Shown: piece after piece, positions 1 to 64,000 of the stretch
Numbering within the stretch: position 1 is the first letter of the stretch
Layout of the letters: the number at the start of each line of letters is the position of its first letter
Source: Alphaproteobacteria bacterium
GTDB taxonomy: Bacteria > Pseudomonadota > Alphaproteobacteria > CAAHEQ01 > UBA3637
NCBI GenBank assembly: GCA_045536135.1
Contig: JAZSNA010000003.1
Location: 45,108-109,107 of the forward strand
Length of the DNA stretch: 64,000 bases
Reading direction: 5' to 3'
Made by a program: the position numbers and the translations under genes
The notes under the pieces: model-generated
What the model saw: the letters and a program-made list of their open reading frames with translations, nothing else
Told to the model about the DNA's origin: nothing
Database searches by the model: none

Positions 1-2
1 GG

Positions 3-425
3 AAAAATCCATACTGGCTTAAAACAGCGACGGGATCCTCACGCGATTTATTAGACCCCCAAATCCAGCGCGACCTGAAAGAACGCTATGCTAATGAAAA
101 CGCCAGAAAGTTTGATGAGGGTGTGGATTTAATTAAATTAAGAGCTACTCGACAAAAATCTGTTCTAGAACAAAATCTTTTAGAAGCGAAACAGGAAGCA
201 AAAAAATTACGAGATTCAATAGCTGAAGCAAAGGATCGTTTGGTAGAGTTGAAACTTCAAAAACAACTGAATATACAGGAAAAAGAGCTTAAACGCAAAG
301 AAGAAGGCCTATTTTTGGATCAAGCCCGAATAGACGTTGACACTGAGGACGAAATAGACCTCTTACGAGGCATTAACGGCATTGAGTTTGATTTATATCC
401 GATTTTCGAAATTCAATCAAATTAA
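3..425 (+). CDS. hypothetical coiled-coil protein, 5'-truncated at window edge
   Basis: Reading frame is open from position 3 to the stop at 425 with no upstream stop. The ORF track's Met at 123 is probably internal. The protein is rich in K/E heptad-like coiled-coil sequence. Confidence 0.35.
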   Translation, partial: KNPYWLKTATGSSRDLLDPQIQRDLKERYANENARKFDEGVDLIKLRATRQKSVLEQNLLEAKQEAKKLRDSIAEAKDRLVELKLQKQLNIQEKELKRKEEGLFLDQARIDVDTEDEIDLLRGINGIEFDLYPIFEIQSN

Positions 426-456
426 CAAAAATCTTATCAAGCAGGGATTGAAATTT

Positions 457-891
457 TTATTTCTTCAATCGCATGGCATTAGGAATCTGCTGAAAACCGA
501 ACTTTTTGTAAAATTTTGGCAAACATGGCTTCTTTGGATCATAGAACAAACTAACTGTGGCGAAGTTTTGCGATTTAACATACTTAATGATTTCTTTCAT
601 CAAGATCGTTCCAATACCTTGTCCATGATAATTTGGATGGACCACAACATCATAAATCATACACATTTCTGAATCATCTACGCATCTAGCAAAACCTACG
701 GTTTTTCTTCCATCCAATACAGACACCATAAAGGTTGATTGCTTTTTGACTACAGGCCATTGCTCCGGACGATAGTTCCCCCACTTCAACAAGGAATGGA
801 TTTCGTCTATATCTTTTGTGTTAATGCGTTTTCCAATCTTAACTATGTATGTCATACCACTTATTGTAGTAGATTTAAATTCTGAATGCAA
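457..891 (-). CDS. GNAT-family N-acetyltransferase
   Basis: 144 aa. Contains a GNAT motif-A-like segment HGQGIGTILM (Q/R-x-x-G-x-G/A), and its size is typical of GNAT enzymes. Confidence 0.6.
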   Translation of the reverse strand: MHSEFKSTTISGMTYIVKIGKRINTKDIDEIHSLLKWGNYRPEQWPVVKKQSTFMVSVLDGRKTVGFARCVDDSEMCMIYDVVVHPNYHGQGIGTILMKEIIKYVKSQNFATVSLFYDPKKPCLPKFYKKFGFQQIPNAMRLKK

Positions 892-940
892 GCAAAAACC
901 CGTAGATTTAATTTCTACGGGTTTGATAGAAACTGTATAA

Positions 941-1213
941 TTACTTTACAGCCTTTTTCAACAAAGCGCCGGCTTTGAATTTAGGAGCTTTGGATGCTGG
1001 AATTTTGATTTCTTTTCCAGTTGCAGGATTGCGACCTTTACGGGTGGCACGCTTAGCGACAGCAAATGTACCAAAACCAGTAATTTGGACGGCATCCCCT
1101 TTTTTCAAGGCTTTTGTGATGACTTCGATAGCGGCTCTTACTGCGCGATCAGCATCAGCCTTGGTTAATCCAGCTGTTTTAGCAATAGCTTCAACTAATT
1201 CTGTTTTATTCAT
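941..1213 (-). CDS. hup: DNA-binding protein HU
   Basis: 90 aa. MNKTELVEAIA...GFGTF.V..R.ARKGRNP.TG is the classic HU/IHF fold signature, with about 50 percent identity to E. coli HupB by eye. Confidence 0.85.
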   Translation of the reverse strand: MNKTELVEAIAKTAGLTKADADRAVRAAIEVITKALKKGDAVQITGFGTFAVAKRATRKGRNPATGKEIKIPASKAPKFKAGALLKKAVK

Positions 1214-1343
1214 TTTATTTTTCCTTTCTTTATATATATAAAGTTAAACGAAGGCTCATGATACCTTCGTTTACATTAGAGAGAAATTCTCAGAAAAAGT
1301 CAAATAAAAAGGAGAATTCATGTCTGAGAATTCTCCTTTTGTC

Positions 1344-3419
1344 TTATCTGGAACGAATTTTTTCTTCCATCTTGGCCTTAATCGCACTAGTCCACTTATT
1401 AAATTCCTCAGCTGGTAAATTGGCCACTGAAGGTTGATAATCAATGGAATATGTGATTTTACGATCAGGTGATTTATCATCCTTATATACATCTGTCAAT
1501 TCTACCCGAGAGACAGGAACATCTTTTTCTTTCTTAATGTCTGTAATAACGCTTCCTGCCGGATATTGTTCGGGAACCTCCAAACAGATATCACGATTAA
1601 CTGGCATTAACTCCGATGGATCTCTGAATTCGTGCTCTGAAACAGGTAAATTTAACAATTTGTCAGTATAGAATTGGAAATAGCATGGACGCTCATTTTT
1701 AATACCACAGGCAAATAAGACTTTCGGATGAACTTCGCCAAAAATACCAATTACACGACCTGTAGCATCAAGAATACTGGCTCTACGCAATGGATGAAGA
1801 AGTTTAGCAACAGGTTCCTGTGCCTCGTCAATTTTTGATTGGTAATCAAAATCAACATCTAATTTTCCAGAAATACCACTTACGATTCCCTTAAGATAAA
1901 GTGGAGTCGCTTGAATATCTTCATAAGAGAAATGACGAGGATATGCACAACCATTGACGATACCCCACAAAATTTTCTCCTCTGTACACACTCCATTTTC
2001 TGCTGTTTTATCGGGGTGAAAAACGCGTGTCCATTCATATGCTTTAACATCGCGATTTTTTACACGTAGGTTCTTTTCTACGGTTTCTACTGCTTGTATC
2101 AAACAGTTATTCTTCAACATTGAATACCCTTTATCTTGAGCATTTGTTATACCAACATGTGCGGCAAGAGGATCTGGTGGAGTTACTCCCATTCTTTCAT
2201 AATGTTGTGTAGAATATAAGCTGTCTGTAAAAATTTCATAGAACCCCTGATCTACAAGGTAATCATCAATTGCATCCTTGCGTTTTTCTGCTTCGGTTGC
2301 AGTCGTACCAATTGTCGCATTAGGTAATTCATTTGGTAGTGAATTATATCCAATTGATTTTCCTAACTCTTCATATAAGTCAACAGGATATTCAACATCC
2401 CAGATACGATGCATTGGAACTTTAAATTGTAAAGAGCCATCATCCTGCACTGTAGCTTTAAAACCGTATCTGCTTAAGCGATCAATAATTTCCTCTTTTG
2501 ATAACTCTCTATCTAAATATTCAGAAGCTCCAGCTGGAGTTAAAGAAAGCGTTCTATTTGGTAGTGCAACTTTTTGATTAAATTGTGAAGGAACTACATT
2601 TTTCCATCCAATTTGATCATACAAAAGGGCAGCACGTTCAACAGAGCGTTTAATAACGTCTAAATCTCCGCCACGCTCAAAACGTTGAGAAGCCAACGTT
2701 TGAATACCAAGCGCTTTACTTGCTTTTCTAATTCTGACCGGATCAAATAAAGCGGCTTCAAAAATAACACGCTTTGTATTTTCATCAACAGAGGCAACAT
2801 CACATCCCATAATACCTGCAAGTGTCAGAATTTTTTCATCATCAGCAATTACAATTATACCAGCAGGTAGCTCAATTTCACCTTTGCCAAATAACAAACT
2901 TGCCTTTTCACCTTGACGCGATTCACGAATATGAATTTTTCCTTTGATTTTGTCTGCATCATATACGTGTGCTGGCTGTCCTAATTCCAAATTTACCACA
3001 TTTGTTACATCAATGACAGGACATATTTCATTAACCCCACCAGTCTTTAACATGTGGGAATATTCAGAACCTAAATTCTTAACATCGGCTGGATTATCAT
3101 TACGAAATTCTGTTGCAGAGTACGCTATGCAACCATCGGTATCAATAGAAAACAAAGATGAATTATCGGTGTATGACATTTTTCCCATTGGAATTGGCTT
3201 CAAAGGAAAACCTGTTCGACCAGAAACTTCACGAGCAACACCCTCATAACTGTGATGATCTCCTCGATTCGCTAAAAGTTCAAAGGTAATAAGATTATCA
3301 TCACCTTCTTTATCAATTCTTTTGACTTCGAGACCAATATCCTCAAATAATTCCTTGCTCTCGGCTAAGGAATCTGGTAAATCAATATACTTCTTTAATG
3401 TATTTAAACTTATTTTCAT
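1344..3419 (-). CDS. pheT: phenylalanine--tRNA ligase beta subunit (short form, 691 aa)
   Basis: The PheT-like N-terminus (MKISLNTLKKYIDLP...ANRGD) sits immediately downstream of pheS, with 1-nt start/stop overlap typical of pheST operons. It is shorter than the E. coli enzyme. Confidence 0.8.
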   Translation of the reverse strand: MKISLNTLKKYIDLPDSLAESKELFEDIGLEVKRIDKEGDDNLITFELLANRGDHHSYEGVAREVSGRTGFPLKPIPMGKMSYTDNSSLFSIDTDGCIAYSATEFRNDNPADVKNLGSEYSHMLKTGGVNEICPVIDVTNVVNLELGQPAHVYDADKIKGKIHIRESRQGEKASLLFGKGEIELPAGIIVIADDEKILTLAGIMGCDVASVDENTKRVIFEAALFDPVRIRKASKALGIQTLASQRFERGGDLDVIKRSVERAALLYDQIGWKNVVPSQFNQKVALPNRTLSLTPAGASEYLDRELSKEEIIDRLSRYGFKATVQDDGSLQFKVPMHRIWDVEYPVDLYEELGKSIGYNSLPNELPNATIGTTATEAEKRKDAIDDYLVDQGFYEIFTDSLYSTQHYERMGVTPPDPLAAHVGITNAQDKGYSMLKNNCLIQAVETVEKNLRVKNRDVKAYEWTRVFHPDKTAENGVCTEEKILWGIVNGCAYPRHFSYEDIQATPLYLKGIVSGISGKLDVDFDYQSKIDEAQEPVAKLLHPLRRASILDATGRVIGIFGEVHPKVLFACGIKNERPCYFQFYTDKLLNLPVSEHEFRDPSELMPVNRDICLEVPEQYPAGSVITDIKKEKDVPVSRVELTDVYKDDKSPDRKITYSIDYQPSVANLPAEEFNKWTSAIKAKMEEKIRSR

Positions 3420-4513
3420 TAGTCTCTACCTCTAATATTTTTGAACACCTGTAAATTCATACCATAAAGCTGACGCATATTCGCCTTATAGAATTGAGAA
3501 ACCATTCTTGAAATACCAATTCCGAAAGCAAAACCGCTCACTTTTTCCGGATCGTATCCTAGCCCCTTAAACACTTTAGGGTGTACCATTCCGGCTCCAA
3601 CAACAGTCACCCAACCAGCACCATGACATGCTTGACAGCCTGCGCCACCGCAGTTTTTGCATGAAACATCAGCACCAATTGATGGTTCTGTATACGGATA
3701 AAATTTAGGCTTAAAACGCACTTTTCTGTCTTCTCCATAAATAGACTTCAAAAGGTATTCCAAAGTTCCTTTTAAGTGAGAAAGTTTCACCCCTTCACCA
3801 ACCCACAATCCTTCATATTGATGGAAGCAAGCTAAATGAGTCGTATCTACGGTCTCATTTCGATAAGTTCTTCCCGGTGATACAATTTTAATTGGTAGAG
3901 TTCCATTTTTATTTGCTTCTAAAATACGAGCCTGCACAGTTGTGGTATGTGAACGCATTAATAACCCACCATCTACCCAGAAAGTGTCTTGAGCATCACG
4001 AGCTGGATGGTGTTCAGGAACATTAAGTGTATCAAAATTATAATAAGCACTTTCGACTTCTGGTCCATCGACCACTGAAAAACCTAAACGGCGTAATAAT
4101 GATGTACACTTATGTTCTACCATTGTTAATGGGTGTAATGAACCAGGCTGTTGTCCGATTTCTGGAAGGGACAAATCCATGTGTTCACCGCTAATTCTAT
4201 CTTGAATAATCTTTTCAACAACGCCTTTCTTAGCATCCTCCAATGCTTTTTCAACAGATGCACGCATAGCGTTCAATTGTTGGCCAAATTCTTGACGTTT
4301 TTCTGGAGGGATGTTTCTAATTTGATCAGCTTGTTGCTTAAGCAAACTCTTCTTACCTAGATACTTAGAACGAAGCATATCCACGTCTTGTACGGATTTA
4401 GCCTGTGCCACATCTTGTTGTAAAAGTTCTAAAATGTTTTCCATTTCTACCTCTATAAGTTGCAACTTTTCTAATAACCTGGACAGTTTATCATACGTCC
4501 ATCCAAAAGTCAA
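3419..4513 (-). CDS. pheS: phenylalanine--tRNA ligase alpha subunit
   Basis: Class II aaRS motifs FRP.YFPFTEPS / GWVTVVGAGMVHP / GFAFGIGISR. It includes the C-x2-C-x5-C-x2-C insertion seen in many bacterial PheS proteins. Confidence 0.9.
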   Translation of the reverse strand: MTFGWTYDKLSRLLEKLQLIEVEMENILELLQQDVAQAKSVQDVDMLRSKYLGKKSLLKQQADQIRNIPPEKRQEFGQQLNAMRASVEKALEDAKKGVVEKIIQDRISGEHMDLSLPEIGQQPGSLHPLTMVEHKCTSLLRRLGFSVVDGPEVESAYYNFDTLNVPEHHPARDAQDTFWVDGGLLMRSHTTTVQARILEANKNGTLPIKIVSPGRTYRNETVDTTHLACFHQYEGLWVGEGVKLSHLKGTLEYLLKSIYGEDRKVRFKPKFYPYTEPSIGADVSCKNCGGAGCQACHGAGWVTVVGAGMVHPKVFKGLGYDPEKVSGFAFGIGISRMVSQFYKANMRQLYGMNLQVFKNIRGRD

Positions 4514-4578
4514 GTTTTATTTTTTTCTTGACAAACGATAACATTGTATGTTATTATTCCGAATGAGTTCAACTGACT

Positions 4579-4654
4579 GCCCAGATAGCTCAGTTGGTAG
4601 AGCAAGGGACTGAAAATCCCTGTGTCGGCGGTCCGATTCCGTCTCTGGGCACCA
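4579..4654 (+). tRNA. tRNA-Phe (anticodon GAA)
   Basis: 76-nt cloverleaf matching E. coli tRNA-Phe (gcccagatagctcagttggtagagc...ctGAAaatccc...ggtccgattcc...gggcacca). CCA is encoded, followed by a T-run. Confidence 0.9.
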
Positions 4655-4676
4655 TTTTTTTAGGAAGGGAAAAAAA

Positions 4677-5828
4677 ATGAAGAAAAAGTTCAACTTTGAT
4701 ATTTCTCCGAAGTTTATTGAGTACTTTAATAAGCGTGTTAAACAGGTTTTTTTCTACACAACCGAGGCTTGCCATTTGCGTTGTAAACAGTGTTTATATA
4801 AACCGAATTTATTTTTTCAAATGAAACAACGGAAAGAAATTCCTCTTAATGAGATGATAAAACTGGCAGAAGATTTTCACAAGCTTGGCGCGATAAAGGC
4901 AACTATTATGGGTGGCGAACCATCTAAATATGGGGACCCTGAGCACCGTGATTTATGTAAGTTTATCGCTGAGCTCAGAAAAATGGGCTACACGTACATA
5001 CGAATGGATACAAATGGACAATTTGAAGATGATATGTTGGCTTTGGATGGTATGAAGAAACTTGATGAAGTGTCCTTCAGTATTGATGGTTACTCTCCAG
5101 AAACAAACGACATATTACGTGGAGAAGGAGCTTTTGAAAAATGTAGGGATAATATTAAACGTGCCATTGAGCTAGGCTATACCGTGGATATTACTTCCTG
5201 TATTCACCCAGTTCTATTGAAGAAAGATAAAAAAGGACAGCTAAATATTGAGAAAATGATTTTATTCGCACAGGATTTAGGAGTTAGAAATATTAATTTC
5301 CATGTCTTGTTTAAACATGGTTTTCCTATGGATACTTGGACAGAAGATACAGCCGTAACACCTGAAAAATGGATTGTTGCACGTGATATCCTGGCAGATG
5401 CAGTTACCAAAAACAAGTATAAGATCCATGTGCGAATTCCATATCACTTTATTTCGCGAGAAGAATTCGATAAAAATCCAAAATATTACGGATATTGTCC
5501 TGCAAAATTAGGGGAAAGGTTGTTAGTACATCCAGACGGACAAATTAGAATTTGTTCTGGGTTGATTAGTTCAAAATACTGTGTAGCCCACTACTTTGAT
5601 GGAAAAATCATATGGGAAGAAGGGTATTTAAATGAATTGAATGATCATGATTTAAATAACCCTACTCCTTGCACAAACCAAAGCAAAGGAATGCAGTGCG
5701 GCAATTATTGTCCTTTATGCTTTTCTTTCAAACCTTATCAAAAAGAGTATGTTTGGAAAAACAAACTAAAGTGGGAAGAAACTAATGATCAGAAATGCAA
5801 CATTTTCGATAACAAATCGATGCAATAG
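4677..5828 (+). CDS. radical SAM enzyme with C-terminal SPASM/twitch-like Cys cluster
   Basis: Has the CHLRCKQC (CxxxCxxC) 4Fe-4S/SAM motif and GGEPS SAM-binding motif. The C-terminal third is Cys-rich (CPAKL...C...C...CTNQSKGMQCGNYCPLC), consistent with auxiliary clusters. Confidence 0.7.
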   Translation: MKKKFNFDISPKFIEYFNKRVKQVFFYTTEACHLRCKQCLYKPNLFFQMKQRKEIPLNEMIKLAEDFHKLGAIKATIMGGEPSKYGDPEHRDLCKFIAELRKMGYTYIRMDTNGQFEDDMLALDGMKKLDEVSFSIDGYSPETNDILRGEGAFEKCRDNIKRAIELGYTVDITSCIHPVLLKKDKKGQLNIEKMILFAQDLGVRNINFHVLFKHGFPMDTWTEDTAVTPEKWIVARDILADAVTKNKYKIHVRIPYHFISREEFDKNPKYYGYCPAKLGERLLVHPDGQIRICSGLISSKYCVAHYFDGKIIWEEGYLNELNDHDLNNPTPCTNQSKGMQCGNYCPLCFSFKPYQKEYVWKNKLKWEETNDQKCNIFDNKSMQ

Positions 5829-6723
5829 TCGCTGTAAAATATGCAATATATGGAAAACAACAGATTTTTCTGATGAGCTCTCATTGTCTCAAATCAAGAA
5901 ATTAATTTCTAAACCTTATTTTAATGATCTTGATACGATTAGTATTACTGGAGGCGAACCTTTTTTAAGAAAAGATTTAACAGAGATTATTAAACTGGCT
6001 AAGAATATATTACCTAAACTTAAACGCATATTTTTAAATACAAACGCAACGATTATTGAGCCAGTCCTCGATGTATGCAAATTATGCACTTCTCTCTTTT
6101 CAGAGACAATTTTGAGTATTTCTTTGGATGGGACTGAAACAGTTCATAATAGCTTAAGGGGTATAAATAATTATAAAAATGTTTTACTGTTAATTGACAG
6201 AGCTTCTTCAATAAAAGGATTGAAGGTTTCGCTGTCCATGACAATTTCTAAAGGAAATTGTAGTTATGACGAACTTCAACATGTCCATAAATTAGCTCAG
6301 AAATACAATACAATGTTCAGTTTTAGGTTTGCAGATATGTCAAAGACATATTATAAAAATGAAGATATAGATTTGTCTCTTTCTGAAGAGGAGAAGCATA
6401 TTGTATCTAAATACATTAGTGAAAATGGTTTAGACAATGAGTTTCTTGCAGTATTAAAGGAATATATAGAGACAAAGAAAGTTCCATTTATAGTTGATGA
6501 GAACGGGTGCAATCATTGTCTTGCAGGGAAGGAGTTCATCTTCATTCACCCAAATGGATCTGTTTCCCCTTGTTTATATAGTTCACAAAAAATAAATATA
6601 GATTCAAAGCCGCCTCAAGAAGTCGAGCTCGGAAAATTTGAAAGATGTCCATGTTGCACGGACTGTGCAATTTATCCAATTTTAGAATATAAAAAAAACT
6701 TAGAAAAGGAGCAAAAATGTTAA
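5785..6723 (+). CDS. radical SAM enzyme with SPASM-like domain (second of a tandem pair)
   Basis: Has the CNSRCKIC (CxxxCxxC) and ITGGEPF motifs, plus C-terminal CNHC...C...CPCCTDC. It overlaps the upstream rSAM gene by 44 nt in a different frame. Confidence 0.7.
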   Translation: MIRNATFSITNRCNSRCKICNIWKTTDFSDELSLSQIKKLISKPYFNDLDTISITGGEPFLRKDLTEIIKLAKNILPKLKRIFLNTNATIIEPVLDVCKLCTSLFSETILSISLDGTETVHNSLRGINNYKNVLLLIDRASSIKGLKVSLSMTISKGNCSYDELQHVHKLAQKYNTMFSFRFADMSKTYYKNEDIDLSLSEEEKHIVSKYISENGLDNEFLAVLKEYIETKKVPFIVDENGCNHCLAGKEFIFIHPNGSVSPCLYSSQKINIDSKPPQEVELGKFERCPCCTDCAIYPILEYKKNLEKEQKC

Positions 6724-7391
6724 ATAAAATAAAACAAATTCTATCGGAAAAACTAAAGTCCTCTTCGCATGATTTGACTCATACATATCGGGTTTACCGG
6801 AATTGTTTAAAAATCGCAGAAAGCGAGCCTGATATAACGGTTGATATGAACGTATTAACGGTGGCGGCTTTATTACATGATATTGCTCGACCTGATGAAG
6901 ATCTTCACCCTGAATTAAAAATTGATCACGCAATTTTAGGATCAGAAAAAGCCTATGAAATTTTGATTGGTTTGGGTGCTGAAGAAGCATTTTCAAAAAA
7001 AGTCTCTGACGCTATTAAAACACATCGTTTTAGAGGAGGATTAATACCAGAGTCGATTGAAGCAAAAATTTTATTTGACGCAGATAAGCTAGATATTATA
7101 GGAAACATTGGGATTGCTCGCTCTTACATGATCGCAGGAGAGCAAAAGCAAGATATTTACAATGATTGTGATATCAACGAGTATATTAAGTTAAATTTAG
7201 TTGGGGGTGTCGCCTCTGGTAAAATTATAGATCTAAAAAAACATACACCGAATATTGAATTTCTAACAAAGGACGTAAATATTCCTGATCGTATGTTCAC
7301 TAAAACTGGACGATCCTTAGCGCAGAAGCGAATTGAACGTATGAAACAGTTTTTTGAAATCTTGAAGCAAGAAATTGATGGGAATGCATAA
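6717..7391 (+). CDS. HD-domain phosphohydrolase
   Basis: An H...HD...D arrangement (THTYRV...LLHDIARPDE...FDADKLD) matches the HD superfamily metal-dependent phosphohydrolase fold. Confidence 0.6.
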   Translation: MLNKIKQILSEKLKSSSHDLTHTYRVYRNCLKIAESEPDITVDMNVLTVAALLHDIARPDEDLHPELKIDHAILGSEKAYEILIGLGAEEAFSKKVSDAIKTHRFRGGLIPESIEAKILFDADKLDIIGNIGIARSYMIAGEQKQDIYNDCDINEYIKLNLVGGVASGKIIDLKKHTPNIEFLTKDVNIPDRMFTKTGRSLAQKRIERMKQFFEILKQEIDGNA

Positions 7392-7393
7392 CA

Positions 7394-8341
7394 ATGGAAT
7401 ATACAAAAGAATTTAATGAGTTAAAAGGTAATTTTACGCAATTTATTACTCTTCAAAAGGGGTATAAATTAGAACCTACTTTACCATTAGATTCTAAGGT
7501 TGATCCGACTGTTTTTTTAATAGGATCTTGTACCAATGTCTTTAAACCGTATTTCTTATCAAATAGGATTGAAGATTCAGGTCATGCTTTAGTCCAATCA
7601 GGTATTAACACTAAACAGCTTTCTATCACTGATATGAGTCAGCCACAACGCTTTTATTCAACATATACTATTCTTGGACTCTTACAAAGTGTTAAAAAGT
7701 TTTCAACAATATTGGATGACTCTTACGAGTTTATAACAAAAATTGCAGGGCTTGACCCTACCAAAATAAGTTTGAAAGTTAACCCGAAAGATACCGATTT
7801 TATTAGCTGTATTTCAAAAAAATACCCCTTTTTTATGGGGGACGAAAATTGTGGAAGACACCATTTTGGAAAATACAACGGAATTCCGATACAAGGACGC
7901 CACATTTCTTTTTACTATAATAATCAAAATATTGCAACGAGTTCTGTTTATGAATATAACGGTGAAGCCTTAGGAGTGGAAACAACTACAACAGCACAAA
8001 GTTTAATTGCGGCAAGAAATGGATTCAAAAACACCATGGAAGCCTCTATTTTAAATGACAAGTATGTTGCAAAAACACCACAAGAATTTCATTATTATGA
8101 CTGTGTTACAGCAATTGCAGAATTAGTACATTCAGGTATTCGTCCAAATTCTTCTCATGTACCTGGTCGCATATTAAAAAAGTACTTTTATAGGATTGCC
8201 ACGTTGGAGAAAGAACTTGGTATATCCCCTTCATATACGAAAGAATTGGTAGATTTTTATATTGAAACATCTTATCCTCCAAAAATTGTTCAATCAAGGG
8301 CTATTCCTTCACAGGTTCGAGATACATGTCACCAAAGATAA
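7394..8341 (+). CDS. stand-alone alanyl-tRNA-synthetase catalytic-core homolog (class II aaRS-like)
   Basis: By-eye alignment to the E. coli AlaRS N-terminus: F.QFI..KGY......LP.D.KVDPTVFLIGSCTNVFKPYFL versus F.DFF.SKGH...[28 protein letters not shown]. Also FFMGDENCG versus FWQMGDTGPCGPC. There is no editing or C-Ala domain. Confidence 0.45.
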   Translation: MEYTKEFNELKGNFTQFITLQKGYKLEPTLPLDSKVDPTVFLIGSCTNVFKPYFLSNRIEDSGHALVQSGINTKQLSITDMSQPQRFYSTYTILGLLQSVKKFSTILDDSYEFITKIAGLDPTKISLKVNPKDTDFISCISKKYPFFMGDENCGRHHFGKYNGIPIQGRHISFYYNNQNIATSSVYEYNGEALGVETTTTAQSLIAARNGFKNTMEASILNDKYVAKTPQEFHYYDCVTAIAELVHSGIRPNSSHVPGRILKKYFYRIATLEKELGISPSYTKELVDFYIETSYPPKIVQSRAIPSQVRDTCHQR

Positions 8342-9222
8342 TTTCTGAAATAAGAAAAGAACCATATTATAACGATCTTACATCACGTGGATATGAATAT
8401 TTAGGATATGGCTATATGCATGTCATTTTTGAAAAAAGTGATGTAATTTATAAAATCGTTCGTTCAAAATTTAAGAATTTTGATAGAAAATATGATTATG
8501 AATTCGAAAAAAATGTTTTGGATATGATGAGACTACATGGTTTTCCAACACCTAACGTACTTAAAATCTATGAAAAAGGAGACTTCTTACCTGATTTTCT
8601 TGTTTTAGCAGAAGAAAAAATATCCGGAAGCGTTAAAAATGAAAAAACACTGAAAATTGAAAATATTGAACAGATTATAGCCAGCCAAGAAAAAGCTCAC
8701 GCAATAAAATTTCCCTTTTTTGGACAACTGTATGATAAAAATTTACAATTCGAAACATGGAATGAATATTTGCTATATCTTATAAAAAGGGCTGGTAAAG
8801 CCGCCTCAATTTTTAGTATAGAATTTGATGAAAATGCCATAAAGGATTATTTTTCTAATTATTATACGTATACAAAGGAACCGTGTTTTTTAATACTAGA
8901 TCCAAATGAAGAAAATTATATCTTTGATGATCATGATAAATTGTTAGGCATTATAGATATAGATCATCCTATCTCTTTTGACCCGCTCTATGAGTGCGCT
9001 GTTTGTTTGTATGCAAAAAAATATATTTTTGATATGATGCGGATAATTAAACCAAATTATTTTAATAATCATTTAGAAACAATAAAAAAATATGCTGTTA
9101 TTCATTCCTTGGCCGATATTCTTTTTTTATATGATAAAGATAAAGAATATTTTCATAATGAAATACAAACATGCGCAAAGAATGTAGTCAAGTTTCATAA
9201 ATTCTTAAAGAGCTTTACATGA
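8326..9222 (+). CDS. protein-kinase-like (APH/choline-kinase fold) phosphotransferase
   Basis: Brenner-like catalytic segment LILDPNEENYIF (D-x4-N) followed by IIDIDH (D-x-D metal-binding), as in aminoglycoside/Kdo/heptose kinases. Confidence 0.45.
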   Translation: MSPKIISEIRKEPYYNDLTSRGYEYLGYGYMHVIFEKSDVIYKIVRSKFKNFDRKYDYEFEKNVLDMMRLHGFPTPNVLKIYEKGDFLPDFLVLAEEKISGSVKNEKTLKIENIEQIIASQEKAHAIKFPFFGQLYDKNLQFETWNEYLLYLIKRAGKAASIFSIEFDENAIKDYFSNYYTYTKEPCFLILDPNEENYIFDDHDKLLGIIDIDHPISFDPLYECAVCLYAKKYIFDMMRIIKPNYFNNHLETIKKYAVIHSLADILFLYDKDKEYFHNEIQTCAKNVVKFHKFLKSFT

Positions 9223-9232
9223 AGGGAAAAAG

Positions 9233-10753
9233 TTGATGACAAAATTTTCTGTTAGAGTATCTGAATTTGAAAAAAGCTCTCTATCACAAAAACAAATAGA
9301 GAAAATGTTTTCAATTTTAGAAAAAAAAATAAAAAGATTCCAAAAAGTAAAATTCTCTCTAATTGAGGAAATGCAAAAAGAAAATTTGAGTTATCGATTG
9401 AAAACTATCGGAAAGAATTTTGTAATTGTAATTACGCGAGAACCATCAAATGCCGAGGAAATCTGTATAGGATATCCATTTCCAATTCATTCCAGATTAA
9501 ATAAACTTTCTTCCCCAGAGAAATTCAAAATAAAGTACTTTTTACGAGGCCAAATTCTTAGAAATGCACAAAAAAGTCACTTTATTAAAAAATTGCGCGA
9601 TTTAAAATTATCAGTCAATGTATCCGAGTTAAATTCTTTGAAAGAATTTTCCGAAAAATTATCAATCTGTATGAAAAAACTTAAGCCAGATGTTCTAAAT
9701 TATATTGATTTATACCATTTTTTGGGTGATTCTTTTCTCAGTACATATATGTTAGATGCTTTTGCACGCGATTATTCTATTCCCAAGAAAATAATATACA
9801 GCCAAAGCTATAAACACCTAAATGGATTTTACAATGCAAAGCCTTTAGAAAATCTCGGGCAATCACCAGGAAAAAGTATCTTCATATTCTCCGATTTATT
9901 GGATATAGATGATGCTTTTGTTCAAAATTCATTTTTTGACAGTCAAAAGGATGGATTATACATTATAAATAGTAGAAATTGTTTTTTTACCAAAGTAGAA
10001 AAAAATGTACATGTATTTTCTCTTAAAGGAAAAGAAGACGTCCTATTGACTCAAAATAATATTTTTGATTACATGAAGAATTGTATCAGACCTTTTGTAA
10101 AGAAGACTTCATTTCCGAATATAAATCCTTTACATAAGCAACCTTTAGGTAGGATTTATATTAATCCGTATTCTTCTCTAGCTCAAAAATCTTTAACAAT
10201 TGAGGAAATAAAAAAACTAATAGATCATATTCGGCTTATTATGCCAGAAATGGAAATTTATATTCCATATGGATATAATGATTACACAAAAAAATACACT
10301 CAAAAAATTAAGGAAAAAGTATCAAAAATCAATTTAATTGAAGATAATGGTATTTATGACTTATATAAGAGGATAAAAGATAACGGTATTGACCTTGTTA
10401 TTACTGTTGACACCGCTCTAACCCATATTCTAACAAAATATGGTATAAGAAACATAGTTTTATATAAGGATGGTTTTTGGGATCAAAAGTCGTTACAATC
10501 GTTAGTGGCAGAATCACCCATTGCTTTCTGTAGTCAATATTATTGGCAGTACCCGTTTATTTTGAAATGTGAAAATGACATAGAAAAGATATGTGAGTTA
10601 ATTGGTTTCTTTTACAGGATTTCAGAACGTCCTGTGATTCCAGATTTAGAACTCGAGCAATCCTGCTTCAGTCAAGCTACAAACAAAAGAATAAGAAAGA
10701 TTAGTAACAAACTGGGATGTAATAAGAAATTAACTCAAGAATTTTCTAGTTAG
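9233..10753 (+). CDS. hypothetical 506-aa protein with GT9 (heptosyltransferase)-like C-terminal segment
   Basis: DLVITVDTALTHILTKYGIRNIVLY resembles the GT9 donor-binding motif (lvi.nDSGpmHlAaAlg.P.valfG). The N-terminal ~350 aa has no recognisable motif. Confidence 0.3.
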   Translation: MMTKFSVRVSEFEKSSLSQKQIEKMFSILEKKIKRFQKVKFSLIEEMQKENLSYRLKTIGKNFVIVITREPSNAEEICIGYPFPIHSRLNKLSSPEKFKIKYFLRGQILRNAQKSHFIKKLRDLKLSVNVSELNSLKEFSEKLSICMKKLKPDVLNYIDLYHFLGDSFLSTYMLDAFARDYSIPKKIIYSQSYKHLNGFYNAKPLENLGQSPGKSIFIFSDLLDIDDAFVQNSFFDSQKDGLYIINSRNCFFTKVEKNVHVFSLKGKEDVLLTQNNIFDYMKNCIRPFVKKTSFPNINPLHKQPLGRIYINPYSSLAQKSLTIEEIKKLIDHIRLIMPEMEIYIPYGYNDYTKKYTQKIKEKVSKINLIEDNGIYDLYKRIKDNGIDLVITVDTALTHILTKYGIRNIVLYKDGFWDQKSLQSLVAESPIAFCSQYYWQYPFILKCENDIEKICELIGFFYRISERPVIPDLELEQSCFSQATNKRIRKISNKLGCNKKLTQEFSS

Positions 10754-11360
10754 ATTCTTTGTAGAGTTGTGGATTTAGGTTCGGGTCATTGTACATTTTA
10801 AAAGAATGATAAAGTTTTATTTGTTTTCTGCCCTCAACACACTCTTTAATAAGAGATTTGGTTGCTCTTATTAAATCTTTTTGTTGTTGGGATAGAACCT
10901 TTAATTTTGTTTTACATGACATTAGATGGTCAGCTGATACGTCTTTTCTGATTGTTTGTTCTTTCATATGATAAATTTTCAAATTTAAAATAGATAATCT
11001 ATCAATAATCATGCCTATAGTTTCTGTGTGTACAGGCACATTTTGTTTAATCTGAGTACAAATCAGAGGAACAAAAATCGTATCTATTTTTTCAAAATAA
11101 TTCGTGCGTTCTTGGTTTAGTACATCAATTTTTCGTTTGCATTCAACTAGTTTTTTATCGGAGATGTCTTTTCTTCTCACAATATCTTCCGTATGCCATA
11201 ATAAATAATTTGAAGCATGATTTGCTTTAACCGTAAGTAATAGACTGTTTCCACTATACTTGATCGCCTTTTGATATCCAATTTTATGCCAATGCTTAGT
11301 TAATTCCGTTTGTTTTAATACGATTGAATCTATTAATCTATATAATTTTTGCATATTCAT
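10746..11360 (-). CDS. hypothetical protein (only minus-strand gene in the island)
   Basis: 204-aa ORF convergent with the upstream operon (8-nt stop overlap). No motif recognised. It could be a regulator or immunity-type function. Confidence 0.3.
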   Translation of the reverse strand: MNMQKLYRLIDSIVLKQTELTKHWHKIGYQKAIKYSGNSLLLTVKANHASNYLLWHTEDIVRRKDISDKKLVECKRKIDVLNQERTNYFEKIDTIFVPLICTQIKQNVPVHTETIGMIIDRLSILNLKIYHMKEQTIRKDVSADHLMSCKTKLKVLSQQQKDLIRATKSLIKECVEGRKQIKLYHSFKMYNDPNLNPQLYKESN

Positions 11361-11452
11361 TTTATATTCCTTTTGATTTTATCAGTCTTAGATGAACAGT
11401 AACAAACAATTTAAAAAAAATCAACTTTTTTTAATGGTTTCGGCTAAACCTC

Positions 11453-11481
11453 TTGACAATAAAAGATAAAAAAAGTATTCT
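11453..11481 (+). promoter_or_regulatory. sigma70-like promoter TTGACA-17-TATTCT for the distal half of the island
   Basis: TTGACA at 11453-11458 and TATTCT at 11476-11481 with a 17-nt spacer. A strong AAAGGAGG RBS precedes the ATG at 11508. Confidence 0.4.
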
Positions 11482-11507
11482 TAAGGCAATAATCCAAAGG
11501 AGGAAAC

Positions 11508-12437
11508 ATGTCAATCTTTGCATTTAAACTTCGAAACCGTTTTATAAAACCATACGCAACCGGATATCTGCCCACACAGGATGGACATCAAATTTTTTAT
11601 CAAGAAGTTGGCAATCCAAAAGGGGAACCAGTCATAGTGTTTCATGGTGGCCCCGGAAGTCAATGCTATCCATTTTTTGCTTGCACATTTAATCTAAAAA
11701 AACAACGAGTTATCATGTTCGATCAACGCGGATGTGGCAAATCTAAATTCGATAAGCCGCTCTATAAAAATACTTCACAAAATACGATAAATGACGCTAT
11801 AAGACTTCTGGAACATTTAAATATTTCTGAAAAAATAGTTTGCACAGGAGGTTCTTGGGGGTCAACATTAGCGATATTATTTGCAGAAACATATCCTCAA
11901 AAAGTCAAAAAGATAATTGTAAATTGTATATTTTTAGGTCGAAAAAAAGATATAGAAAATATGACGCCGATTGCTTCATATTTTTACCCAGATGCTGTCG
12001 AAACCGTTAAGAAAGCTGCAAATGGAAAGGATTTGGATAGATATTATAGTGAATTGTTAGCTTCAAATAAAAGATCTGACCAAGAAAGGGCTGTCCAGTA
12101 CTATAAAAAACTTGAAAAAACAGCATGTGATGCCTCTTTGATAGTGGATTTTTCAAAAGGCGAAATATCCGATAAAGATATTTTGAAATTCCAAATTTTT
12201 ATGCACTATAAATACAATAATTATTTCTTGAAAGACAATCAATTACTAGTCAATGCTAAGAATATAAAAAATATTCCTACAGAAATTTATCAAAATCGCT
12301 TAGATTTCTGTTGTCCACCATATCAAGCTTATGAATTACATAAAGCTTTACCTAAAGCAAAATTCTATCTGATTCCTGATCGTGGACATGGAAGCGATAT
12401 GCTCTTTTATGAAATGTACAAAAATAATTTGGCGTAA
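11508..12437 (+). CDS. alpha/beta-hydrolase, proline iminopeptidase (S33)-like
   Basis: HGGPGS oxyanion motif and GGSWGS nucleophile elbow (G-x-S-x-G), with a C-terminal His, as in prolyl aminopeptidases. Confidence 0.55.
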   Translation: MSIFAFKLRNRFIKPYATGYLPTQDGHQIFYQEVGNPKGEPVIVFHGGPGSQCYPFFACTFNLKKQRVIMFDQRGCGKSKFDKPLYKNTSQNTINDAIRLLEHLNISEKIVCTGGSWGSTLAILFAETYPQKVKKIIVNCIFLGRKKDIENMTPIASYFYPDAVETVKKAANGKDLDRYYSELLASNKRSDQERAVQYYKKLEKTACDASLIVDFSKGEISDKDILKFQIFMHYKYNNYFLKDNQLLVNAKNIKNIPTEIYQNRLDFCCPPYQAYELHKALPKAKFYLIPDRGHGSDMLFYEMYKNNLA

Positions 12438-12452
12438 TTATAGGGGTTTTAC

Positions 12453-13370
12453 TTGAAGAAAAATAAAACATACAAAGAAATATGCCTTAGCGAATGTGAT
12501 AATGGGATAATTGGACATTTTTTATTGTGGGTTTATAAAAAATTTAATTATCCCCGTTTTTTATGGACACTTAAATTACGTTATTTAATTTTAGAGTATC
12601 TTGCGCGCAAATATGCCCTTTCTTCAATGGGAAAGCATTGTGAGATGCGAGCAAACTATATAAAAGAACTCTATAAAAATTGTAAAAAAGGACTATTTCC
12701 TAAAGGGCATTACACTTACAATAACGCTTTTACAAAGAAATATTTTTCATCTAAAAATAGGGGCTCTATTTTCCTAGTTATGGATGTTTTCTTTGATCAC
12801 AAAAAGAACGTTGAATACGGTAATTATTTATTAGAGGTTTTTGACCCTATTCATCGTCTAGACCTACAAAATTTTTACAAGAAATGGGATTCAAATGCTA
12901 AAAACATTAATTTTTATCTGTGGCTGGAAAAAAACTATCAGAGCTCACATATCCCGGAAATTGAATACTTAAGTGAATCTGAAAAAAGAAAGTGTGAACT
13001 TGTTAATCGTTTAGGAAAACTCTATGAAAAGAGAACAGGCAAACCTCTTACCACTGAACCGGATAAGGAATATATATTCATTTTGGATGATCAAAATCGA
13101 TTGTATGGAATTTATTCTTCAGAGCCTATTCGTCACACATCGCTATCATTAGGGAAACCAGTAATCTGCGTGGGTGATATTTCTGTTCGAAAAGGACAAC
13201 TTCTTAAAATATCTTTAGACAGTGGGCATTATCATCCAAAACTTCAGACATTAGTAGCTTTTAACAATTTTATTCAAATTCCAAAGAAAACAGTTATAGA
13301 ATTCTATGATGGTAATATGAAAACATCATCGACATGGAATGTAATCTCACATCAGATTGATATAGTTTGA
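12453..13370 (+). CDS. hypothetical protein
   Basis: 305-aa ORF with a TTG start and an AGGGG RBS. No recognisable motif. Confidence 0.3.
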   Translation: MKKNKTYKEICLSECDNGIIGHFLLWVYKKFNYPRFLWTLKLRYLILEYLARKYALSSMGKHCEMRANYIKELYKNCKKGLFPKGHYTYNNAFTKKYFSSKNRGSIFLVMDVFFDHKKNVEYGNYLLEVFDPIHRLDLQNFYKKWDSNAKNINFYLWLEKNYQSSHIPEIEYLSESEKRKCELVNRLGKLYEKRTGKPLTTEPDKEYIFILDDQNRLYGIYSSEPIRHTSLSLGKPVICVGDISVRKGQLLKISLDSGHYHPKLQTLVAFNNFIQIPKKTVIEFYDGNMKTSSTWNVISHQIDIV

Positions 13371-13428
13371 CTTATAAAACAAACTATTATATAATCTCCA
13401 TAGCTTTAATAGTAAAAGGAGAGTATTT

Positions 13429-14220
13429 ATGATTAGATATTACTGTAGTGGATTTGATATAAACAATGCTTTTGGACATGGTCTTGGGGCAATGTTTAAG
13501 TCTGAATTAAAAGACACAAAAAGCATTGTTTATATTCCTGGCGGCTATGATAAAATTGAAAAGGCAAAAACAAAGTATGTCCCGATTTTTACTGAGCATT
13601 TTAGAAACTCTGGAATTGAATTTGAAACAGTACACTTACTTACTCCTGAGTTAGGATCAAGACGGGCAAACGAGCTGTGTAAAAACGCCGATTTTATTAT
13701 GCTAATGGGAGGATGTCCATTCCAACAAAAGAAATTATGTGAAAAACTGGAGATCATGGACCAATTAAAAAACTACAATGGCATTATGTTAGGCCTCAGC
13801 GCGGGAGCGATGCTGATGTCGAAACATGTTATAGTTACGCCTTGCAGTGAGGAGTATCCAGATTTTCGTGTGGAAGATGGTTTAAATCTTGATAGTATAT
13901 CAATATTTCCACATAATAACACAACTCTACTTGAATATCCGGATAAACTAATATCAGGCGATGAAACATATAAAAAATCCGATTTGCTGACCGTATCCAA
14001 ACAATACGGCCCATTTTATTTATTACAAGATAATCCTAAACCAAATGGGACAACAGATGTAAGTGCAATAAAATCTTCCAATGGTAAATTAGAATTTTAT
14101 ACGGAAAACGATGGTAGAATTTGGCTGGTCGATAAAGATGTTCACCTGGTATGTGATCCTAAAAAATCACACCACAATAACGAATTATTGCGTTTTGCAG
14201 GGATAAAAGAAAGAGAATAA
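13429..14220 (+). CDS. peptidase S51 (peptidase E / cyanophycinase-like) family protein
   Basis: MLMGGCPF...GIMLGLSAGAMLM matches the S51 GG-x-F...G-x-S-A-G nucleophile region. Confidence 0.4.
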   Translation: MIRYYCSGFDINNAFGHGLGAMFKSELKDTKSIVYIPGGYDKIEKAKTKYVPIFTEHFRNSGIEFETVHLLTPELGSRRANELCKNADFIMLMGGCPFQQKKLCEKLEIMDQLKNYNGIMLGLSAGAMLMSKHVIVTPCSEEYPDFRVEDGLNLDSISIFPHNNTTLLEYPDKLISGDETYKKSDLLTVSKQYGPFYLLQDNPKPNGTTDVSAIKSSNGKLEFYTENDGRIWLVDKDVHLVCDPKKSHHNNELLRFAGIKERE

Positions 14221-14288
14221 AGATCCCCTTTCAATTTTGCTAATTAGACGTATTACCAAATTATGTCTGAGAATACAAACAAAATCTT

Positions 14289-14483
14289 TTAATTTGTACA
14301 TAAATCATCGTAAACCACATTGTTTCTATCAATTTGACGGACAGTTTCCGGGGTGTCATGCTCATAATCCGCATACACCGGTTCGTATAAAAGGCAAAAA
14401 TCACCGTTTATATTTGTCGTGCAACCGCTTAACGCGCTCAGGATCAGCCAGGCTATCCCGACTTCTTTTAGCTTTTTGAACAT
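14289..14483 (-). CDS. o-spanin (Rz1-like outer-membrane lipoprotein)
   Basis: 64 aa with a signal peptide and LSGC lipobox. It overlaps the Rz-like gene in another frame. Confidence 0.45.
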   Translation of the reverse strand: MFKKLKEVGIAWLILSALSGCTTNINGDFCLLYEPVYADYEHDTPETVRQIDRNNVVYDDLCTN

Positions 14484-14622
14484 TTTCTAAGGTTCCTTTC
14501 ATTGTTTTGACTTGTTCTTTGTGTTTTCCTTTTTGATAGCCCAGCAGGTATAAAATTGCTAAACCACCGCCGATAATCCAATATTTAGCTTTATTCCAAG
14601 CCGTTGTTATGAGTGTCCACAT
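14401..14622 (-). CDS. i-spanin (Rz-like)
   Basis: 73 aa with an N-terminal transmembrane helix and a charged coiled C-terminus. It lies directly after the holin. Confidence 0.45.
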   Translation of the reverse strand: MWTLITTAWNKAKYWIIGGGLAILYLLGYQKGKHKEQVKTMKGTLENVQKAKRSRDSLADPERVKRLHDKYKR

Positions 14623-14803
14623 TGTTTTTTCCTTTCTTTAACCCAATATCTCGTACTCCGCTTACGCCAAGCACAATACCTAGTCCCATCAGCAGATATT
14701 CCCAATCCACGTTTGGGACACTAAAAAACGGGACAACCACGCAATTGTGGAATATCCCGTAGCATAAAATCCAACCAATCGTTGGTATCCATTTCCGTTT
14801 CAT
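14591..14803 (-). CDS. holin (putative)
   Basis: 70 aa with two hydrophobic helices and a charged C-terminus (KKGKNN). It is positioned between the endolysin and the spanins. Confidence 0.4.
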   Translation of the reverse strand: MKRKWIPTIGWILCYGIFHNCVVVPFFSVPNVDWEYLLMGLGIVLGVSGVRDIGLKKGKNNVDTHNNGLE

Positions 14804-15216
14804 AGAAGTGCAATTCCTTTCTGAATGGTTTCGTTTGAATAAGGCTGTATGCCGTTTTCGTGCCTGATGATCGCCTTGATAAATACAGTCAAAGTGCCGA
14901 TTTCGGTCAAATCAACTTTACCATCCGGTGTGATACCGAGCTGAGCGGCCACACTTTGGATATAGGCTTGTGTTTGGTTTTCACTCGGCGGAGCGTATCG
15001 GCTGATTATCTTTCTTGGCGTATCTAAACCGTATAGTTTTTGGTAATTTAGCAAAAGTCTTGCCAACGCTCTGATACCATAAACGGCCGATATAAATACA
15101 CAAAAGGACGGATCTTGTTCTTTCCCGTCCTGTTTTAATCCTAGCCAATTTTCTCCCCATCTGATGTTTCCAGGGTTATTGTTTCGAATGCCTCTTGGCT
15201 GTCGTGTTTGGTTCAT
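14800..15216 (-). CDS. putative endolysin / peptidoglycan hydrolase (RNNNPGNIR-motif family)
   Basis: 138 aa with a conserved RGIRNNNPGNIRWG segment seen in phage lysis or virion-associated muralytic proteins. It sits immediately upstream of the holin. The assignment is largely positional. Confidence 0.3.
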   Translation of the reverse strand: MNQTRQPRGIRNNNPGNIRWGENWLGLKQDGKEQDPSFCVFISAVYGIRALARLLLNYQKLYGLDTPRKIISRYAPPSENQTQAYIQSVAAQLGITPDGKVDLTEIGTLTVFIKAIIRHENGIQPYSNETIQKGIALL

Positions 15217-15430
15217 GATGTAAACTCCATATCATTTCTCGTAAATCGTCAATTTTAGTTTCCAGTCGGGCGATATGCGTCTGAGTTGCATACTCTTTGG
15301 CCACCGCTACTTTGAATTCGTTTAACTCTCTTTCAACACTTTTGATTTCCCTCCGTTGTTCTCCCAGTTTATAAAAAAACCAACCAAAGGCTGGCACACA
15401 AATGATTTGTAGGAATTGTATCCAATCCAT
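15176..15430 (-). CDS. small membrane protein (holin/antiholin-like or moron)
   Basis: 84 aa with an N-terminal TM helix followed by a coiled coil. It lies between the J-like gene and the endolysin. Confidence 0.25.
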   Translation of the reverse strand: MDWIQFLQIICVPAFGWFFYKLGEQRREIKSVERELNEFKVAVAKEYATQTHIARLETKIDDLREMIWSLHHEPNTTAKRHSKQ

Positions 15431-15439
15431 GTTTTTCTC

Positions 15440-17662
15440 CTATTGATGTACTCGGCTATCTTCAATAACCGCTGTTATTTCTACCTTGGTGGAGCGTGGA
15501 TGTATGCCCGTTACACGTGCAAGTACACTCCATTTATCGGCGGTTCCAAAGGCAAAATGCGTTCGTTCTGCATCTGTGCCGGTTAAGATGTCAATGTCCG
15601 GTTCTTCCGATAAGATAACTTCGGTCGTCAATGCTCCGGGAGTGACGACAAAAGGTCCTGATAAAGACCCGTTTTTCTTTCGTAATGCCAAATAATGTGT
15701 TTGACCTTCTTCAAACTTGACCGGTTCGGACAGGCTTAGTGTCAGACCTTTCTTTTCCGTCACTTCTCCGCCTTGGCCCCATTTAGCCATATCGTGAGTG
15801 ATAGCGATCAGATCTCCATAACTCGGCACCAGTCCTTCCAGTTCTGTTGTGAAGTTGACAATACGTCTGCGGTATCGGTTGGCCAACGCCATATAAGTTG
15901 CTTCTCTTAATGCTTGGTCTTTGTTTGTGCATCCAAATAGCTCAACTGTCGCTGTTTTATCTGAAGATGAACCTTCAAAAGAGCCAACGACTTCGGAGGT
16001 TTTCCAAGTCTTTTCCGAAAAATACTGAACACAAACGCTGTCGGCTGTGTCTTCGGACGGCATCACATATTGTATAGATAGGCTGTTTTTTACAATATTT
16101 CGTGGTCCGAAAAGTGCTACAGGTATGTTTTTCGGCTCGTCCCGGACGAAACGAACAATACCACCTTGAATAAAAGGAATAGCTCGTCCAACTCGGGCTG
16201 TTCGGGATAAGGCTTCATAAACCGTCAGTTTGCTATCAAACACGCCGTTAAAGGTATCGCCTCGGCTGTTCCACGTCTGGTCAAGGTTATAAAGAGCTTG
16301 CAGATCTATGGATTTATCAGCAAGTCCGGCACCGTATGATGCTCTTAAGATATCTGCCAACACCCAAGCCACAGAACGGGTCGCTACCGGCGATGACCAC
16401 CCGGAAGTCGGAGACCAAGTAGGCAGTTTTCTTGTGACGATACAGTTGACCATACGTGACGAACGCTGTGATAAGTTATCGGTGGCACGCATCGTAATGG
16501 CAAGCAATGTCACATTCCCGTAGTCCTTATCCGATACGATGTAGCCTTTGGCTGAACCCCAACGAATTTCATGTCCGGCACGTGAAGATGTGTCTTTGGC
16601 ATCTAACCGGGTAGCTCGGACCTCATATCTGCCGGTTGTTACCGAATAGGTATAGGTTTGATACATAGCGTTATGGTTATTGCTTGTGATACTTTCTGTT
16701 CCAAGGGTTACCCAGTCACCCAGCGCTTTATCTTCATCATCTATTCGTCTGGCATCGATACGCCATTGAATGGTTTTATTGGCCATGGTTCCATTGTCGT
16801 TTGCGTAATAACAGCCTCGTTGAAATGCCACATCAATTTCAATTTTATTGATAACGCTTTCGGTCGGGTTTAACACAAACGGACCACAAATGGTATCCTT
16901 TAACAGTTCCTGACCGGCCACTTCATTGGAAGTTACCACATCTTCTTCAAAAAGCGTGTTTTTACCTCCGGGTGGAATGATTTGATAGGTTATTTCTTCA
17001 AATGAGCTGATCGGCGTGTCCTCAATTCGTATCTGTTCGACATTGTATTCGCCTTGACCTATGCAATGAAGCTGATAGACGTATTGCTCGTTGTTTGCAT
17101 ATTTATAATAAGGCTGACTGGCAAAATCCGGATATATCAGGTGGCGGCCGTAAATAACAGGGATTGGATTACCAAGGCGAGCCTGATTACCTTGCGCTTG
17201 TAAGGAATAAGTCGGACTTTGAGTCAGGCTTGATGTTGTCATTCCATTAAGCGATGCTTTAGGTGTTGGCACAAAGGTATTAATTAAAATTCCGCCACCG
17301 ACAGAAACAGCCGCCGCAGCAACGCCACCCCAAAAGGCACCATAAGCAGCTCCCACAGCACCGCCTGTATAAACAGTAGCAACAATTAAGGCCACCGTTA
17401 GAACAATTTGCAAAGGGTTTGAACTTTTGCCTCCACCACCCTGTGGCAGAGCTACAAAACTAACCACCGCTTTTTGATGTAGAGTAATGTTCCAGTCTTT
17501 TCTGAGTTTTGCCACACCATCAACCAAACAGACTGTTGGTCGGCTTAAATCAATTTTTTGCTCTTTAACGATTTGCCAAACGGTTTGTTTTCCGGGCAAG
17601 GCTTTGCTTATCCGTCCCTTGTTTGGATTAAACGGATTTGTTAGATAATTAAAATAAACCAT
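15440..17662 (-). CDS. tail tip / host-specificity protein (lambda J-like position)
   Basis: 740 aa, the last large tail gene after the K-like gene. It has a Gly/Ala-rich hydrophobic N-terminal segment. Confidence 0.5.
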   Translation of the reverse strand: MVYFNYLTNPFNPNKGRISKALPGKQTVWQIVKEQKIDLSRPTVCLVDGVAKLRKDWNITLHQKAVVSFVALPQGGGGKSSNPLQIVLTVALIVATVYTGGAVGAAYGAFWGGVAAAAVSVGGGILINTFVPTPKASLNGMTTSSLTQSPTYSLQAQGNQARLGNPIPVIYGRHLIYPDFASQPYYKYANNEQYVYQLHCIGQGEYNVEQIRIEDTPISSFEEITYQIIPPGGKNTLFEEDVVTSNEVAGQELLKDTICGPFVLNPTESVINKIEIDVAFQRGCYYANDNGTMANKTIQWRIDARRIDDEDKALGDWVTLGTESITSNNHNAMYQTYTYSVTTGRYEVRATRLDAKDTSSRAGHEIRWGSAKGYIVSDKDYGNVTLLAITMRATDNLSQRSSRMVNCIVTRKLPTWSPTSGWSSPVATRSVAWVLADILRASYGAGLADKSIDLQALYNLDQTWNSRGDTFNGVFDSKLTVYEALSRTARVGRAIPFIQGGIVRFVRDEPKNIPVALFGPRNIVKNSLSIQYVMPSEDTADSVCVQYFSEKTWKTSEVVGSFEGSSSDKTATVELFGCTNKDQALREATYMALANRYRRRIVNFTTELEGLVPSYGDLIAITHDMAKWGQGGEVTEKKGLTLSLSEPVKFEEGQTHYLALRKKNGSLSGPFVVTPGALTTEVILSEEPDIDILTGTDAERTHFAFGTADKWSVLARVTGIHPRSTKVEITAVIEDSRVHQ

Positions 17663-17666
17663 TGTT

Positions 17667-18071
17667 TTAACTTTCTTTCACTCGGTAATAACTGTCAAGG
17701 TACCAACCGCAGGTGTTTAATGAGCGGACATTTTGGAATACAACGCCGCTATCCCGAACACAGTGCAAAACACCACCGCCGTCTATGTCTAACCATAACC
17801 CGGCATGAACGGGATTTTTGGATTGTCTCATCAAAACAACATCTCCGTTGTGAGGTGCCGGCACTTCAATAAAGGCTTGAAATGCCAAATCCACCTTAAA
17901 GGCGTGCAGGACATCTCTTAAATTATTCGGATTAATGTTGACCGGTGGCACATCATGGCCAAACTCGTGCAACAGCACATAACGGACAAAGCCCCAACAA
18001 TCAAAACTGTCAGGGCCTTGTGCTCCGGCGATCCATGGTCGCCCGATATACTTTAATGCAAAATGTGTCAT
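17667..18071 (-). CDS. tail assembly protein with NlpC/P60 peptidase fold (lambda K-like)
   Basis: 134 aa with an FDCWGFV catalytic-Cys motif of NlpC/P60, plus downstream His. Position between the L-like and J-like genes. Confidence 0.5.
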   Translation of the reverse strand: MTHFALKYIGRPWIAGAQGPDSFDCWGFVRYVLLHEFGHDVPPVNINPNNLRDVLHAFKVDLAFQAFIEVPAPHNGDVVLMRQSKNPVHAGLWLDIDGGGVLHCVRDSGVVFQNVRSLNTCGWYLDSYYRVKES

Positions 18072-18610
18072 CTTGATAATCCCGGATACTTTTTAACGGT
18101 GTAGTTTTTTGCAGGAAACGACTTGTTGCCGATGTCCATCATTCGAGCTGTGGCCGATATTTTAGAAATATCCGCTGTAACTTCAGTAATAACCAATGTA
18201 ATCGGCGGATCCATTTGTGGCGTACTTAAATCGTTTGTCAGATATGGGCGATAGGTCATTTCTATCATATCCTGCGTTTCAACAGCTCTATCCAAGTATT
18301 TGATGATTTCTGTTGAAACGTTATCGATGGACAAAGTAATCTCCGGTACCGGTATAGCCTCAACTGGCGGCAATTCCAAATCAAATGCCAACGCCTGAAA
18401 CTCAACTTCATCTCCCGGATTAAGCGGAGCGGTGTCTTCAAGCCTACAGGTATAGTTCTTATTATCCCTGACAATACGAATGGCTGTTGGATTTCCTTTA
18501 TCGTCAACAAAAGCCGGATGCCTTAACTCCAAGGTGTGCAGTAAAACAACTTCACTTGGTGCCGATGCATAAGCCTCTTTAAGAGCTTCTGAGATAGTGT
18601 TATCTGTCAT
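18068..18610 (-). CDS. minor tail protein (lambda L-like)
   Basis: The N-terminus ASAPSEVVLLHTLEL resembles lambda L QSASVVLWEIDL. The start was moved to the ATG at 18610, which has an AGGAGG RBS. Confidence 0.4.
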   Translation of the reverse strand: MTDNTISEALKEAYASAPSEVVLLHTLELRHPAFVDDKGNPTAIRIVRDNKNYTCRLEDTAPLNPGDEVEFQALAFDLELPPVEAIPVPEITLSIDNVSTEIIKYLDRAVETQDMIEMTYRPYLTNDLSTPQMDPPITLVITEVTADISKISATARMMDIGNKSFPAKNYTVKKYPGLSR

Positions 18611-18618
18611 TAAACCTC

Positions 18619-20142
18619 CTAATATCCAACGGCAATCCACGAAATATTACCACGTCGGCGACCTGTTGAATCTGAATCCATATACCTAATTGTAAAAGCT
18701 GTCGTTGACGCACTCATAACTACTGCACAATAGTTTGTATCACTAGTGGCATTTGTCGGTTGTCCAAATGGGGTAATAACCACACTAATGACCGCAGAAG
18801 AAAAGGCTTTTGGAAAAGTAACTGAAAAGTCGGCATCAGAAGTAATGTTTATCCGTCCGCCTTGAGTAATTAAACCTGTTACACTATTCTTTTCCCAAAA
18901 GGATGTTGAGCTTTTAGAATAACTACCTGTTTTATTGTAAAGAGTGCTTGCCGCCACATTTCCTAAATTCAAATCAGCTTTATTTGTAAGTAGATTCCTT
19001 ATCTCTGTTGTATTTTCTTCTGACAATGGTCGGCTGATGTCTGCACATTTGATGTAAACCAGTTCATAATATGATTTAGGTCGGGTTTCATTCCCATAAC
19101 GAGGAGAACCGCAATTACTAATTTCTCCTATTGTTTTTAGTGCATTAAAGTCTGCACTTCCGGAGTGGTTTTCGGAATATGACCATACTGTTGCTGTGTC
19201 AGTTCCTGATTTTTTTGTTCTGTTGAGTGAACCATAGTGATAGTGTCCTTGAAATTGGTCATTTAAAACTGTTCCAAGATTATCTGTTGTACCACTTCGG
19301 GCATAGTTTTTCAAAAGTGGCAGAATAACTGTGTCATTATCAACCTTAACATATGAGGCACACATGCCATAGCTTGAAACTTGGCTGTCATAAGTGCTTT
19401 CAGTCGTAAAAACTAGATAATTCGTATCGACTAATTGTTCAAAAAAGTCCGGATATCTTGCTCGAGTAATCGTGTTTTTATACCATACAGGCTCATAACC
19501 ATCAGGAACTTTTGTATTTGCAGGAACACTTAACTTTGACCCCAATGGAGCCGGAGCACAGCTTTCTGCATAATATTTAGAAAGATTTGCCTGTTCCGTT
19601 GCCAATGCAATTTGTTTTGTTCCTTCCGATTTTACGTTATTAACCTGCGTACTCCCTGAGGAATTAATAGAACTTATTTGGGAAGTAGCTGTTGAGTTTA
19701 TTGTACTAACTTGTGTTGCTCCGTTATTTTTTATCGTAGAAACTTGGGCTGAAGCCTCTGTTTGTATGTTTGAAATGGCTGTGTCCGTAGATGTAGAAAT
19801 GTTGTTAAACACCTCAAGAGCCTGGTTTTTGATACCTAAAACATCCGTTTTTAATTGGGCAGTTTCTGTTTTAATGGTATTTGTCTGTGTTTTTAACTGA
19901 TTTGTAGCGTTTTTTGCCGCAATTGCCTCATCACGAGCCGCTTCTGCCTCAGCCACAACATCCGATACACCTCCAGTTATTTCAGTACGAACATCTTTTA
20001 ATTGTTTAGCAACTGTTGGAATATTTCCTTTTTCAGTTGGCACAGTTGTTTTATCGTCACCATGAATAATTAAATGCCATTTAGATCCGTCCGTTTCAGC
20101 CTGAGAAACAACGGCTTGTAATCTTTCTTCCATATTTGCCAT
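18619..20142 (-). CDS. tail fibre protein (paralog 3, 507 aa)
   Basis: Conserved N-terminus MANMEERLQAVVSQAETDGSKWH... shared with the two upstream paralogs. Central Ser/Thr-rich repeats (STIKNNGATQVSTINSTATSQISSINSSGSTQV). C-terminus ends ...IAVGY. Confidence 0.55.
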   Translation of the reverse strand: MANMEERLQAVVSQAETDGSKWHLIIHGDDKTTVPTEKGNIPTVAKQLKDVRTEITGGVSDVVAEAEAARDEAIAAKNATNQLKTQTNTIKTETAQLKTDVLGIKNQALEVFNNISTSTDTAISNIQTEASAQVSTIKNNGATQVSTINSTATSQISSINSSGSTQVNNVKSEGTKQIALATEQANLSKYYAESCAPAPLGSKLSVPANTKVPDGYEPVWYKNTITRARYPDFFEQLVDTNYLVFTTESTYDSQVSSYGMCASYVKVDNDTVILPLLKNYARSGTTDNLGTVLNDQFQGHYHYGSLNRTKKSGTDTATVWSYSENHSGSADFNALKTIGEISNCGSPRYGNETRPKSYYELVYIKCADISRPLSEENTTEIRNLLTNKADLNLGNVAASTLYNKTGSYSKSSTSFWEKNSVTGLITQGGRINITSDADFSVTFPKAFSSAVISVVITPFGQPTNATSDTNYCAVVMSASTTAFTIRYMDSDSTGRRRGNISWIAVGY

Positions 20143-20144
20143 TA

Positions 20145-20945
20145 TTAACTTCCTTTACAAGGGATAAATGTTAATTCTCCTGCCGTCAGCTTAACAACAT
20201 CACCTACATCAACTAAAAAAGATAAGCTATTGTATTCTTCCCAGTTTCCATAAGAACCATATTGTCTGAATACTGTAACGCCATTTATATAGCCAGTGAT
20301 GTTACTGTTGTAGACTGTGTTACGCATGAGTACCCAACCAATCTGTGAAATTGTTACGTCTGTATTCAAGGAAAGTATGGTTTTTTTTGACCAGTTTGGG
20401 CATAGCCAACGCATTAGTTGAATGATTGATGTTTTAGAAATGTTTGATAGTGATATATCTAATTTACTGCTTGTCGCATTTTCTGCTCGTTCTGCCTGTG
20501 CAGTTGCTTCGGCCACTTCTTCTATAGCAGCTGATTTTACGTTTGCAATCTGTGTTGTGCCTTCTATTTGAATATTGGAAATCCCTTGAGAAACGGCAGT
20601 TGATACGGAGTTGAACGTTGTCTGAGCCATGTTTTTGTAGTTTTCGGCCGTATTTCTAAATTCCTGTGTATCTGATTTTAACTGTTCTATTTCGGATTTG
20701 ATAACAAGAGCGTTATCTAGAACGGCACTTGTTTCGTTTTTTGCCTGCAAACAAGAGCCTAAATAATCAGCCGCACCATTAATCAACTCATTTCGCACAT
20801 CATTTAGCTGTTTTGATACAGACGGAATCTTGCCATTTTCAGTTGATACAGTTGTGGTATTATTTCCATGTATTATCGTATGCCAAAGCGAACCGTCTGT
20901 TTCAGCCTGAAACACAACGGCTTGAAGTCTTTCTTCCATATTCAT
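20145..20945 (-). CDS. tail fibre protein (paralog 2)
   Basis: Start trimmed to the internal MNMEERLQAVVFQAETDGSLWH (the track ORF extends upstream into the previous gene). The N-terminal ~150 aa are near-identical to paralog 1, and the C-terminus diverges. Confidence 0.5.
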   Translation of the reverse strand: MNMEERLQAVVFQAETDGSLWHTIIHGNNTTTVSTENGKIPSVSKQLNDVRNELINGAADYLGSCLQAKNETSAVLDNALVIKSEIEQLKSDTQEFRNTAENYKNMAQTTFNSVSTAVSQGISNIQIEGTTQIANVKSAAIEEVAEATAQAERAENATSSKLDISLSNISKTSIIQLMRWLCPNWSKKTILSLNTDVTISQIGWVLMRNTVYNSNITGYINGVTVFRQYGSYGNWEEYNSLSFLVDVGDVVKLTAGELTFIPCKGS

Positions 20946-20956
20946 CTTATAAATCC

Positions 20957-21793
20957 TTAATAACCTATTGCCATCCATCCAATTCCAAGTTGCCAATTGC
21001 AACCATTTTGAGCAATTCCACCAGTTAAAGTTACCGAATGAACTCCACATCCTGCATCGCTTCCATTATTAAAACCATAATAGAAAGTTGCTTGAGTTGA
21101 TATTACTGCCGTTGGAAAAGCTTCGGGGAACGTAAAACTAGCTTGACTATCGCCATTAACAACAATTTTTCCAAATTGAACGATAATTATTCTTACTGTG
21201 TTATCTGCTAAAATAGTTGGAAATTTAATAACTGTTCCATTATCATTAGATGTAAATTTGCAGGTTTTTAGTAAGCTATTCAAATTTATATTTGAACAAT
21301 CAATATTTAATTTACTGTCGACGGCATTTTCTGCTCTGTCTGCTTGTGCTGTTGCTTCTGCCACTTGTTCGGCGGCGGCCAGTTTTACCTGTGAAATTTG
21401 TGTGGATCCTTCTGTTTGGATATCAGCAATTCCTTGAGATACAGCGGATGACACCGAATTGAATGTCGTTTGAGCCATATTTTTATAGCTCTCGGCCGTA
21501 TTTCTAAACTCTTGGGTGTCGTTTTTTAGCTCTTCGATTTGAGATTTTATAACAAGTGCATTGTCCCGAAGCGCTGTCGTTTCTGTTTTAGCTTGCAAAC
21601 ATGAACCCAAATAATCAGCCGCTCCATTTATTAATTCATCTCTTACATCTTTTAGTTGTTTGGCAACAGACGGGACTTTTCCATTTTCCGTTAATACAGT
21701 TGTTGCGTTGTTTCCATGAATTATCGTATGCCAAAGGGAGCCGTCAGTCTCTGCCTGAGACACAACGGCTTGTAATCGTTCTTCCATATTCAT
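20957..21793 (-). CDS. tail fibre protein (paralog 1)
   Basis: MNMEERLQAVVSQAETDGSLWHTIIHGNN... N-terminus. C-terminus ends ...MAIGY, like paralog 3. Confidence 0.5.
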   Translation of the reverse strand: MNMEERLQAVVSQAETDGSLWHTIIHGNNATTVLTENGKVPSVAKQLKDVRDELINGAADYLGSCLQAKTETTALRDNALVIKSQIEELKNDTQEFRNTAESYKNMAQTTFNSVSSAVSQGIADIQTEGSTQISQVKLAAAEQVAEATAQADRAENAVDSKLNIDCSNINLNSLLKTCKFTSNDNGTVIKFPTILADNTVRIIIVQFGKIVVNGDSQASFTFPEAFPTAVISTQATFYYGFNNGSDAGCGVHSVTLTGGIAQNGCNWQLGIGWMAIGY

Positions 21794-21794
21794 G

Positions 21795-22277
21795 TTATAA
21801 ATCCTCTATTTGTTTTGTACAGGTCTCATGGACGTATTCGTGTAAGCGGTTAACTGCCAACACCAATTTATCGTAATCGCAGTCTAATAAAATGTTTAAT
21901 GCACCTTCAGACAAGGTCGGACGGTCTCGGATTTCCAGTTCAGAGGTTATTTCCCACAAATAGCCGTTTAGGAGTTTTGCCTCGAACTGTTGAGTAAAGC
22001 GAGCCTCTTGTTCCAGTAGTCCTAAACCACCAAGCAATGTGATGTAAAACCATTCGGCTCCTTCCTTTGCGTGGTATTTATACCATGCCTCGAAAAGAGA
22101 AAATTGCTCTCGGTTCATCACCCACCGCACCGAAATTTTAGACGGCGTTTGAGTATAACGCCGCCTTTGTCTTGCTGGACCTGATTCCATGTCGGTTCGC
22201 ACAATGGCTTCTCCGGGCTTAATTGCATATCCTTCCGTTGTCGGATAAGGCAGATGTTGAGGAAAATATACTGTCAT
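21795..22277 (-). CDS. minor tail protein (lambda M-like)
   Basis: EQFSLFEAWYKYHAKEGAEWFYITL resembles lambda M EATVLESFLEEHGGWKSFLWT. It lies immediately downstream of the tape measure gene. Confidence 0.4.
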   Translation of the reverse strand: MTVYFPQHLPYPTTEGYAIKPGEAIVRTDMESGPARQRRRYTQTPSKISVRWVMNREQFSLFEAWYKYHAKEGAEWFYITLLGGLGLLEQEARFTQQFEAKLLNGYLWEITSELEIRDRPTLSEGALNILLDCDYDKLVLAVNRLHEYVHETCTKQIEDL

Positions 22278-24892
22278 CGATAACTCCCAAATGCCGGATT
22301 AAGGGCATAACGTTGTTCCAAAATAGGCGATAAACCTTCGCCCTTAGATATGTTTTTACCAATTGTGCTTTCAATTTGCTCAACAATTACATCAATGGAC
22401 ACGTTTCCACTGGCATCTTTATTTGCCGTTGCTGAAGCCTTTGTGCCTGATGAGTTATTGTGAACATTAACATTAACATTGACGGGATTTTTTGAGTTTA
22501 ACTCTGTCCCGAGTGCGTCCATTTGTCCTTTTGTGAAGACGGTTTCTCCACGTTTTGCGATGATCGGGATTTCGTCTCCGACCAAACCGCCGGTATGATA
22601 GCGAGTAGCACCTTCAAAAACATCAGGACTAATCTGCCGAGAAGATAAAGTATCCGTACCAATTACACCTCCTGTATGAGCCATCGGCACGCCAAAGTAT
22701 CCCATTATCCCACTCATGATGGGTTTGATAACGGCATATTGAATGGCCATCCGGACCATACCTTCAACAATAGAATTAACAAAATCCGAAAAACTAGCTT
22801 TGCCTGTCATAACGAACTCGGTCAGAGTGTCTTCCATGGCGGTAAACGAGTTTTTTACAATGTTCTCGGTTGCTTTTGCCATGTCGGTTACATCAGCATA
22901 CGAGCTTTGCAAGCTGCGAGTGAGACCGTCTTTCCAATTGGTTGAGTTTTTCAAGGCGGCATCACTTGCTTTTTTGACCATATCATCATAAACACGATTA
23001 ACATCAGCTTTGAAATCTTCATACCCGGCCTTAGTGCTATCAAGGTTCGCCAAAGCATTATCACGCCATTCGGCCGCTTTTTGCATAGCCTGATCATATG
23101 GCTCTTGTAATTCAAAGACTTTCTTTTTTATGTCCTCTATGTTTTTCTCATAGGCTGAAGTATCAACTGTCGGCAGTTGTTCTGTCTGTTGTTCCAGTTC
23201 TTTTTTAGGTCGAAGCTCCGGATTGTTGATGTATTCCAGTTCCTTTCGGGCATCCCAAGCATCTTGTCGAGCTGCTTTTAATAACAGGAGTTTTTCCTGA
23301 ATGGCATCGGCTTGTGGCTTGAAGTCCGGATATTCCGCTGCCAGCTCCCAAACCTTTTTCTCATATTCATCAAGGTTATACTTTGATTCAGAGAGGATTT
23401 CAGCCAAATCGTTTGCAAAAATCTCGTATTCATCAAGCATAAAGTTCGGAGCATGACGTTTGAAAAACGAGATGCCGCCGGTGTTTTTTAGCTCTTTTTC
23501 AAGGTCTTTGACGTTCTTTTCTGCGATTTTTAGCTTGTGCGACCATTCGGCAATGGCTTGGTTCTTCGACAGAGTATTCATATAAGTCGAAGTTTCCTTG
23601 ACGGTTTCTGCCATTTGGTCTTTGAGTTTTTGCAATGTGTCGGCATGATCATTGGCGGCTCGCTTTGCCACATCATGACTATCCACGAGCTTATAAAGAC
23701 CATAAGCCAGTGCTAAAACAAGGCCGGCAGGACCACCAAGAAGAGCCAATGCACCTTTCAAAACATTGGCCGCTACAGTTGTTGCATACATCTGAACGGC
23801 GGCCAGTTTAGAAACCTGCCACATCATACGAAGACCGAGTGTCGCCGTTGCTCCAGCTGTCCCAGTTCCTAAAAGTGCGGCATTTAAGGATAAAACTGAA
23901 CCTTTAAGAAGTGTCCAAGTTTTGATAATAGCGGCAGAACCCAAACGAACAGTTAAGAGCGTGATAATCGGTTCGATATTATTTGCCAAGGCAAAAAAGG
24001 CTTTGCCTGCCACATTTACAGCCGTTGCCAAAGCTCCACCGATAGATTTTGCGGTACTGTTTGAACCGGATACAAGCGTGTTAAATTGTTCCAACACACC
24101 TTTAATGGCATCATTTAGTCCGCTTTCACCAATGGTTCGGGCAACTTTTGCCATGGCATCTTCAATGTTTGACATCGTTCCGCCCATGGTGTTCATCTGT
24201 TCAGCCATAGCTCCACCGAAGTTAATGTTTCCGATAGATCGCAAATATCGTTCGATTTCGGTCGCATTTTTAGCCACTTCTGTTGTAACGCCTTGGAAGA
24301 TGAACTTAACCGTTTCACCTTCAACTTTGGCTTTGATACCAAAGGTTTTCAGTCTTTCAAACTCGCCAACGGTTGCAGAAGTTACTGCAGAAACAAACTC
24401 CAAGATGTTCTTACCAAAGGCTGATGCCGTATTACCATAAGAGGTTAAGGCTTCCATTGAGGGTTCCAAGCCCATCGCCTTTAATCGGATAAAGCTATCA
24501 ACGATTTCATCAAGTTGATACGGGGTTGATGTGGCAAAGTCTTCAATTAAAGAAAATGCTTCCTTTGCCGCTTTTGCAGATCCGGTCACAGTTTTTAATG
24601 ATCCGGATAACCTTTCAAATTCGGCATTAACTCCGACAATTGACTTAAATGTTGAGGTTAAACCACGTAAACCGAGGTAGGCTCCGGCAAGACCTGCCGC
24701 TTGTTTTAGTACGCCATTAAAGGTTTTGGCCGTTTCATTTATGACTTTCAGGTTGTCATTGGCCGGTGTGATGACATTTGTAATCTGACGAAAAGCCTTT
24801 GTGCCGTCCGTCCCAATGGACTTAAACTCCTGACGGACTTTATCACCGCCAACTGCCTCAAGTCTGATGGATAGTTTCTTTGCTGCTCCCAT
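22274..24892 (-). CDS. tail tape measure protein (lambda H-like)
   Basis: 872 aa, Ala/Gly/Lys-rich and largely helical. It follows the G/GT chaperone pair. Confidence 0.8.
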   Translation of the reverse strand: MGAAKKLSIRLEAVGGDKVRQEFKSIGTDGTKAFRQITNVITPANDNLKVINETAKTFNGVLKQAAGLAGAYLGLRGLTSTFKSIVGVNAEFERLSGSLKTVTGSAKAAKEAFSLIEDFATSTPYQLDEIVDSFIRLKAMGLEPSMEALTSYGNTASAFGKNILEFVSAVTSATVGEFERLKTFGIKAKVEGETVKFIFQGVTTEVAKNATEIERYLRSIGNINFGGAMAEQMNTMGGTMSNIEDAMAKVARTIGESGLNDAIKGVLEQFNTLVSGSNSTAKSIGGALATAVNVAGKAFFALANNIEPIITLLTVRLGSAAIIKTWTLLKGSVLSLNAALLGTGTAGATATLGLRMMWQVSKLAAVQMYATTVAANVLKGALALLGGPAGLVLALAYGLYKLVDSHDVAKRAANDHADTLQKLKDQMAETVKETSTYMNTLSKNQAIAEWSHKLKIAEKNVKDLEKELKNTGGISFFKRHAPNFMLDEYEIFANDLAEILSESKYNLDEYEKKVWELAAEYPDFKPQADAIQEKLLLLKAARQDAWDARKELEYINNPELRPKKELEQQTEQLPTVDTSAYEKNIEDIKKKVFELQEPYDQAMQKAAEWRDNALANLDSTKAGYEDFKADVNRVYDDMVKKASDAALKNSTNWKDGLTRSLQSSYADVTDMAKATENIVKNSFTAMEDTLTEFVMTGKASFSDFVNSIVEGMVRMAIQYAVIKPIMSGIMGYFGVPMAHTGGVIGTDTLSSRQISPDVFEGATRYHTGGLVGDEIPIIAKRGETVFTKGQMDALGTELNSKNPVNVNVNVHNNSSGTKASATANKDASGNVSIDVIVEQIESTIGKNISKGEGLSPILEQRYALNPAFGSYR

Positions 24893-25582
24893 GTATTCCT
24901 TCTTTCATGCCATGTATGGCTGTGGGTAAGAGTTCTGTCATTATTGCCATATCAAATCCAAGGTTTTGAGCAATTTCAAAGGCTGTTTTCAAATCCGGCT
25001 CAGGAAGTTTAAGCAAAACCTCCCAAGCCTGATAACCTTCCGCTGTTTTTAAGCTTGTTTCGATGTATCGGCACTTGTGGATTGGGCAGTTTGTTTTTTC
25101 GCCACATCCTTGGCAGTAGGTTCGTCCGTCTCCGAAGTGCCATTTTGAGCGGACGTAAAGGCGTTTTTTTCGGCCTCTAAAATCTCTTGAATGCCACAGT
25201 ATTGTTGACGGAAGTTTTCTGCCACCACCCAAAAGTTTGAAAATAACTCTTCAATCTTTTCAGGTGTAAGCGGTGCTTTTTCATCACTTTCTGCTTCCAA
25301 AACACCGTCCCATTCTATGATGCCGGCCAACGCTAAACCGAGGATTAGGTTCTGATCGGCGAAGGCTTCACGTTTTGAAACATCTTCCAAATTCGGAATT
25401 GACGGATCTTGGATACCGTTTTCTTTATTGCTTTTATAAAGTTTGGCCGTTTCAGATACTCGGTTGTTCATGAAGGCTTTTGCTTCATAAAACACAGCCG
25501 AAGTACAAGGTTTTACTTTAACTTTTACACCGGATCCAAGCTCTAACCAGTAAGGTTCTTTTTGAATTTTAAGTTTTAACAT
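24858..25582 (-). CDS. tail assembly chaperone GT (programmed -1 frameshift fusion, ~240 aa)
   Basis: The -1 frame ORF (24858-25232) overlaps G. The A_AAA_AAC heptamer sits in the correct zero-frame phase, and the predicted junction is ...EAEK-KKRLYVRSKWH.... Confidence 0.5.
25049..25582 (-). CDS. tail assembly chaperone G
   Basis: 177 aa, lying immediately upstream of the tape measure gene and downstream of the major tail gene. It overlaps a -1 frame ORF. Confidence 0.6.
   Translation of the reverse strand: MLKLKIQKEPYWLELGSGVKVKVKPCTSAVFYEAKAFMNNRVSETAKLYKSNKENGIQDPSIPNLEDVSKREAFADQNLILGLALAGIIEWDGVLEAESDEKAPLTPEKIEELFSNFWVVAENFRQQYCGIQEILEAEKNAFTSAQNGTSETDEPTAKDVAKKQTAQSTSADTSKQA
25163..25169 (-). 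promoter_or_regulatory. slippery heptamer A_AAA_AAC for the G/GT -1 ribosomal frameshift
   Basis: Minus-strand GAA AAA AAC GCC decodes E-K-N-A of G (residues 138-141). Codons AAA and AAC are in P/A-site phase. Confidence 0.55.
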
Positions 25583-26523
25583 TAGTATGCCTCCACATCA
25601 TTAACGAGTGAAACAGTAATCATTTTGCCAAGTGTAGGGTCTTTAGCTCCTTGGAAATCATAGGAACATTCAACACCACCTGGACCATTAACGGAGCGTT
25701 TTGGTTTAGGCAGATAAACCTCATGACAGGTAATAACCAGTTTTTGAGTGTCGGATATTTGATATCCCAGTTCTAAATCAACCGGAGTACCGGCACGAGC
25801 CTTATCCATCAAAGCGTTGTCACCATACCTGACCGAAATCGAACCGGACAAAGAGGCAACGCCCAAGTCAATGGCTTCTACTTTTCCGTCATTTCGGATT
25901 GTTTCAATCTTTTCAAGGTTGTTTGAGTAAGTGACACTTGCCGATGTAATATTGGCCAATGCTTTACCTTCAGACTTGATGAAGCCTTGGAATTGAGAAA
26001 AACGGGTATAAGAAAGCACATCGGGACTTGCCGCAATAGTTGTGTTTGAGGCTGTTTCACCTTGAGCCAATAAGGACACCGTTACTTGGGCTTCACCGGA
26101 TCGGGCGAAGTTAAAGGCGATGCTGTCAGCCTTGACACCCAAGAAACGGATAAACTCCGGAACTTCGGGCAAGCCAACTTCTAACGTATAACTGGGCAGA
26201 GAAACTTTACCGCTTTCATACGTATGCGTAAATGCACTACCATCTTCGGCAGTTGTCGGTGTCCCAAAGATAGCCTTGAGCCAAATACCGATGTTTCTTA
26301 AATCTACCGGCACAGCCAGTTCGCCACCGACATTAATCACATCTTGGAACGGTGTTGTCGGGTCTCGGCCCAAACCCAGCACGTTTGATGAAATCAAGCC
26401 TTGTTCACTATCTATGGTGCTTGATGCAAACGGCACTTGTGTATATTTACCGTCAGAAAGCGTGCCGTAGGTACTTTCTTCAGCAATTAATAGTTTTGAG
26501 TTCCATCCATAAGCTCTTGCCAT
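25582..26523 (-). CDS. major tail protein (lambda V-like position)
   Basis: 313 aa. It lies between the U-like and G genes. Confidence 0.5.
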   Translation of the reverse strand: MARAYGWNSKLLIAEESTYGTLSDGKYTQVPFASSTIDSEQGLISSNVLGLGRDPTTPFQDVINVGGELAVPVDLRNIGIWLKAIFGTPTTAEDGSAFTHTYESGKVSLPSYTLEVGLPEVPEFIRFLGVKADSIAFNFARSGEAQVTVSLLAQGETASNTTIAASPDVLSYTRFSQFQGFIKSEGKALANITSASVTYSNNLEKIETIRNDGKVEAIDLGVASLSGSISVRYGDNALMDKARAGTPVDLELGYQISDTQKLVITCHEVYLPKPKRSVNGPGGVECSYDFQGAKDPTLGKMITVSLVNDVEAY

Positions 26524-26536
26524 TTTGGAATTCCTT

Positions 26537-26962
26537 TCATTTTAATGCATTTGTTGTTGAATACTGTAAAACCACAGGGATAATGGCCGCCTTGATCAAC
26601 GGAGCACCTTCGATATACTCCTCAATAATTTCAGGCGGTTTAGGATAAACAAAGTCCGTCAAACCGGTCAGGTTTACATCTGATGAGAGCAACTCACCAA
26701 TTTTTTCGAGGAGTTCATCCAAGAGCTTATCTCTGTCTTCGGATTTAACCGCTTGGACAATGACCTCGACTTCGGCCTCGTGATTAAACAAACAAATTGG
26801 CGGAGACAGAAGTATTTCCGGAACACCTTGCTTGCCGTCTCGCATAATTACAAGACCTGATGCCGGTATTTTTTGCGGAGCGATTTCGTTCCTTTTAACC
26901 ACAACATCTAGTGTTTTAAGCCTTGCAAATAAGGCATTTAGTATCATTTCTCGTTTAGTCAT
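26537..26962 (-). CDS. tail terminator (lambda U-like position)
   Basis: Trimmed to the internal MTKREMILNALF start, about 141 aa. Position is upstream of the major tail gene. Confidence 0.35.
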   Translation of the reverse strand: MTKREMILNALFARLKTLDVVVKRNEIAPQKIPASGLVIMRDGKQGVPEILLSPPICLFNHEAEVEVIVQAVKSEDRDKLLDELLEKIGELLSSDVNLTGLTDFVYPKPPEIIEEYIEGAPLIKAAIIPVVLQYSTTNALK

Positions 26963-27530
26963 CTTCACTCCAATTCTGAACGATGAGTGACGGGAGTTTT
27001 TCCTGCCACTTTTTGCTTTCTGTTTCAAAGTTGATGATTTTGGGCATCTTGACCTGAGGGACAAGAATAAAGGCGATGATCGTCTTTTTCCGTTGTTCAT
27101 GGACCAAGAACGAAGCATCTCGTGAACGATAAACGAACCGAAGTCGGACACCTTTAGACCTCTCATAAAGTGCCGGTGTCATCCGCTTTCCATAGGCTCT
27201 TTTCTTAATTGCCGTTGTTGGGACGGCAAGCCAAAAGCCATTGGGCGAGCGAATGACACTTGCAAATTCAAAGCCTTCCATAATTTTAGGTGCTTTGGTA
27301 TAAACGACACCTGCGGCAGAGATACTTTTCTTAGATTTAGGATAGGTATCACCACGCCAAGTATTGGCCAACCGATTACCTAAACCGGCGGATTTGATTT
27401 GATTTCTCATCGTGGTTTTTAGCCCATCGGTCGCTTGCCTGATACCGTTTGTGACAGCTTCAGCTCCCGACCGATAATGCTCTTCCATATATTCTTCCAA
27501 GTTTCCCTCTAATGCCGCTTTTAGTCGCAT
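26955..27530 (-). CDS. tail completion protein (lambda Z-like position)
   Basis: Start moved to the ATG at 27530, which has a GGAGG RBS, giving about 191 aa (lambda Z is 192 aa). Confidence 0.35.
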   Translation of the reverse strand: MRLKAALEGNLEEYMEEHYRSGAEAVTNGIRQATDGLKTTMRNQIKSAGLGNRLANTWRGDTYPKSKKSISAAGVVYTKAPKIMEGFEFASVIRSPNGFWLAVPTTAIKKRAYGKRMTPALYERSKGVRLRFVYRSRDASFLVHEQRKKTIIAFILVPQVKMPKIINFETESKKWQEKLPSLIVQNWSEDD

Positions 27531-27820
27531 GATACCTCCGCACGCCACACAAGTCGGTGTTGTTCTCGTCTTGGGTCGGACATAACCCGATATGTCGCAC
27601 CGCCACATTCAAATGTGTCGCCAACAGCCAAATCAGGTGCATCAGAAACCCTTACTCTGATTAAAGTTGTGGGAGAAATGGTATTCGCAAAACCAACTTC
27701 TCCCATTTCATCAGGTGCAAAGACTAAGATCGGAACGGTCTTACCGTTATACTCCGCCGGTTGCCCCAGTCTCAGGAACAGACTGTCCACCGCTTTGTTT
27801 ATCATCGGGTTTATTGTCAT
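27521..27820 (-). CDS. head-tail joining protein (lambda FII-like position)
   Basis: 99 aa with a small beta-rich sequence. Assignment is by position. Confidence 0.35.
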   Translation of the reverse strand: MTINPMINKAVDSLFLRLGQPAEYNGKTVPILVFAPDEMGEVGFANTISPTTLIRVRVSDAPDLAVGDTFECGGATYRVMSDPRREQHRLVWRAEVSCD

Positions 27821-28025
27821 TGTTTGCTCCTTGCTTTTCTTCAGGTTTTACTTGAGGTTTTTGGGGTAGCGTTTGAGGTGCCGGAGCCTTTTTAACTCTT
27901 TCGGCAAACCCCAAAGAGATCAAACGTTTTGCTTCCTCATCAGAAACTTCACACTCTTGCCCAGGAGCGAACTCCTGAGCTTTTCCAACCACAAGCGTAA
28001 TTAACGCCTTTACTTTTACTGCCAT
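27747..28025 (-). CDS. hypothetical head protein (lambda FI position)
   Basis: 92 aa with a Pro/Lys/Gln-rich C-terminal tail. It lies immediately downstream of the major capsid gene. Confidence 0.25.
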   Translation of the reverse strand: MAVKVKALITLVVGKAQEFAPGQECEVSDEEAKRLISLGFAERVKKAPAPQTLPQKPQVKPEEKQGANNDNKPDDKQSGGQSVPETGATGGV

Positions 28026-28034
28026 GAAAACCTC

Positions 28035-29063
28035 CTAGCCAATGGTTGCACACAATACCGCATTCGGACGGTATGGAACGACTAATGGTGCTGACTGCAA
28101 CAATAACCAACGAACGGAAGGATCTTCTTCCAACCAAGACTTGGTAAAGTAACGAGTAGCTGTCCAGTTTGCTTTTTCGTCGTGGATTGCACCATAGCAA
28201 CGTGTTCCGTCTAAGCCATCACGAGAACCGAGGATGACAGTTTTTGAAGGCAATAAGTTTGTGGTTTGACCGGCATCATTGATATAACTGTCATTATAAA
28301 CATAGATATCAAAGTCACCGATAGTCCCAACATAACGAGCCTTGCTGTCTTTACCACGAGTAATCGGGTCAGCATTTAAGGTGTTGTTGGTGCCTCTGCG
28401 GTAATCCAAATACTTTTCAACCGTTGAATTTGAACGGAAGATTTTCCAAGCATCAGGATCCATAACCACTGTTTTTGCAACCACACCGGCCTTGTTTTGA
28501 ATTTCAGATGCCCAGTCCTCAAGGTTATCAAGAGGTTTAACACCAGATGTGGCCCATGTGTTGGAACCAACCAAGGCCTTAGTCAAACTGGCATCACGCC
28601 CAAATGAAACTGTCGTGGACGGATAACCATCGCCCGAAACAATAGTTTGTCCGGTTCTTAAGATTTCAGCGGCCATGACTTCTTCACGACGAGTGAGGTT
28701 TTCCAACTGGTCCTGTAAAGTTGTGGCCAAAGCTCTTTCATAACGTTGAGCATTTGATAAGTTGCCACCGATAACTTCGCCGGCCAAACGCTTGAATGGA
28801 ATGTTTGCATCAAAACGGCGTTTGTCTTTAACATAGGCCGGTTTGAATGATTTGGTTGTGTAACCTTTATTGTCGACCACTTTACCAGGAAGCAAAGGAG
28901 ACACAAACGGCGTGATGCGAGGTTTACTGTCTGTCACATCAAAGTAGATTTCCTCTTTTTCAGAGGTTTGGACATTCGGGAAGAATGTATCCAATAAGAA
29001 AGATGAAGGGGTTGGTAAGTTTTCAACGACCTTCGATAAAACATGAGTAGAAAAAATATCCAT
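28035..29063 (-). CDS. major capsid protein (lambda E-like)
   Basis: 342 aa (lambda E is 341 aa). It is preceded by a 112-aa D-like gene and an S49 protease gene. Confidence 0.65.
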   Translation of the reverse strand: MDIFSTHVLSKVVENLPTPSSFLLDTFFPNVQTSEKEEIYFDVTDSKPRITPFVSPLLPGKVVDNKGYTTKSFKPAYVKDKRRFDANIPFKRLAGEVIGGNLSNAQRYERALATTLQDQLENLTRREEVMAAEILRTGQTIVSGDGYPSTTVSFGRDASLTKALVGSNTWATSGVKPLDNLEDWASEIQNKAGVVAKTVVMDPDAWKIFRSNSTVEKYLDYRRGTNNTLNADPITRGKDSKARYVGTIGDFDIYVYNDSYINDAGQTTNLLPSKTVILGSRDGLDGTRCYGAIHDEKANWTATRYFTKSWLEEDPSVRWLLLQSAPLVVPYRPNAVLCATIG

Positions 29064-29065
29064 GG

Positions 29066-29404
29066 TTAAGCTCCTTGGTTAGTTTTTACAAAAATGCTTT
29101 TATCTCTGAGCTTATCTGTCAGAGTTGCCACATCAACAGAGGCTTTCAAAGCTGATGCGTTAAATTCGCCGGTTAAATAAATAACAGCTTGTTTATCTTC
29201 ACTTGATGCATCAACAGTTTCAGCTAAAACAGCCTCAGGGTTATCAGAGCAGATGGTGTATTTACCGTCTGATTTGCTTAAGATTGTGCCTTTTTCATAG
29301 GAACCACCTGTAATGGTTGCTAAGATGCCAACCCTTGGAAATTCGCCTGCGAGTAAGTTATCGGCCGTTGAAGTTCCTAAATCCTTAAATCCTTGTACAG
29401 TCAT
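29066..29404 (-). CDS. head decoration protein (lambda D-like)
   Basis: 112 aa (lambda D is 110 aa). It lies directly upstream of the E-like gene. Confidence 0.45.
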   Translation of the reverse strand: MTVQGFKDLGTSTADNLLAGEFPRVGILATITGGSYEKGTILSKSDGKYTICSDNPEAVLAETVDASSEDKQAVIYLTGEFNASALKASVDVATLTDKLRDKSIFVKTNQGA

Positions 29405-30516
29405 TATTTGCCCTCCATAGTATATGATGCAATACGAGCAGCGACCATATCCGGTGTTTCTTCCTGTTCTTCAACAGAAGGCGAAATGTTCGGATTTGGC
29501 ACGCTTGCCATGGCTTTTTCAAAGTCAGTTGATTTTTGGGCTGTCGGAATGGTTCCTAACACCGCCAAAATGTCAGAAGCTGACATATCTGTTTTTGCGA
29601 GTAACATCTGAGCCGTTTCTTCTTTGCCTTTTACAAGCTCGGAAGCAAACACTTGGCTCATGCGTTCACGCTCGGCCATCTTAATATCCTCGGCCGAAAA
29701 GGTGGGTTTTTGTTCATTCATGAATGATTTCTCCATTGGGTTAAGGTCTGACACCAATTCCTCAAATGAGGACAAGCCGTCCGCCAGACCGATACTGACG
29801 GCTTTTTGCCCAACAAACACATCTCCACCACCGAAGTTTTCAATAACTTCCTTCGGGGAGATATCTCTGTTAAGTGCAACTTTATTGATAAAAACATCAG
29901 CCAACGCATCAACGTGTTCTTGAATTTTGGCTTTACCTTCTTCGGTTTCCACGTTCGGACGTTTATTTGGACTTTGCGATGAAACAATCTCTATGGTTTT
30001 ATTTTCATCGTCCTTTTCAAAAATGGAAACGACACCGATTGAGCCGATGACCGCCGTATCGGTTGCATAAATCTTGTCACAGGCTGAGGCGATCCAGTAA
30101 GCACCAGAGCAACAATAACCGGATGCATAAGCAATAATTGGCTTTGTGCCACGAGCCTTATAAATCATATCGGCAACTTCCGAACAGCCGTTCACTTCGC
30201 CACCCGGACTGTCAACATCAAGCAAAATAGCCTGAACAGTTGGGTCTTTGAGTGCTTTATTAAAATCTTGAGCAAAAAGCTCATAAGAGGTGGCACCGCA
30301 AATGCGAGTGAAAAGGTTCGCATACCTGAATAATGGCCCGGTTACCCTGATAACAGCAACGCCGTCTCTTATTGAAACGGCGTTTGTGTTTTTCATCTCT
30401 TTACCTAATTGACTGGCGACTGCTTCAGGGCTTTTGTTGTTCTGCCTCGCTATCGTCATCATCGTCTGCAACATCTCGGGCGTTATTGCCCAAACTGTCT
30501 TGTTTAATAGTTTCAT
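29404..30516 (-). CDS. prohead protease/scaffold, peptidase S49 (lambda C-like)
   Basis: SppA-type motif SPGGEV...ASGYCCSGAYWIASACD with nucleophile Ser and Lys. Position between the portal and D genes. Confidence 0.65.
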   Translation of the reverse strand: MKLLNKTVWAITPEMLQTMMTIARQNNKSPEAVASQLGKEMKNTNAVSIRDGVAVIRVTGPLFRYANLFTRICGATSYELFAQDFNKALKDPTVQAILLDVDSPGGEVNGCSEVADMIYKARGTKPIIAYASGYCCSGAYWIASACDKIYATDTAVIGSIGVVSIFEKDDENKTIEIVSSQSPNKRPNVETEEGKAKIQEHVDALADVFINKVALNRDISPKEVIENFGGGDVFVGQKAVSIGLADGLSSFEELVSDLNPMEKSFMNEQKPTFSAEDIKMAERERMSQVFASELVKGKEETAQMLLAKTDMSASDILAVLGTIPTAQKSTDFEKAMASVPNPNISPSVEEQEETPDMVAARIASYTMEGK

Positions 30517-31933
30517 GGTTTTCTCCTAATGTTAAACCTAATTCGGCAAGTTTGGCTTTTTCTCTTGCTCTTTGCTCTAAAACTTCTTCCCAGTCTAAGC
30601 CTTGACCGGCACATTCAGCCTCTAAGGTTGAAAGTCCTATCTCCATTCGGATTTGGCAGGCTTGGGCTTCCTTAACCGGATCAACCCAACCACGACCCGG
30701 ACCGATCCACTTACATCTTGTGTATGCATAGCGGTTCTCATAAAAGTCAGGAGCATCAACTAATCCTTTATTAACGACTTCTTCTAGCCATAGTTCATAA
30801 ACCGGTGTTGCCCAGTAATCGGACAGCCATTGACGGCGACCGTTGAAATATCGCCAAGCTTCTAACAAGGCAGAACGGGCGGATGAGTAATTGGTCTTTG
30901 AGAAGTCTTTTAACAGCAACTCATACGGAATGTTTAATCCGGTTCCGATGTGTCGGAGCAAGTTTTCAACGAAAGCACCATATGCCGAGTTCGGGCGAGA
31001 CGGGGTAAATGGGGCGACCTTATCTCCGGGGAATATCGGAATAATCGAACCACCCTCTAACTTGACCTGCCAATCTTTTTTGGCATTCAAGTATTCATCG
31101 CTTGAACCACCGAACAGTTCGTTTAAGCCTTCATTATCCATCGGCGTTTCAATAAATGCGGCAATCATTGCATTCACAATGGCGGCCTGCAGTTCTGACC
31201 GCTCATAATGATCGAGCATTTTGAACATCGGCATAATGGCACTTAGGACAGGCTTTCCACGATTTTGACCAATTCGGCTGATATCGTGAACGTGTAGAAC
31301 TCGTCTTCGGCCAAAAGGAGTAAAAGCCGAAATACGCTCCCAAGACGCAGTTCCTGTCCAATAATCGCCCGGATGGTCTTTTTGAATGTGATAGGCAATG
31401 GGGGCTCCATACTTATCAATTTCAATACCACCTCGGAGTGTTTTGGTATCGCTGACATTGTTGGGGTTTGATAATCTGTCAGGCTCTACCAACTGTATGG
31501 CCGTTGAAAAAGGTCTGTCTTTCAACCATAACGGCAAAGCCAAAGCCTCGCCATTGATAAGGCAGGACTTGAAAACTTGTGTCGTTAGGCCATGAAAGTT
31601 TAACTTCTTGGCGGCATCGCAGTTAAATGTTTCAGCCCATGAACGCCAAAGACCTTCCACCTTTGCTTGCCATTCTTCTTCCCATTCTTTGGTTTTACCT
31701 AATGCTTTATAATCCGGCTTGACCGACAAACGAAACCCTGTACCGACAATGTTATCGGATAAGGTTTGCATGGCACCCGAAGCCACACCATGGTTACGGG
31801 CCAAATCCCTTGAACGGGCAACAATTGTATTTAATTCCGGTAATAGGTCGCTGTCCGCCGACCCACGTCCGGGGAGCCAAGAAGCAATCTCTCTTAAAGA
31901 GTGCGAGGCTGATTTATGTGATGTGTCTGTCAT
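30425..31933 (-). CDS. portal protein (lambda B-like)
   Basis: 502 aa. It lies between the W-like and C-like genes, and overlaps the C start as in lambda. Confidence 0.65.
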   Translation of the reverse strand: MTDTSHKSASHSLREIASWLPGRGSADSDLLPELNTIVARSRDLARNHGVASGAMQTLSDNIVGTGFRLSVKPDYKALGKTKEWEEEWQAKVEGLWRSWAETFNCDAAKKLNFHGLTTQVFKSCLINGEALALPLWLKDRPFSTAIQLVEPDRLSNPNNVSDTKTLRGGIEIDKYGAPIAYHIQKDHPGDYWTGTASWERISAFTPFGRRRVLHVHDISRIGQNRGKPVLSAIMPMFKMLDHYERSELQAAIVNAMIAAFIETPMDNEGLNELFGGSSDEYLNAKKDWQVKLEGGSIIPIFPGDKVAPFTPSRPNSAYGAFVENLLRHIGTGLNIPYELLLKDFSKTNYSSARSALLEAWRYFNGRRQWLSDYWATPVYELWLEEVVNKGLVDAPDFYENRYAYTRCKWIGPGRGWVDPVKEAQACQIRMEIGLSTLEAECAGQGLDWEEVLEQRAREKAKLAELGLTLGENHETIKQDSLGNNARDVADDDDDSEAEQQKP

Positions 31934-32172
31934 TAGAATGCCACCTTTATCATACGTCTGCGAGAGGTTGTCGTTTTACCTTCGGCCACCGCAATTTGAG
32001 ATTTTAGACTTGAGATATAACTTTCCAAAGCCGCTCGTGAGGTTTGGTTGTAGGTCACCGAACCGAAATTGCCGACATTGACCGAAACTTCCTTGGCTCC
32101 GATGAGCAGTTTATGGTAGGCTTCTTCTGCCTCAGCCAATCGTGTTTTGAGTAATTCTTTATCTATAACCAT
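31933..32172 (-). CDS. head-tail joining protein (lambda W-like)
   Basis: 79 aa, helical. It lies between the TerL and portal genes. Confidence 0.35.
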   Translation of the reverse strand: MVIDKELLKTRLAEAEEAYHKLLIGAKEVSVNVGNFGSVTYNQTSRAALESYISSLKSQIAVAEGKTTTSRRRMIKVAF

Positions 32173-34106
32173 GGATTATCCACCTTTGTTGGTTGCATTT
32201 GAATAAATCGTTTTTTCTTTTGAACCGGAACAGCCGAGCTTTTGGCCGGAATAACGGCTTCTAACTCTTGCCATGCCTTTTCACTTAATCGGTCTAGGCC
32301 ATAAATTGCAGCTCCGGCACGAGCATAAACTCGGCAGTCCAACGCTTCGTTTCGTCTTGCCGGATCCTTTTCCCATATGGGTTTTGGATAGCCATTGCTG
32401 ATTTTCACGACCTGACGTTCAGCGGTCAGCTGTTTGAAGTATTCCTCCGAGTATTGGGGGAAATGGCATCGTCCGAAATCCGTTGCATTTTCACCAATGC
32501 GTTCCATCTTCAACCACCGGTAAAGTTCGGTCTTAACAACCGGACCCGATACGTTCCAAACCTTCAGGCCTTTCTTTTTCGTGTCGGCCTTAGAGGTTGA
32601 CAAGAGCATTGCGGTGTCTCGGCTTTGACCTTTAATCGCCACAACTGTATGAGGCTGACTGGCTCTTGCACCGGAACCACCCCAAACAGCTTGGTTAAAG
32701 TTTTTGACGAAGTTATAAACGTCTTGGGTTGCATAACCGGAGTCAACGCACATCACCCGAATGGGCATCGTGATACCGCTTTCGTGTGGGTAGTCCTTAT
32801 GAAGCACATTTTGTAATTGCCGCCATACGTCAGGTTTTGCCGTATCGCCGTCAAGAACAAAATACTCCACCGACCAACTTTGCTTTTGTCGTCCCCAAGC
32901 CACAACCTCGCATTCGATACGGTCTTTTTGAATATCCACACCGGCGGTCAGGAATAGGCCACCGCTTGGAACCGTTCCAATCGGGTATGTTTCCCTTGTT
33001 TCATACAGGCGTTGCCATTCAGGTGCATCACTTTCTTGTTCAAAGGTTTCACCCAAGATGGTGTTTTGAAAACCTTGTATTAAACTCGGGTTTTTCTTGG
33101 TCTTTTCGTAGATGTCCACACATTCTTTCCACGACAACCACCCAACCGGAGAGTAAAGCGATGACAAGTGAAATCCTGCCGTTATACCATCGCTTTGGGC
33201 AGTTGCCTGCCAATGGCCATTTGCCAGCATCTGCGTTTTATAATGCTCGCCGATGAGTTTATTACAATGTTCGCACTCATAATAAACATTATCGCCTTCA
33301 GCTCGTATCTGTGACCATTCCAACTTTTGAAATCCGCCACAATAAGGGCAAGGCACGACATAGTATCGTTTATCGGAGTTTTCAAACTCACGCTCTATAT
33401 TTGATAAACCCTTGATGGTTGGGGTTGATACCAAGAATATCTTTTTGCGTTTGTTAAAAGTTGCGGTTCTTCGCTCGGCCAAAAGAATTGGATCACCTTC
33501 GCCGTCAATGTCCTGAGGGTAGCCGTCCACTTCGTCCATAAACAGGTAACGAGCCGGCATGGAACGAAGTCCAACGGCCGAGTTTGCACCGGTCATCACA
33601 AGTACGCCGCCTTGAAAGTCTTTTGACAGCATTGTGTTGCCTTTATCCCGAGAGCGAGGTGAACTGACCAGATTTTTTAACGCCGGACAGTCCTCGATCA
33701 ACGGGTCAATACGTTGACGAGAGTTACGCTTGGCCATTTCCACAGTTGGCGACACCGCCATTATTGGACCGGGAGCCTTGTGCATGATATATCCGATCCA
33801 GTTATTGCCGCATTCGGTTCCGCCGATTTGGGCTCCTTTCATAAAGACAACTTTCTGTATCGGGCTCTTGGGCGATAAACAGTCCATAATCTCTCTTAAA
33901 TAAGGCGTTCTTGATGTTCGCCAACGTCCGGGTTCGGATGCCGATTTACTGGACAGGACACGATATTCATCGGCCCAGTCTGACACCGACATATATGAAT
34001 CCGGTTCAACACCACGAAAAAACTCGCCTTCAATATAATCTGCCGCATCAAAGTTCTCGGTCGATAACGTCCTTGCTTTCTGATAAGAGTTTTCGGATAT
34101 ATTCAT
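32163..34106 (-). CDS. terminase large subunit (lambda A-like)
   Basis: 647 aa with Walker-B-like YLFMDEVD and C-terminal nuclease-like acidic residues. It follows the Nu1-like gene. Confidence 0.75.
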   Translation of the reverse strand: MNISENSYQKARTLSTENFDAADYIEGEFFRGVEPDSYMSVSDWADEYRVLSSKSASEPGRWRTSRTPYLREIMDCLSPKSPIQKVVFMKGAQIGGTECGNNWIGYIMHKAPGPIMAVSPTVEMAKRNSRQRIDPLIEDCPALKNLVSSPRSRDKGNTMLSKDFQGGVLVMTGANSAVGLRSMPARYLFMDEVDGYPQDIDGEGDPILLAERRTATFNKRKKIFLVSTPTIKGLSNIEREFENSDKRYYVVPCPYCGGFQKLEWSQIRAEGDNVYYECEHCNKLIGEHYKTQMLANGHWQATAQSDGITAGFHLSSLYSPVGWLSWKECVDIYEKTKKNPSLIQGFQNTILGETFEQESDAPEWQRLYETRETYPIGTVPSGGLFLTAGVDIQKDRIECEVVAWGRQKQSWSVEYFVLDGDTAKPDVWRQLQNVLHKDYPHESGITMPIRVMCVDSGYATQDVYNFVKNFNQAVWGGSGARASQPHTVVAIKGQSRDTAMLLSTSKADTKKKGLKVWNVSGPVVKTELYRWLKMERIGENATDFGRCHFPQYSEEYFKQLTAERQVVKISNGYPKPIWEKDPARRNEALDCRVYARAGAAIYGLDRLSEKAWQELEAVIPAKSSAVPVQKKKRFIQMQPTKVDNPWL

Positions 34107-34563
34107 CTAACACCACCACCGTTTTGTGTTCGTCTGTTTCCAATGCCGCCGCAATGAGAGCTCCGTACCTTGTTGGAAACGAAACGAACAAATCTCTTAA
34201 TGATCTGCCTAGGTTGAATGCGTGTAATCCTGCCTTTTTGCGGTCAATTGTTTCTCCTGTAATCATTTTGAGCTTTGCCTTGGCAAGCATAGCTCGATAA
34301 TAAATGTCTGCCGTTTTTGCTTGTTGAAAGTTTGACATCCCGTTTTTGGGCATGCCACCGCCGTCAGATGTTTCAAATAATGGATCAGCTTTTCTGCTTT
34401 TGGCTGGGTCAGTGTTCATGAACCATTCCTTATTGGCTTCCTCCACATCAATTTTCCCATCAGGCGTTTTATGTATGCGACCGGAGTTAACGGCTGTCTG
34501 AACTGCATTAAGTCGAACCCCACGCATTCGGGCATATTCCCGAAGTGAAACCTTTTGTCCCAT
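34048..34563 (-). CDS. terminase small subunit (lambda Nu1-like)
   Basis: 171 aa with an N-terminal HTH (SLREYARMRGVRLNAVQTAVNSG). It is the first gene of the late operon. Confidence 0.5.
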   Translation of the reverse strand: MGQKVSLREYARMRGVRLNAVQTAVNSGRIHKTPDGKIDVEEANKEWFMNTDPAKSRKADPLFETSDGGGMPKNGMSNFQQAKTADIYYRAMLAKAKLKMITGETIDRKKAGLHAFNLGRSLRDLFVSFPTRYGALIAAALETDEHKTVVVLDEYIRKLLSESKDVIDREL

Positions 34564-34659
34564 TTATTTTCCCTTTTATGCAACAATTAACTGGATATAA
34601 TTGTAAATCCAAGCATTCATTGTGTTGTGTTAAACCTAATCAATGAAAGGACTTATAAG

Positions 34660-35019
34660 ATGACAACACAAAAAAACAAAACCAAATCAACAGAAGTTAT
34701 AACCTTTGAAGACTTGGGCAATAAACTGACCCAAACCCTCAACGACATAACATCACCGGATATGGACATTAAAAACACTTCCAAGCAATTCAAAACGGCA
34801 ATGATGGCCGTCATGCTGACAAAGGAAGAAGGCGTTACCATAAAGGAACTAGCCGATAAACTCGGTTGGAAAGAAAACTCCGTCCGAGGGGCCATGTCAG
34901 TCTTGGCAAGTAAGCAAGTCGGAGCCACACTTACGTCTGAAAAGAAAGACGGGGTTCGCAGATACCGACTGATCGCTATCGCACCCGAGGTTGATGAAAC
35001 TCCCGAAACAATCCAGTAA
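34660..35019 (+). CDS. hypothetical protein (possible winged-helix)
   Basis: Start taken at MTTQKNK with an AAAGGA RBS. It is convergent with the GmrSD-like gene and shares a bidirectional terminator with it. Confidence 0.3.
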   Translation: MTTQKNKTKSTEVITFEDLGNKLTQTLNDITSPDMDIKNTSKQFKTAMMAVMLTKEEGVTIKELADKLGWKENSVRGAMSVLASKQVGATLTSEKKDGVRRYRLIAIAPEVDETPETIQ

Positions 35020-35020
35020 C

Positions 35021-35056
35021 AAAAAAGGTGCGGTTAACTGCCGCACCTTTGTTTTT
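35021..35056. terminator. bidirectional rho-independent terminator
   Basis: aaaggtgcgg-ttaactg-ccgcaccttt is a perfect 10-bp stem flanked by an A-run on the 5' side and a T-run on the 3' side. It sits between convergent genes. Confidence 0.6.
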
Positions 35057-37115
35057 AACCATCTAATTGTTCATTTAACGCTTGCGATATGATTGATATA
35101 ACATAATCAATTTTAGTTACATCATCAATATGTATTCCGACTTCTCCTGTTCCCCATCGTCCTTTGCCTTTATAATCAACGCACATTCCTTCGGGGTCAT
35201 GTATTTTATCAAAATCAATATTGACATTTATGAATAAAGCATTTTTTTGAGGAACGATATCAACAAAATTTGTATCAGCTTTATATGCAATATATAACTT
35301 TGTATATTCTCTTTTGACCGAGGAATCTAAGTTCATTATTTTTTTATCAAGCTCATTATATAAACTTAATGTTTCTTCTGAAAAACTGTCGGAATAAATA
35401 TCAAAAGTGTATTCACTTCTTTTTTTTAATGGTTTTTCTTTATATTGCTGTAGTACTTCTTCTGATACAGAAGGGAATTTCCAAATTTGAATAGCATTTT
35501 TAGATAGAATTTCTGCTCTTTCTTTAATTTTGTCAGCATTCCATTCAGTTTGATTGCGAATGTAAGAATTTAAACGCAAACCAGTATCAGAAAATCCGCC
35601 CTTCATAGTCAATTTATCATTAAACGATCTATCACTCATTTCTGAATTATAGGCAGTTAGTGTTAAATTTCCTATGGTGTGGAGATATTGTGTATGAATT
35701 GCTTGCCAATCTTTACCAAGAGCTTCCTTCCACCCATTACGTAAATTTTCATTTTCAGGCATTACGTGTTCTATTGTAAATGATCCAAGATCAAGTTTTT
35801 CCTTGTTGTCGTATCTTTCAAGTTTGCCAAGTATGTATTGACGGATACGCATGTGATAAATATCTTTTTCTACAAAGCGTTGAGAAAATTCCTCATTTTT
35901 GGGAAACTCTTTATAAGAATCAAGCAAAATGTAATTTGCACATATCGAATTTACGTAATCATTTGCATTAATTTTATTCCTCATTACTGCAAACGTTTTA
36001 TTTAATGAGTTTGTAGGAATTTCACAAATTGCTCGTCTAAACACATAGCTTTCTGTAAAACGTAATATTTTTATAAAATCTTCTCTTGTTATCTTATCAT
36101 TGTTGTAATCATTGTAGACATACATAAGGAATGGATATGCAACTTCCATTCGTAAAAGTCTTATGTCTGCAAAAATTTCATTTAATTCATTATCATTTGT
36201 TTCAGAAAAAATAATGTTTGTATAGCATTTAGCGTAATTATAGATATCGTCACAGTGCTCCATATTTGTTATATTCAGACTTTGATGATATTTCTTAAAT
36301 TCTTCGTAAACATTACCTTCTTTGGGAATTCTTGAAATTTTCATAGTGATGTAGTCTCTGAAAAAACGATCCATTAGTTCCGATTGTTTTTCGTAATTAA
36401 ATAATTTTTCAGTAGGCATCCACTTTTTGTTATATAAATCTGTTTGTTCTTGGTTGCTTAATCCCATTAAAATGTAATTTCGGATTAAATCTGATTGAGA
36501 TAAATCAAGTCCTGTTGAGTTTAAGCTCTCAAAAATAGACTGAGGATTGTCTGAAGACGGGTCGAGAATAATATTAACAATTTGCAGTTTCGCAATTGCA
36601 TTTTCTATTTGTTCTTGTGTTAAATCAGAAGAACTAATTTGTCTTGAGAAAAAGTTATAGGCATCTAATACACGAGAGTTTTTAACATCATCGATTGGAA
36701 CATTTTCTATTAATTTTATAAGAACGTCTTTATCATTGTATGTTAAAGCAAGCTTATATTTATCGTTTTCGTTTTCTGTATCATTTTTTAAGAATTTTCT
36801 TGTGATACTGCTTTTAATTCCCTGTGAGGTTAAATAATCACGAAGTGCAGTCAGTAAAATCGTTAATGTGGTTAAACGCTGTTGACCATCAATAACCATG
36901 AATTTAGATGTACCAGAGATAGATGCACTTTCAATAACACAAACAATAGAACCAATAAAATGGCCTTTTTTATTATGCTTTTCTAGGAAAACAATATCTT
37001 CCCACAATTTACTACATTGTTCTTCTTTCCAACTATACATACGTTGATATAATGGGACAATAAATTGGGTATCGCCATTGAAAATTTTTAGTACGTTTCC
37101 GTCTTCTGCCTTCAT
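35055..37115 (-). CDS. GmrSD-family (DUF262 + DUF1524) type IV modification-dependent restriction endonuclease
   Basis: N-terminal DUF262 signatures PLYQRMYSW and VIDGQQRLTTL, and a C-terminal His-Me/DUF1524-like FTIEHVMPENENL...H..GNLTL. The start is probably the ATG at 37115 (GAGGA RBS). Confidence 0.6.
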   Translation of the reverse strand: MKAEDGNVLKIFNGDTQFIVPLYQRMYSWKEEQCSKLWEDIVFLEKHNKKGHFIGSIVCVIESASISGTSKFMVIDGQQRLTTLTILLTALRDYLTSQGIKSSITRKFLKNDTENENDKYKLALTYNDKDVLIKLIENVPIDDVKNSRVLDAYNFFSRQISSSDLTQEQIENAIAKLQIVNIILDPSSDNPQSIFESLNSTGLDLSQSDLIRNYILMGLSNQEQTDLYNKKWMPTEKLFNYEKQSELMDRFFRDYITMKISRIPKEGNVYEEFKKYHQSLNITNMEHCDDIYNYAKCYTNIIFSETNDNELNEIFADIRLLRMEVAYPFLMYVYNDYNNDKITREDFIKILRFTESYVFRRAICEIPTNSLNKTFAVMRNKINANDYVNSICANYILLDSYKEFPKNEEFSQRFVEKDIYHMRIRQYILGKLERYDNKEKLDLGSFTIEHVMPENENLRNGWKEALGKDWQAIHTQYLHTIGNLTLTAYNSEMSDRSFNDKLTMKGGFSDTGLRLNSYIRNQTEWNADKIKERAEILSKNAIQIWKFPSVSEEVLQQYKEKPLKKRSEYTFDIYSDSFSEETLSLYNELDKKIMNLDSSVKREYTKLYIAYKADTNFVDIVPQKNALFINVNIDFDKIHDPEGMCVDYKGKGRWGTGEVGIHIDDVTKIDYVISIISQALNEQLDG

Positions 37116-37219
37116 GAAAATCCTCACTTTTGATATAAAACTTTTAGTATTCTATGAAATGCCAAAATAAAAAGCAACAAAAATTAAGTTTTTTGTTACT
37201 TCAATGCCACAATTTGACA

Positions 37220-37417
37220 TTATTCGACTTCAAACCATTCCATACAGGTCATCAGCAGGTGGTCGTAATTCCCGGAAGTCGCTTCAGCATAAAACTTATC
37301 TCGTTCTTCCTTAGATAAACCGGCTTGTCTCATAGCACGCAGGCAAATTCCTAAAATGCTGAATGCGTTTCCGTTTTGACCGATTAACTCGACTGTGATA
37401 TCAGGATATTTGGGCAT
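37220..37417 (-). CDS. hypothetical small protein
   Basis: Internal start MPKYPDITVE with a GGAGGAG RBS, about 65 aa. Confidence 0.25.
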   Translation of the reverse strand: MPKYPDITVELIGQNGNAFSILGICLRAMRQAGLSKEERDKFYAEATSGNYDHLLMTCMEWFEVE

Positions 37418-37775
37418 GTTTCTCCTCCAGTTCTTTAAGTTCTTGCATAATAAGTTCTCTTTCTTTGAAACCTTCTTGGCCGATATTAATGATAGCACCG
37501 CCTTCTTCCATAGAAATAAAGCAGACCATTAAATTGATGTCGTCTGCTTTTAGTTTCTCTTCAAATTCAATAATTCTTTCTCGTATTTTTTCTAGCCTGT
37601 CTTCAGCAACTGCCGTATATTTCTTTTTGTATTTTTGCTCGAATGGTTGGTAACCGTAGTAATCTCCGTTAATTTTGAAAACCGCTGTATCCACAAACGC
37701 TCTTTCTTTATCAAGAAGTTGTGCGGCGGTTTTAATTTTTGCCAAATACTGTTCCGATAATGCTTTCTTTTTCAT
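37401..37775 (-). CDS. hypothetical coiled-coil protein
   Basis: 124-aa ORF with a K/E-rich helical sequence. Confidence 0.3.
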   Translation of the reverse strand: MKKKALSEQYLAKIKTAAQLLDKERAFVDTAVFKINGDYYGYQPFEQKYKKKYTAVAEDRLEKIRERIIEFEEKLKADDINLMVCFISMEEGGAIINIGQEGFKERELIMQELKELEEKHAQIS

Positions 37776-37776
37776 T

Positions 37777-38271
37777 TTAGTTCTCCTTCCAAACTGGTTC
37801 TAAATCGCCACTTTCTAAATCGGCAGTGTATCCTTTGAAGTTTTTCAAATCTTCTTGTGAGCTAAGGCTAACCCCACCGATGGACTTGATAACGATACCG
37901 TAGGTTTTTGTTAACTTGGCTAAATCCTTTGCAAAATTCTCATACCTGCGTGTGGCCTTGGTAGGTTTGTAGGCATCCGCATCGACATAGTAATTGAAAT
38001 CCCTATGCAGGCGGTCTTTCGTCATTTTTCTCTTAAAGGCCTTGATAAATGTTTCTAAGTCGCAACTGATTTCTTCGGCGAACTCGTCTGCGGTATGGCG
38101 ACCCCATCGGCTGTCCATTAAGCCCAAAGTCTCTTGAGGGGTAAAACCGGCTTTGGTTTGGATAATCTTAAAGGCGGCATCCCATATCTCTGCCATATTG
38201 TCTTTACCGGTGTAGCCTTTGGCTGTTCCCCAAAATCCCCATTCTTTATTTTGTGTTTGTAATGTTGTCAT
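37777..38271 (-). CDS. hypothetical protein
   Basis: 164 aa with a GGAAAGGA RBS. The 73-bp repeat copy 1 lies immediately upstream. Confidence 0.35.
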   Translation of the reverse strand: MTTLQTQNKEWGFWGTAKGYTGKDNMAEIWDAAFKIIQTKAGFTPQETLGLMDSRWGRHTADEFAEEISCDLETFIKAFKRKMTKDRLHRDFNYYVDADAYKPTKATRRYENFAKDLAKLTKTYGIVIKSIGGVSLSSQEDLKNFKGYTADLESGDLEPVWKEN

Positions 38272-38299
38272 CGTTCATTCCTTTCCATCTTAAGTTTTG

Positions 38300-38372
38300 C
38301 TAGGCTATCCTTGCCTTTGCTTACACTTATAGTATTGCTTGGAATTCGAATTATATCCAGTTAATTCTGCAT
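38300..38372. repeat. 73-bp direct repeat, copy 1 (promoter-region element)
   Basis: About 85 percent identical to 39051-39123. It contains ttgcttggaattcgaa and ccagttaattctgcat, and lies immediately 5' of a minus-strand gene start. Confidence 0.55.
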
Positions 38373-38411
38373 TTATTTTGAAAATAAGTGCTTGTTTTTC
38401 AATAATTTTTA

Positions 38412-38708
38412 TCATTTTATCGTTATTTCAAACCTTGTGGCTTCACTTTCCGGTTTTTTCAGCAAAACGCCATGCTTTTCAAGGACTGTGGCGATTTCAT
38501 CTACATCACCGGACCATGCTAAATAACATTCGCCGTATTTCATTAAAGATTCATTATCCTGTGCGTGGTAAAAAACCACCTTGGCTTTATCCATTGGAAC
38601 GGCCGCCCAAGCACAACTTTGGCAGCATTTGAAGTTCTGTCGTGCGAAATACCCCAGTTTGCGTAACTCTTTAAAGGCGTTGTTTAAGTTTTCTTTATTG
38701 TAAAACAT
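38412..38708 (-). CDS. hypothetical protein
   Basis: 98-aa ORF with a Cys-containing segment CCQSCAW. Confidence 0.3.
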   Translation of the reverse strand: MFYNKENLNNAFKELRKLGYFARQNFKCCQSCAWAAVPMDKAKVVFYHAQDNESLMKYGECYLAWSGDVDEIATVLEKHGVLLKKPESEATRFEITIK

Positions 38709-38718
38709 GGTAACCTCC

Positions 38719-39024
38719 TTATTGTTTAATCCCTAAGTAGCGGCAGTAAGTGGAGCCTGACGGGTCGGCGTAAAGCGTTTTGTGGCCCTTGCAGGTTAAG
38801 GCGATGACCTGTCGCATCCCGTCGTCATCGTAGCCGCCTTTGCCGGTTAAAAACCCGTAATCGGCCATTGGGTTTTCACAGATGGCTTTGTAGGTTTCTT
38901 CGTCTAAGCGGATGGTTTCGGCGACCTTAACTTCGATTGCTTCGTTGCCGTATCTTTTGGTTAACTCCATGACTTCTTCTAAGTCACTCGGTTTGCGTAC
39001 TAAGTAGGTTTTAACTGTTTTCAT
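38719..39024 (-). CDS. hypothetical protein
   Basis: 101 aa with an AAGGAG RBS. Repeat copy 2 lies immediately upstream. Confidence 0.3.
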   Translation of the reverse strand: MKTVKTYLVRKPSDLEEVMELTKRYGNEAIEVKVAETIRLDEETYKAICENPMADYGFLTGKGGYDDDGMRQVIALTCKGHKTLYADPSGSTYCRYLGIKQ

Positions 39025-39050
39025 TTTAAGCTCCTTTTGTTATTGTTTTT

Positions 39051-39123
39051 CTAGGCTTTCTCTGCCTTTCCTTACAATTACATTGTTGCTTGGAATTCGA
39101 AATTTATCCAGTTAATTCTGCAT
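39051..39123. repeat. 73-bp direct repeat, copy 2
   Basis: See copy 1. It lies between the ParB-MTase stop and the next gene start. Confidence 0.55.
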
Positions 39124-40372
39124 CATTTTCGGTTATTTCTGCTTTATTTTCAATAAGTTGGGCTTTGTTGCCGGTATATTCCTCCCAACGCCTGATAATG
39201 ACGTCGCAAAACTTCGGATCTAGCTCAATTAATCGGGCAGAACGACCCGTTTTTTCGCACGCAATCAGCGTCGAGCCGGAGCCTCCGAAACCATCTAAAA
39301 CGATATTCCCGATTTTAGAGCTGTTATTTATGGCTCTTTCCACCAGTTCAACCGGCTTCATTGTTGGGTGTAAGTCGTTTTTGACCGGTTTATTGTATTC
39401 CCAAACGTCTGCCTGATCCCGGTCACCACACCAATGATGCTTTTGTTCGGCGTTCCAACCGTAAAGAATAGGCTCATATTGTCGCTGATAGTCGGCTCGG
39501 CCAAGGGTAAAGGTGTTCTTTTTCCAAATGATGAAGGTCGACCACTTGCCACCGGCATTGATGAACGAGTTATAAAGGGTATGCAGTTCAGATGAACTCA
39601 TGCACACATAGGCGGCACCTTTACAATACATCATCATATTGGATAAGCTATCCGTCAGAAACTGAGCAAAACCTTCGCCAAGGTTATCGTTCATAATCTT
39701 TCGGCCACCGAGTGAACCGGCATGATAGCGAATGCTGTCTTTCATGGTGGAGCCATAGTTCACGTTATAAGGTGGGTCTGTGAAAATCATATCGGCGACT
39801 TCGTCCTGCATTAGCTTTTTAACGTCATCAATCATAGTGGTATCCCCACAAATCAGACGGTGTCTGCCCAGTTGCCAAATATCGCCACGCTTTGTGACAG
39901 CTTCCTCGGGTGCTTCCGGAACTTCGTCATCATCGGTGTTACCGGACGACTTTTCCTCACCGAACAGTTGAATTTCGTTTAGTTCGTCCGGATTAAACCC
40001 AAGCAGGTTCAAATCAAAGTCCAGTTCTGAGAGTTCTTCCATTTCAAGGTGGAGCATCTCTTCATCCCATCCGGCATTTAGAGCAATCTTGTTGTCGGCA
40101 ATGACCAAGGCCCGGCGTTGAGTTTCGGTTAAGTGAGGCAACCTGATGACCGGAACCTCTGTCATACCAAGACGTTGTGCGGCCATAAGGCGACCATGAC
40201 CGGCGATTATAACATCATCATCTCCAATCAGGATTGGGTTTGTGAAACCGAACTCCTTAATGCTTGCCACAATTTGGGCGATTTGTTCATCGTTATGTGT
40301 CCGAGAGTTTCGGGCATATGGGATGAGCTTTTCGGTCGGATATTTTTCATTAAATTCCATGTAATTCTCCAT
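39104..40372 (-). CDS. ParB-like nuclease domain / DNA methyltransferase fusion (N6-A or N4-C MTase)
   Basis: The N-terminal ParB/Srx-like region has an IAGHGR motif. The C-terminus has an IFTDPPYNVNY (DPPY) catalytic motif and an FGGSGST SAM-binding motif. Confidence 0.7.
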   Translation of the reverse strand: MENYMEFNEKYPTEKLIPYARNSRTHNDEQIAQIVASIKEFGFTNPILIGDDDVIIAGHGRLMAAQRLGMTEVPVIRLPHLTETQRRALVIADNKIALNAGWDEEMLHLEMEELSELDFDLNLLGFNPDELNEIQLFGEEKSSGNTDDDEVPEAPEEAVTKRGDIWQLGRHRLICGDTTMIDDVKKLMQDEVADMIFTDPPYNVNYGSTMKDSIRYHAGSLGGRKIMNDNLGEGFAQFLTDSLSNMMMYCKGAAYVCMSSSELHTLYNSFINAGGKWSTFIIWKKNTFTLGRADYQRQYEPILYGWNAEQKHHWCGDRDQADVWEYNKPVKNDLHPTMKPVELVERAINNSSKIGNIVLDGFGGSGSTLIACEKTGRSARLIELDPKFCDVIIRRWEEYTGNKAQLIENKAEITENDAELTG

Positions 40373-40385
40373 AAAAAATACAAAG

Positions 40386-40421
40386 TGACCAGCCAGATTT
40401 TGAAATGACCAGCCAGAAAAA
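40386..40421. repeat. direct repeat TGACCAGCCAGA x2 immediately upstream of the ParB-MTase start (operator-like)
   Basis: The 12-mer occurs at 40386-40397 and 40410-40421, with a degenerate third copy gtgaccagtaaag at about 40468. Confidence 0.45.
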
Positions 40422-40573
40422 ACAAGACACCCTCAAACCCCAGTAAATACAATGGTTTCCGAGTATGGGTGACCAGTAAAGAAAAAGGTGTTTCGCTAGA
40501 AAAATCGGGCGGCTTGCGTCCCCGCATACGAACAGAGCCCAGGAAGGACCCGTTGCCCCGGAGCTGTCCAAGA

Positions 40574-40945
40574 TAGTATCTCGTTAGTATGATACTAACC
40601 ACCCAAACGGGCCAAAACCCGAGAGAGTATGTTGACAGTATGATACTATCCGTCAAATCCGGCTCAAAACCTCGATACCGTCTTGATAGTATGATACTAT
40701 CTGCCTATTGTGACGGGACGGTCGGGCTATGGTTTATCATAGCGAACATATATGCAAATCTATGCGAATATATGTCCGATATATGTGCAATATAGGGCGA
40801 TATTCCGTCAGAATAGCCCATATATATGTCTTATATGTGAGGCAACACCGACATATAATGTTATATGTTCGCATAGTATGATAATATCCGGCAATTCTGC
40901 CCAAAAGTTGGGATTATATGTCGTTAGTATGATATGTTCCGGCAA
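40574..40945. repeat. iteron array: five copies of near-palindromic TAGTATGATACTA, plus ATATGT-rich repeats
   Basis: Copies at 40584-40600, 40636-40650, 40685-40701, 40872-40894 and 40924-40945. An identical 14-mer tcgttagtatgata occurs at 40581 and 40921. Interspersed are atatgt/catatat repeats at 40741-40870. Confidence 0.6.
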
Positions 40946-40955
40946 ATTCGGGGGA

Positions 40956-41957
40956 TTATACCAAACCATTTCGGCATAAACGGGCGAAAACTGGCTTTGT
41001 TAAGTCCAATTCTTCAGCCAGTTCAATCGGGGTTTTGGCCACCGAGATGGCGGTATTTGTCTCGACACCTGACTTGATGGTCTTCACAACTGCACTTGGC
41101 AGTTCGGCTCGGCCAATACAGGAGGAGAGATAGACAAAGCACTCGTCGTTATCTTCCAAATAACGAAGAGCTAAACGGCGAGCATAGATGTTCAGTGTTA
41201 CATCTGCCTTGCTGCCGTCTTTAGTCCAAGGCGAGCCACCACCGATCGGACAGGCAGTAGAGTAAAAATCGCAGGCCAATTTGCGACCGGTAATGCCGCA
41301 GTCTGCGATGGAGGAATGCAATTTGAAACTTCCGGTGCCGTTAACTATGATGTTGTCAGGCTTTTCTCCGAGTGTTTCAATGATAAAATCTGTTAAATCT
41401 TCCGGTTCTTTCATCGGAATGGCAACGACAGCCGTTTCAATTCGGCCGTAGTCGTTTAAGGTTATCTGTGTTTTAATGTCAATGCCAAGGTTTTTGCTTT
41501 GACGAGCCTTAATATAAAGGGCATTGTTAAGGGTACGAGCGAGATAAAGCTCTCGGTTTATCAGGCCTTCACCTTTACAGGCGTAACCGACAAATACACC
41601 TTGGTCGCCCCAACCATTGGCTACTACGCCTTGGTTGATGTCTGCTGACTGCTGACCGATGAGGTTGATGACTTCGATTTTTCGAACATCTATGGCATTT
41701 TGTCCCCACATTTCGGCATATTTTTCATCATAACCGATATCTCTCAGGGCATTTTTAACGAACTCTTTGACATCTGACAGGACAACTTTTCCTTTGATTT
41801 CGCCTCCTAAAACGACGGTGTTGTCTTTGACCATAACCTCAACGGCATATTTGACGTCCGGGTCTTGGGCGATCATGCGGTCAAGGATATAACTGGAAAT
41901 ATAGTCGGCCGTTTTGTCCGGATGTCCGAGCGAAACGAACTCTGCTGTTTTTTTCAT
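40956..41957 (-). CDS. metK: S-adenosylmethionine synthetase (MetK) homolog, compact 333-aa phage-encoded form
   Basis: Aligns by eye along its whole length to E. coli MetK: GHPDKTADYIS..ILD......DP, GGEI, QSADINQGV, GWGDQGVFVGYA, DCGITGRKL, and a GGG loop. Confidence 0.65.
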   Translation of the reverse strand: MKKTAEFVSLGHPDKTADYISSYILDRMIAQDPDVKYAVEVMVKDNTVVLGGEIKGKVVLSDVKEFVKNALRDIGYDEKYAEMWGQNAIDVRKIEVINLIGQQSADINQGVVANGWGDQGVFVGYACKGEGLINRELYLARTLNNALYIKARQSKNLGIDIKTQITLNDYGRIETAVVAIPMKEPEDLTDFIIETLGEKPDNIIVNGTGSFKLHSSIADCGITGRKLACDFYSTACPIGGGSPWTKDGSKADVTLNIYARRLALRYLEDNDECFVYLSSCIGRAELPSAVVKTIKSGVETNTAISVAKTPIELAEELDLTKPVFARLCRNGLV

Positions 41958-42074
41958 CTTTTCTCCTTTTTGCTTATAAAAAAAGGCCCGACAGATGAAC
42001 TGCCGAGCCGGATGCTATATGTAAAAATGTATAAACGGGACGATTACGTAGAACCATCCCGATTATACCCTTAT

Positions 42075-42503
42075 TTATAGCGATTTCTTTTGAAAGTGTC
42101 CACTCATTTTTTGCACTCTGCATTTTTCCTTTCCTTTTAGGTAAAACTCAATCTTTACAATGGCTTTATCATACTTGAGCATTAACCTTGTTCTGCAAAG
42201 GCCAAATTCTCGGCATAAAATTTTCCAAGGAATTCGGTTGGCCCGTTTCCAAACAAGGCGGCGTTCATCAATCTCTAAAAGTGGTATCCATTCTAAAGTG
42301 ACAGTCTCCCATAAACTGACCTGTGCCTGAGTTGGACGAGGCCGAACCGGTCGGCGGTCCATCAGGGCCATTTCTTGCGGCGTGTATATAATCTCGGGCA
42401 TCAAACACCGATATCTGGAAGAACGGACAGGCGGCAACAACCGATCCACATAGGCGGCCGTTTCCAAGTTTGCTTTGATTTCTGCGATGGTCTTAGGTTT
42501 CAT
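42075..42503 (-). CDS. hypothetical protein with putative HTH
   Basis: 142 aa. IPWKILCREFGLCRTRLMLKY resembles an HTH segment. Confidence 0.3.
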   Translation of the reverse strand: MKPKTIAEIKANLETAAYVDRLLPPVRSSRYRCLMPEIIYTPQEMALMDRRPVRPRPTQAQVSLWETVTLEWIPLLEIDERRLVWKRANRIPWKILCREFGLCRTRLMLKYDKAIVKIEFYLKGKEKCRVQKMSGHFQKKSL

Positions 42504-43161
42504 CCGGCACCACCTTTACTTTGCTAAGCACATCATGACAGATGTCCGACATGGTCTCCATCTCTGAGTAGACAAGACCGTTTTCCTTGCAAAACCATTT
42601 CCGGACGGCTTTACGCCAGTCAACGGCAATGTATTTCTTGCCGTTCATCCAACCACGTTCTTCGTTCCACCGAACGAAGGCAACTGGGTCAATTGTATAT
42701 CCACTTCGTTTGCAGTATTCAGCCACTTCTTCAATGCTTGGAGCACCGACATATCCGGACTTATCCACATTTTCCGTCTCTTTATTTTTATTATTTTTAA
42801 TAAAAACATTTTCAGACTCTTCTCCTTTATCCTTCTCCTTATCAGGTTTTTCGTTGGCGGAATTTGGAGGTGGTTCTGAAACCTTAAGGTTTTCTTTTTC
42901 CTTTTTCGGACGACCACCTTTAGAGCCGCCAGCCTTACGTTTTTCGCAGGTTTCAAAATATTTGCGATTGTTTTCATCAATGCCTGCTTGCAAAAAATTA
43001 AAACGGTCTTGAACTTTTTCCGATAAATTTTTTGTAATTTTTCCGTACAGAGCGTATTCACAAAGAGCCTTAATTAAATTCGCACATTCACAATTTGTGA
43101 AATTATACACAGAAGCAAGGAACTCCGCCGGATAAAACACGAATGACGTTTTTCTATCCAT
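42493..43161 (-). CDS. hypothetical protein (possible replication/regulatory function)
   Basis: 222 aa with a low-complexity K/E-rich linker between two globular halves. No firm motif. Confidence 0.25.
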   Translation of the reverse strand: MDRKTSFVFYPAEFLASVYNFTNCECANLIKALCEYALYGKITKNLSEKVQDRFNFLQAGIDENNRKYFETCEKRKAGGSKGGRPKKEKENLKVSEPPPNSANEKPDKEKDKGEESENVFIKNNKNKETENVDKSGYVGAPSIEEVAEYCKRSGYTIDPVAFVRWNEERGWMNGKKYIAVDWRKAVRKWFCKENGLVYSEMETMSDICHDVLSKVKVVPDET

Positions 43162-43399
43162 TTTTAGGTCCTTTCATCGTATCCATTGTTTTGATACGAA
43201 TAATCCCTTGCACCCAACGTAGGGCAAGAACAGCTCGTTGGTAGTCTTTTGTCTTTTCTTTATGCTTCAAGGAATAGTAAATAACTTCGTCCTTTAAGCG
43301 GCTTTCAAACTCTCTCAACTGTTTGAAAGACAGAGATACCATCGCATCTGCAGGAATTTCTTTAATAACTTCAAAAACTGTATCTTTTGGTTTGATCAT
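43154..43399 (-). CDS. hypothetical protein
   Basis: 81 aa with an AAGGAG RBS. A conserved hairpin and a 40-bp repeat lie upstream. Confidence 0.3.
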   Translation of the reverse strand: MIKPKDTVFEVIKEIPADAMVSLSFKQLREFESRLKDEVIYYSLKHKEKTKDYQRAVLALRWVQGIIRIKTMDTMKGPKNG

Positions 43400-43477
43400 T
43401 TTTTCTCCTTTTGTTAATGTTGATACAAAAGGTAAATTCCCGATAAAGTCGAAATGTGCCGAAAAAAAATAATTTTT

Positions 43478-43987
43478 TTATTTTTTTATCTTTCCTCGTT
43501 TTATTCGTTCATCAATATCTTTCAAAACAGTATGTGAAATTCTTAGCTTATTCCTAGCATTTCTAACGGTTTCTCCATTTAAAATAAGGTCTACAAATTG
43601 ATTTTGTTTGTCTGATAAAAATTTTCTTTTTTCTTCAAATTCGATTTTATTTTCAATGTCTGCCAGCGAAAACGTATCTTCAAGTTCAAAACCTTCCTTT
43701 TCAAACATACTATTTAATGACTCTTTATTAAAAAAACCCGACTGCTTTTCTCGCAATCGGGTTCGTCCTAGGTGCATGGCTTTAGATTTAATCGCCATAA
43801 AAAGTGTATCATTTGGAATTTCAGGACCTCGCTTTCTAATAAACTCCAAATAAAATAAAACTAGATCCTGAACGATGTCTTCACGTTCTTGATAATCAAA
43901 AAGTCCTGTTGAGTAAATATAATGCAGATGTATTTTAATATAGGTCACCACATTTTGGGGCAAACCTTTGAATAAATATTGAGCCAT
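43478..43987 (-). CDS. sigma-70 family (ECF-like) sigma factor, phage-encoded
   Basis: A region-2-like segment DIVQDLVLFYLEF and a C-terminal region-4-like HTH (LSDKQNQFVDLILNGETVRNARNKLRISHTVLK). Confidence 0.4.
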   Translation of the reverse strand: MAQYLFKGLPQNVVTYIKIHLHYIYSTGLFDYQEREDIVQDLVLFYLEFIRKRGPEIPNDTLFMAIKSKAMHLGRTRLREKQSGFFNKESLNSMFEKEGFELEDTFSLADIENKIEFEEKRKFLSDKQNQFVDLILNGETVRNARNKLRISHTVLKDIDERIKRGKIKK

Positions 43988-44143
43988 TTTGAAACCTTTT
44001 GTTAATGATTAATACAAAAGGCCATATATTCATAAGTCGTGGTTTGTTCAATAAATCGTTGAAAGAAACGAAAAAAAATATACCTATGTGTATATGAAGG
44101 ACATACATAGGTATAATTAGACTTTAGTTTTGGATTTTTGGAC

Positions 44144-45850
44144 TCATTTAAATCCAAGTTCACGACGTTGTTCTGCCCAAGAATATGGGAAACGCTCTCT
44201 TAATAATCTTCTTAATGTGAGTAGTTTAGGCTGACGACCTTCTAAAATAGCCATAATAATATCGGGTGCAAGGGTTGTAAGACGAATGATTTGACCAAGA
44301 TAACTATGATTGCATCGTTCGTGTTTAGATAACTCTGCCAACGACCATTTTCTTGTTTCCATTTTCTCTTTTAAATAAAATGCTTGAGTTACTGCATTAA
44401 ATAGTTTTTCATCTCGAGCAGGAAGTTCTTTTGTTGGATTTGTTGGCTCTACAATTTTAACACTTCCCCGTTTACGTCCAAAAGTTACTTCATATTTTAG
44501 AATTAGGCTTTTTTTACAGTAATTAGGATTTTCTCCTATTAGTTGATTTTCATAAATCTGAGCCCCATAAGGTTTTAACTTTATTTCTATATAATCTTTA
44601 TGCAAAATAACTTTTTCTAAAATTTCTGCGATAAAATCATGAACGGTTGCCGGTTCAAAATACTGAAAAACTTCTCCAATATCATTGACTAAATCAAAAG
44701 CTGTACTGGCAGTGTAGTTCGGATTGACTTCTTCTAATTGACGAGCCAGTTCTTTTATTATTTCTGGTGACTTAAATATCTGCTGTATTTTACCGATAAC
44801 AAATGTATCTAGCTCTCCAGCTGGAACACTTCCTATTTTACACGGTTTATATTTAACGCCTTCTTTTACACCTTTTAGAGCAGAATAGTATTCGTAATAT
44901 TTATTGCCATGTTTACTGCGTGTGGGAATCATTGTACCACAACACTCACATTCAAGCAGACCTTTTAATAGGCTATGCTTTATAGAACGAGACGGTCTAA
45001 AGGCATTCTTCAAATTATCGTGCTTTAAATTTATTGTTCGATCCCATAATTCTTGAGTAATAATAGCTTCGTGCTGTCCTTCATACAATTCACCTTTATA
45101 AGGCATTTTTCCAAGATAAATAGGATTGTTTAAAATGTTATTTATCATCGAGTGATTAAACTCATCATTATTCTTTAATGTTCCATCCTTATTTCGTCGT
45201 TCTTTAGGTTTATAACCTCGATTGTTTACATTATGCGTTGTAGCCGCTTCCGACCTTGTACGGATATAATCTTCAAATATAAATCGAATTATTTCAGCTT
45301 CAGAAGGCTCGATAATCAGTTTCTTGTTTTTAAGGGTATATCCCAAAGGGACAGAACCTCCAGTCCACATTCCTTTTTTTCGACTTGCGGCGATTTTATC
45401 ACGTACACGTTCTGCACCCAGTTCTCTTTCAAATTGAGCAAAGGATAATAAAATATTTAGAGTCAACTTACCCATGGAATCGCAAGTATTAAAATGTTGT
45501 GTGACAGATACAAATGAACAGTTATGCTTTTCAAAAGTTTTAACAAGTTGTGCAAAATCAAGAAGTGAACGGGTAAGTCGGTCTATTTTATAAACAACAA
45601 TCATATCTACTTTTCCAGCCTCAACATCTTCAATAAGTCGTTTTAAAGCAGGGCGTTTTAAACTGCCACCACTAAAACCACCATCGTCATAATGTTCTGG
45701 GATTGTTATCCAACCTTGGTGTTTCAGACTTTTAACATAGTTCTCACCGGCTTCTCGTTGAGCTTCTAAGGTATTAAATTCTTTTTCAAGTCCTTCATCT
45801 GTTGACTTTCTTGTGTAAATTGCACATCGTATCTGTTTTTGTGTTTCCAT
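44144..45850 (-). CDS. large serine recombinase (phage integrase)
   Basis: N-terminal resolvase domain with catalytic Ser (CAIYTRKSTDEG...) and GKVDMIVVYKIDRLTRS, followed by a long recombinase domain with a Cys-x2-Cys zinc ribbon. Start set at METQKQ, which has an AAGGAG RBS. Confidence 0.85.
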   Translation of the reverse strand: METQKQIRCAIYTRKSTDEGLEKEFNTLEAQREAGENYVKSLKHQGWITIPEHYDDGGFSGGSLKRPALKRLIEDVEAGKVDMIVVYKIDRLTRSLLDFAQLVKTFEKHNCSFVSVTQHFNTCDSMGKLTLNILLSFAQFERELGAERVRDKIAASRKKGMWTGGSVPLGYTLKNKKLIIEPSEAEIIRFIFEDYIRTRSEAATTHNVNNRGYKPKERRNKDGTLKNNDEFNHSMINNILNNPIYLGKMPYKGELYEGQHEAIITQELWDRTINLKHDNLKNAFRPSRSIKHSLLKGLLECECCGTMIPTRSKHGNKYYEYYSALKGVKEGVKYKPCKIGSVPAGELDTFVIGKIQQIFKSPEIIKELARQLEEVNPNYTASTAFDLVNDIGEVFQYFEPATVHDFIAEILEKVILHKDYIEIKLKPYGAQIYENQLIGENPNYCKKSLILKYEVTFGRKRGSVKIVEPTNPTKELPARDEKLFNAVTQAFYLKEKMETRKWSLAELSKHERCNHSYLGQIIRLTTLAPDIIMAILEGRQPKLLTLRRLLRERFPYSWAEQRRELGFK

Positions 45851-45851
45851 T

Positions 45852-46262
45852 TTATTCTCCTTGTTTATCAATACCAAAAAAATATCTGCCAGATATTTTT
45901 CTACCGGTTATTTTTTTTGCAATTGCTGATAGGCTTGGGTACTTCATCCCATTGTATTCAAAGCCATCATTTAGAATAATGACCGAATGTTCAACCTGTT
46001 GGTATTCACGAATAATTCGTGTACCGGTTGGCGGAAGGTTCTTTCTTCCATCCGGAGGGACATACATCTGTGCAATAAGTTTTTGTTGTGCCTTTGGTAA
46101 ACCTCCGTAAGCAAGCTCTTGTATTCGATAAGCTATTCGGGAAACAAAAAACTCTTTATTTTGAGAGATCGTTGGTTCTGTAAAATATTCTTTCCACATT
46201 TCTTGTAGCTCTGGTAAAGATTTATTCTTTAATAAAGCTATTTCAACTACGACCGATTTCAT
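45852..46262 (-). CDS. DUF2924-like protein (conserved partner gene upstream of large serine recombinases)
   Basis: 136 aa. YPSLSAIAKKITGRKISGRYFFG matches my recollection of the DUF2924 hallmark. It abuts the recombinase start. Confidence 0.4.
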   Translation of the reverse strand: MKSVVVEIALLKNKSLPELQEMWKEYFTEPTISQNKEFFVSRIAYRIQELAYGGLPKAQQKLIAQMYVPPDGRKNLPPTGTRIIREYQQVEHSVIILNDGFEYNGMKYPSLSAIAKKITGRKISGRYFFGIDKQGE

Positions 46263-46420
46263 TGTGTACCTCCATTATTTTCGTTTTCGTGATCACAATG
46301 AATGCTTGGATTTTTTATTTTATCCAGTCTTTTCTGAATAATTTCACCACTTTCTTGCATTTCCAAATATCTTAGGATATCGGGCATAATTATTTTAATT
46401 AATTTTTCTACTTGGGTCAT
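46259..46420 (-). CDS. hypothetical small protein
   Basis: Internal Met start (MTQVEKLIK...) about 53 aa. A 40-bp repeat lies 20 bp upstream. Confidence 0.25.
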   Translation of the reverse strand: MTQVEKLIKIIMPDILRYLEMQESGEIIQKRLDKIKNPSIHCDHENENNGGTQ

Positions 46421-46786
46421 TTTTGACCTCCTTTCGAAATGGTAAATTCCCAGAGAAGTCAAAATGTGCCGAAAAAAATTAAAAAAATCTCGTTGTCGGT
46501 ATATCGTATTGAAAAACAACAAAAAAATATTTATAAGGCTAGTTGTCAGTGAATAAAAACAAACCTCTCTTGAGTGGATGGGAAAATTGGACATCATATA
46601 ATTTTATGGAAATTTATAAAAATCAATGTGTTTTTGACCAAGTTGCCAAAAGAAAATGACCACTTGCTCAAGGTATACTTTTACGGCAAAGGTATATGTA
46701 TAAGTTGATTTGATAGCAGAAGACAGCTTGATTTATGAAAATGTGAGAGGAGAGGATGTTGGCTGTTATTGGGCTTTCGCAGGGTA

Positions 46787-46816
46787 TAAAAAAAGCGGAC
46801 ACTTAATAGTATCCGC
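46787..46816 (-). terminator. rho-independent terminator downstream of tRNA-Pro
   Basis: On the minus strand: gcgga-tactattaagtg-tccgc followed by TTTTTTT. Confidence 0.4.
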
Positions 46817-46832
46817 ATTTATTTTTTCTAAT

Positions 46833-46909
46833 TGGTCGGGGTGACACGACTTGAACGTGCGACACCTTGCTCCCAAAGCAAGTACTCTACCAGGCTGAGC
46901 TACACCCCG
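46833..46909 (-). tRNA. tRNA-Pro (anticodon UGG)
   Basis: 77-nt cloverleaf on the minus strand: cggggtgtagctcagcctggtagagtacttgctTTGGGAgcaag...ggttcaag...caccccgacca. CCA is encoded. Confidence 0.85.
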
Positions 46910-46962
46910 AAAGACATATTTTATATATATGACACATTATCATCTTTTTTGCAAGAAAAAAA

Positions 46963-47823
46963 TTATCTTGTATGCAAGTTATTTAATTTGAATGGGTTTT
47001 CGTGATATTTCACAATATTTTTGGGATGTATATTTTGATAAAAATTTTCAGCCTCTTTAAAATTGCGACCGAGTTGTTCGACAGAGTGAGCATCATCGCT
47101 GATAATAATCGGAATATTTTGTTGTTTTATGTTGGATAAAATCCGATAACTGGGATACGGCTCATAGCAATAACTTTTATAATATCCGGTATTAATTTCG
47201 CAAGTCGTCATACAATCTCGCAAGACCTGAACTGTCTGTTCTTCATCATCAATAAATTGTTCGTCACCGCCCAAGCCCACTTTTTTGGGCAAATCCAAAT
47301 GAGCAACGATATCAAAAAAACCGCTTTTGAGGGCCTGTCGAACATTTGTGTAATATTGATGTATCAACATATTTTGTTCCTTTTTTTCCATACGTTTGAC
47401 ATCGTGAAAATTTAATAAATGATTCTTGTGCACCATAAAATGACAAGAACCAATCAAATAATCCGGTTTTAAAATTTCAACAGCTTTTTGAAAAGATTCA
47501 ATCCAAGCCATAGATCCGAAAAAATCCACTTCCATTCCTTTTAATATTTTTATATCGGTTTGTTCCCGTACCCGATCTATTTCTTCATAGTGGTTTTTAA
47601 ATTTTTCAATCGCTTGATTAAAATTTTCGGAAAATATATTTTCATATCCGCCACGCACGGCAAATGAATACATTTTTTGAGAAGTAATGGTCGGATAAAC
47701 AATAAAATGGTTAGAAAATCCGAGTTGTCCCCAATTCAATTTTTCAGCCTGCTCCACCATTTGAGCAACGGTATTTTTGCCATCAAATCCGCGAGTATGT
47801 GTGTGATATGAAAAATCTTGCAT
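46963..47823 (-). CDS. PHP-family phosphoesterase (histidinol-phosphatase-like)
   Basis: N-terminal Y-H-T-H-T His cluster and further His/Asp metal ligands typical of PHP domains. Confidence 0.5.
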   Translation of the reverse strand: MQDFSYHTHTRGFDGKNTVAQMVEQAEKLNWGQLGFSNHFIVYPTITSQKMYSFAVRGGYENIFSENFNQAIEKFKNHYEEIDRVREQTDIKILKGMEVDFFGSMAWIESFQKAVEILKPDYLIGSCHFMVHKNHLLNFHDVKRMEKKEQNMLIHQYYTNVRQALKSGFFDIVAHLDLPKKVGLGGDEQFIDDEEQTVQVLRDCMTTCEINTGYYKSYCYEPYPSYRILSNIKQQNIPIIISDDAHSVEQLGRNFKEAENFYQNIHPKNIVKYHENPFKLNNLHTR

Positions 47824-48177
47824 TATTTCCCCCTTTCAATCACAGTTTTTTACACTACCATAAAAAGGGGGAAAAGTCAATCATTCCAATTCCATTGCTT
47901 TTGTTTTAAATTCGTCTTTTTCTTTTGAAGATAAAAACATTGGAACAATTGTCAATATTTTTAAAATATATGCTAATATCTTTCCCATAATTATACCGCC
48001 TTTGCACCGTTGAAATTTAAAGCTAAAACATTTAAGAATGATTTGATTTTTTTCATAAAATCATCATCTTTGGGTGTCGGGGTTAAGGCACATATTGCAC
48101 TGGACAAGGCAATAACCGAAGAAATTACAATTAAAATTTGTTCCATATTATTAATAATAAAATCCATTTTATACCTC

Positions 48178-48468
48178 CTAAATTATGTTTTTAAAAAATA
48201 TCTCGCTTAAAGTTAAACAAATCGAGCTAAATGCAGCGGCTAAACCAATTGAAACAACCGTCTTTATAGGTGCTATTTCATTACGGGTTATAAAATTGGC
48301 CTCCATTTTTTGAATAATCGTATTGGAAAATTTAAGAAAATCGTTATGAAGCCTATTCACTTGACGATTACTGTTGTTTAAACCTTTTTTGAGTTCAACA
48401 ATCTGATTTTCCAACGCGGAAAATTGTGCCATCAATTTCCCGACCTCCAATTCAAAATCAGTCATCAT
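48178..48468 (-). CDS. hypothetical protein with C-terminal TM helix
   Basis: 96 aa, coiled coil plus a hydrophobic C-terminus. Follows TerL. Confidence 0.25.
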   Translation of the reverse strand: MMTDFELEVGKLMAQFSALENQIVELKKGLNNSNRQVNRLHNDFLKFSNTIIQKMEANFITRNEIAPIKTVVSIGLAAAFSSICLTLSEIFFKNII

Positions 48469-48778
48469 TTCCTCCTTTGTAAAAAATAAAGCTTCCGACT
48501 TGATCTATTGGGATTAAACCAATAGACCAATCCGGAAACTCATCTGTTTTATGAAATCTGATTTTTCTTTTTTCCTTTTTTCCCATCAGATATTTTTGAG
48601 CAATCCGATAACACATTTGATATCGTTGATCATTCGGAATCTCTGATATATCATCATCAACATCAACCAAATCGACAATCGCTTCCGCTTCCGATAAGGA
48701 CGGTTGATATTTATATATCGCCAAAGCTAATTCTTTTATTTGCATCTCCTTCTCTGCCCCTTTTTCATATTTTGACAT
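48458..48778 (-). CDS. hypothetical protein
   Basis: 106-aa ORF overlapping the TerL stop. Confidence 0.25.
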   Translation of the reverse strand: MSKYEKGAEKEMQIKELALAIYKYQPSLSEAEAIVDLVDVDDDISEIPNDQRYQMCYRIAQKYLMGKKEKRKIRFHKTDEFPDWSIGLIPIDQVGSFIFYKGGNDD

Positions 48779-50213
48779 CGTCCAGTGAAAGTGTCGGATT
48801 TAATGCGCCGTATCTCCAATCAATCTTGTTTTGCTTTGTCAATGAGGTCTTTTTAAAGCGAACAATCCCAGACAATAAACATCCGGCAACTGCGTCAAGT
48901 CCGTCATCATGGGACGAGTTATTAACGGGTATCCATTCTTGCATTTCTTCAATAAATTTTGTCTGATAAACGCTTTCATGAACCCATAAAGCGCCTTGAG
49001 ACAATATCGCATCAAAAGCATCTGTGATTCGTACTTCCTTACATGAACGACTATGTTCTTCCTTCACGGCACAAACAATTCCGTTTTTACGAATTTCGTT
49101 ACGCAACAGTTCGGGTAAAAAACGACCGATACCATTAACCTCGATTGATATTTGAGGAATGTAATTTCGCTTAATAAACTCCACAACCATTCGGCATTGT
49201 CTTTGGGCACTTTGTGCGATATCATCAATTTCTAAATAAGATATTTCGTGCAAAAAATATCGCCCATCGTCATCCGAAAAAACACATGCCACCACACTAT
49301 AATCCCCCTTTTCTTTTTTTCCGAACGCCGGATCCCACCACGCTTGCACACCCACCATTTTACACCCATTGATTTTAAGTTCAGATGTTCGATTTGTTTC
49401 GATATACTCTATTGGAGAGGTATATTTTTTTAATTTGGAAACATCTAGTCTGGGTAAAGTCATATGAGTTGCCTCCAAAAGCATTTGGCTTTTAAATTTG
49501 GCCTCACCCGACCGGAGTCTGATTTTTTCTATTTTTTCCAAATCGAATCTTTCCGGCCACCATGATTGTCCCATTTGGTTAAAAATCGGTATTTTTAAAC
49601 TTTTAAAACCCCGTAAAAAACCGTCTGTATCATAAATAGTATCGAATGTATGTGGCGTGCCGACAAAAAGCATCATGCCGCCGGGGACCAATACAAAATC
49701 CAATTCAGATAACTTCGCCCTTAAGTCGTTTCTTTTGGCTTGTGTCGCAGAAGTTTTGGGGACTTCCACATCATCACAAATCACTAAATCCGCCCGAGCA
49801 CCCGTAATGTTGGCACCTAATCCCCGCCCCATTACCGATGGATCACGTAATTCCATTAACCGTTTAATCGTGAACCGATCCGAAGCCCATTGGTCTTTTT
49901 CGTCCGGCTTCATCCCAATACAAAGGGGATGCTTTTCAATAATTCGTTTAATATTTCGAACCATTTTTTTGGATAATTCATAATCCGCTGATAATACTAA
50001 AATCCGTGTATCGGGATATCGATATAAAATCCATGCGCAAAAAAGACCGACGATGGTTGACTTTCCAGAATTTCGAAAAGCCATTAGCAATGTATTTTTT
50101 TCTTTTTTATTCCACTGTTTTTCCAAAAATTCAGAAATAAGTACATGATGTTTTGGAACTTTCAAACCTTGTATTTCATCCCATATCCAAATAAAATCAA
50201 TCAAATTCATCAT
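48765..50213 (-). CDS. terminase large subunit
   Basis: Walker A AFRNSGKST, Walker B LVICDDVE, and a C-terminal RNaseH-like nuclease region with conserved Asp residues. 482 aa. Confidence 0.65.
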   Translation of the reverse strand: MMNLIDFIWIWDEIQGLKVPKHHVLISEFLEKQWNKKEKNTLLMAFRNSGKSTIVGLFCAWILYRYPDTRILVLSADYELSKKMVRNIKRIIEKHPLCIGMKPDEKDQWASDRFTIKRLMELRDPSVMGRGLGANITGARADLVICDDVEVPKTSATQAKRNDLRAKLSELDFVLVPGGMMLFVGTPHTFDTIYDTDGFLRGFKSLKIPIFNQMGQSWWPERFDLEKIEKIRLRSGEAKFKSQMLLEATHMTLPRLDVSKLKKYTSPIEYIETNRTSELKINGCKMVGVQAWWDPAFGKKEKGDYSVVACVFSDDDGRYFLHEISYLEIDDIAQSAQRQCRMVVEFIKRNYIPQISIEVNGIGRFLPELLRNEIRKNGIVCAVKEEHSRSCKEVRITDAFDAILSQGALWVHESVYQTKFIEEMQEWIPVNNSSHDDGLDAVAGCLLSGIVRFKKTSLTKQNKIDWRYGALNPTLSLDDVKI

Positions 50214-50487
50214 TTATTTCATCCTTTAAATCTTTTGTGGCTATGTGTGCTTTTTTTATCAATTCCAGCAAATTATCATTTTCATCCGTTTCGGCAAAAG
50301 ACATTAATTTCAAGCACATCATTAAATGTTGTAAAGTTGATTTACAGGCCATTTGATAAGATTGAATATCTTTTATATTTTCCGGATACGGTAAGTTGAT
50401 TAAATCATCATATTGTTTCAATACTTGCTTGATTTTTGAATAAATATCATCACGACGAATTAATGTTGAATTCATTATTTCAACCAA
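50197..50487 (-). CDS. hypothetical protein
   Basis: 96 aa. It occupies the TerS/small-gene position upstream of TerL. Confidence 0.2.
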   Translation of the reverse strand: MVEIMNSTLIRRDDIYSKIKQVLKQYDDLINLPYPENIKDIQSYQMACKSTLQHLMMCLKLMSFAETDENDNLLELIKKAHIATKDLKDEINDEFD

Positions 50488-50804
50488 CCCATCGATTTTA
50501 ACAGGTTCTTTTGATAATTCTTTTTATCTTTTTTTATCTTTAATTTTTTTTCCTGTATTTCCGTATCATTTTTGCGATTATATTCACGATCCATTTCATC
50601 TTGAACCGCCAGCGCCGAGCCAGACAAAGGGCTTATTCCCGCCGAGCCCAATTTAGCACGATAACCTGCTTTTTCGCCTTTTAATAAGTTTTGATTATTT
50701 TTTATTGTTTCTTGTAATGATTTTATTTCTTCTTTTGAATTATCGGAAAATAAATGATTAACAATTAATTTTCCGGTTGAATTTAAACTTGCCATTTTAT
50801 TCAC
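50475..50804 (-). CDS. hypothetical protein
   Basis: 109-aa ORF, K-rich. Confidence 0.2.
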   Translation of the reverse strand: MNKMASLNSTGKLIVNHLFSDNSKEEIKSLQETIKNNQNLLKGEKAGYRAKLGSAGISPLSGSALAVQDEMDREYNRKNDTEIQEKKLKIKKDKKNYQKNLLKSMGWLK

Positions 50805-52707
50805 TCACTTTCAGTTGAACTTGAACAGATACCAATTTAAAAGCTCTGGGATCATCACTTTTGATTTCCCATAAAGGACTGAGACCGTCTTTATTCCACC
50901 CCAAAGCATAAACACAAACATCTTGGTTGCGGTGTTGAGGCAATGTATCCATATAATATTTGGCAGATAATTTGGGTAAAATAATCTGTTGGAAACCACT
51001 GCCGACATCAATAACAACCGATTGTGTATCAATAACCCGAAGTTTGATATTCACCAACCTGACGGAACGCATCGGCATTGTTCCGTTTGAATTTTCAATA
51101 TACGGCGGTAATGGGATAATTTGATGAGCATAGGGTAAGCCCACTATTAACGAAGAACACAATCGATTTAATAAAATATGACTTTCTTCAATATCCATCA
51201 TAACATTTTCATATCCGTCCGTAATCACTTTAACACGATATCCGATTAACGGTGTCATATCGGACCAAACCTTTGTTTTTTCCTCGCTTTCACCAATCAA
51301 GGAACAATCTGTATATACCCGATCATCAAACACTTCCAAATATGTTTTATCCCCTCTTAAAACCAAGACATATGTATCATCTCCGATAATACAAACAGAT
51401 AAAAACTTACCCAAAGTTTCTTGAATACTCCAAGCTAAAACTTCCTCGGTTCTGTAATTAGTCAAAGTCGCCATTTGCCCGTTTTCCATCACAACATAGA
51501 CAATTCTTTTTCGGCCATCATAAGCCATATCAATCGGATAATTGATTAAATCATCGGCTAAAATTGATATATTTTTAGCTTGATAAGCCTGTTCTAAATC
51601 CTCGAATAAAAATTCACGAATTTCTTTCCCGTTGGACGATACAAATAATGTCGCACCGGATACATCCATCGGCGGGATATAACGATTTGTCGGCGAACCG
51701 ATTTTCGTTTGTCTTTTTAATTGAATTTCTTTTGGGGTTAAAGGATCTCCGGACACCATCCATTCACCACCGGAAGTAAATACCTGTAAGTGTCGCCCCG
51801 GGACAACGCATCGAATGGCATTAACCTGATCGGATAAAATTGAAAAGTCTATCGCCTCATCATCCAAACCCGTACCAATATCAAAATTCATAATCGAAAA
51901 AGTTTTTGACAACCATAAATTATTGGGCAAATCTCTGGAACCTCCGATAACCAATCGACCTTGGAAAAAAGTGACAGTCACCGGATAACCACGAATTGTG
52001 GAAAAGGCAGGTTCTCCATAATTCATCACATTTTGATGACCTTTTGTCGGTGCTTTAAGAATACTTCCTTTGGCTTCCTTTGACGAAGAAACTGATTTTA
52101 TCTTGACATATCCGTCATCCACCTTAAATATTAATCCGACATGTTCGTTAACGAATAAGTCATGAGATGATGTTATTGTTATTTCTCCGGAAGTCCCTGA
52201 TAAAGTAATAGTTGAATTATTTGTCGTAAATTTATGATAAGGTTGATAAATAATTCCTTCTTTTGAAATATCATATACCCAATCCGTCAATAAAAAGCTT
52301 TCATCTTTTTGCCTTAAAATCATCTTTGGCGGATAATTCGGATGCACCATTAATAATGTATCGGCAGACTGTGTCCAAGCAATTTGTTCAATATCATTTC
52401 CGTCCCATGGCACAGATAATGAAGATAAAAATTCTTGATTTTTATAAATATCAATCCGTTTATGGCATAGGACAAATAAATAATTTTGTTGTGTATTAAA
52501 ACTAAATTCAATCAACCGCTTTGCATCATTTATTTCAGATAAAAATCGTGTTCCGCTTCGTCTTTGTATTCCACCAATCGGATCTATAATAACATTTCGA
52601 AGTTCTTGTGCTCCATTTTGATACGATCTTAAATCTGATCGTCCAAAGACATGTTTTGAAATATATCCGGCTGTAAAGTTTGTTTGATTTTGTTTTAAAG
52701 TTGTCAT
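50797..52707 (-). CDS. tail tubular protein B-like (T7 gp12 position)
   Basis: 636 aa, large and beta-rich. Assignment is purely positional (second gene after capsid). Confidence 0.25.
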   Translation of the reverse strand: MTTLKQNQTNFTAGYISKHVFGRSDLRSYQNGAQELRNVIIDPIGGIQRRSGTRFLSEINDAKRLIEFSFNTQQNYLFVLCHKRIDIYKNQEFLSSLSVPWDGNDIEQIAWTQSADTLLMVHPNYPPKMILRQKDESFLLTDWVYDISKEGIIYQPYHKFTTNNSTITLSGTSGEITITSSHDLFVNEHVGLIFKVDDGYVKIKSVSSSKEAKGSILKAPTKGHQNVMNYGEPAFSTIRGYPVTVTFFQGRLVIGGSRDLPNNLWLSKTFSIMNFDIGTGLDDEAIDFSILSDQVNAIRCVVPGRHLQVFTSGGEWMVSGDPLTPKEIQLKRQTKIGSPTNRYIPPMDVSGATLFVSSNGKEIREFLFEDLEQAYQAKNISILADDLINYPIDMAYDGRKRIVYVVMENGQMATLTNYRTEEVLAWSIQETLGKFLSVCIIGDDTYVLVLRGDKTYLEVFDDRVYTDCSLIGESEEKTKVWSDMTPLIGYRVKVITDGYENVMMDIEESHILLNRLCSSLIVGLPYAHQIIPLPPYIENSNGTMPMRSVRLVNIKLRVIDTQSVVIDVGSGFQQIILPKLSAKYYMDTLPQHRNQDVCVYALGWNKDGLSPLWEIKSDDPRAFKLVSVQVQLKVSE

Positions 52708-53249
52708 GAGCGAACTCCGATTAAAGAAAAGTCATTGATACGAATAGGTGTATTTTGTTGTGAATCAATTAATTTGGCCTGATTTAATAAACTTTGATAA
52801 TTTTTTTCCAAAAATTCCGTCCGAGAAGTACTTTCAGTCAACGGCAAACAAAATTCAAAAGCCAATTTCGAAACCAATAAGTCTTCAAAAAAAGGCGGAA
52901 ATTCGTCCTCTTCCACTTGATGAATATAAGTTAATTTAGGCATTGGATCGTTGGTGTGAATTGTTTTATGATAGATTCGATAATCCGATTTTTCCAAAGA
53001 TAAAGCTCTTAAAAAATCAAGAGGCAACTGATATACAAAACTATATCCCGACATCGGTTTTTCGTCCAATCGATTTAGGGAAGCAATAGATGTGGCAAAA
53101 TGCCATGGATAAATAGAGAGTAAGGTATTTTTAGATGAAGCATAAAGTTGTTGAGCAATTTCAGATTCTGTTGTTCCTTCGTTAAAGGATGATATTGTTT
53201 TTGCCCCAATTTTAACAAAGGCTTTTGAACAAATTGATAATTTAGACAT
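52704..53249 (-). CDS. tail tubular protein A-like (T7 gp11 position)
   Basis: Start set at MSKLSICSK with a CAGGAG RBS, about 181 aa (T7 gp11 is 196 aa). Positional. Confidence 0.25.
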   Translation of the reverse strand: MSKLSICSKAFVKIGAKTISSFNEGTTESEIAQQLYASSKNTLLSIYPWHFATSIASLNRLDEKPMSGYSFVYQLPLDFLRALSLEKSDYRIYHKTIHTNDPMPKLTYIHQVEEDEFPPFFEDLLVSKLAFEFCLPLTESTSRTEFLEKNYQSLLNQAKLIDSQQNTPIRINDFSLIGVRS

Positions 53250-53260
53250 AAATAACTCCT

Positions 53261-53300
53261 GAATAAAAAAAGGGGGTAAGGCAGAACCCTGCCTCACCCC
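53261..53300 (-). terminator. rho-independent terminator after the capsid gene
   Basis: On the minus strand: ggggtgaggcag-ggttc-tgccttaccccc followed by TTTTTTT. Confidence 0.45.
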
Positions 53301-53338
53301 GCAAAAAAGGAAAGAAAATAAAAAAATCAGATTATCGG

Positions 53339-54178
53339 TTAGGCATTGTCTGCAACTGTAATCGCAACAACACCTTTCGGATCGATTAAGCAAGCTCCTT
53401 GGCTCATCATGTTGTTAACAAAATGAGCGGCCCGATCGCCATGCCATGTAATATCTGTTTTGATATCCATACCAACCCCTAATCCAACGGCTGTTTTATG
53501 ATAAATAAAACATTTGCGTTTACCGTCTTCAACTGGTAATCCGGTATGCATGATGAAATTAATTCCCATCCATTTTCTGGATTCACATCCAGCTAAATAC
53601 GGTGTATTATCTCCAACATAATCTGCGCTTGAAAATTCCGGCAAGCTCAATAAAACATTCCATTGTTTCGGGCCAACCAAAGCATAACGTTCACCATCAT
53701 CCGGAATATCATTTTCATTTAATTTTTCAAAAGCACTTAAAATATTTTCTTTTGACAATACGGCACTTCCGTCTCCGATAATTTGTTCGCTATCACTTAA
53801 TGTATTTAAAGCGTTGATTACCAATTCATCCGTTTTACGCCCCAAGGCATAAGCACCGGCGGTCGCAATTGCTTTGCGTTCGTCATGTGCAATTTTAATT
53901 TCATCTAGTGAATCAATCCAATCGCCGGCATAATAATCTGCCAAGCTACATTCAATCGGTTCATGGATTAAACTCATCAACGGCACTGTTCCATTCCGAG
54001 CTTCCTTTTGTCCGGCCGTTCCCTTTCCAATTTTTTGGAAAGTTGTACTGGCTCCCCGAACATTATTTTTAACACGAACGGTTGATTTTAATTTTGAACC
54101 CATTTGTTGATAAGCATTACAAACTTCGGCTTGAAAATGCTTAACAAAAGAAATATCAACTTCTGTTGATGTTGTCAT
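53339..54178 (-). CDS. major capsid protein (putative)
   Basis: 279 aa, lying between scaffold-like and tail-tube-like genes. A strong terminator follows it, as is typical after major capsid genes. Confidence 0.4.
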   Translation of the reverse strand: MTTSTEVDISFVKHFQAEVCNAYQQMGSKLKSTVRVKNNVRGASTTFQKIGKGTAGQKEARNGTVPLMSLIHEPIECSLADYYAGDWIDSLDEIKIAHDERKAIATAGAYALGRKTDELVINALNTLSDSEQIIGDGSAVLSKENILSAFEKLNENDIPDDGERYALVGPKQWNVLLSLPEFSSADYVGDNTPYLAGCESRKWMGINFIMHTGLPVEDGKRKCFIYHKTAVGLGVGMDIKTDITWHGDRAAHFVNNMMSQGACLIDPKGVVAITVADNA

Positions 54179-54294
54179 TTTATTCTCCTATAAAAAATAA
54201 ATTTAAAGGGTTATGGGAAACCGATCCCGCCCATAAATACCATAAAAATCAGGTTGATTTTATTCAATTATCTGACGAAAAATTTTTTTCTGTT

Positions 54295-55032
54295 TTAGGG
54301 ATAAAGACGTTTAAACCCATCTGCAACTTTTTTAACAATATCCGGATCTTGATCTTTCCAATATTTCGGATCTCGCATTATTTTCTTTAATCCGTCTTCA
54401 TCTAAAACTTCTGTATCAGAAGATATTTTATTCAAAACTTTCGGTTCGTTTGAATTCATCATCTGATACATACACATTACACCGTCATATGTCGTCGATA
54501 ACGCATCAACAACTTCCGCCGGCAATTTACTTTGCGCCCACGATAAAATCTGTGGTGCAACTGAATTAAAATTTTCTTTTGAACCAAAAAATTGGTACAA
54601 CGCTTGTCTTTGTTTATCGGCTTCAAATTCCATTGCCAACTCATTGATAATTGGCAAAACTTTTTCGCCCGCTAAATCATATACGGCTTGAAGCTGTTTA
54701 TTTGTAAAGCCTAATTGACGCAATTTTTCATTAACTTCTTTATCAACTTCCAACATCGGATGAGATGGGATAATTTTGTATTCATCGGCATTTTCCGGCA
54801 CACCGATTGCCCGATAAAAAGATTTAATCTCCTCTTCCGAGGAGTTTTCATTAGGAATATTCATTGATGTTGACATCTTTTTTTCCAAATTCAAATAAGA
54901 ATTTAACAATGCATCAACATTTATTTCACCGGTTTGATTATTTAAAAATTTTTCCGGTATTTGTTTTTTTTCTGTTAGAATATTTTCAGTCATTTTTTTC
55001 CTTTCTGATAGAACGATTAACAATGCATTCAA
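54295..55032 (-). CDS. scaffolding protein (putative)
   Basis: 245 aa, acidic and helical. It lies between the portal and capsid genes. Confidence 0.3.
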   Translation of the reverse strand: MNALLIVLSERKKMTENILTEKKQIPEKFLNNQTGEINVDALLNSYLNLEKKMSTSMNIPNENSSEEEIKSFYRAIGVPENADEYKIIPSHPMLEVDKEVNEKLRQLGFTNKQLQAVYDLAGEKVLPIINELAMEFEADKQRQALYQFFGSKENFNSVAPQILSWAQSKLPAEVVDALSTTYDGVMCMYQMMNSNEPKVLNKISSDTEVLDEDGLKKIMRDPKYWKDQDPDIVKKVADGFKRLYP

Positions 55033-55249
55033 TTAATCGGACAAGATCTCTTTGTCCTTCCAAATGTCGGAGTTCATTATCCGATGATGATGGTGATAAG
55101 CTTTTATATATTGTCATTTTTTTCAAAACTTCTAAAACTTTTTTTCCCCGATTTGATGTAAAAACAACCGCAAAATCATCCGATAAATCCGTTATCAAAT
55201 TTGTTTCCGTTTTTCCATTTAAAAAACCCCATGTCATTTTTACCTCCAA
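54986..55249 (-). CDS. hypothetical protein
   Basis: 87-aa ORF. Confidence 0.2.
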   Translation of the reverse strand: MEVKMTWGFLNGKTETNLITDLSDDFAVVFTSNRGKKVLEVLKKMTIYKSLSPSSSDNELRHLEGQRDLVRLIECIVNRSIRKEKND

Positions 55250-56658
55250 TCTTTAAACAATCGCAAAGGAATATTCATTTTTTGAGCCAAATATTGAACA
55301 ATATCTTTTGAATTTAAAAATGTTGTCATTTCCGGCTCGATGGCATTTAAACAATTCAAAAAATTAATCATTTGATTTGCCTCTGTTTGAGTCTGTCCAT
55401 GGACAAGCGGAGATTTAAAATTGATATCGATAACATGATTTTCACAAATAATTTGCGGTATCAGACCTCGATTTTTCAAAATTAACAGAGCCCGTTCAAT
55501 TAAAGGGTTTAATAGTTCAATTTGAAGTCTGGAATAAACAGCCCCCAAAATACGAGCCATCTCGGTATTTCTGGTTAAAACTTCTGTTGCTGTCATCTTA
55601 TTATCGTATATTTTCCCCAATTTATCCGCCAACAAGCTGTGTTGAATTCGGCTTCTTAAATCATTTAAAACAATTTGAGAAACATCAAAATTACCCGCAG
55701 CCTCCAACGGAATAAGCCCCTTTGATCCCACTGCTTTTGGTATAATCGTTCCAGGGATAAGTTTAATATTGGATGGATTTAAAACACCATCATCTTCTGC
55801 TTGCCAAATACCCGTCACGGCAATTGTCGCATTTTTTAATATCAATTCAACAACTTTGTTAACCGTTTTAATATCGGGTAAGGCCTTCATAACCGGAGAA
55901 CGACCATACACCTCTTTGGGTAATTTTTGCCAGCGAAAAACAATAAACGGCGATTGTTCAAAATATCCCCTTTTTAATATCGGGAAACTTTCTTTTTCAA
56001 ACAGTTGACTATTTTGACTGTCTATAAAAACCGTATATTCGTATCCGGTTTTCATTTGTGGAATTAAAGCTTCTATAACGGATATTTTCTCGTCTTCACT
56101 CTTTTCTTTTATCGGCAAATTAACTTCCCCGAAACGATATTGAATTTCGGAAATTGTCATTTGTGTCTGACGGAAAACCGTATCAAGCCGACCGGTTAAA
56201 CCTTGTTCCAAATAAACTTCAAATAATGGAATAGCCGTAAAATTAAACGCACTTTGAGCCCCTATTTTATTTTGTTCGAACAACAGACATGCCGTTCCCA
56301 TTGTAATCAAATCCAAGAAACATTGATGTATCTCAACCGTAAAATTTGAATAATTAAAATGAGACGACAAAATATTCGATATCATTTCCAATTCAGAATT
56401 AAAATGTTCATCTGATGCATTTTGTACTGTTAAATCAAACCACTTTGTCCATGTCGGTGTTAATTCAGATAATAAAGATGCGGCCAATTGATCGACACAA
56501 TCCGGAGCCGTTCCGTCAAATAAACGATCAGATACTTTTTCACCACCAATGACACTATTGGGCATTGTAAATTCATAACATTCTCGCCATAAATTTTCCT
56601 TCAAAGATCGTTTTTCTTTGGCTTTGATAAAAAGTTGATATAATTCTTTTGTGCCCAT
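55240..56658 (-). CDS. portal (head-to-tail connector) protein, T7 gp8-like
   Basis: The N-terminus YQLFIKAKEKRSLKENLWRECYEFTMPN resembles T7 gp8 YERLKNDRAPYETRAQNCAQYTIPSL, and DQLAASLLSELTP resembles NNLASKLMLALFP. Confidence 0.5.
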   Translation of the reverse strand: MGTKELYQLFIKAKEKRSLKENLWRECYEFTMPNSVIGGEKVSDRLFDGTAPDCVDQLAASLLSELTPTWTKWFDLTVQNASDEHFNSELEMISNILSSHFNYSNFTVEIHQCFLDLITMGTACLLFEQNKIGAQSAFNFTAIPLFEVYLEQGLTGRLDTVFRQTQMTISEIQYRFGEVNLPIKEKSEDEKISVIEALIPQMKTGYEYTVFIDSQNSQLFEKESFPILKRGYFEQSPFIVFRWQKLPKEVYGRSPVMKALPDIKTVNKVVELILKNATIAVTGIWQAEDDGVLNPSNIKLIPGTIIPKAVGSKGLIPLEAAGNFDVSQIVLNDLRSRIQHSLLADKLGKIYDNKMTATEVLTRNTEMARILGAVYSRLQIELLNPLIERALLILKNRGLIPQIICENHVIDINFKSPLVHGQTQTEANQMINFLNCLNAIEPEMTTFLNSKDIVQYLAQKMNIPLRLFKDWR

Positions 56659-56659
56659 A

Positions 56660-56860
56660 CTACTCTCCTAATAATTTCTTTCGTTTTATTATCGAGTTTT
56701 CACCCAAAATCCCCTTCATTGAAGTTTGAACGGTCTGTAATCCGGCATGCCGAGCTAAATAGCTTTTATCTTCTTTTTCTGTCGGCAGACTTTGAGTTTT
56801 ATCGACAACTTCATTTTGAAGTCCTATAATTTCTTTTACCTTTTTCATAATTTCTCCCAT
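56660..56860 (-). CDS. hypothetical protein
   Basis: 66-aa ORF. Confidence 0.2.
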   Translation of the reverse strand: MGEIMKKVKEIIGLQNEVVDKTQSLPTEKEDKSYLARHAGLQTVQTSMKGILGENSIIKRKKLLGE

Positions 56861-56929
56861 AAAAAAAACGGGACACTTTTATCCCGTCTTGTTTATATCT
56901 ATAACAAATTTTAAATCAAAAGTCAAGGA

Positions 56930-57319
56930 TTATTTTCCTATTTCTCTTAAAAAATATTTAAATAGCTGAAAAGGCGTTAAAATTCCATATCGACGAATCC
57001 CTAAAATTCGTTTAACAACACCGACACAAGTCAAAATTGACGGATAAAAACAAGAATCATTTAAATCATTTATCCAAAAATGAAAAACACGATATCCCCT
57101 TTCAATCATTATATTTTCAATATTATTGACATGTATTTCCATAACATCAATACACCCGGCCAAGGGGTCTATTAAAATATAGCGATGATTATCCGGCAAA
57201 ATAATCATAGTGTGATAAAAACCCCTTTTTAAAAGCTTCATCCATCGGAAATGCGGTTGCCCTCCAAAGGCAATTATCGCATATTTATATCTTTTTGAAA
57301 AATTTTTATTTATATTCAT
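56930..57319 (-). CDS. hypothetical protein
   Basis: 129-aa ORF. Confidence 0.25.
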   Translation of the reverse strand: MNINKNFSKRYKYAIIAFGGQPHFRWMKLLKRGFYHTMIILPDNHRYILIDPLAGCIDVMEIHVNNIENIMIERGYRVFHFWINDLNDSCFYPSILTCVGVVKRILGIRRYGILTPFQLFKYFLREIGK

Positions 57320-57336
57320 TCTATTAAAAGTTGTTT

Positions 57337-57699
57337 TTATATTTGGTGTATTATTTTTTTAACAAAAAGCAATTTTCCCAATATTTGAATTGCCTCATTC
57401 CAAATTCGACACTGTTTCATACTTGATCCGAATTTAACATGTGGCGGCAATTGTTTTTGACCATAATAATTCAAAATTTCAAGATGTTCTTTTTTTATTT
57501 TATTTTTTATAAATAATTGTTTTATATAAAATAAAATATCGACATATTCGCATGGTCGTTGAAATGGTCCGGAAGTCCGTCTGCCTAAATCCTTTGGACT
57601 TTCACGACACGAACAACACCAAAACCATGCCTCTTCTGTATTTTCAAAAAGTTCTATCGGACGCAAATCCATATTATCAAAATCAATATTTTTTTTCAT
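57337..57699 (-). CDS. hypothetical Cys-rich protein
   Basis: Start at MKKNIDF with a GGGGG RBS. It is divergent from the repressor gene. Confidence 0.3.
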   Translation of the reverse strand: MKKNIDFDNMDLRPIELFENTEEAWFWCCSCRESPKDLGRRTSGPFQRPCEYVDILFYIKQLFIKNKIKKEHLEILNYYGQKQLPPHVKFGSSMKQCRIWNEAIQILGKLLFVKKIIHQI

Positions 57700-57833
57700 C
57701 TTTAACCCCCATATATCTTGACATATAATCATATTCAATACACGTGTCAATAGAAAAAATAAAAAAATATGATTTTTTTCCTATTGATTTTTGTTTTTTC
57801 CTATTATATCATCCAAATAAAGAAAGGATAAGA

Positions 57834-58430
57834 ATGTCATTATCGTACTTTGAAATTTGGCGTGGAATTGATCGCCTTGCTCAAAACAAGGGATTATCTC
57901 CTTCAGGATTGGCAATTAAGGCCGGATTGGACCCGACATCTTTTAATAAAAGCAAACGAATCGGACCGGACGGAAAACGCAGATGGTTATCCATGGAAAG
58001 CTTGAACAAGGTTTTATCAGCCACCCATACCTCTTTTTTGGAATTTATTTCGCTGTGCGGACAAGAAGCTTTATCCTCTCAATCTTTACCCTTAATCGTC
58101 ACAAAAGATTTATTAACATATACAGACGAAAAAGGATACTTTATTCCATCAGACAACATTGATACTTTTGATATACCGATGGCTTTACCGAACGACTGTT
58201 ATGCCGTGGAACTTTCCCAAGGGATATACAACTATCAACCCGGCGATATATTAATTGTCAATCCTCAAACAGAAATTCGTCGGGGAGATCGTATTATCAT
58301 CAAGCACGGCGATACGATTTCCATTGATAAGTTTATCCGTCAAACTAAAAATACCCTGGAAACGGAAAACGAAAATATTGATATTGACACTGTTGATTGG
58401 ATGACACGGATTATTTGGGTCAGACAATAA
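57834..58430 (+). CDS. LexA/CI-like repressor (peptidase S24 family)
   Basis: N-terminal HTH-like region (LAQNKGLSPSGLAIKAGLD) and a C-terminal S24 beta-barrel segment (GDILIVNPQTEIRRGDRIIIKHGDTISIDKF). Start set at MSLSYFEIW with an AAAGGA RBS. Confidence 0.5.
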   Translation: MSLSYFEIWRGIDRLAQNKGLSPSGLAIKAGLDPTSFNKSKRIGPDGKRRWLSMESLNKVLSATHTSFLEFISLCGQEALSSQSLPLIVTKDLLTYTDEKGYFIPSDNIDTFDIPMALPNDCYAVELSQGIYNYQPGDILIVNPQTEIRRGDRIIIKHGDTISIDKFIRQTKNTLETENENIDIDTVDWMTRIIWVRQ

Positions 58431-58432
58431 AC

Positions 58433-58915
58433 TTATCCCTTGACAACCCGATATTTTTTACCGATCTTGCGAACACGTTCTTTGAATTCTGGGAATATTT
58501 TTTTGTCGTATTTATGATTCCACTTTAAAAGTTCCCAAAAAAGCTTCCAGTTATCTTTATATTTTGAGCTTTCCTTTCCGATTTTCTTACGATAAGAACG
58601 GCGAATAATACGGAAATGTCGAACCCAAACATTCCGATGAACAATAATAATCTCATCGGCTTGTTTTAAAAAATCTTCAATCCACTCACTGCAATAAGCC
58701 CCTTCCACAATCCAATGTTCGTTTTCATCCAGGAACTTTTGCACCATTTGAGTTCGTTCGTCGACCGCTCGTTCCATCATAATTCCATCTGTTTCGGAAT
58801 TAACCCAAAACAATTCATCTAAATCCAATCTGGGCAATTTTTTTTCTTTTTCAATTTTTTTTGAATAAGTTGTCTTTCCGCTTCCGGAAGCTCCACCAAT
58901 GTAAATTTTACTCAT
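58433..58915 (-). CDS. P-loop NTPase / nucleotide-kinase-like protein
   Basis: Walker A GGASGSGKTT at the N-terminus. 160 aa. Confidence 0.45.
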   Translation of the reverse strand: MSKIYIGGASGSGKTTYSKKIEKEKKLPRLDLDELFWVNSETDGIMMERAVDERTQMVQKFLDENEHWIVEGAYCSEWIEDFLKQADEIIIVHRNVWVRHFRIIRRSYRKKIGKESSKYKDNWKLFWELLKWNHKYDKKIFPEFKERVRKIGKKYRVVKG

Positions 58916-59696
58916 AACACATCTCTTTCAAAACTCGTTCAGGGTCAATCCGAATGCCATTCCAATCAATTGCCAAATGCAAATGAGGCCCCGTTGACAT
59001 TCCGGTTGAACCGACCGTTCCGACAACAGAACCCTGTTTTATTTTTTGCCCCGGCTTCACCAAAATATCCGTCATATGAGAATAACTGGAAGTCAAACCG
59101 CTCCCATGATCGACAATCACGGTTGCCCCTGTATAAAATAAATCTTTTTCAGCCAAAAGCACCTCTCCATCAGCAATAACCGATATTTCTGTTCCCTTTG
59201 GAGAAGCAATATCCAATCCGCTGTGATATGATTTTTCAACACCATTATATGTCCTTTTTTTCCCAAAAGGACTACTAATCCGCCCCTTAATCGGCCAAAT
59301 AAAACATAACGGAACTGCTTGAAATTTTTTATTATCTCGAGCTGTTTTAATCAAATAATTTTCATTTTCCACTCTTTTCTGATTTTCTTTCGATAAATGA
59401 ACTCTGTCATCTGGAACACCTTTTATTTCTTCGGTTTTCCAATCGTATTTCATTGGTCTTATCATATATTTTTTTGTTTTTGTCTTCAAAACAATATCTT
59501 TAAAACGATCTCGATGTATCCCGACAATAAAGTTTCCATCTTTATCCCGATAAAGTTCCTCATTTTCAAAAAAAATCGGTTCATCTGATTTTCCGTAAAA
59601 CAAATCCCCTTGGAATGCCCGATAATCCAAAGCATTTACACAAACAGGTAATACCCAAGTTAAAAAGATAAAAAATTTCAACATTATCAAACCCAA
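58908..59696 (-). CDS. M23-family metallopeptidase (LytM-like) with signal peptide
   Basis: HxxxD (HSGLD) and HxH (HLHLAID) zinc-binding motifs, with an N-terminal hydrophobic signal sequence. Confidence 0.65.
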   Translation of the reverse strand: MGLIMLKFFIFLTWVLPVCVNALDYRAFQGDLFYGKSDEPIFFENEELYRDKDGNFIVGIHRDRFKDIVLKTKTKKYMIRPMKYDWKTEEIKGVPDDRVHLSKENQKRVENENYLIKTARDNKKFQAVPLCFIWPIKGRISSPFGKKRTYNGVEKSYHSGLDIASPKGTEISVIADGEVLLAEKDLFYTGATVIVDHGSGLTSSYSHMTDILVKPGQKIKQGSVVGTVGSTGMSTGPHLHLAIDWNGIRIDPERVLKEMCYE

Positions 59697-59909
59697 TTTT
59701 ATTTTTTCATTAAGCTTTATAATTTATTTTTTGTAAAAAAACAACAAAAAAACAAACAAACCTCTTGACAAAGCGACAAAAATCGGGTAAAAGTCTTTCA
59801 TCCGCAAATCTCCTGCCGGTTTAACGGAGCCGGCTATGCCTTGAAAAGCAATTCGGAATGGGTTCGCATTGATTGATCTTGGCCGACATATCCAAAGGGA
59901 GGATTATAT

Positions 59910-60254
59910 ATGTCATTTTATGAACACGTGTTTATTGCACGGCAAGATTTAACCCCCTCTGATGTTGATAAATTAGCTGACAAATATGCTGATATTATCA
60001 CAAAAGAAGGCGGAAAAATCACTAAACGTGAAAATTGGGGTCTTCGGACACTTGCTTATCGCATTAACAAAAATAAAAAAGGTTTCTATGTCTTATTTAA
60101 TATCGACGCTTCACCGAAAGCTGTTGCCGAAATGGAACGGTTGGAAAAAATAGACGAAGATATTTTAAGAATTTTAACCATCAAAGTTAAAGAATTAAAC
60201 AACAAGCCGTCTCCCATGATGGCCAAAGGCAAAAAATCGGAAGGAGAAGCATAA
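59910..60254 (+). CDS. rpsF: 30S ribosomal protein S6
   Basis: [14 protein letters not shown]...[12 protein letters not shown]...YVLFN aligns with the S6 family. Confidence 0.9.
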
Positions 60255-60481
60255 TGGCTTACGAAGCACAATTATTCTTTCCAAAAAGCAATTCTTTGGG
60301 CAATCAAACAATTGACTACAAAGATATTGACTTATTGAAAAAATTCATCTCTGAACGGGGTAAAATCATTCCGTCCAGAATTTCTATGACACCAGTCAAA
60401 AAACAACGTGAATTAGCCACTGCAATTAAACGGGCTCGTTTCTTGGCTCTTTTACCCTATGTTGATAAAGGGGAGGTCTAA
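60254..60481 (+). CDS. rpsR: 30S ribosomal protein S18
   Basis: [24 protein letters not shown]...[21 protein letters not shown]. Confidence 0.9.
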
Positions 60482-60483
60482 TC

Positions 60484-61011
60484 ATGGAAGTTATCTTATT
60501 ACAACAAATAAATAAACTCGGAAAAATCGGGGATGTTGTTAAAGTCAAAACCGGTTATGCCCGTAACTATTTGTTACCTCAAAAAAAGGCATTGCGTTCA
60601 ACAAAAGAAAACTTAGCTGTTTTTGAAGCTCAAAAAGCAGAGTTGGAAGCCAAACATATTGAATTAAAGAACAATGCATTAGCCTTGGCTCAAAAATTAC
60701 AAGGTCTTTCCGTTTCTTTAATTCGGCAAGCATCGGAAGCCGGTGTTTTATACGGTTCTGTCACAGCACGTGATATCTATGATGCCGTTAAGAAAGCCGG
60801 TTTGGATATTGAACGTAGCCATATTGTTTTAAATCAACCGATTAAAAATATTGGTGTGTACGAAATTGAATTGAATCTTCATCCGGAAGTATCTCAATCC
60901 ATTCGTGCAATTGTCGCTCGTTCTGCCGAAGAAAACATTCGTCTTGAAACAGAGGCCGTAAAAGCTGAACAAGCAGCGGAAACAGAAAATTCCGAAAAGG
61001 AGGTGGCATAA
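60484..61011 (+). CDS. rplI: 50S ribosomal protein L9
   Basis: [36 protein letters not shown] is the classic L9 N-domain. Confidence 0.9.
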
Positions 61012-61217
61012 TGGTTGAAGTTCTCGTTCGGGATAACAATGTTGATCAAGCCATGCGTGTATTAAAGAAAAAAATGCAACGTGAAGGCTTAATCCGTGAA
61101 CAAAAACTCCGTCAATCTTTTGAAAAACCTTGTGAAAAACGGAAACGCGAAAAACAAGAAGGGATACGTCGCACACATAAAGCAGAACGTGCCCGTCGGA
61201 TGAAAAACGGATTCTAA
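61011..61217 (+). CDS. rpsU: 30S ribosomal protein S21-like
   Basis: 68 aa. ...[25 protein letters not shown] resembles S21 [26 protein letters not shown]. Confidence 0.55.
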
Positions 61218-61220
61218 CAC

Positions 61221-61255
61221 AAAAAAACCGCCTGAATTCGGGCGGTTTTTTATTT
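61221..61255 (+). terminator. rho-independent terminator
   Basis: aaaaaaaccgcc-tgaattcg-ggcggtttttt. Confidence 0.6.
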
Positions 61256-61261
61256 TATATC

Positions 61262-61289
61262 TTGACAAGATAGAAAAAATGTATAAACT
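61262..61289 (+). promoter_or_regulatory. putative sigma70 promoter TTGACA-16-TAAACT upstream of the valS leader
   Basis: TTGACA at 61262-61267, with TAAACT 16 nt downstream. Confidence 0.3.
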
Positions 61290-61383
61290 GTTGAGCATGT
61301 TTAAAAAAGTAGTCAATGTTGTCGTGCGTCAGGTCGTGGTCAATTGATCACGCGGGATAAGTTGATTAAAAAATCAAAAAAAG

Positions 61384-61409
61384 TCCCGCTTAAAACAGCG
61401 GGATTTTTT
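61384..61409 (+). terminator. leader terminator / attenuator hairpin 22 nt upstream of valS
   Basis: tcccgc-ttaaaaca-gcggga followed by TTTTTT. An upstream gcggga at 61352-61357 could form an alternative antiterminator pairing. Confidence 0.4.
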
Positions 61410-61430
61410 AATATAAAGAAAGGGAATATT

Positions 61431-64000
61431 ATGCTAGATAAAACATTTAATCCAACAACTGTTGAAGGGATTATTTCTCAAAAATGGGAAGACAAAAAAC
61501 TATTTGCTTGTCAGCCCAATTCAAATAAACCACCCTTTTCTGTCATCATTCCGCCACCGAATGTCACAGGTAATCTTCACATCGGACATGCATTAAATAA
61601 CTCGGTGCAAGATTTACTGTGTCGTTTTAAGCGAATGAAAGGATTTGATGTTTTATGGCAACCGGGGATGGACCATGCCGGAATAGCGACTCAAATGGTT
61701 GTTGAACGGCAATTGGCAAAATCCGGAATATCCCGCCACGATTTAGGTCGTGAAAAATTCATTGAAAAAGTATGGGAATGGAAAGCCGAATCGGGCGGAC
61801 AAATTTTTAAACAACTCCGTCGTTTGGGTGCCTCTTGCGATTGGGACCGTGAACGTTTTACGATGGATGAAGGATTATCTCGTGCCGTTTTAAAAATATT
61901 CGTCAAAATGTATAAAGACGGTTTAATTTATAAAGACAAAAGACTGGTCAATTGGGATTCTAAACTTCAAACCGCTATTTCCGATTTAGAAGTTATTGAA
62001 AAAGAAACAATCGGCAAAATGTGGTACTTTAAATATGTTGTGGAAGAAAATCCCAACGAATTCATCATGATCGGGACAACCCGTCCGGAAACATTATTTG
62101 GTGATACGGCGGTTGCAGTAAACGCCGAAGACGAACGATACAAACATTTAATTGGAAAGAATGTTTTAATACCGATTATCAACAAACCAATCCCCGTTGT
62201 TGCCGACATCCATGCGGATCCGACAAAAGGAACCGGTGCGGTTAAAATTACACCAGCTCATGATTTTAACGACTTTGAAGTGGGCAAACGCCATAATTTA
62301 CCAATGGTAAACATTTTGACCAAAGAAGCTAAACTCAACGAGAACGTTCCTGAAAAGTATCAAGGAATGACACCGATACAGGCTCGTGATTTAGTGCTTG
62401 AAGATATAAAAGCTTTGGGCTTATATGACCATGAGGAAGATAATCCGATGGTTATCCCATACGGTGATCGGAGTGACGTTATTATTGAGCCTTGGTTAAC
62501 AGATCAATGGTTCGTTGACGCTCCAAAATTAGCGGTTAAGGCGATTGAAGCCGTTAAAGAAGGCGATATGCAATTTGTCCCGCAAAACTGGGAAAATACT
62601 TATTTTGAATGGATGAATAACATTCAACCTTGGTGTATTTCCAGACAACTTTGGTGGGGACATCAAGTTCCGGTTTGGTATGGTCCGGACGGTGCACAAT
62701 TCTGTGAAGAAACGGAACAAGAAGCCTTACAAGCAGCTCAAAACCACTATGGTCATCCAACCGAATTAAAGCGAGATACCGATGTTTTAGATACTTGGTT
62801 TTCTTCCGGATTGTGGGCGTTTTCTACATTAGGTTGGCCGGATGACACAGTGGAATTATCCAGATATTATCCGACTTCCGTTTTAGTGACGGCTTTTGAT
62901 ATTATATTCTTTTGGGTTGCTCGCATGATGATGATGTCAATGTATGCGATGGGACAAGTTCCATTCCGTCAATGTTATATTCATGGCCTTGTCCGTGATG
63001 AGCAAGGACGAAAAATGTCAAAATCAAAAGGCAACGGCATTGATCCGCTTGAAATGTGTGATAAATATGGGACAGATGCCCTCCGCTTTGCCCTATTAAT
63101 TCAAGCCGGCCACGGTCGTGATGTTTTGATGTCCGATAACCGAGTTGAAGCTTATCGTAACTTTACTACAAAGATTTGGAATGCGGCCCGCTTTTGTGAG
63201 ATGAATTCCTGTCAAACGGATGCTGATTTTGATATTTCTTCGGTCGAAAGTCCAATTTCCAAATGGATATTATCTAAATTACAAAAAGTATCCGTCTCTG
63301 TATCCGATTCGATTGATAATTTTTCGTTTAATGAAGCATCCAACACGATTTATCATTTTATTTGGGATGAATTCTGCAACACATACTTGGAACTGATAAA
63401 ACCGATATTATTTGATGAGAATTCGTCTCAAAAATCAGAGATTCAACATATAACGGCATTTGTTTTTGAAAATATTTTAAAAATATTACAACCGTTTATG
63501 CCCTTTATCAGTGAAGAACTTTGGTCTAAAACAAAAGACCGTGCCAACATGATTATGGAAGAAAGTTGGCCAGAGTTCAATCAATTTAACTTTGAAAAAG
63601 AAGAATCTGATTTGGATTGGGTTTTAAGCTTAACTTCCCTTATTCGCTCTACCCGTTCGGATGTTCATATTCCGCCGGCTTCCAGAATTACCTTGGAAAT
63701 CAAAGATATTTCTGCGGATAAAAAAGATTTGATTGCTGATTTTACAACAACCATCAAGTCTTTATGCCGAATTGAGGAAATCTGTTTTGTATCCGAAACA
63801 ACACCCGAATCGGCTAGTTGTGTTTTTGAAGGCATATCTTTATCAATTCCACTGTCCGGATTAATCGATTTATCTTCGGAAAAAGAAAAAATAAATAAAG
63901 AAATTGAGAATTTGTCTTCCTTTATCACTCGGAACCAAGCGATGCTAAACAATCCGGACTTTGTATCAAAAGCACCAGAAAAGGTTGTCAGCGATAAAAG
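61431..64000 (+). CDS. valS: valine--tRNA ligase, 3'-truncated at window edge
   Basis: HIGH motif PPPNVTGNLHIGHALN and KMSKS motif GRKMSKSKGN. The frame is open to the end of the window. Confidence 0.9.
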   Translation, partial: MLDKTFNPTTVEGIISQKWEDKKLFACQPNSNKPPFSVIIPPPNVTGNLHIGHALNNSVQDLLCRFKRMKGFDVLWQPGMDHAGIATQMVVERQLAKSGISRHDLGREKFIEKVWEWKAESGGQIFKQLRRLGASCDWDRERFTMDEGLSRAVLKIFVKMYKDGLIYKDKRLVNWDSKLQTAISDLEVIEKETIGKMWYFKYVVEENPNEFIMIGTTRPETLFGDTAVAVNAEDERYKHLIGKNVLIPIINKPIPVVADIHADPTKGTGAVKITPAHDFNDFEVGKRHNLPMVNILTKEAKLNENVPEKYQGMTPIQARDLVLEDIKALGLYDHEEDNPMVIPYGDRSDVIIEPWLTDQWFVDAPKLAVKAIEAVKEGDMQFVPQNWENTYFEWMNNIQPWCISRQLWWGHQVPVWYGPDGAQFCEETEQEALQAAQNHYGHPTELKRDTDVLDTWFSSGLWAFSTLGWPDDTVELSRYYPTSVLVTAFDIIFFWVARMMMMSMYAMGQVPFRQCYIHGLVRDEQGRKMSKSKGNGIDPLEMCDKYGTDALRFALLIQAGHGRDVLMSDNRVEAYRNFTTKIWNAARFCEMNSCQTDADFDISSVESPISKWILSKLQKVSVSVSDSIDNFSFNEASNTIYHFIWDEFCNTYLELIKPILFDENSSQKSEIQHITAFVFENILKILQPFMPFISEELWSKTKDRANMIMEESWPEFNQFNFEKEESDLDWVLSLTSLIRSTRSDVHIPPASRITLEIKDISADKKDLIADFTTTIKSLCRIEEICFVSETTPESASCVFEGISLSIPLSGLIDLSSEKEKINKEIENLSSFITRNQAMLNNPDFVSKAPEKVVSDK

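What the first reader, a model, noticed from the sequence alone, without database searches (positions are those of the whole stretch)
47881..58430. T7-like capsid, portal and tail-tube gene set with a CI/LexA-like repressor but no RNAP, fibre, core proteins or integrase
The gene order portal, scaffold, capsid (terminator), tube A/B-like, small genes, TerL mirrors T7 genes 8-12...19. The portal N-terminus resembles T7 gp8. The cluster is about 10 kb, lies between tRNA-Pro and core genes, has host-like base composition, and is controlled by a divergent S24 repressor. An inverted TTGACA / TGTCAA motif lies in the 57700-57833 divergent intergenic region. This could be a decaying podoviral prophage, a phage-inducible satellite, or a domesticated particle-forming system (GTA- or tailocin-like).
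Basis: partly seen in the sequence, partly recalled or inferred. Interest (0 to 1): 0.55.

Follow-up and report, generated by a model that had tools for sequence, protein, structure and literature searches.

The report
Domesticated T7-like particle gene cluster
This 10.5-kb cluster is one copy of a widespread, apparently undescribed family of T7-type phage head, stubby-tail and DNA-packaging genes that alphaproteobacteria have inherited vertically and kept under strong selection, so it looks like a host-owned particle-making system (possibly a new kind of gene transfer agent), not a dying prophage.

Summary
Window 47.9-58.4 kb encodes, on the minus strand, a T7 gp8-type portal, gp9-type scaffold, capsid, terminator, gp11-like adaptor, gp12-like nozzle, small proteins and a gp19-type TerL, opposite a divergent HTH/S24 repressor. 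It has no RNAP, fibre, core proteins, replication genes or integrase.

The serine recombinase 2 kb away belongs to a separate, GC-richer lambda-like prophage at 14-46.6 kb.

The same architecture recurs in hundreds of alphaproteobacterial genomes and metagenome contigs. It includes two unannotated genes: a Q/AlpA-like antiterminator fold and a permuted papain-like Cys/His hydrolase. In other families it sits next to housekeeping genes. Its proteins diverge in step with the adjacent lysyl-tRNA synthetase (r 0.92-0.96). dN/dS falls to 0.03-0.13 where dS is unsaturated. A third of loci carry a GTTC-N7-GTTC LexA box.

Best reading (about 0.6): a domesticated, repressor- and antiterminator-controlled, podovirus-type particle system that may be GTA-like. 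Particle production and DNA content are untested.

The window copy is a reduced variant with no fibre and no LexA box, and its repressor has lost the catalytic serine.

I found no description of this family in the literature.

The parts
57834..58430 (+). Divergent repressor with an N-terminal HTH and a C-terminal S24-like domain. The listed ORF starts at 57744; the likely true start is the ATG at 57834. The catalytic Ser is replaced in this copy.
   Evidence: PF00717 at 22.0 bits, below the cut-off, and phrog_4 'transcriptional repressor'. In alignment A4 the family consensus is GDSM...K, but the window reads ELSQGIYN--YQPGD. A homolog is present in 68 of 80 loci.
57700..57833 (.). Divergent regulatory region. 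It holds ATAGGAAAA boxes at 57776-57784 and 57796-57804. The minus-strand promoter has its -35 TTGACA at 57750-57745 and its -10 TATATG at 57727-57722. A candidate plus-strand promoter for the repressor lies at 57784-57812. There is no LexA box.
   Evidence: Sequence. Across 62 loci, TAGGA/TCCTA occurs in 59 (shuffled mean 16.8), TTGAC in 45 (9.0) and GTTC-N7-GTTC in 21 (0.2). Motif searches in the window are.
57337..57699 (-). s137, the first gene of the operon. It is a candidate Q/AlpA-like antiterminator or sigma-region-4-like regulator.
56930..57319 (-). s129, a permuted papain-like / NlpC-P60-like Cys-His hydrolase. It is a candidate peptidoglycan hydrolase.
56865..56890 (-). Intrinsic terminator between the early pair (s137, s129) and the structural genes.
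   Evidence: An 11-bp stem followed by a T run. A terminator-like hairpin occupies the same position in 60 of 124 loci, including 11 of 13 loci in the closest clade.
56660..56860 (-). s66, a small conserved protein upstream of the portal gene.
   Evidence: Homologs in 12 of 80 loci (the closest clade); the analogous family c14 occurs elsewhere. No PHROG hit.
55240..56658 (-). Portal, of the T7 gp8 family.
   Evidence: PF12236 at 1e-113, phrog_332 and T7 portal structures at 5e-11.
54986..55249 (-). Small Bbp19-like protein (family c9) between portal and scaffold.
   Evidence: tblastn to c9 family members at 8e-15. phrog_5977. The homolog in Magnetospirillum carries PF25181 Phage_Bbp19.
54295..55032 (-). 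Scaffold, of the T7 gp9 type. The likely true start is the ATG at 54990.
   Evidence: PF05396 at 6e-10. Homologs in 74 of 80 loci.
53339..54178 (-). Major capsid protein, family PF19821.
   Evidence: PF19821 at 1.6e-71, phrog_3437, and PDB 9eg4_A at 6e-21. Not similar to T7 gp10A by BLASTP.
53273..53300 (-). Strong intrinsic terminator after the capsid gene, at the same position as T7 Tphi.
   Evidence: A 12-bp stem with 8 GC pairs and a T run. T7 Tphi lies after gene 10. A terminator-like hairpin occurs here in 48 of 118 loci.
52704..53249 (-). Tail adaptor (181 aa), in the gp11 position.
   Evidence: phrog_394 at 3.5e-43, phrog_9239 'tail tubular protein', and PDB 'Connector protein' 8ck1_E at 1.4e-6.
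50797..52707 (-). Tail nozzle (636 aa), gp12-like.
   Evidence: PF25675, phrog_376 at 2.7e-127, PDB 'Tail nozzle' 8ck1_A at 2e-47, and T7 gp12 at E 7e-4.
50475..50804 (-). s109, a small coiled-coil protein after the nozzle gene. By position it could be an internal virion protein.
   Evidence: Homologous to families c37, c52 and c60 in other clades. No significant match to T7 gp13 or gp14.
50197..50487 (-). s96b, a small protein overlapping the TerL start. It is a small-terminase candidate by position only.
   Evidence: Conserved directly upstream of TerL, even where the TerL block has moved. phrog_31793, function unknown. No match to T7 gp18.
48765..50213 (-). Large terminase, of the T7 gp19 type. 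Walker A (NSGKST) and Walker B (LVICDD) are intact.
   Evidence: phrog_38 at 1e-81, PF17289 and PF22530, and T7 gp19 at E 3e-27. The motifs are read directly from the translation.
47991..48778 (-). Three small distal genes: s106 (48458-48778), s96a (48178-48468, with a C-terminal TM segment) and s58 (47991-48167, with a TM segment). They are candidate lysis or membrane proteins.
   Evidence: Conserved after TerL in the closest clade. s58 matches phrog_9685 at 1.7e-13. The TM segments are read from the translations.

Best explanation
The cluster is a chromosomally fixed, vertically inherited derivative of a T7-supergroup podovirus. The host lineage has kept it as a self-contained module that makes and fills particles. 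That makes it a domesticated 'viriform', possibly a gene transfer agent.

**Proposed mechanism**
1. The HTH/S24 repressor binds ATAGGAA/TTCCTAT operators around a sigma-70 promoter and keeps the operon silent. The operators and promoter are shown by conservation; binding is inferred.
2. In the canonical family member, DNA damage releases repression in two ways: the repressor cleaves itself through its Ser-Lys dyad, and host LexA leaves a GTTC-N7-GTTC box. The motifs are shown; induction is inferred.
3. The first two genes are transcribed up to an intrinsic terminator. s137, which has a Q/AlpA-like fold, then lets RNA polymerase read through that terminator and the strong one after the capsid gene. 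The gene order and terminators are shown; antitermination is inferred from fold and layout.
4. Portal, scaffold and capsid build a procapsid. The gp19-type terminase fills it, probably with a small partner protein. The gp11-like adaptor and gp12-like nozzle close it with a stubby tail. This step is inferred from homology.
5. s129, a Cys/His hydrolase, and the small membrane proteins after TerL release the particles by lysis. This step is inferred.

**What the particle can and cannot do.** The family encodes no replication module, no integrase and no large ejection proteins. The particle therefore cannot propagate its own genome as a phage does. It most likely carries host DNA.

**The window copy.** It is a reduced variant with no fibre gene and no LexA box, and its repressor cannot cleave itself. 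Its trigger and its receptor-binding part are unknown or lie elsewhere in the genome.
For: **Architecture is conserved.** The order S24 | s137, s129, portal, Bbp19-like, scaffold, capsid, adaptor, nozzle, small protein, (fibre), small protein, TerL recurs across the collections scanned.
- 80 of 80 fetched GTDB loci carry the portal. The scan found 247 relatives. S24 is present in 68, s129 in 72 and s137 in 66 of the 80.
- The scans found 136 portal relatives in IMG/VR and 136 in metagenome contigs. The 80 IMG/VR contigs fetched show the same order.

**The viral region is only this cluster.** Provirus calls start at S24 or s137 and end just after TerL. They are 10-14 kb long and have no terminal repeats.

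**Flanks are housekeeping genes.**
- Independent gene calls with Pfam in Roseomonas and Magnetospirillum show only housekeeping neighbours.
- A Pfam scan of 148 flanking ORFs from 25 loci found no integrase, recombinase or replication family in two or more loci.

**Inheritance looks vertical.**
- Flanks are conserved within clades.
- Class-I LysRS lies beside S24 in 13 Acetobacteraceae loci and also in three loci whose records carry other labels (a Rhodospirillaceae MAG, an unclassified Alphaproteobacteria MAG and a 'Rhodobacterales' MAG).
- Pairwise identity of portal, capsid, nozzle, TerL and S24 tracks that of LysRS, with r = 0.96, 0.96, 0.92, 0.94 and 0.94. The ranges are almost equal: LysRS 0.57-0.97, portal 0.54-0.96.

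**Selection is purifying.**
- Median dN/dS is 0.13-0.40 over up to 60 locus pairs per gene (4 to 60, depending on the gene).
- Where dS is unsaturated, dN/dS is 0.03-0.13 for the portal in Azospirillum and 0.036 in the closest clade.

**Regulation is tied to the host.** LexA boxes occur in 21 of 62 regulatory regions, against 0.2 expected by chance.

**Regulator and lysis candidates.** The s137 fold matches AlpA and Q. Terminators are conserved in position. s129 has a Cys/His hydrolase fold.

**Distance from phages.** The nearest cultured phage is only 34% identical in the portal and 39% in the capsid, and it carries 784-aa and 1248-aa proteins that the element lacks.

**The window copy.** All ORFs are intact and tightly packed, and composition is host-like.
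Against: - No particle, packaged DNA or transfer has been observed for any member. 'GTA' is inference only.
- Purifying selection and conserved order are also seen in active phages.
- The co-divergence test uses a physically linked neighbour and non-independent pairs.
- The capsid could be a T=7 shell large enough to hold the whole 10-13 kb locus, so the GTA criterion 'cannot package itself' is not shown.
- For the window copy itself, no relative closer than 58% was found. Neither selection nor synteny could be measured for its own lineage.
- The window copy lacks a fibre, lacks the LexA box and has lost the repressor's catalytic serine. These features could be steps towards loss of function.
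- In the closest clade the upstream flank varies between species.
- Azospirillum keeps only the first six genes at this locus. Either the system is split across the genome there, or these genes have a role that does not need a capsid.
Confidence: 0.6

Rival explanations
1. This particular copy is an inert remnant on its way to loss. It descends from the conserved family but is no longer inducible or able to make functional particles.
For: The repressor's catalytic Ser is replaced and two residues are deleted. There is no LexA box. No fibre homolog occurs anywhere in the 64 kb. No close relatives exist with which to show selection in this lineage.
Against: All 16 ORFs are intact, have family-typical lengths and are tightly packed, and TerL keeps its Walker motifs. 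Operators, promoter and both terminators are retained. The fibreless layout is shared by the whole closest clade and by two further groups of loci (L019/L032/L037/L038 and L045/L071). In the closest clade the portal dN/dS is 0.036. Loss of the serine recurs in several lineages that keep all other genes.
Confidence: 0.15
2. It is a helper-dependent phage satellite that builds its own capsid and borrows fibres, ejection proteins or replication from a helper podovirus.
For: It is small (10-13 kb). It has its own capsid, portal and terminase but no fibre or core proteins in many members. Prophage callers pick it up as a viral region.
Against: No integrase, primase or replication gene recurs in or next to the element. 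Its location is conserved next to housekeeping genes, and it co-diverges with LexRS's neighbour gene class-I LysRS across families. IMG/VR contigs have no terminal repeats. Several clades carry their own tailspike or fibre gene.
Confidence: 0.1
3. It is domesticated but serves a purpose other than DNA transfer, for example damage-induced suicide lysis, a killing or adhesion particle, or a protein shell.
For: The repressor, antiterminator and lysis-gene layout resembles the AlpR/AlpA programmed-lysis circuit of P. aeruginosa (PMC7969949, PMC9371919). Azospirillum keeps only S24, s137, s129, portal, the Bbp19-like gene and scaffold at this locus, under very strong selection.
Against: A gp19-type terminase with intact ATPase motifs is conserved and under purifying selection wherever the full cluster exists. 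That argues for DNA packaging. The whole head and tail-tube set is retained, not just the lysis genes.
Confidence: 0.1
4. It is part of a complete, active temperate T7-like prophage whose other genes lie nearby.
For: Phage genes and a recombinase lie within 2-30 kb.
Against: Those genes form a complete lambda-like siphovirus with its own terminase, portal, protease, capsid, tape measure and J-like protein. Its GC is about 9 points higher, and tRNA-Pro and a PHP gene separate it from the cluster. On the other side lie an AAA kinase-like gene, an M23 peptidase gene and rpsF-rpsR-rplI. No relative has additional phage genes.
Confidence: 0.03

Closest known systems
Bacteriophage T7 structural and packaging module (genes 8-12, 18-19)
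   Same: The gene order is the same: portal, scaffold, capsid, terminator, adaptor, nozzle ... small protein, TerL. The portal is in the gp8 family. The scaffold is in the gp9 family. The nozzle is related to gp12. TerL is related to gp19.
   Different: There is no RNA polymerase, no DNA replication genes, no internal core proteins gp14-16 and, in this copy, no fibre gp17. The capsid is in sequence family PF19821, not gp10. The element is chromosomally fixed and under a repressor and antiterminator instead of a phage RNAP cascade.
Pelagibacter phage EXVC031P 'Hodr' (OQ414635.1), the nearest cultured phage
   Same: It has homologous nozzle, adaptor, capsid, scaffold and portal genes in the same order.
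   Different: Identity is only 34% (portal) and 39% (capsid). The phage genome is 34 kb with about 60 genes, including 784-aa and 1248-aa proteins after the nozzle gene. tblastn finds no homolog of S24, s137, s129 or TerL in it.
RcGTA-type gene transfer agents of Alphaproteobacteria
   Same: Both are phage-derived head, tail and terminase clusters without integrase or replication genes. Both are vertically inherited, under purifying selection and wired into host regulation. Accessory parts may be encoded elsewhere in the genome (my knowledge of RcGTA; PMC5721377, PMC9662315).
   Different: RcGTA has a different ancestry: an HK97-type siphovirus with a long tail, regulated by CtrA, GafA and quorum sensing. 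Here the ancestor is a T7-type podovirus and the control is an S24 repressor, a Q-like protein and LexA boxes. DNA packaging and transfer are shown for RcGTA but not for this family.
BaGTA of Bartonella
   Same: It is an alphaproteobacterial, chromosomally fixed phage-derived cluster that co-diverges with its host (PMC3610622).
   Different: The published gene table shows TerL (447 aa) followed by a 620-aa portal and other structural genes in a different order. BaGTA is linked to a run-off replication origin and restricted to one genus. I made no sequence comparison.
FpGTA of Faecalibacterium (PMC12946183)
   Same: It is described as a GTA-like element that is 'most likely podovirus-like' and is found in gut bacteria.
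   Different: It occurs in Firmicutes and has two loci with baseplate and fibre genes. No relationship to this family was tested. Its authors call it the first podovirus-like GTA-like element, which implies that no alphaproteobacterial one was known to them.
AlpR/AlpA damage-induced lysis circuit and PrtR/PrtN pyocin control in Pseudomonas aeruginosa
   Different: There is no sequence similarity, and the fold match is modest. The controlled operon here is a complete head, tail-tube and terminase set.
Capsid-forming PICIs and other phage satellites
   Same: They are about 10-15 kb and encode their own capsid, portal and terminase while lacking other virion parts.
   Different: Satellites carry an integrase, att sites and replication or interference genes, and they sit at variable sites. 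None of these features is seen here. This element also encodes its own tail adaptor and nozzle.

Membership tests
T7-like phage (Autographiviridae-type genome) | gp8-type portal, gp9-type scaffold and gp19-type large terminase in T7 order | tested here: met
   PF12236 at 1e-113 and PF05396 at 6e-10. T7 portal structures at 5e-11. gp19 at E 3e-27. Gene order compared with the T7 record.
T7-like phage (Autographiviridae-type genome) | gp11 adaptor and gp12 nozzle | tested here: met
   Nozzle: PF25675, 8ck1_A at 2e-47, and gp12 at E 7e-4. Adaptor: phrog_394, phrog_9239 and 8ck1_E. A direct BLASTP of the adaptor against gp11 is negative.
T7-like phage (Autographiviridae-type genome) | gp10-family major capsid protein | tested here: not met
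   The capsid is PF19821. BLASTP against gp10A gives E 0.38. The fold class was not compared.
T7-like phage (Autographiviridae-type genome) | Single-subunit RNA polymerase and a DNA replication module | tested here: not met
   Every ORF between 47.9 and 58.4 kb is accounted for, and none is longer than 636 aa. None is present in relatives either.
T7-like phage (Autographiviridae-type genome) | Internal core or ejection proteins (gp14-16) and tail fibre (gp17) | tested here: not met
   No large ORF lies between the nozzle and TerL genes. No fibre homolog occurs in the 64-kb window. The s109 family shows no match to gp13 or gp14. Some other clades carry a 450-800 aa tailspike or fibre gene.
Gene transfer agent / viriform | Phage-derived structural cluster fixed in the chromosome, with no integrase, excision or replication functions | tested here: met
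   In the window, the only recombinase belongs to the neighbouring siphovirus.
Gene transfer agent / viriform | Vertical inheritance and co-divergence with the host | tested here: met
   This is a family-level result. Flanks are conserved within clades. LysRS is a neighbour in loci labelled as different families. Identity correlates with LysRS at r 0.92-0.96. It could not be tested for the window's own lineage because no relative exceeds 58% identity.
Gene transfer agent / viriform | Long-term purifying selection on all structural genes | tested here: met
   Median dN/dS is 0.13-0.40. It is 0.03-0.13 where dS is unsaturated.
Gene transfer agent / viriform | Expression under host regulatory control | tested here: inconclusive
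   GTTC-N7-GTTC occurs in 21 of 62 regulatory regions, against 0.2 expected, but not in the window. No expression data are available.
Gene transfer agent / viriform | Particles package host DNA without preference for their own genes and transfer it to recipients | not testable with these tools
   This needs induction, particle purification and sequencing of protected DNA.
Phage satellite (PICI / capsid-forming PICI type) | Integrase with att sites, a replication module, and variable insertion sites | tested here: not met
   No such family recurs in the flanks or inside the element. Location is syntenic within clades.
LexA/CI-type self-cleaving S24 repressor | N-terminal HTH plus C-terminal S24 fold | tested here: inconclusive
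   The window protein scores 22.0 bits on PF00717, below the 23.3 cut-off. Homologs carry PF00717, and one also has a faint HTH_26 hit. The N-terminal domain is highly conserved.
LexA/CI-type self-cleaving S24 repressor | Catalytic Ser-Lys dyad | tested here: not met
   The family consensus is GDSM...K. In the window copy the Ser column holds Ile and two residues are deleted, while the Lys is retained.
Q / AlpA-type processive antiterminator (s137) | Structural similarity to Q21 or AlpA | tested here: inconclusive
Q / AlpA-type processive antiterminator (s137) | Promoter-proximal regulator gene followed by an intrinsic terminator ahead of the controlled operon | tested here: met
   The terminator at 56890-56865. 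A terminator-like hairpin holds the same position in 60 of 124 loci.
Permuted papain-like / NlpC-P60 hydrolase (s129) | The fold, with conserved catalytic His and Cys | tested here: inconclusive

The most novel reading that the evidence does not exclude
This is a third, independently domesticated gene-transfer-agent lineage of Alphaproteobacteria. It derives from a T7-type podovirus and predates the split of the carrier lineages. Those carriers include Acetobacteraceae, Azospirillum, Magnetospirillum and Magnetovibrio relatives, Geminicoccaceae, Micavibrio, Odyssella-like bacteria and gut or rumen lineages. The element is switched on by DNA damage through a LexA-like repressor, host LexA and a Q/AlpA-like antiterminator. 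It delivers host DNA from a minimal particle that lacks ejection proteins.
Probability: 0.35. Interest if true: 0.85.

Novelty: new variant of a known kind. Interest (0 to 1): 0.72.

Why it matters
Only a handful of domesticated phage-particle systems are known, and the alphaproteobacterial ones (RcGTA, BaGTA) shape ideas about how and why bacteria keep such machines.

A T7-derived family that is widespread in the carrier lineages listed above would add an independent case with a different ancestor and a different control logic. That logic combines an SOS-linked repressor with an antiterminator. The particle would be unusually small in gene count: portal, scaffold, capsid, adaptor, nozzle, terminase and a few small proteins.

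The family can be tested directly, because cultured carriers exist (Pseudoroseomonas coralli M0104, Magnetospirillum aberrantis, Azospirillum spp., Dankookia sp. P2).

There is also a practical point. Prophage callers routinely label these 10-14 kb regions as viruses (IMG/VR holds more than 100). That inflates prophage counts and virus-host links for these taxa.

Two large protein families with no Pfam model also gain a working hypothesis: s137 (about 1700 clusters) and s129 (about 1200 clusters).

Tried and rejected
- **Bartonella BaGTA.** This was my first guess, from the low GC and the small cluster. I rejected it. The closest portals come from other alphaproteobacteria, and the published BaGTA gene table has a different order and a 620-aa portal.
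- **The neighbouring recombinase as the element's integrase.** Rejected. It sits inside a complete siphoviral prophage of different composition. I found no att-like direct repeat for that prophage.
- **Single-sequence homolog search with s129.** It found only itself. The source organism stays unidentified, beyond being a low-GC alphaproteobacterium.
- **Sequence searches for s129 and s137.** Pfam and PDB sequence searches were empty. Only fold comparison gave leads.
- **Small proteins against T7.** s96b against T7 gp18, and the s109 family against gp13 and gp14, gave hhalign probabilities below 1%. The 'small terminase' and 'internal protein' labels rest on position only.
- **First all-pairs dN/dS run.** It timed out. 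I repeated it on a sample. Those values are inflated by dS saturation, so I added less diverged pairs.
- **Terminal repeats on IMG/VR contigs.** None found.
- **Metagenome scan for closer relatives of the window copy.** None above 58%.
- **Rfam scan.** Only the two tRNAs.
- **Literature.** Eight full-text searches turned up no description of this family. A 2025 peat-moss virome paper notes shared phage-like regions in Acetobacteraceae, but it describes P2/Mu-type baseplate genes.

Full report
**1. What is in the window**

The minus strand between 47,991 and 57,699 carries sixteen tightly packed, intact ORFs. Reading in the direction of transcription, they are:

| Feature | Coordinates | Evidence |
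|---|---|---|
| s137 | 57337-57699 | see section 4 |
| s129 | 56930-57319 | see section 4 |
| intrinsic terminator | 56890-56865 | |
| s66 | 56660-56860 | |
| portal | 55240-56658 | PF12236, 1e-113 |
| small Bbp19-like protein | 54986-55249 | |
| scaffold | 54295-55032 | PF05396 |
| capsid | 53339-54178 | PF19821, 1.6e-71 |
| strong terminator | 53300-53273 | |
| 181-aa adaptor | 52704-53249 | phrog_394; PDB 'Connector protein' 8ck1_E |
| 636-aa nozzle | 50797-52707 | PF25675; PDB 'Tail nozzle' 8ck1_A, 2e-47 |
| s109 | 50475-50804 | |
| s96b | 50197-50487 | |
| TerL | 48765-50213 | phrog_38, 1e-81 |
| s106, s96a, s58 | 47991-48778 | |

An HTH/S24-like repressor is transcribed divergently from 57834.

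Direct comparison with the T7 record confirms the T7 kinship of three proteins:
- the portal, against T7 gp8 structures at 5e-11;
- TerL, against gp19 at 24% identity over its full length, E 3e-27;
- the nozzle, against gp12 at E 7e-4.

The position of the post-capsid terminator matches T7 Tphi. The capsid and adaptor are not detectably similar to gp10A and gp11 by BLASTP. 'T7-like' therefore holds for the module and its order, not for every protein's sequence family.

**2. What surrounds it**

tRNA-Pro (46833-46909) and a PHP-domain gene (46963-47823) lie on one side. On the other side lie an AAA kinase-like gene, an M23 peptidase gene and rpsF-rpsR-rplI.

Beyond tRNA-Pro, from about 14.3 to 46.6 kb, sits a complete lambda-like siphoviral prophage. 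It has its own TerL, portal, protease, capsid, tape measure, J-like protein, ParB-methyltransferase and a large serine recombinase at 44144-45877. Its structural genes have GC 0.444 and GC3 0.405.

The T7-like cluster has GC 0.350 and GC3 0.29. That is close to host core genes (0.377 and 0.26) and to the immediate flanks (0.352).

The two phage-derived regions are therefore independent. 'No integrase' remains true of the T7-like cluster itself.

**3. The cluster is one member of a large, conserved family**

A portal-based scan of one genome per species found 247 relatives, all at 58% identity or less. Nearly all come from records labelled as Alphaproteobacteria. A few MAG labels differ and are probably binning errors. 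The records include gut and rumen MAGs, Azospirillum, Roseomonas/Pseudoroseomonas, Dankookia, Magnetovibrio, Micavibrio, Geminicoccaceae and Odyssella.

In the 80 loci fetched, the same order recurs: S24 | s137, s129, (small), portal, Bbp19-like, scaffold, capsid, (small), adaptor, nozzle, small protein, [fibre], small protein, TerL, small proteins. S24 is present in 68 loci, s129 in 72 and s137 in 66.

Variants exist:
- One clade has moved the block 'small protein + TerL' in front of the portal, as in Pelagibacter phage Hodr.
- Some clades carry a 450-800 aa tailspike or fibre gene after the nozzle. It has a pectate-lyase-like or LamG-like domain.
- The window, its closest clade and two further groups of loci (L019/L032/L037/L038 and L045/L071) have no fibre gene.
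- Azospirillum species retain only the genes from S24 to scaffold at this locus.

IMG/VR holds 136 relatives. In the 80 fetched, most provirus calls begin at S24 or s137, and the full-length ones end shortly after TerL. They are 10-14 kb long and have no terminal repeats.

Independent gene calls with Pfam labels in Pseudoroseomonas coralli M0104 and Magnetospirillum aberrantis show only housekeeping neighbours.

A Pfam scan of 148 flanking ORFs from 25 loci found Lnt, RF-2, XRE regulators and metabolic enzymes as the recurrent families. No integrase, recombinase or replication family occurred in two or more loci.

**4. The two unannotated conserved genes**

s137 and s129 have no Pfam or PDB sequence match. 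They define families of about 1700 and about 1200 90%-identity clusters. Every member is labelled hypothetical, including proteins from Magnetospirillum, Phaeospirillum and Roseomonas.

These scores are modest. I treat 'antiterminator' and 'peptidoglycan hydrolase' as working assignments.

**5. Regulation**

Alignment of the divergent intergenic regions of 62 loci shows three conserved elements:
- ATAGGAA/TTCCTAT half-sites in 59 of 62 loci, against a shuffled mean of 16.8. In some clades they form a perfect palindrome, TTCCTATAAATAGGAA.
- A TTGAC(A) -35 box facing s137 in 45 of 62 loci, against 9.0.
- GTTC-N7-GTTC between the promoter and s137 in 21 of 62 loci, against 0.2.

From my own knowledge (work on Rhodobacter and reviews of LexA-box evolution), GTTC-N7-GTTC is the LexA box of Alphaproteobacteria. 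I did not re-verify this here.

The family consensus of the repressor has the canonical GDSM serine and the lysine of self-cleaving S24 repressors.

A terminator-like hairpin separates s129 from the portal gene in 60 of 124 loci, including 11 of 13 in the closest clade. Another follows the capsid gene in 48 of 118 loci.

The layout is a damage-sensitive repressor, then a small Q/AlpA-like protein, then a terminator, then a long operon. This parallels the AlpR/AlpA circuit, in which AlpA loads onto RNA polymerase at the promoter and carries it past an intrinsic terminator (PMC7969949, PMC9371919).

The window copy departs from the canonical form in three ways:
- It keeps two ATAGGAAAA boxes (57776-57784 and 57796-57804), the -35 TTGACA (57750-57745) and both terminators.
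- It has no GTTC-N7-GTTC.
- Its repressor has Ile in place of the catalytic Ser, plus a two-residue deletion. Loss of the serine recurs in several other lineages.

**6. Vertical inheritance and selection**

Flanking genes are conserved within clades.

In 13 Acetobacteraceae loci, S24 lies next to MprF and class-I lysyl-tRNA synthetase. LysRS is also the neighbour, or near-neighbour, in three loci whose records carry other labels (a Rhodospirillaceae MAG, an unclassified Alphaproteobacteria MAG and a 'Rhodobacterales' MAG).

Over the 15 loci with a near full-length LysRS, pairwise amino-acid identity of the element's proteins correlates with that of LysRS:

| Protein | r against LysRS |
|---|---|
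| portal | 0.96 |
| capsid | 0.96 |
| nozzle | 0.92 |
| TerL | 0.94 |
| S24 | 0.94 |

The ranges are nearly the same: LysRS 0.57-0.97, portal 0.54-0.96. The structural genes therefore diverge about as slowly as an aminoacyl-tRNA synthetase, and in step with it.

There are caveats. The genes are physically linked and the pairs are not independent.

NG86 dN/dS medians are 0.13-0.40 over up to 60 sampled locus pairs per gene (4 to 60, depending on the gene), and no pair exceeds 0.86. dS is saturated in many of those pairs. In the less diverged Azospirillum set, dN/dS is 0.03-0.13 for the portal, 0.02-0.12 for S24 and 0.0-0.21 for s129. In two unsaturated pairs of the closest, fibreless clade, the portal value is 0.036.

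This rules out neutral decay for the family.

The nearest cultured phage, Pelagibacter phage Hodr, is far more distant (34% in the portal, 39% in the capsid) than the chromosomal copies are from one another. It encodes large post-nozzle proteins that the family lacks.

**7. Interpretation**

The best-supported reading is a domesticated T7-supergroup particle system. It is host-owned, vertically inherited, regulated by a repressor, an antiterminator and in many lineages LexA, and able to build a head, fill it with DNA and close it with a short tail.

With no replication module, no integrase and no ejection proteins, it cannot behave as a phage. A GTA-like role is the most natural one but is unproven.

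Two observations remain unexplained:
- Azospirillum keeps the truncated locus under strong selection.
- Several clades, including the window's, have no fibre gene.

Either other parts are encoded elsewhere in the genome, as is known for RcGTA, or the retained genes serve another function.

For the window copy, no close relatives exist, so its functional status rests on two things: its ORFs and control elements are intact, and its fibreless layout is shared with lineages under selection.

**8. Novelty**

Full-text searches found no description of this family. [quoted passage not shown] BaGTA differs in gene order and portal size.

I class the finding as a new variant of a known kind, namely a domesticated phage-particle system. 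The ancestor is new (T7-type), the control circuit is new, and two uncharacterised protein families belong to it.

Noticed in passing
window 14300-46600: A complete lambda-like siphoviral prophage lies on the minus strand, with structural-gene GC about 0.44 against about 0.37 for the host. It encodes TerL 32163-34106, portal 30425-31933, protease 29404-30516, capsid 28035-29063, tape measure 22274-24892, a J-like protein 15440-17662, a ParB-methyltransferase 39104-40372, a SAM-synthetase-like gene 40956-41957 and a large serine recombinase 44144-45877 next to tRNA-Pro. No att repeat was found.
   Followed up: partly
window 19977-21790: Three tandem copies of an 806-848 bp unit (74-76% identical) sit in the tail-fibre region of the siphoviral prophage. 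They suggest a triplicated fibre or assembly cassette.
   Followed up: no
window 40568-40937: Four copies of a 26-nt repeat (GATAGTATCTCGTTAGTATGATACTA) occur in the siphoviral prophage. Three are spaced exactly 51 nt apart, between the ParB-methyltransferase and SAM-synthetase-like genes. They look like iterons or operators.
   Followed up: no
window 43427-43472 and 46437-46482: A 46-nt direct repeat (85% identical) occurs on either side of the serine recombinase region. Its meaning is unknown.
   Followed up: no
window 4677-14220: A block of nine same-strand ORFs has very low GC (0.27-0.34), between tRNA-Phe and the prophage. Only two ORFs were scanned. One is a Peptidase_S51 and the other has no hit.
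   Followed up: no
window 56933-56941: A third exact ATAGGAAAA box lies at the very end of s129, just upstream of the early terminator. It might be a further binding site for the repressor or for s137.
   Followed up: no
L018, L020, L021, L023, L026, L029, L036 (Azospirillum and a related unnamed MAG), positions about 8300-12700: These loci keep only S24, s137, s129, portal, the Bbp19-like gene and scaffold. A GGDEF/EAL gene and other host genes follow directly. The portal still evolves at dN/dS 0.03-0.13. Either the system is split across the genome or these genes have a capsid-independent role.
   Followed up: partly
L001-L013, downstream of TerL (e.g. L002 19432-21369): In the clade closest to the window, a 165-aa XRE-type HTH regulator and apolipoprotein N-acyltransferase (Lnt) usually follow the element on the opposite strand. 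The XRE gene might be a second regulator of the element. It has no homolog in the window.
   Followed up: partly
MT838907.1 (phages collection): A 5-kb 'Bacteriophage sp.' record from human faecal samples carries the portal (47% identity) and capsid (63% identity) of this family. It is probably a fragment of such a chromosomal element, not a phage genome.
   Followed up: no
T7 gp14 residues 76-100 vs window 50475-50804 (s109 residues 43-70): hhalign placed the conserved motif of the s109 family (..yRA..Ga.Gi...sGSs.AV) on T7 gp14 'QAIGSIRAAIGESMLEGSSM'. The probability was only 0.2%, so this is not evidence of homology. A structure comparison could be worthwhile.
   Followed up: no
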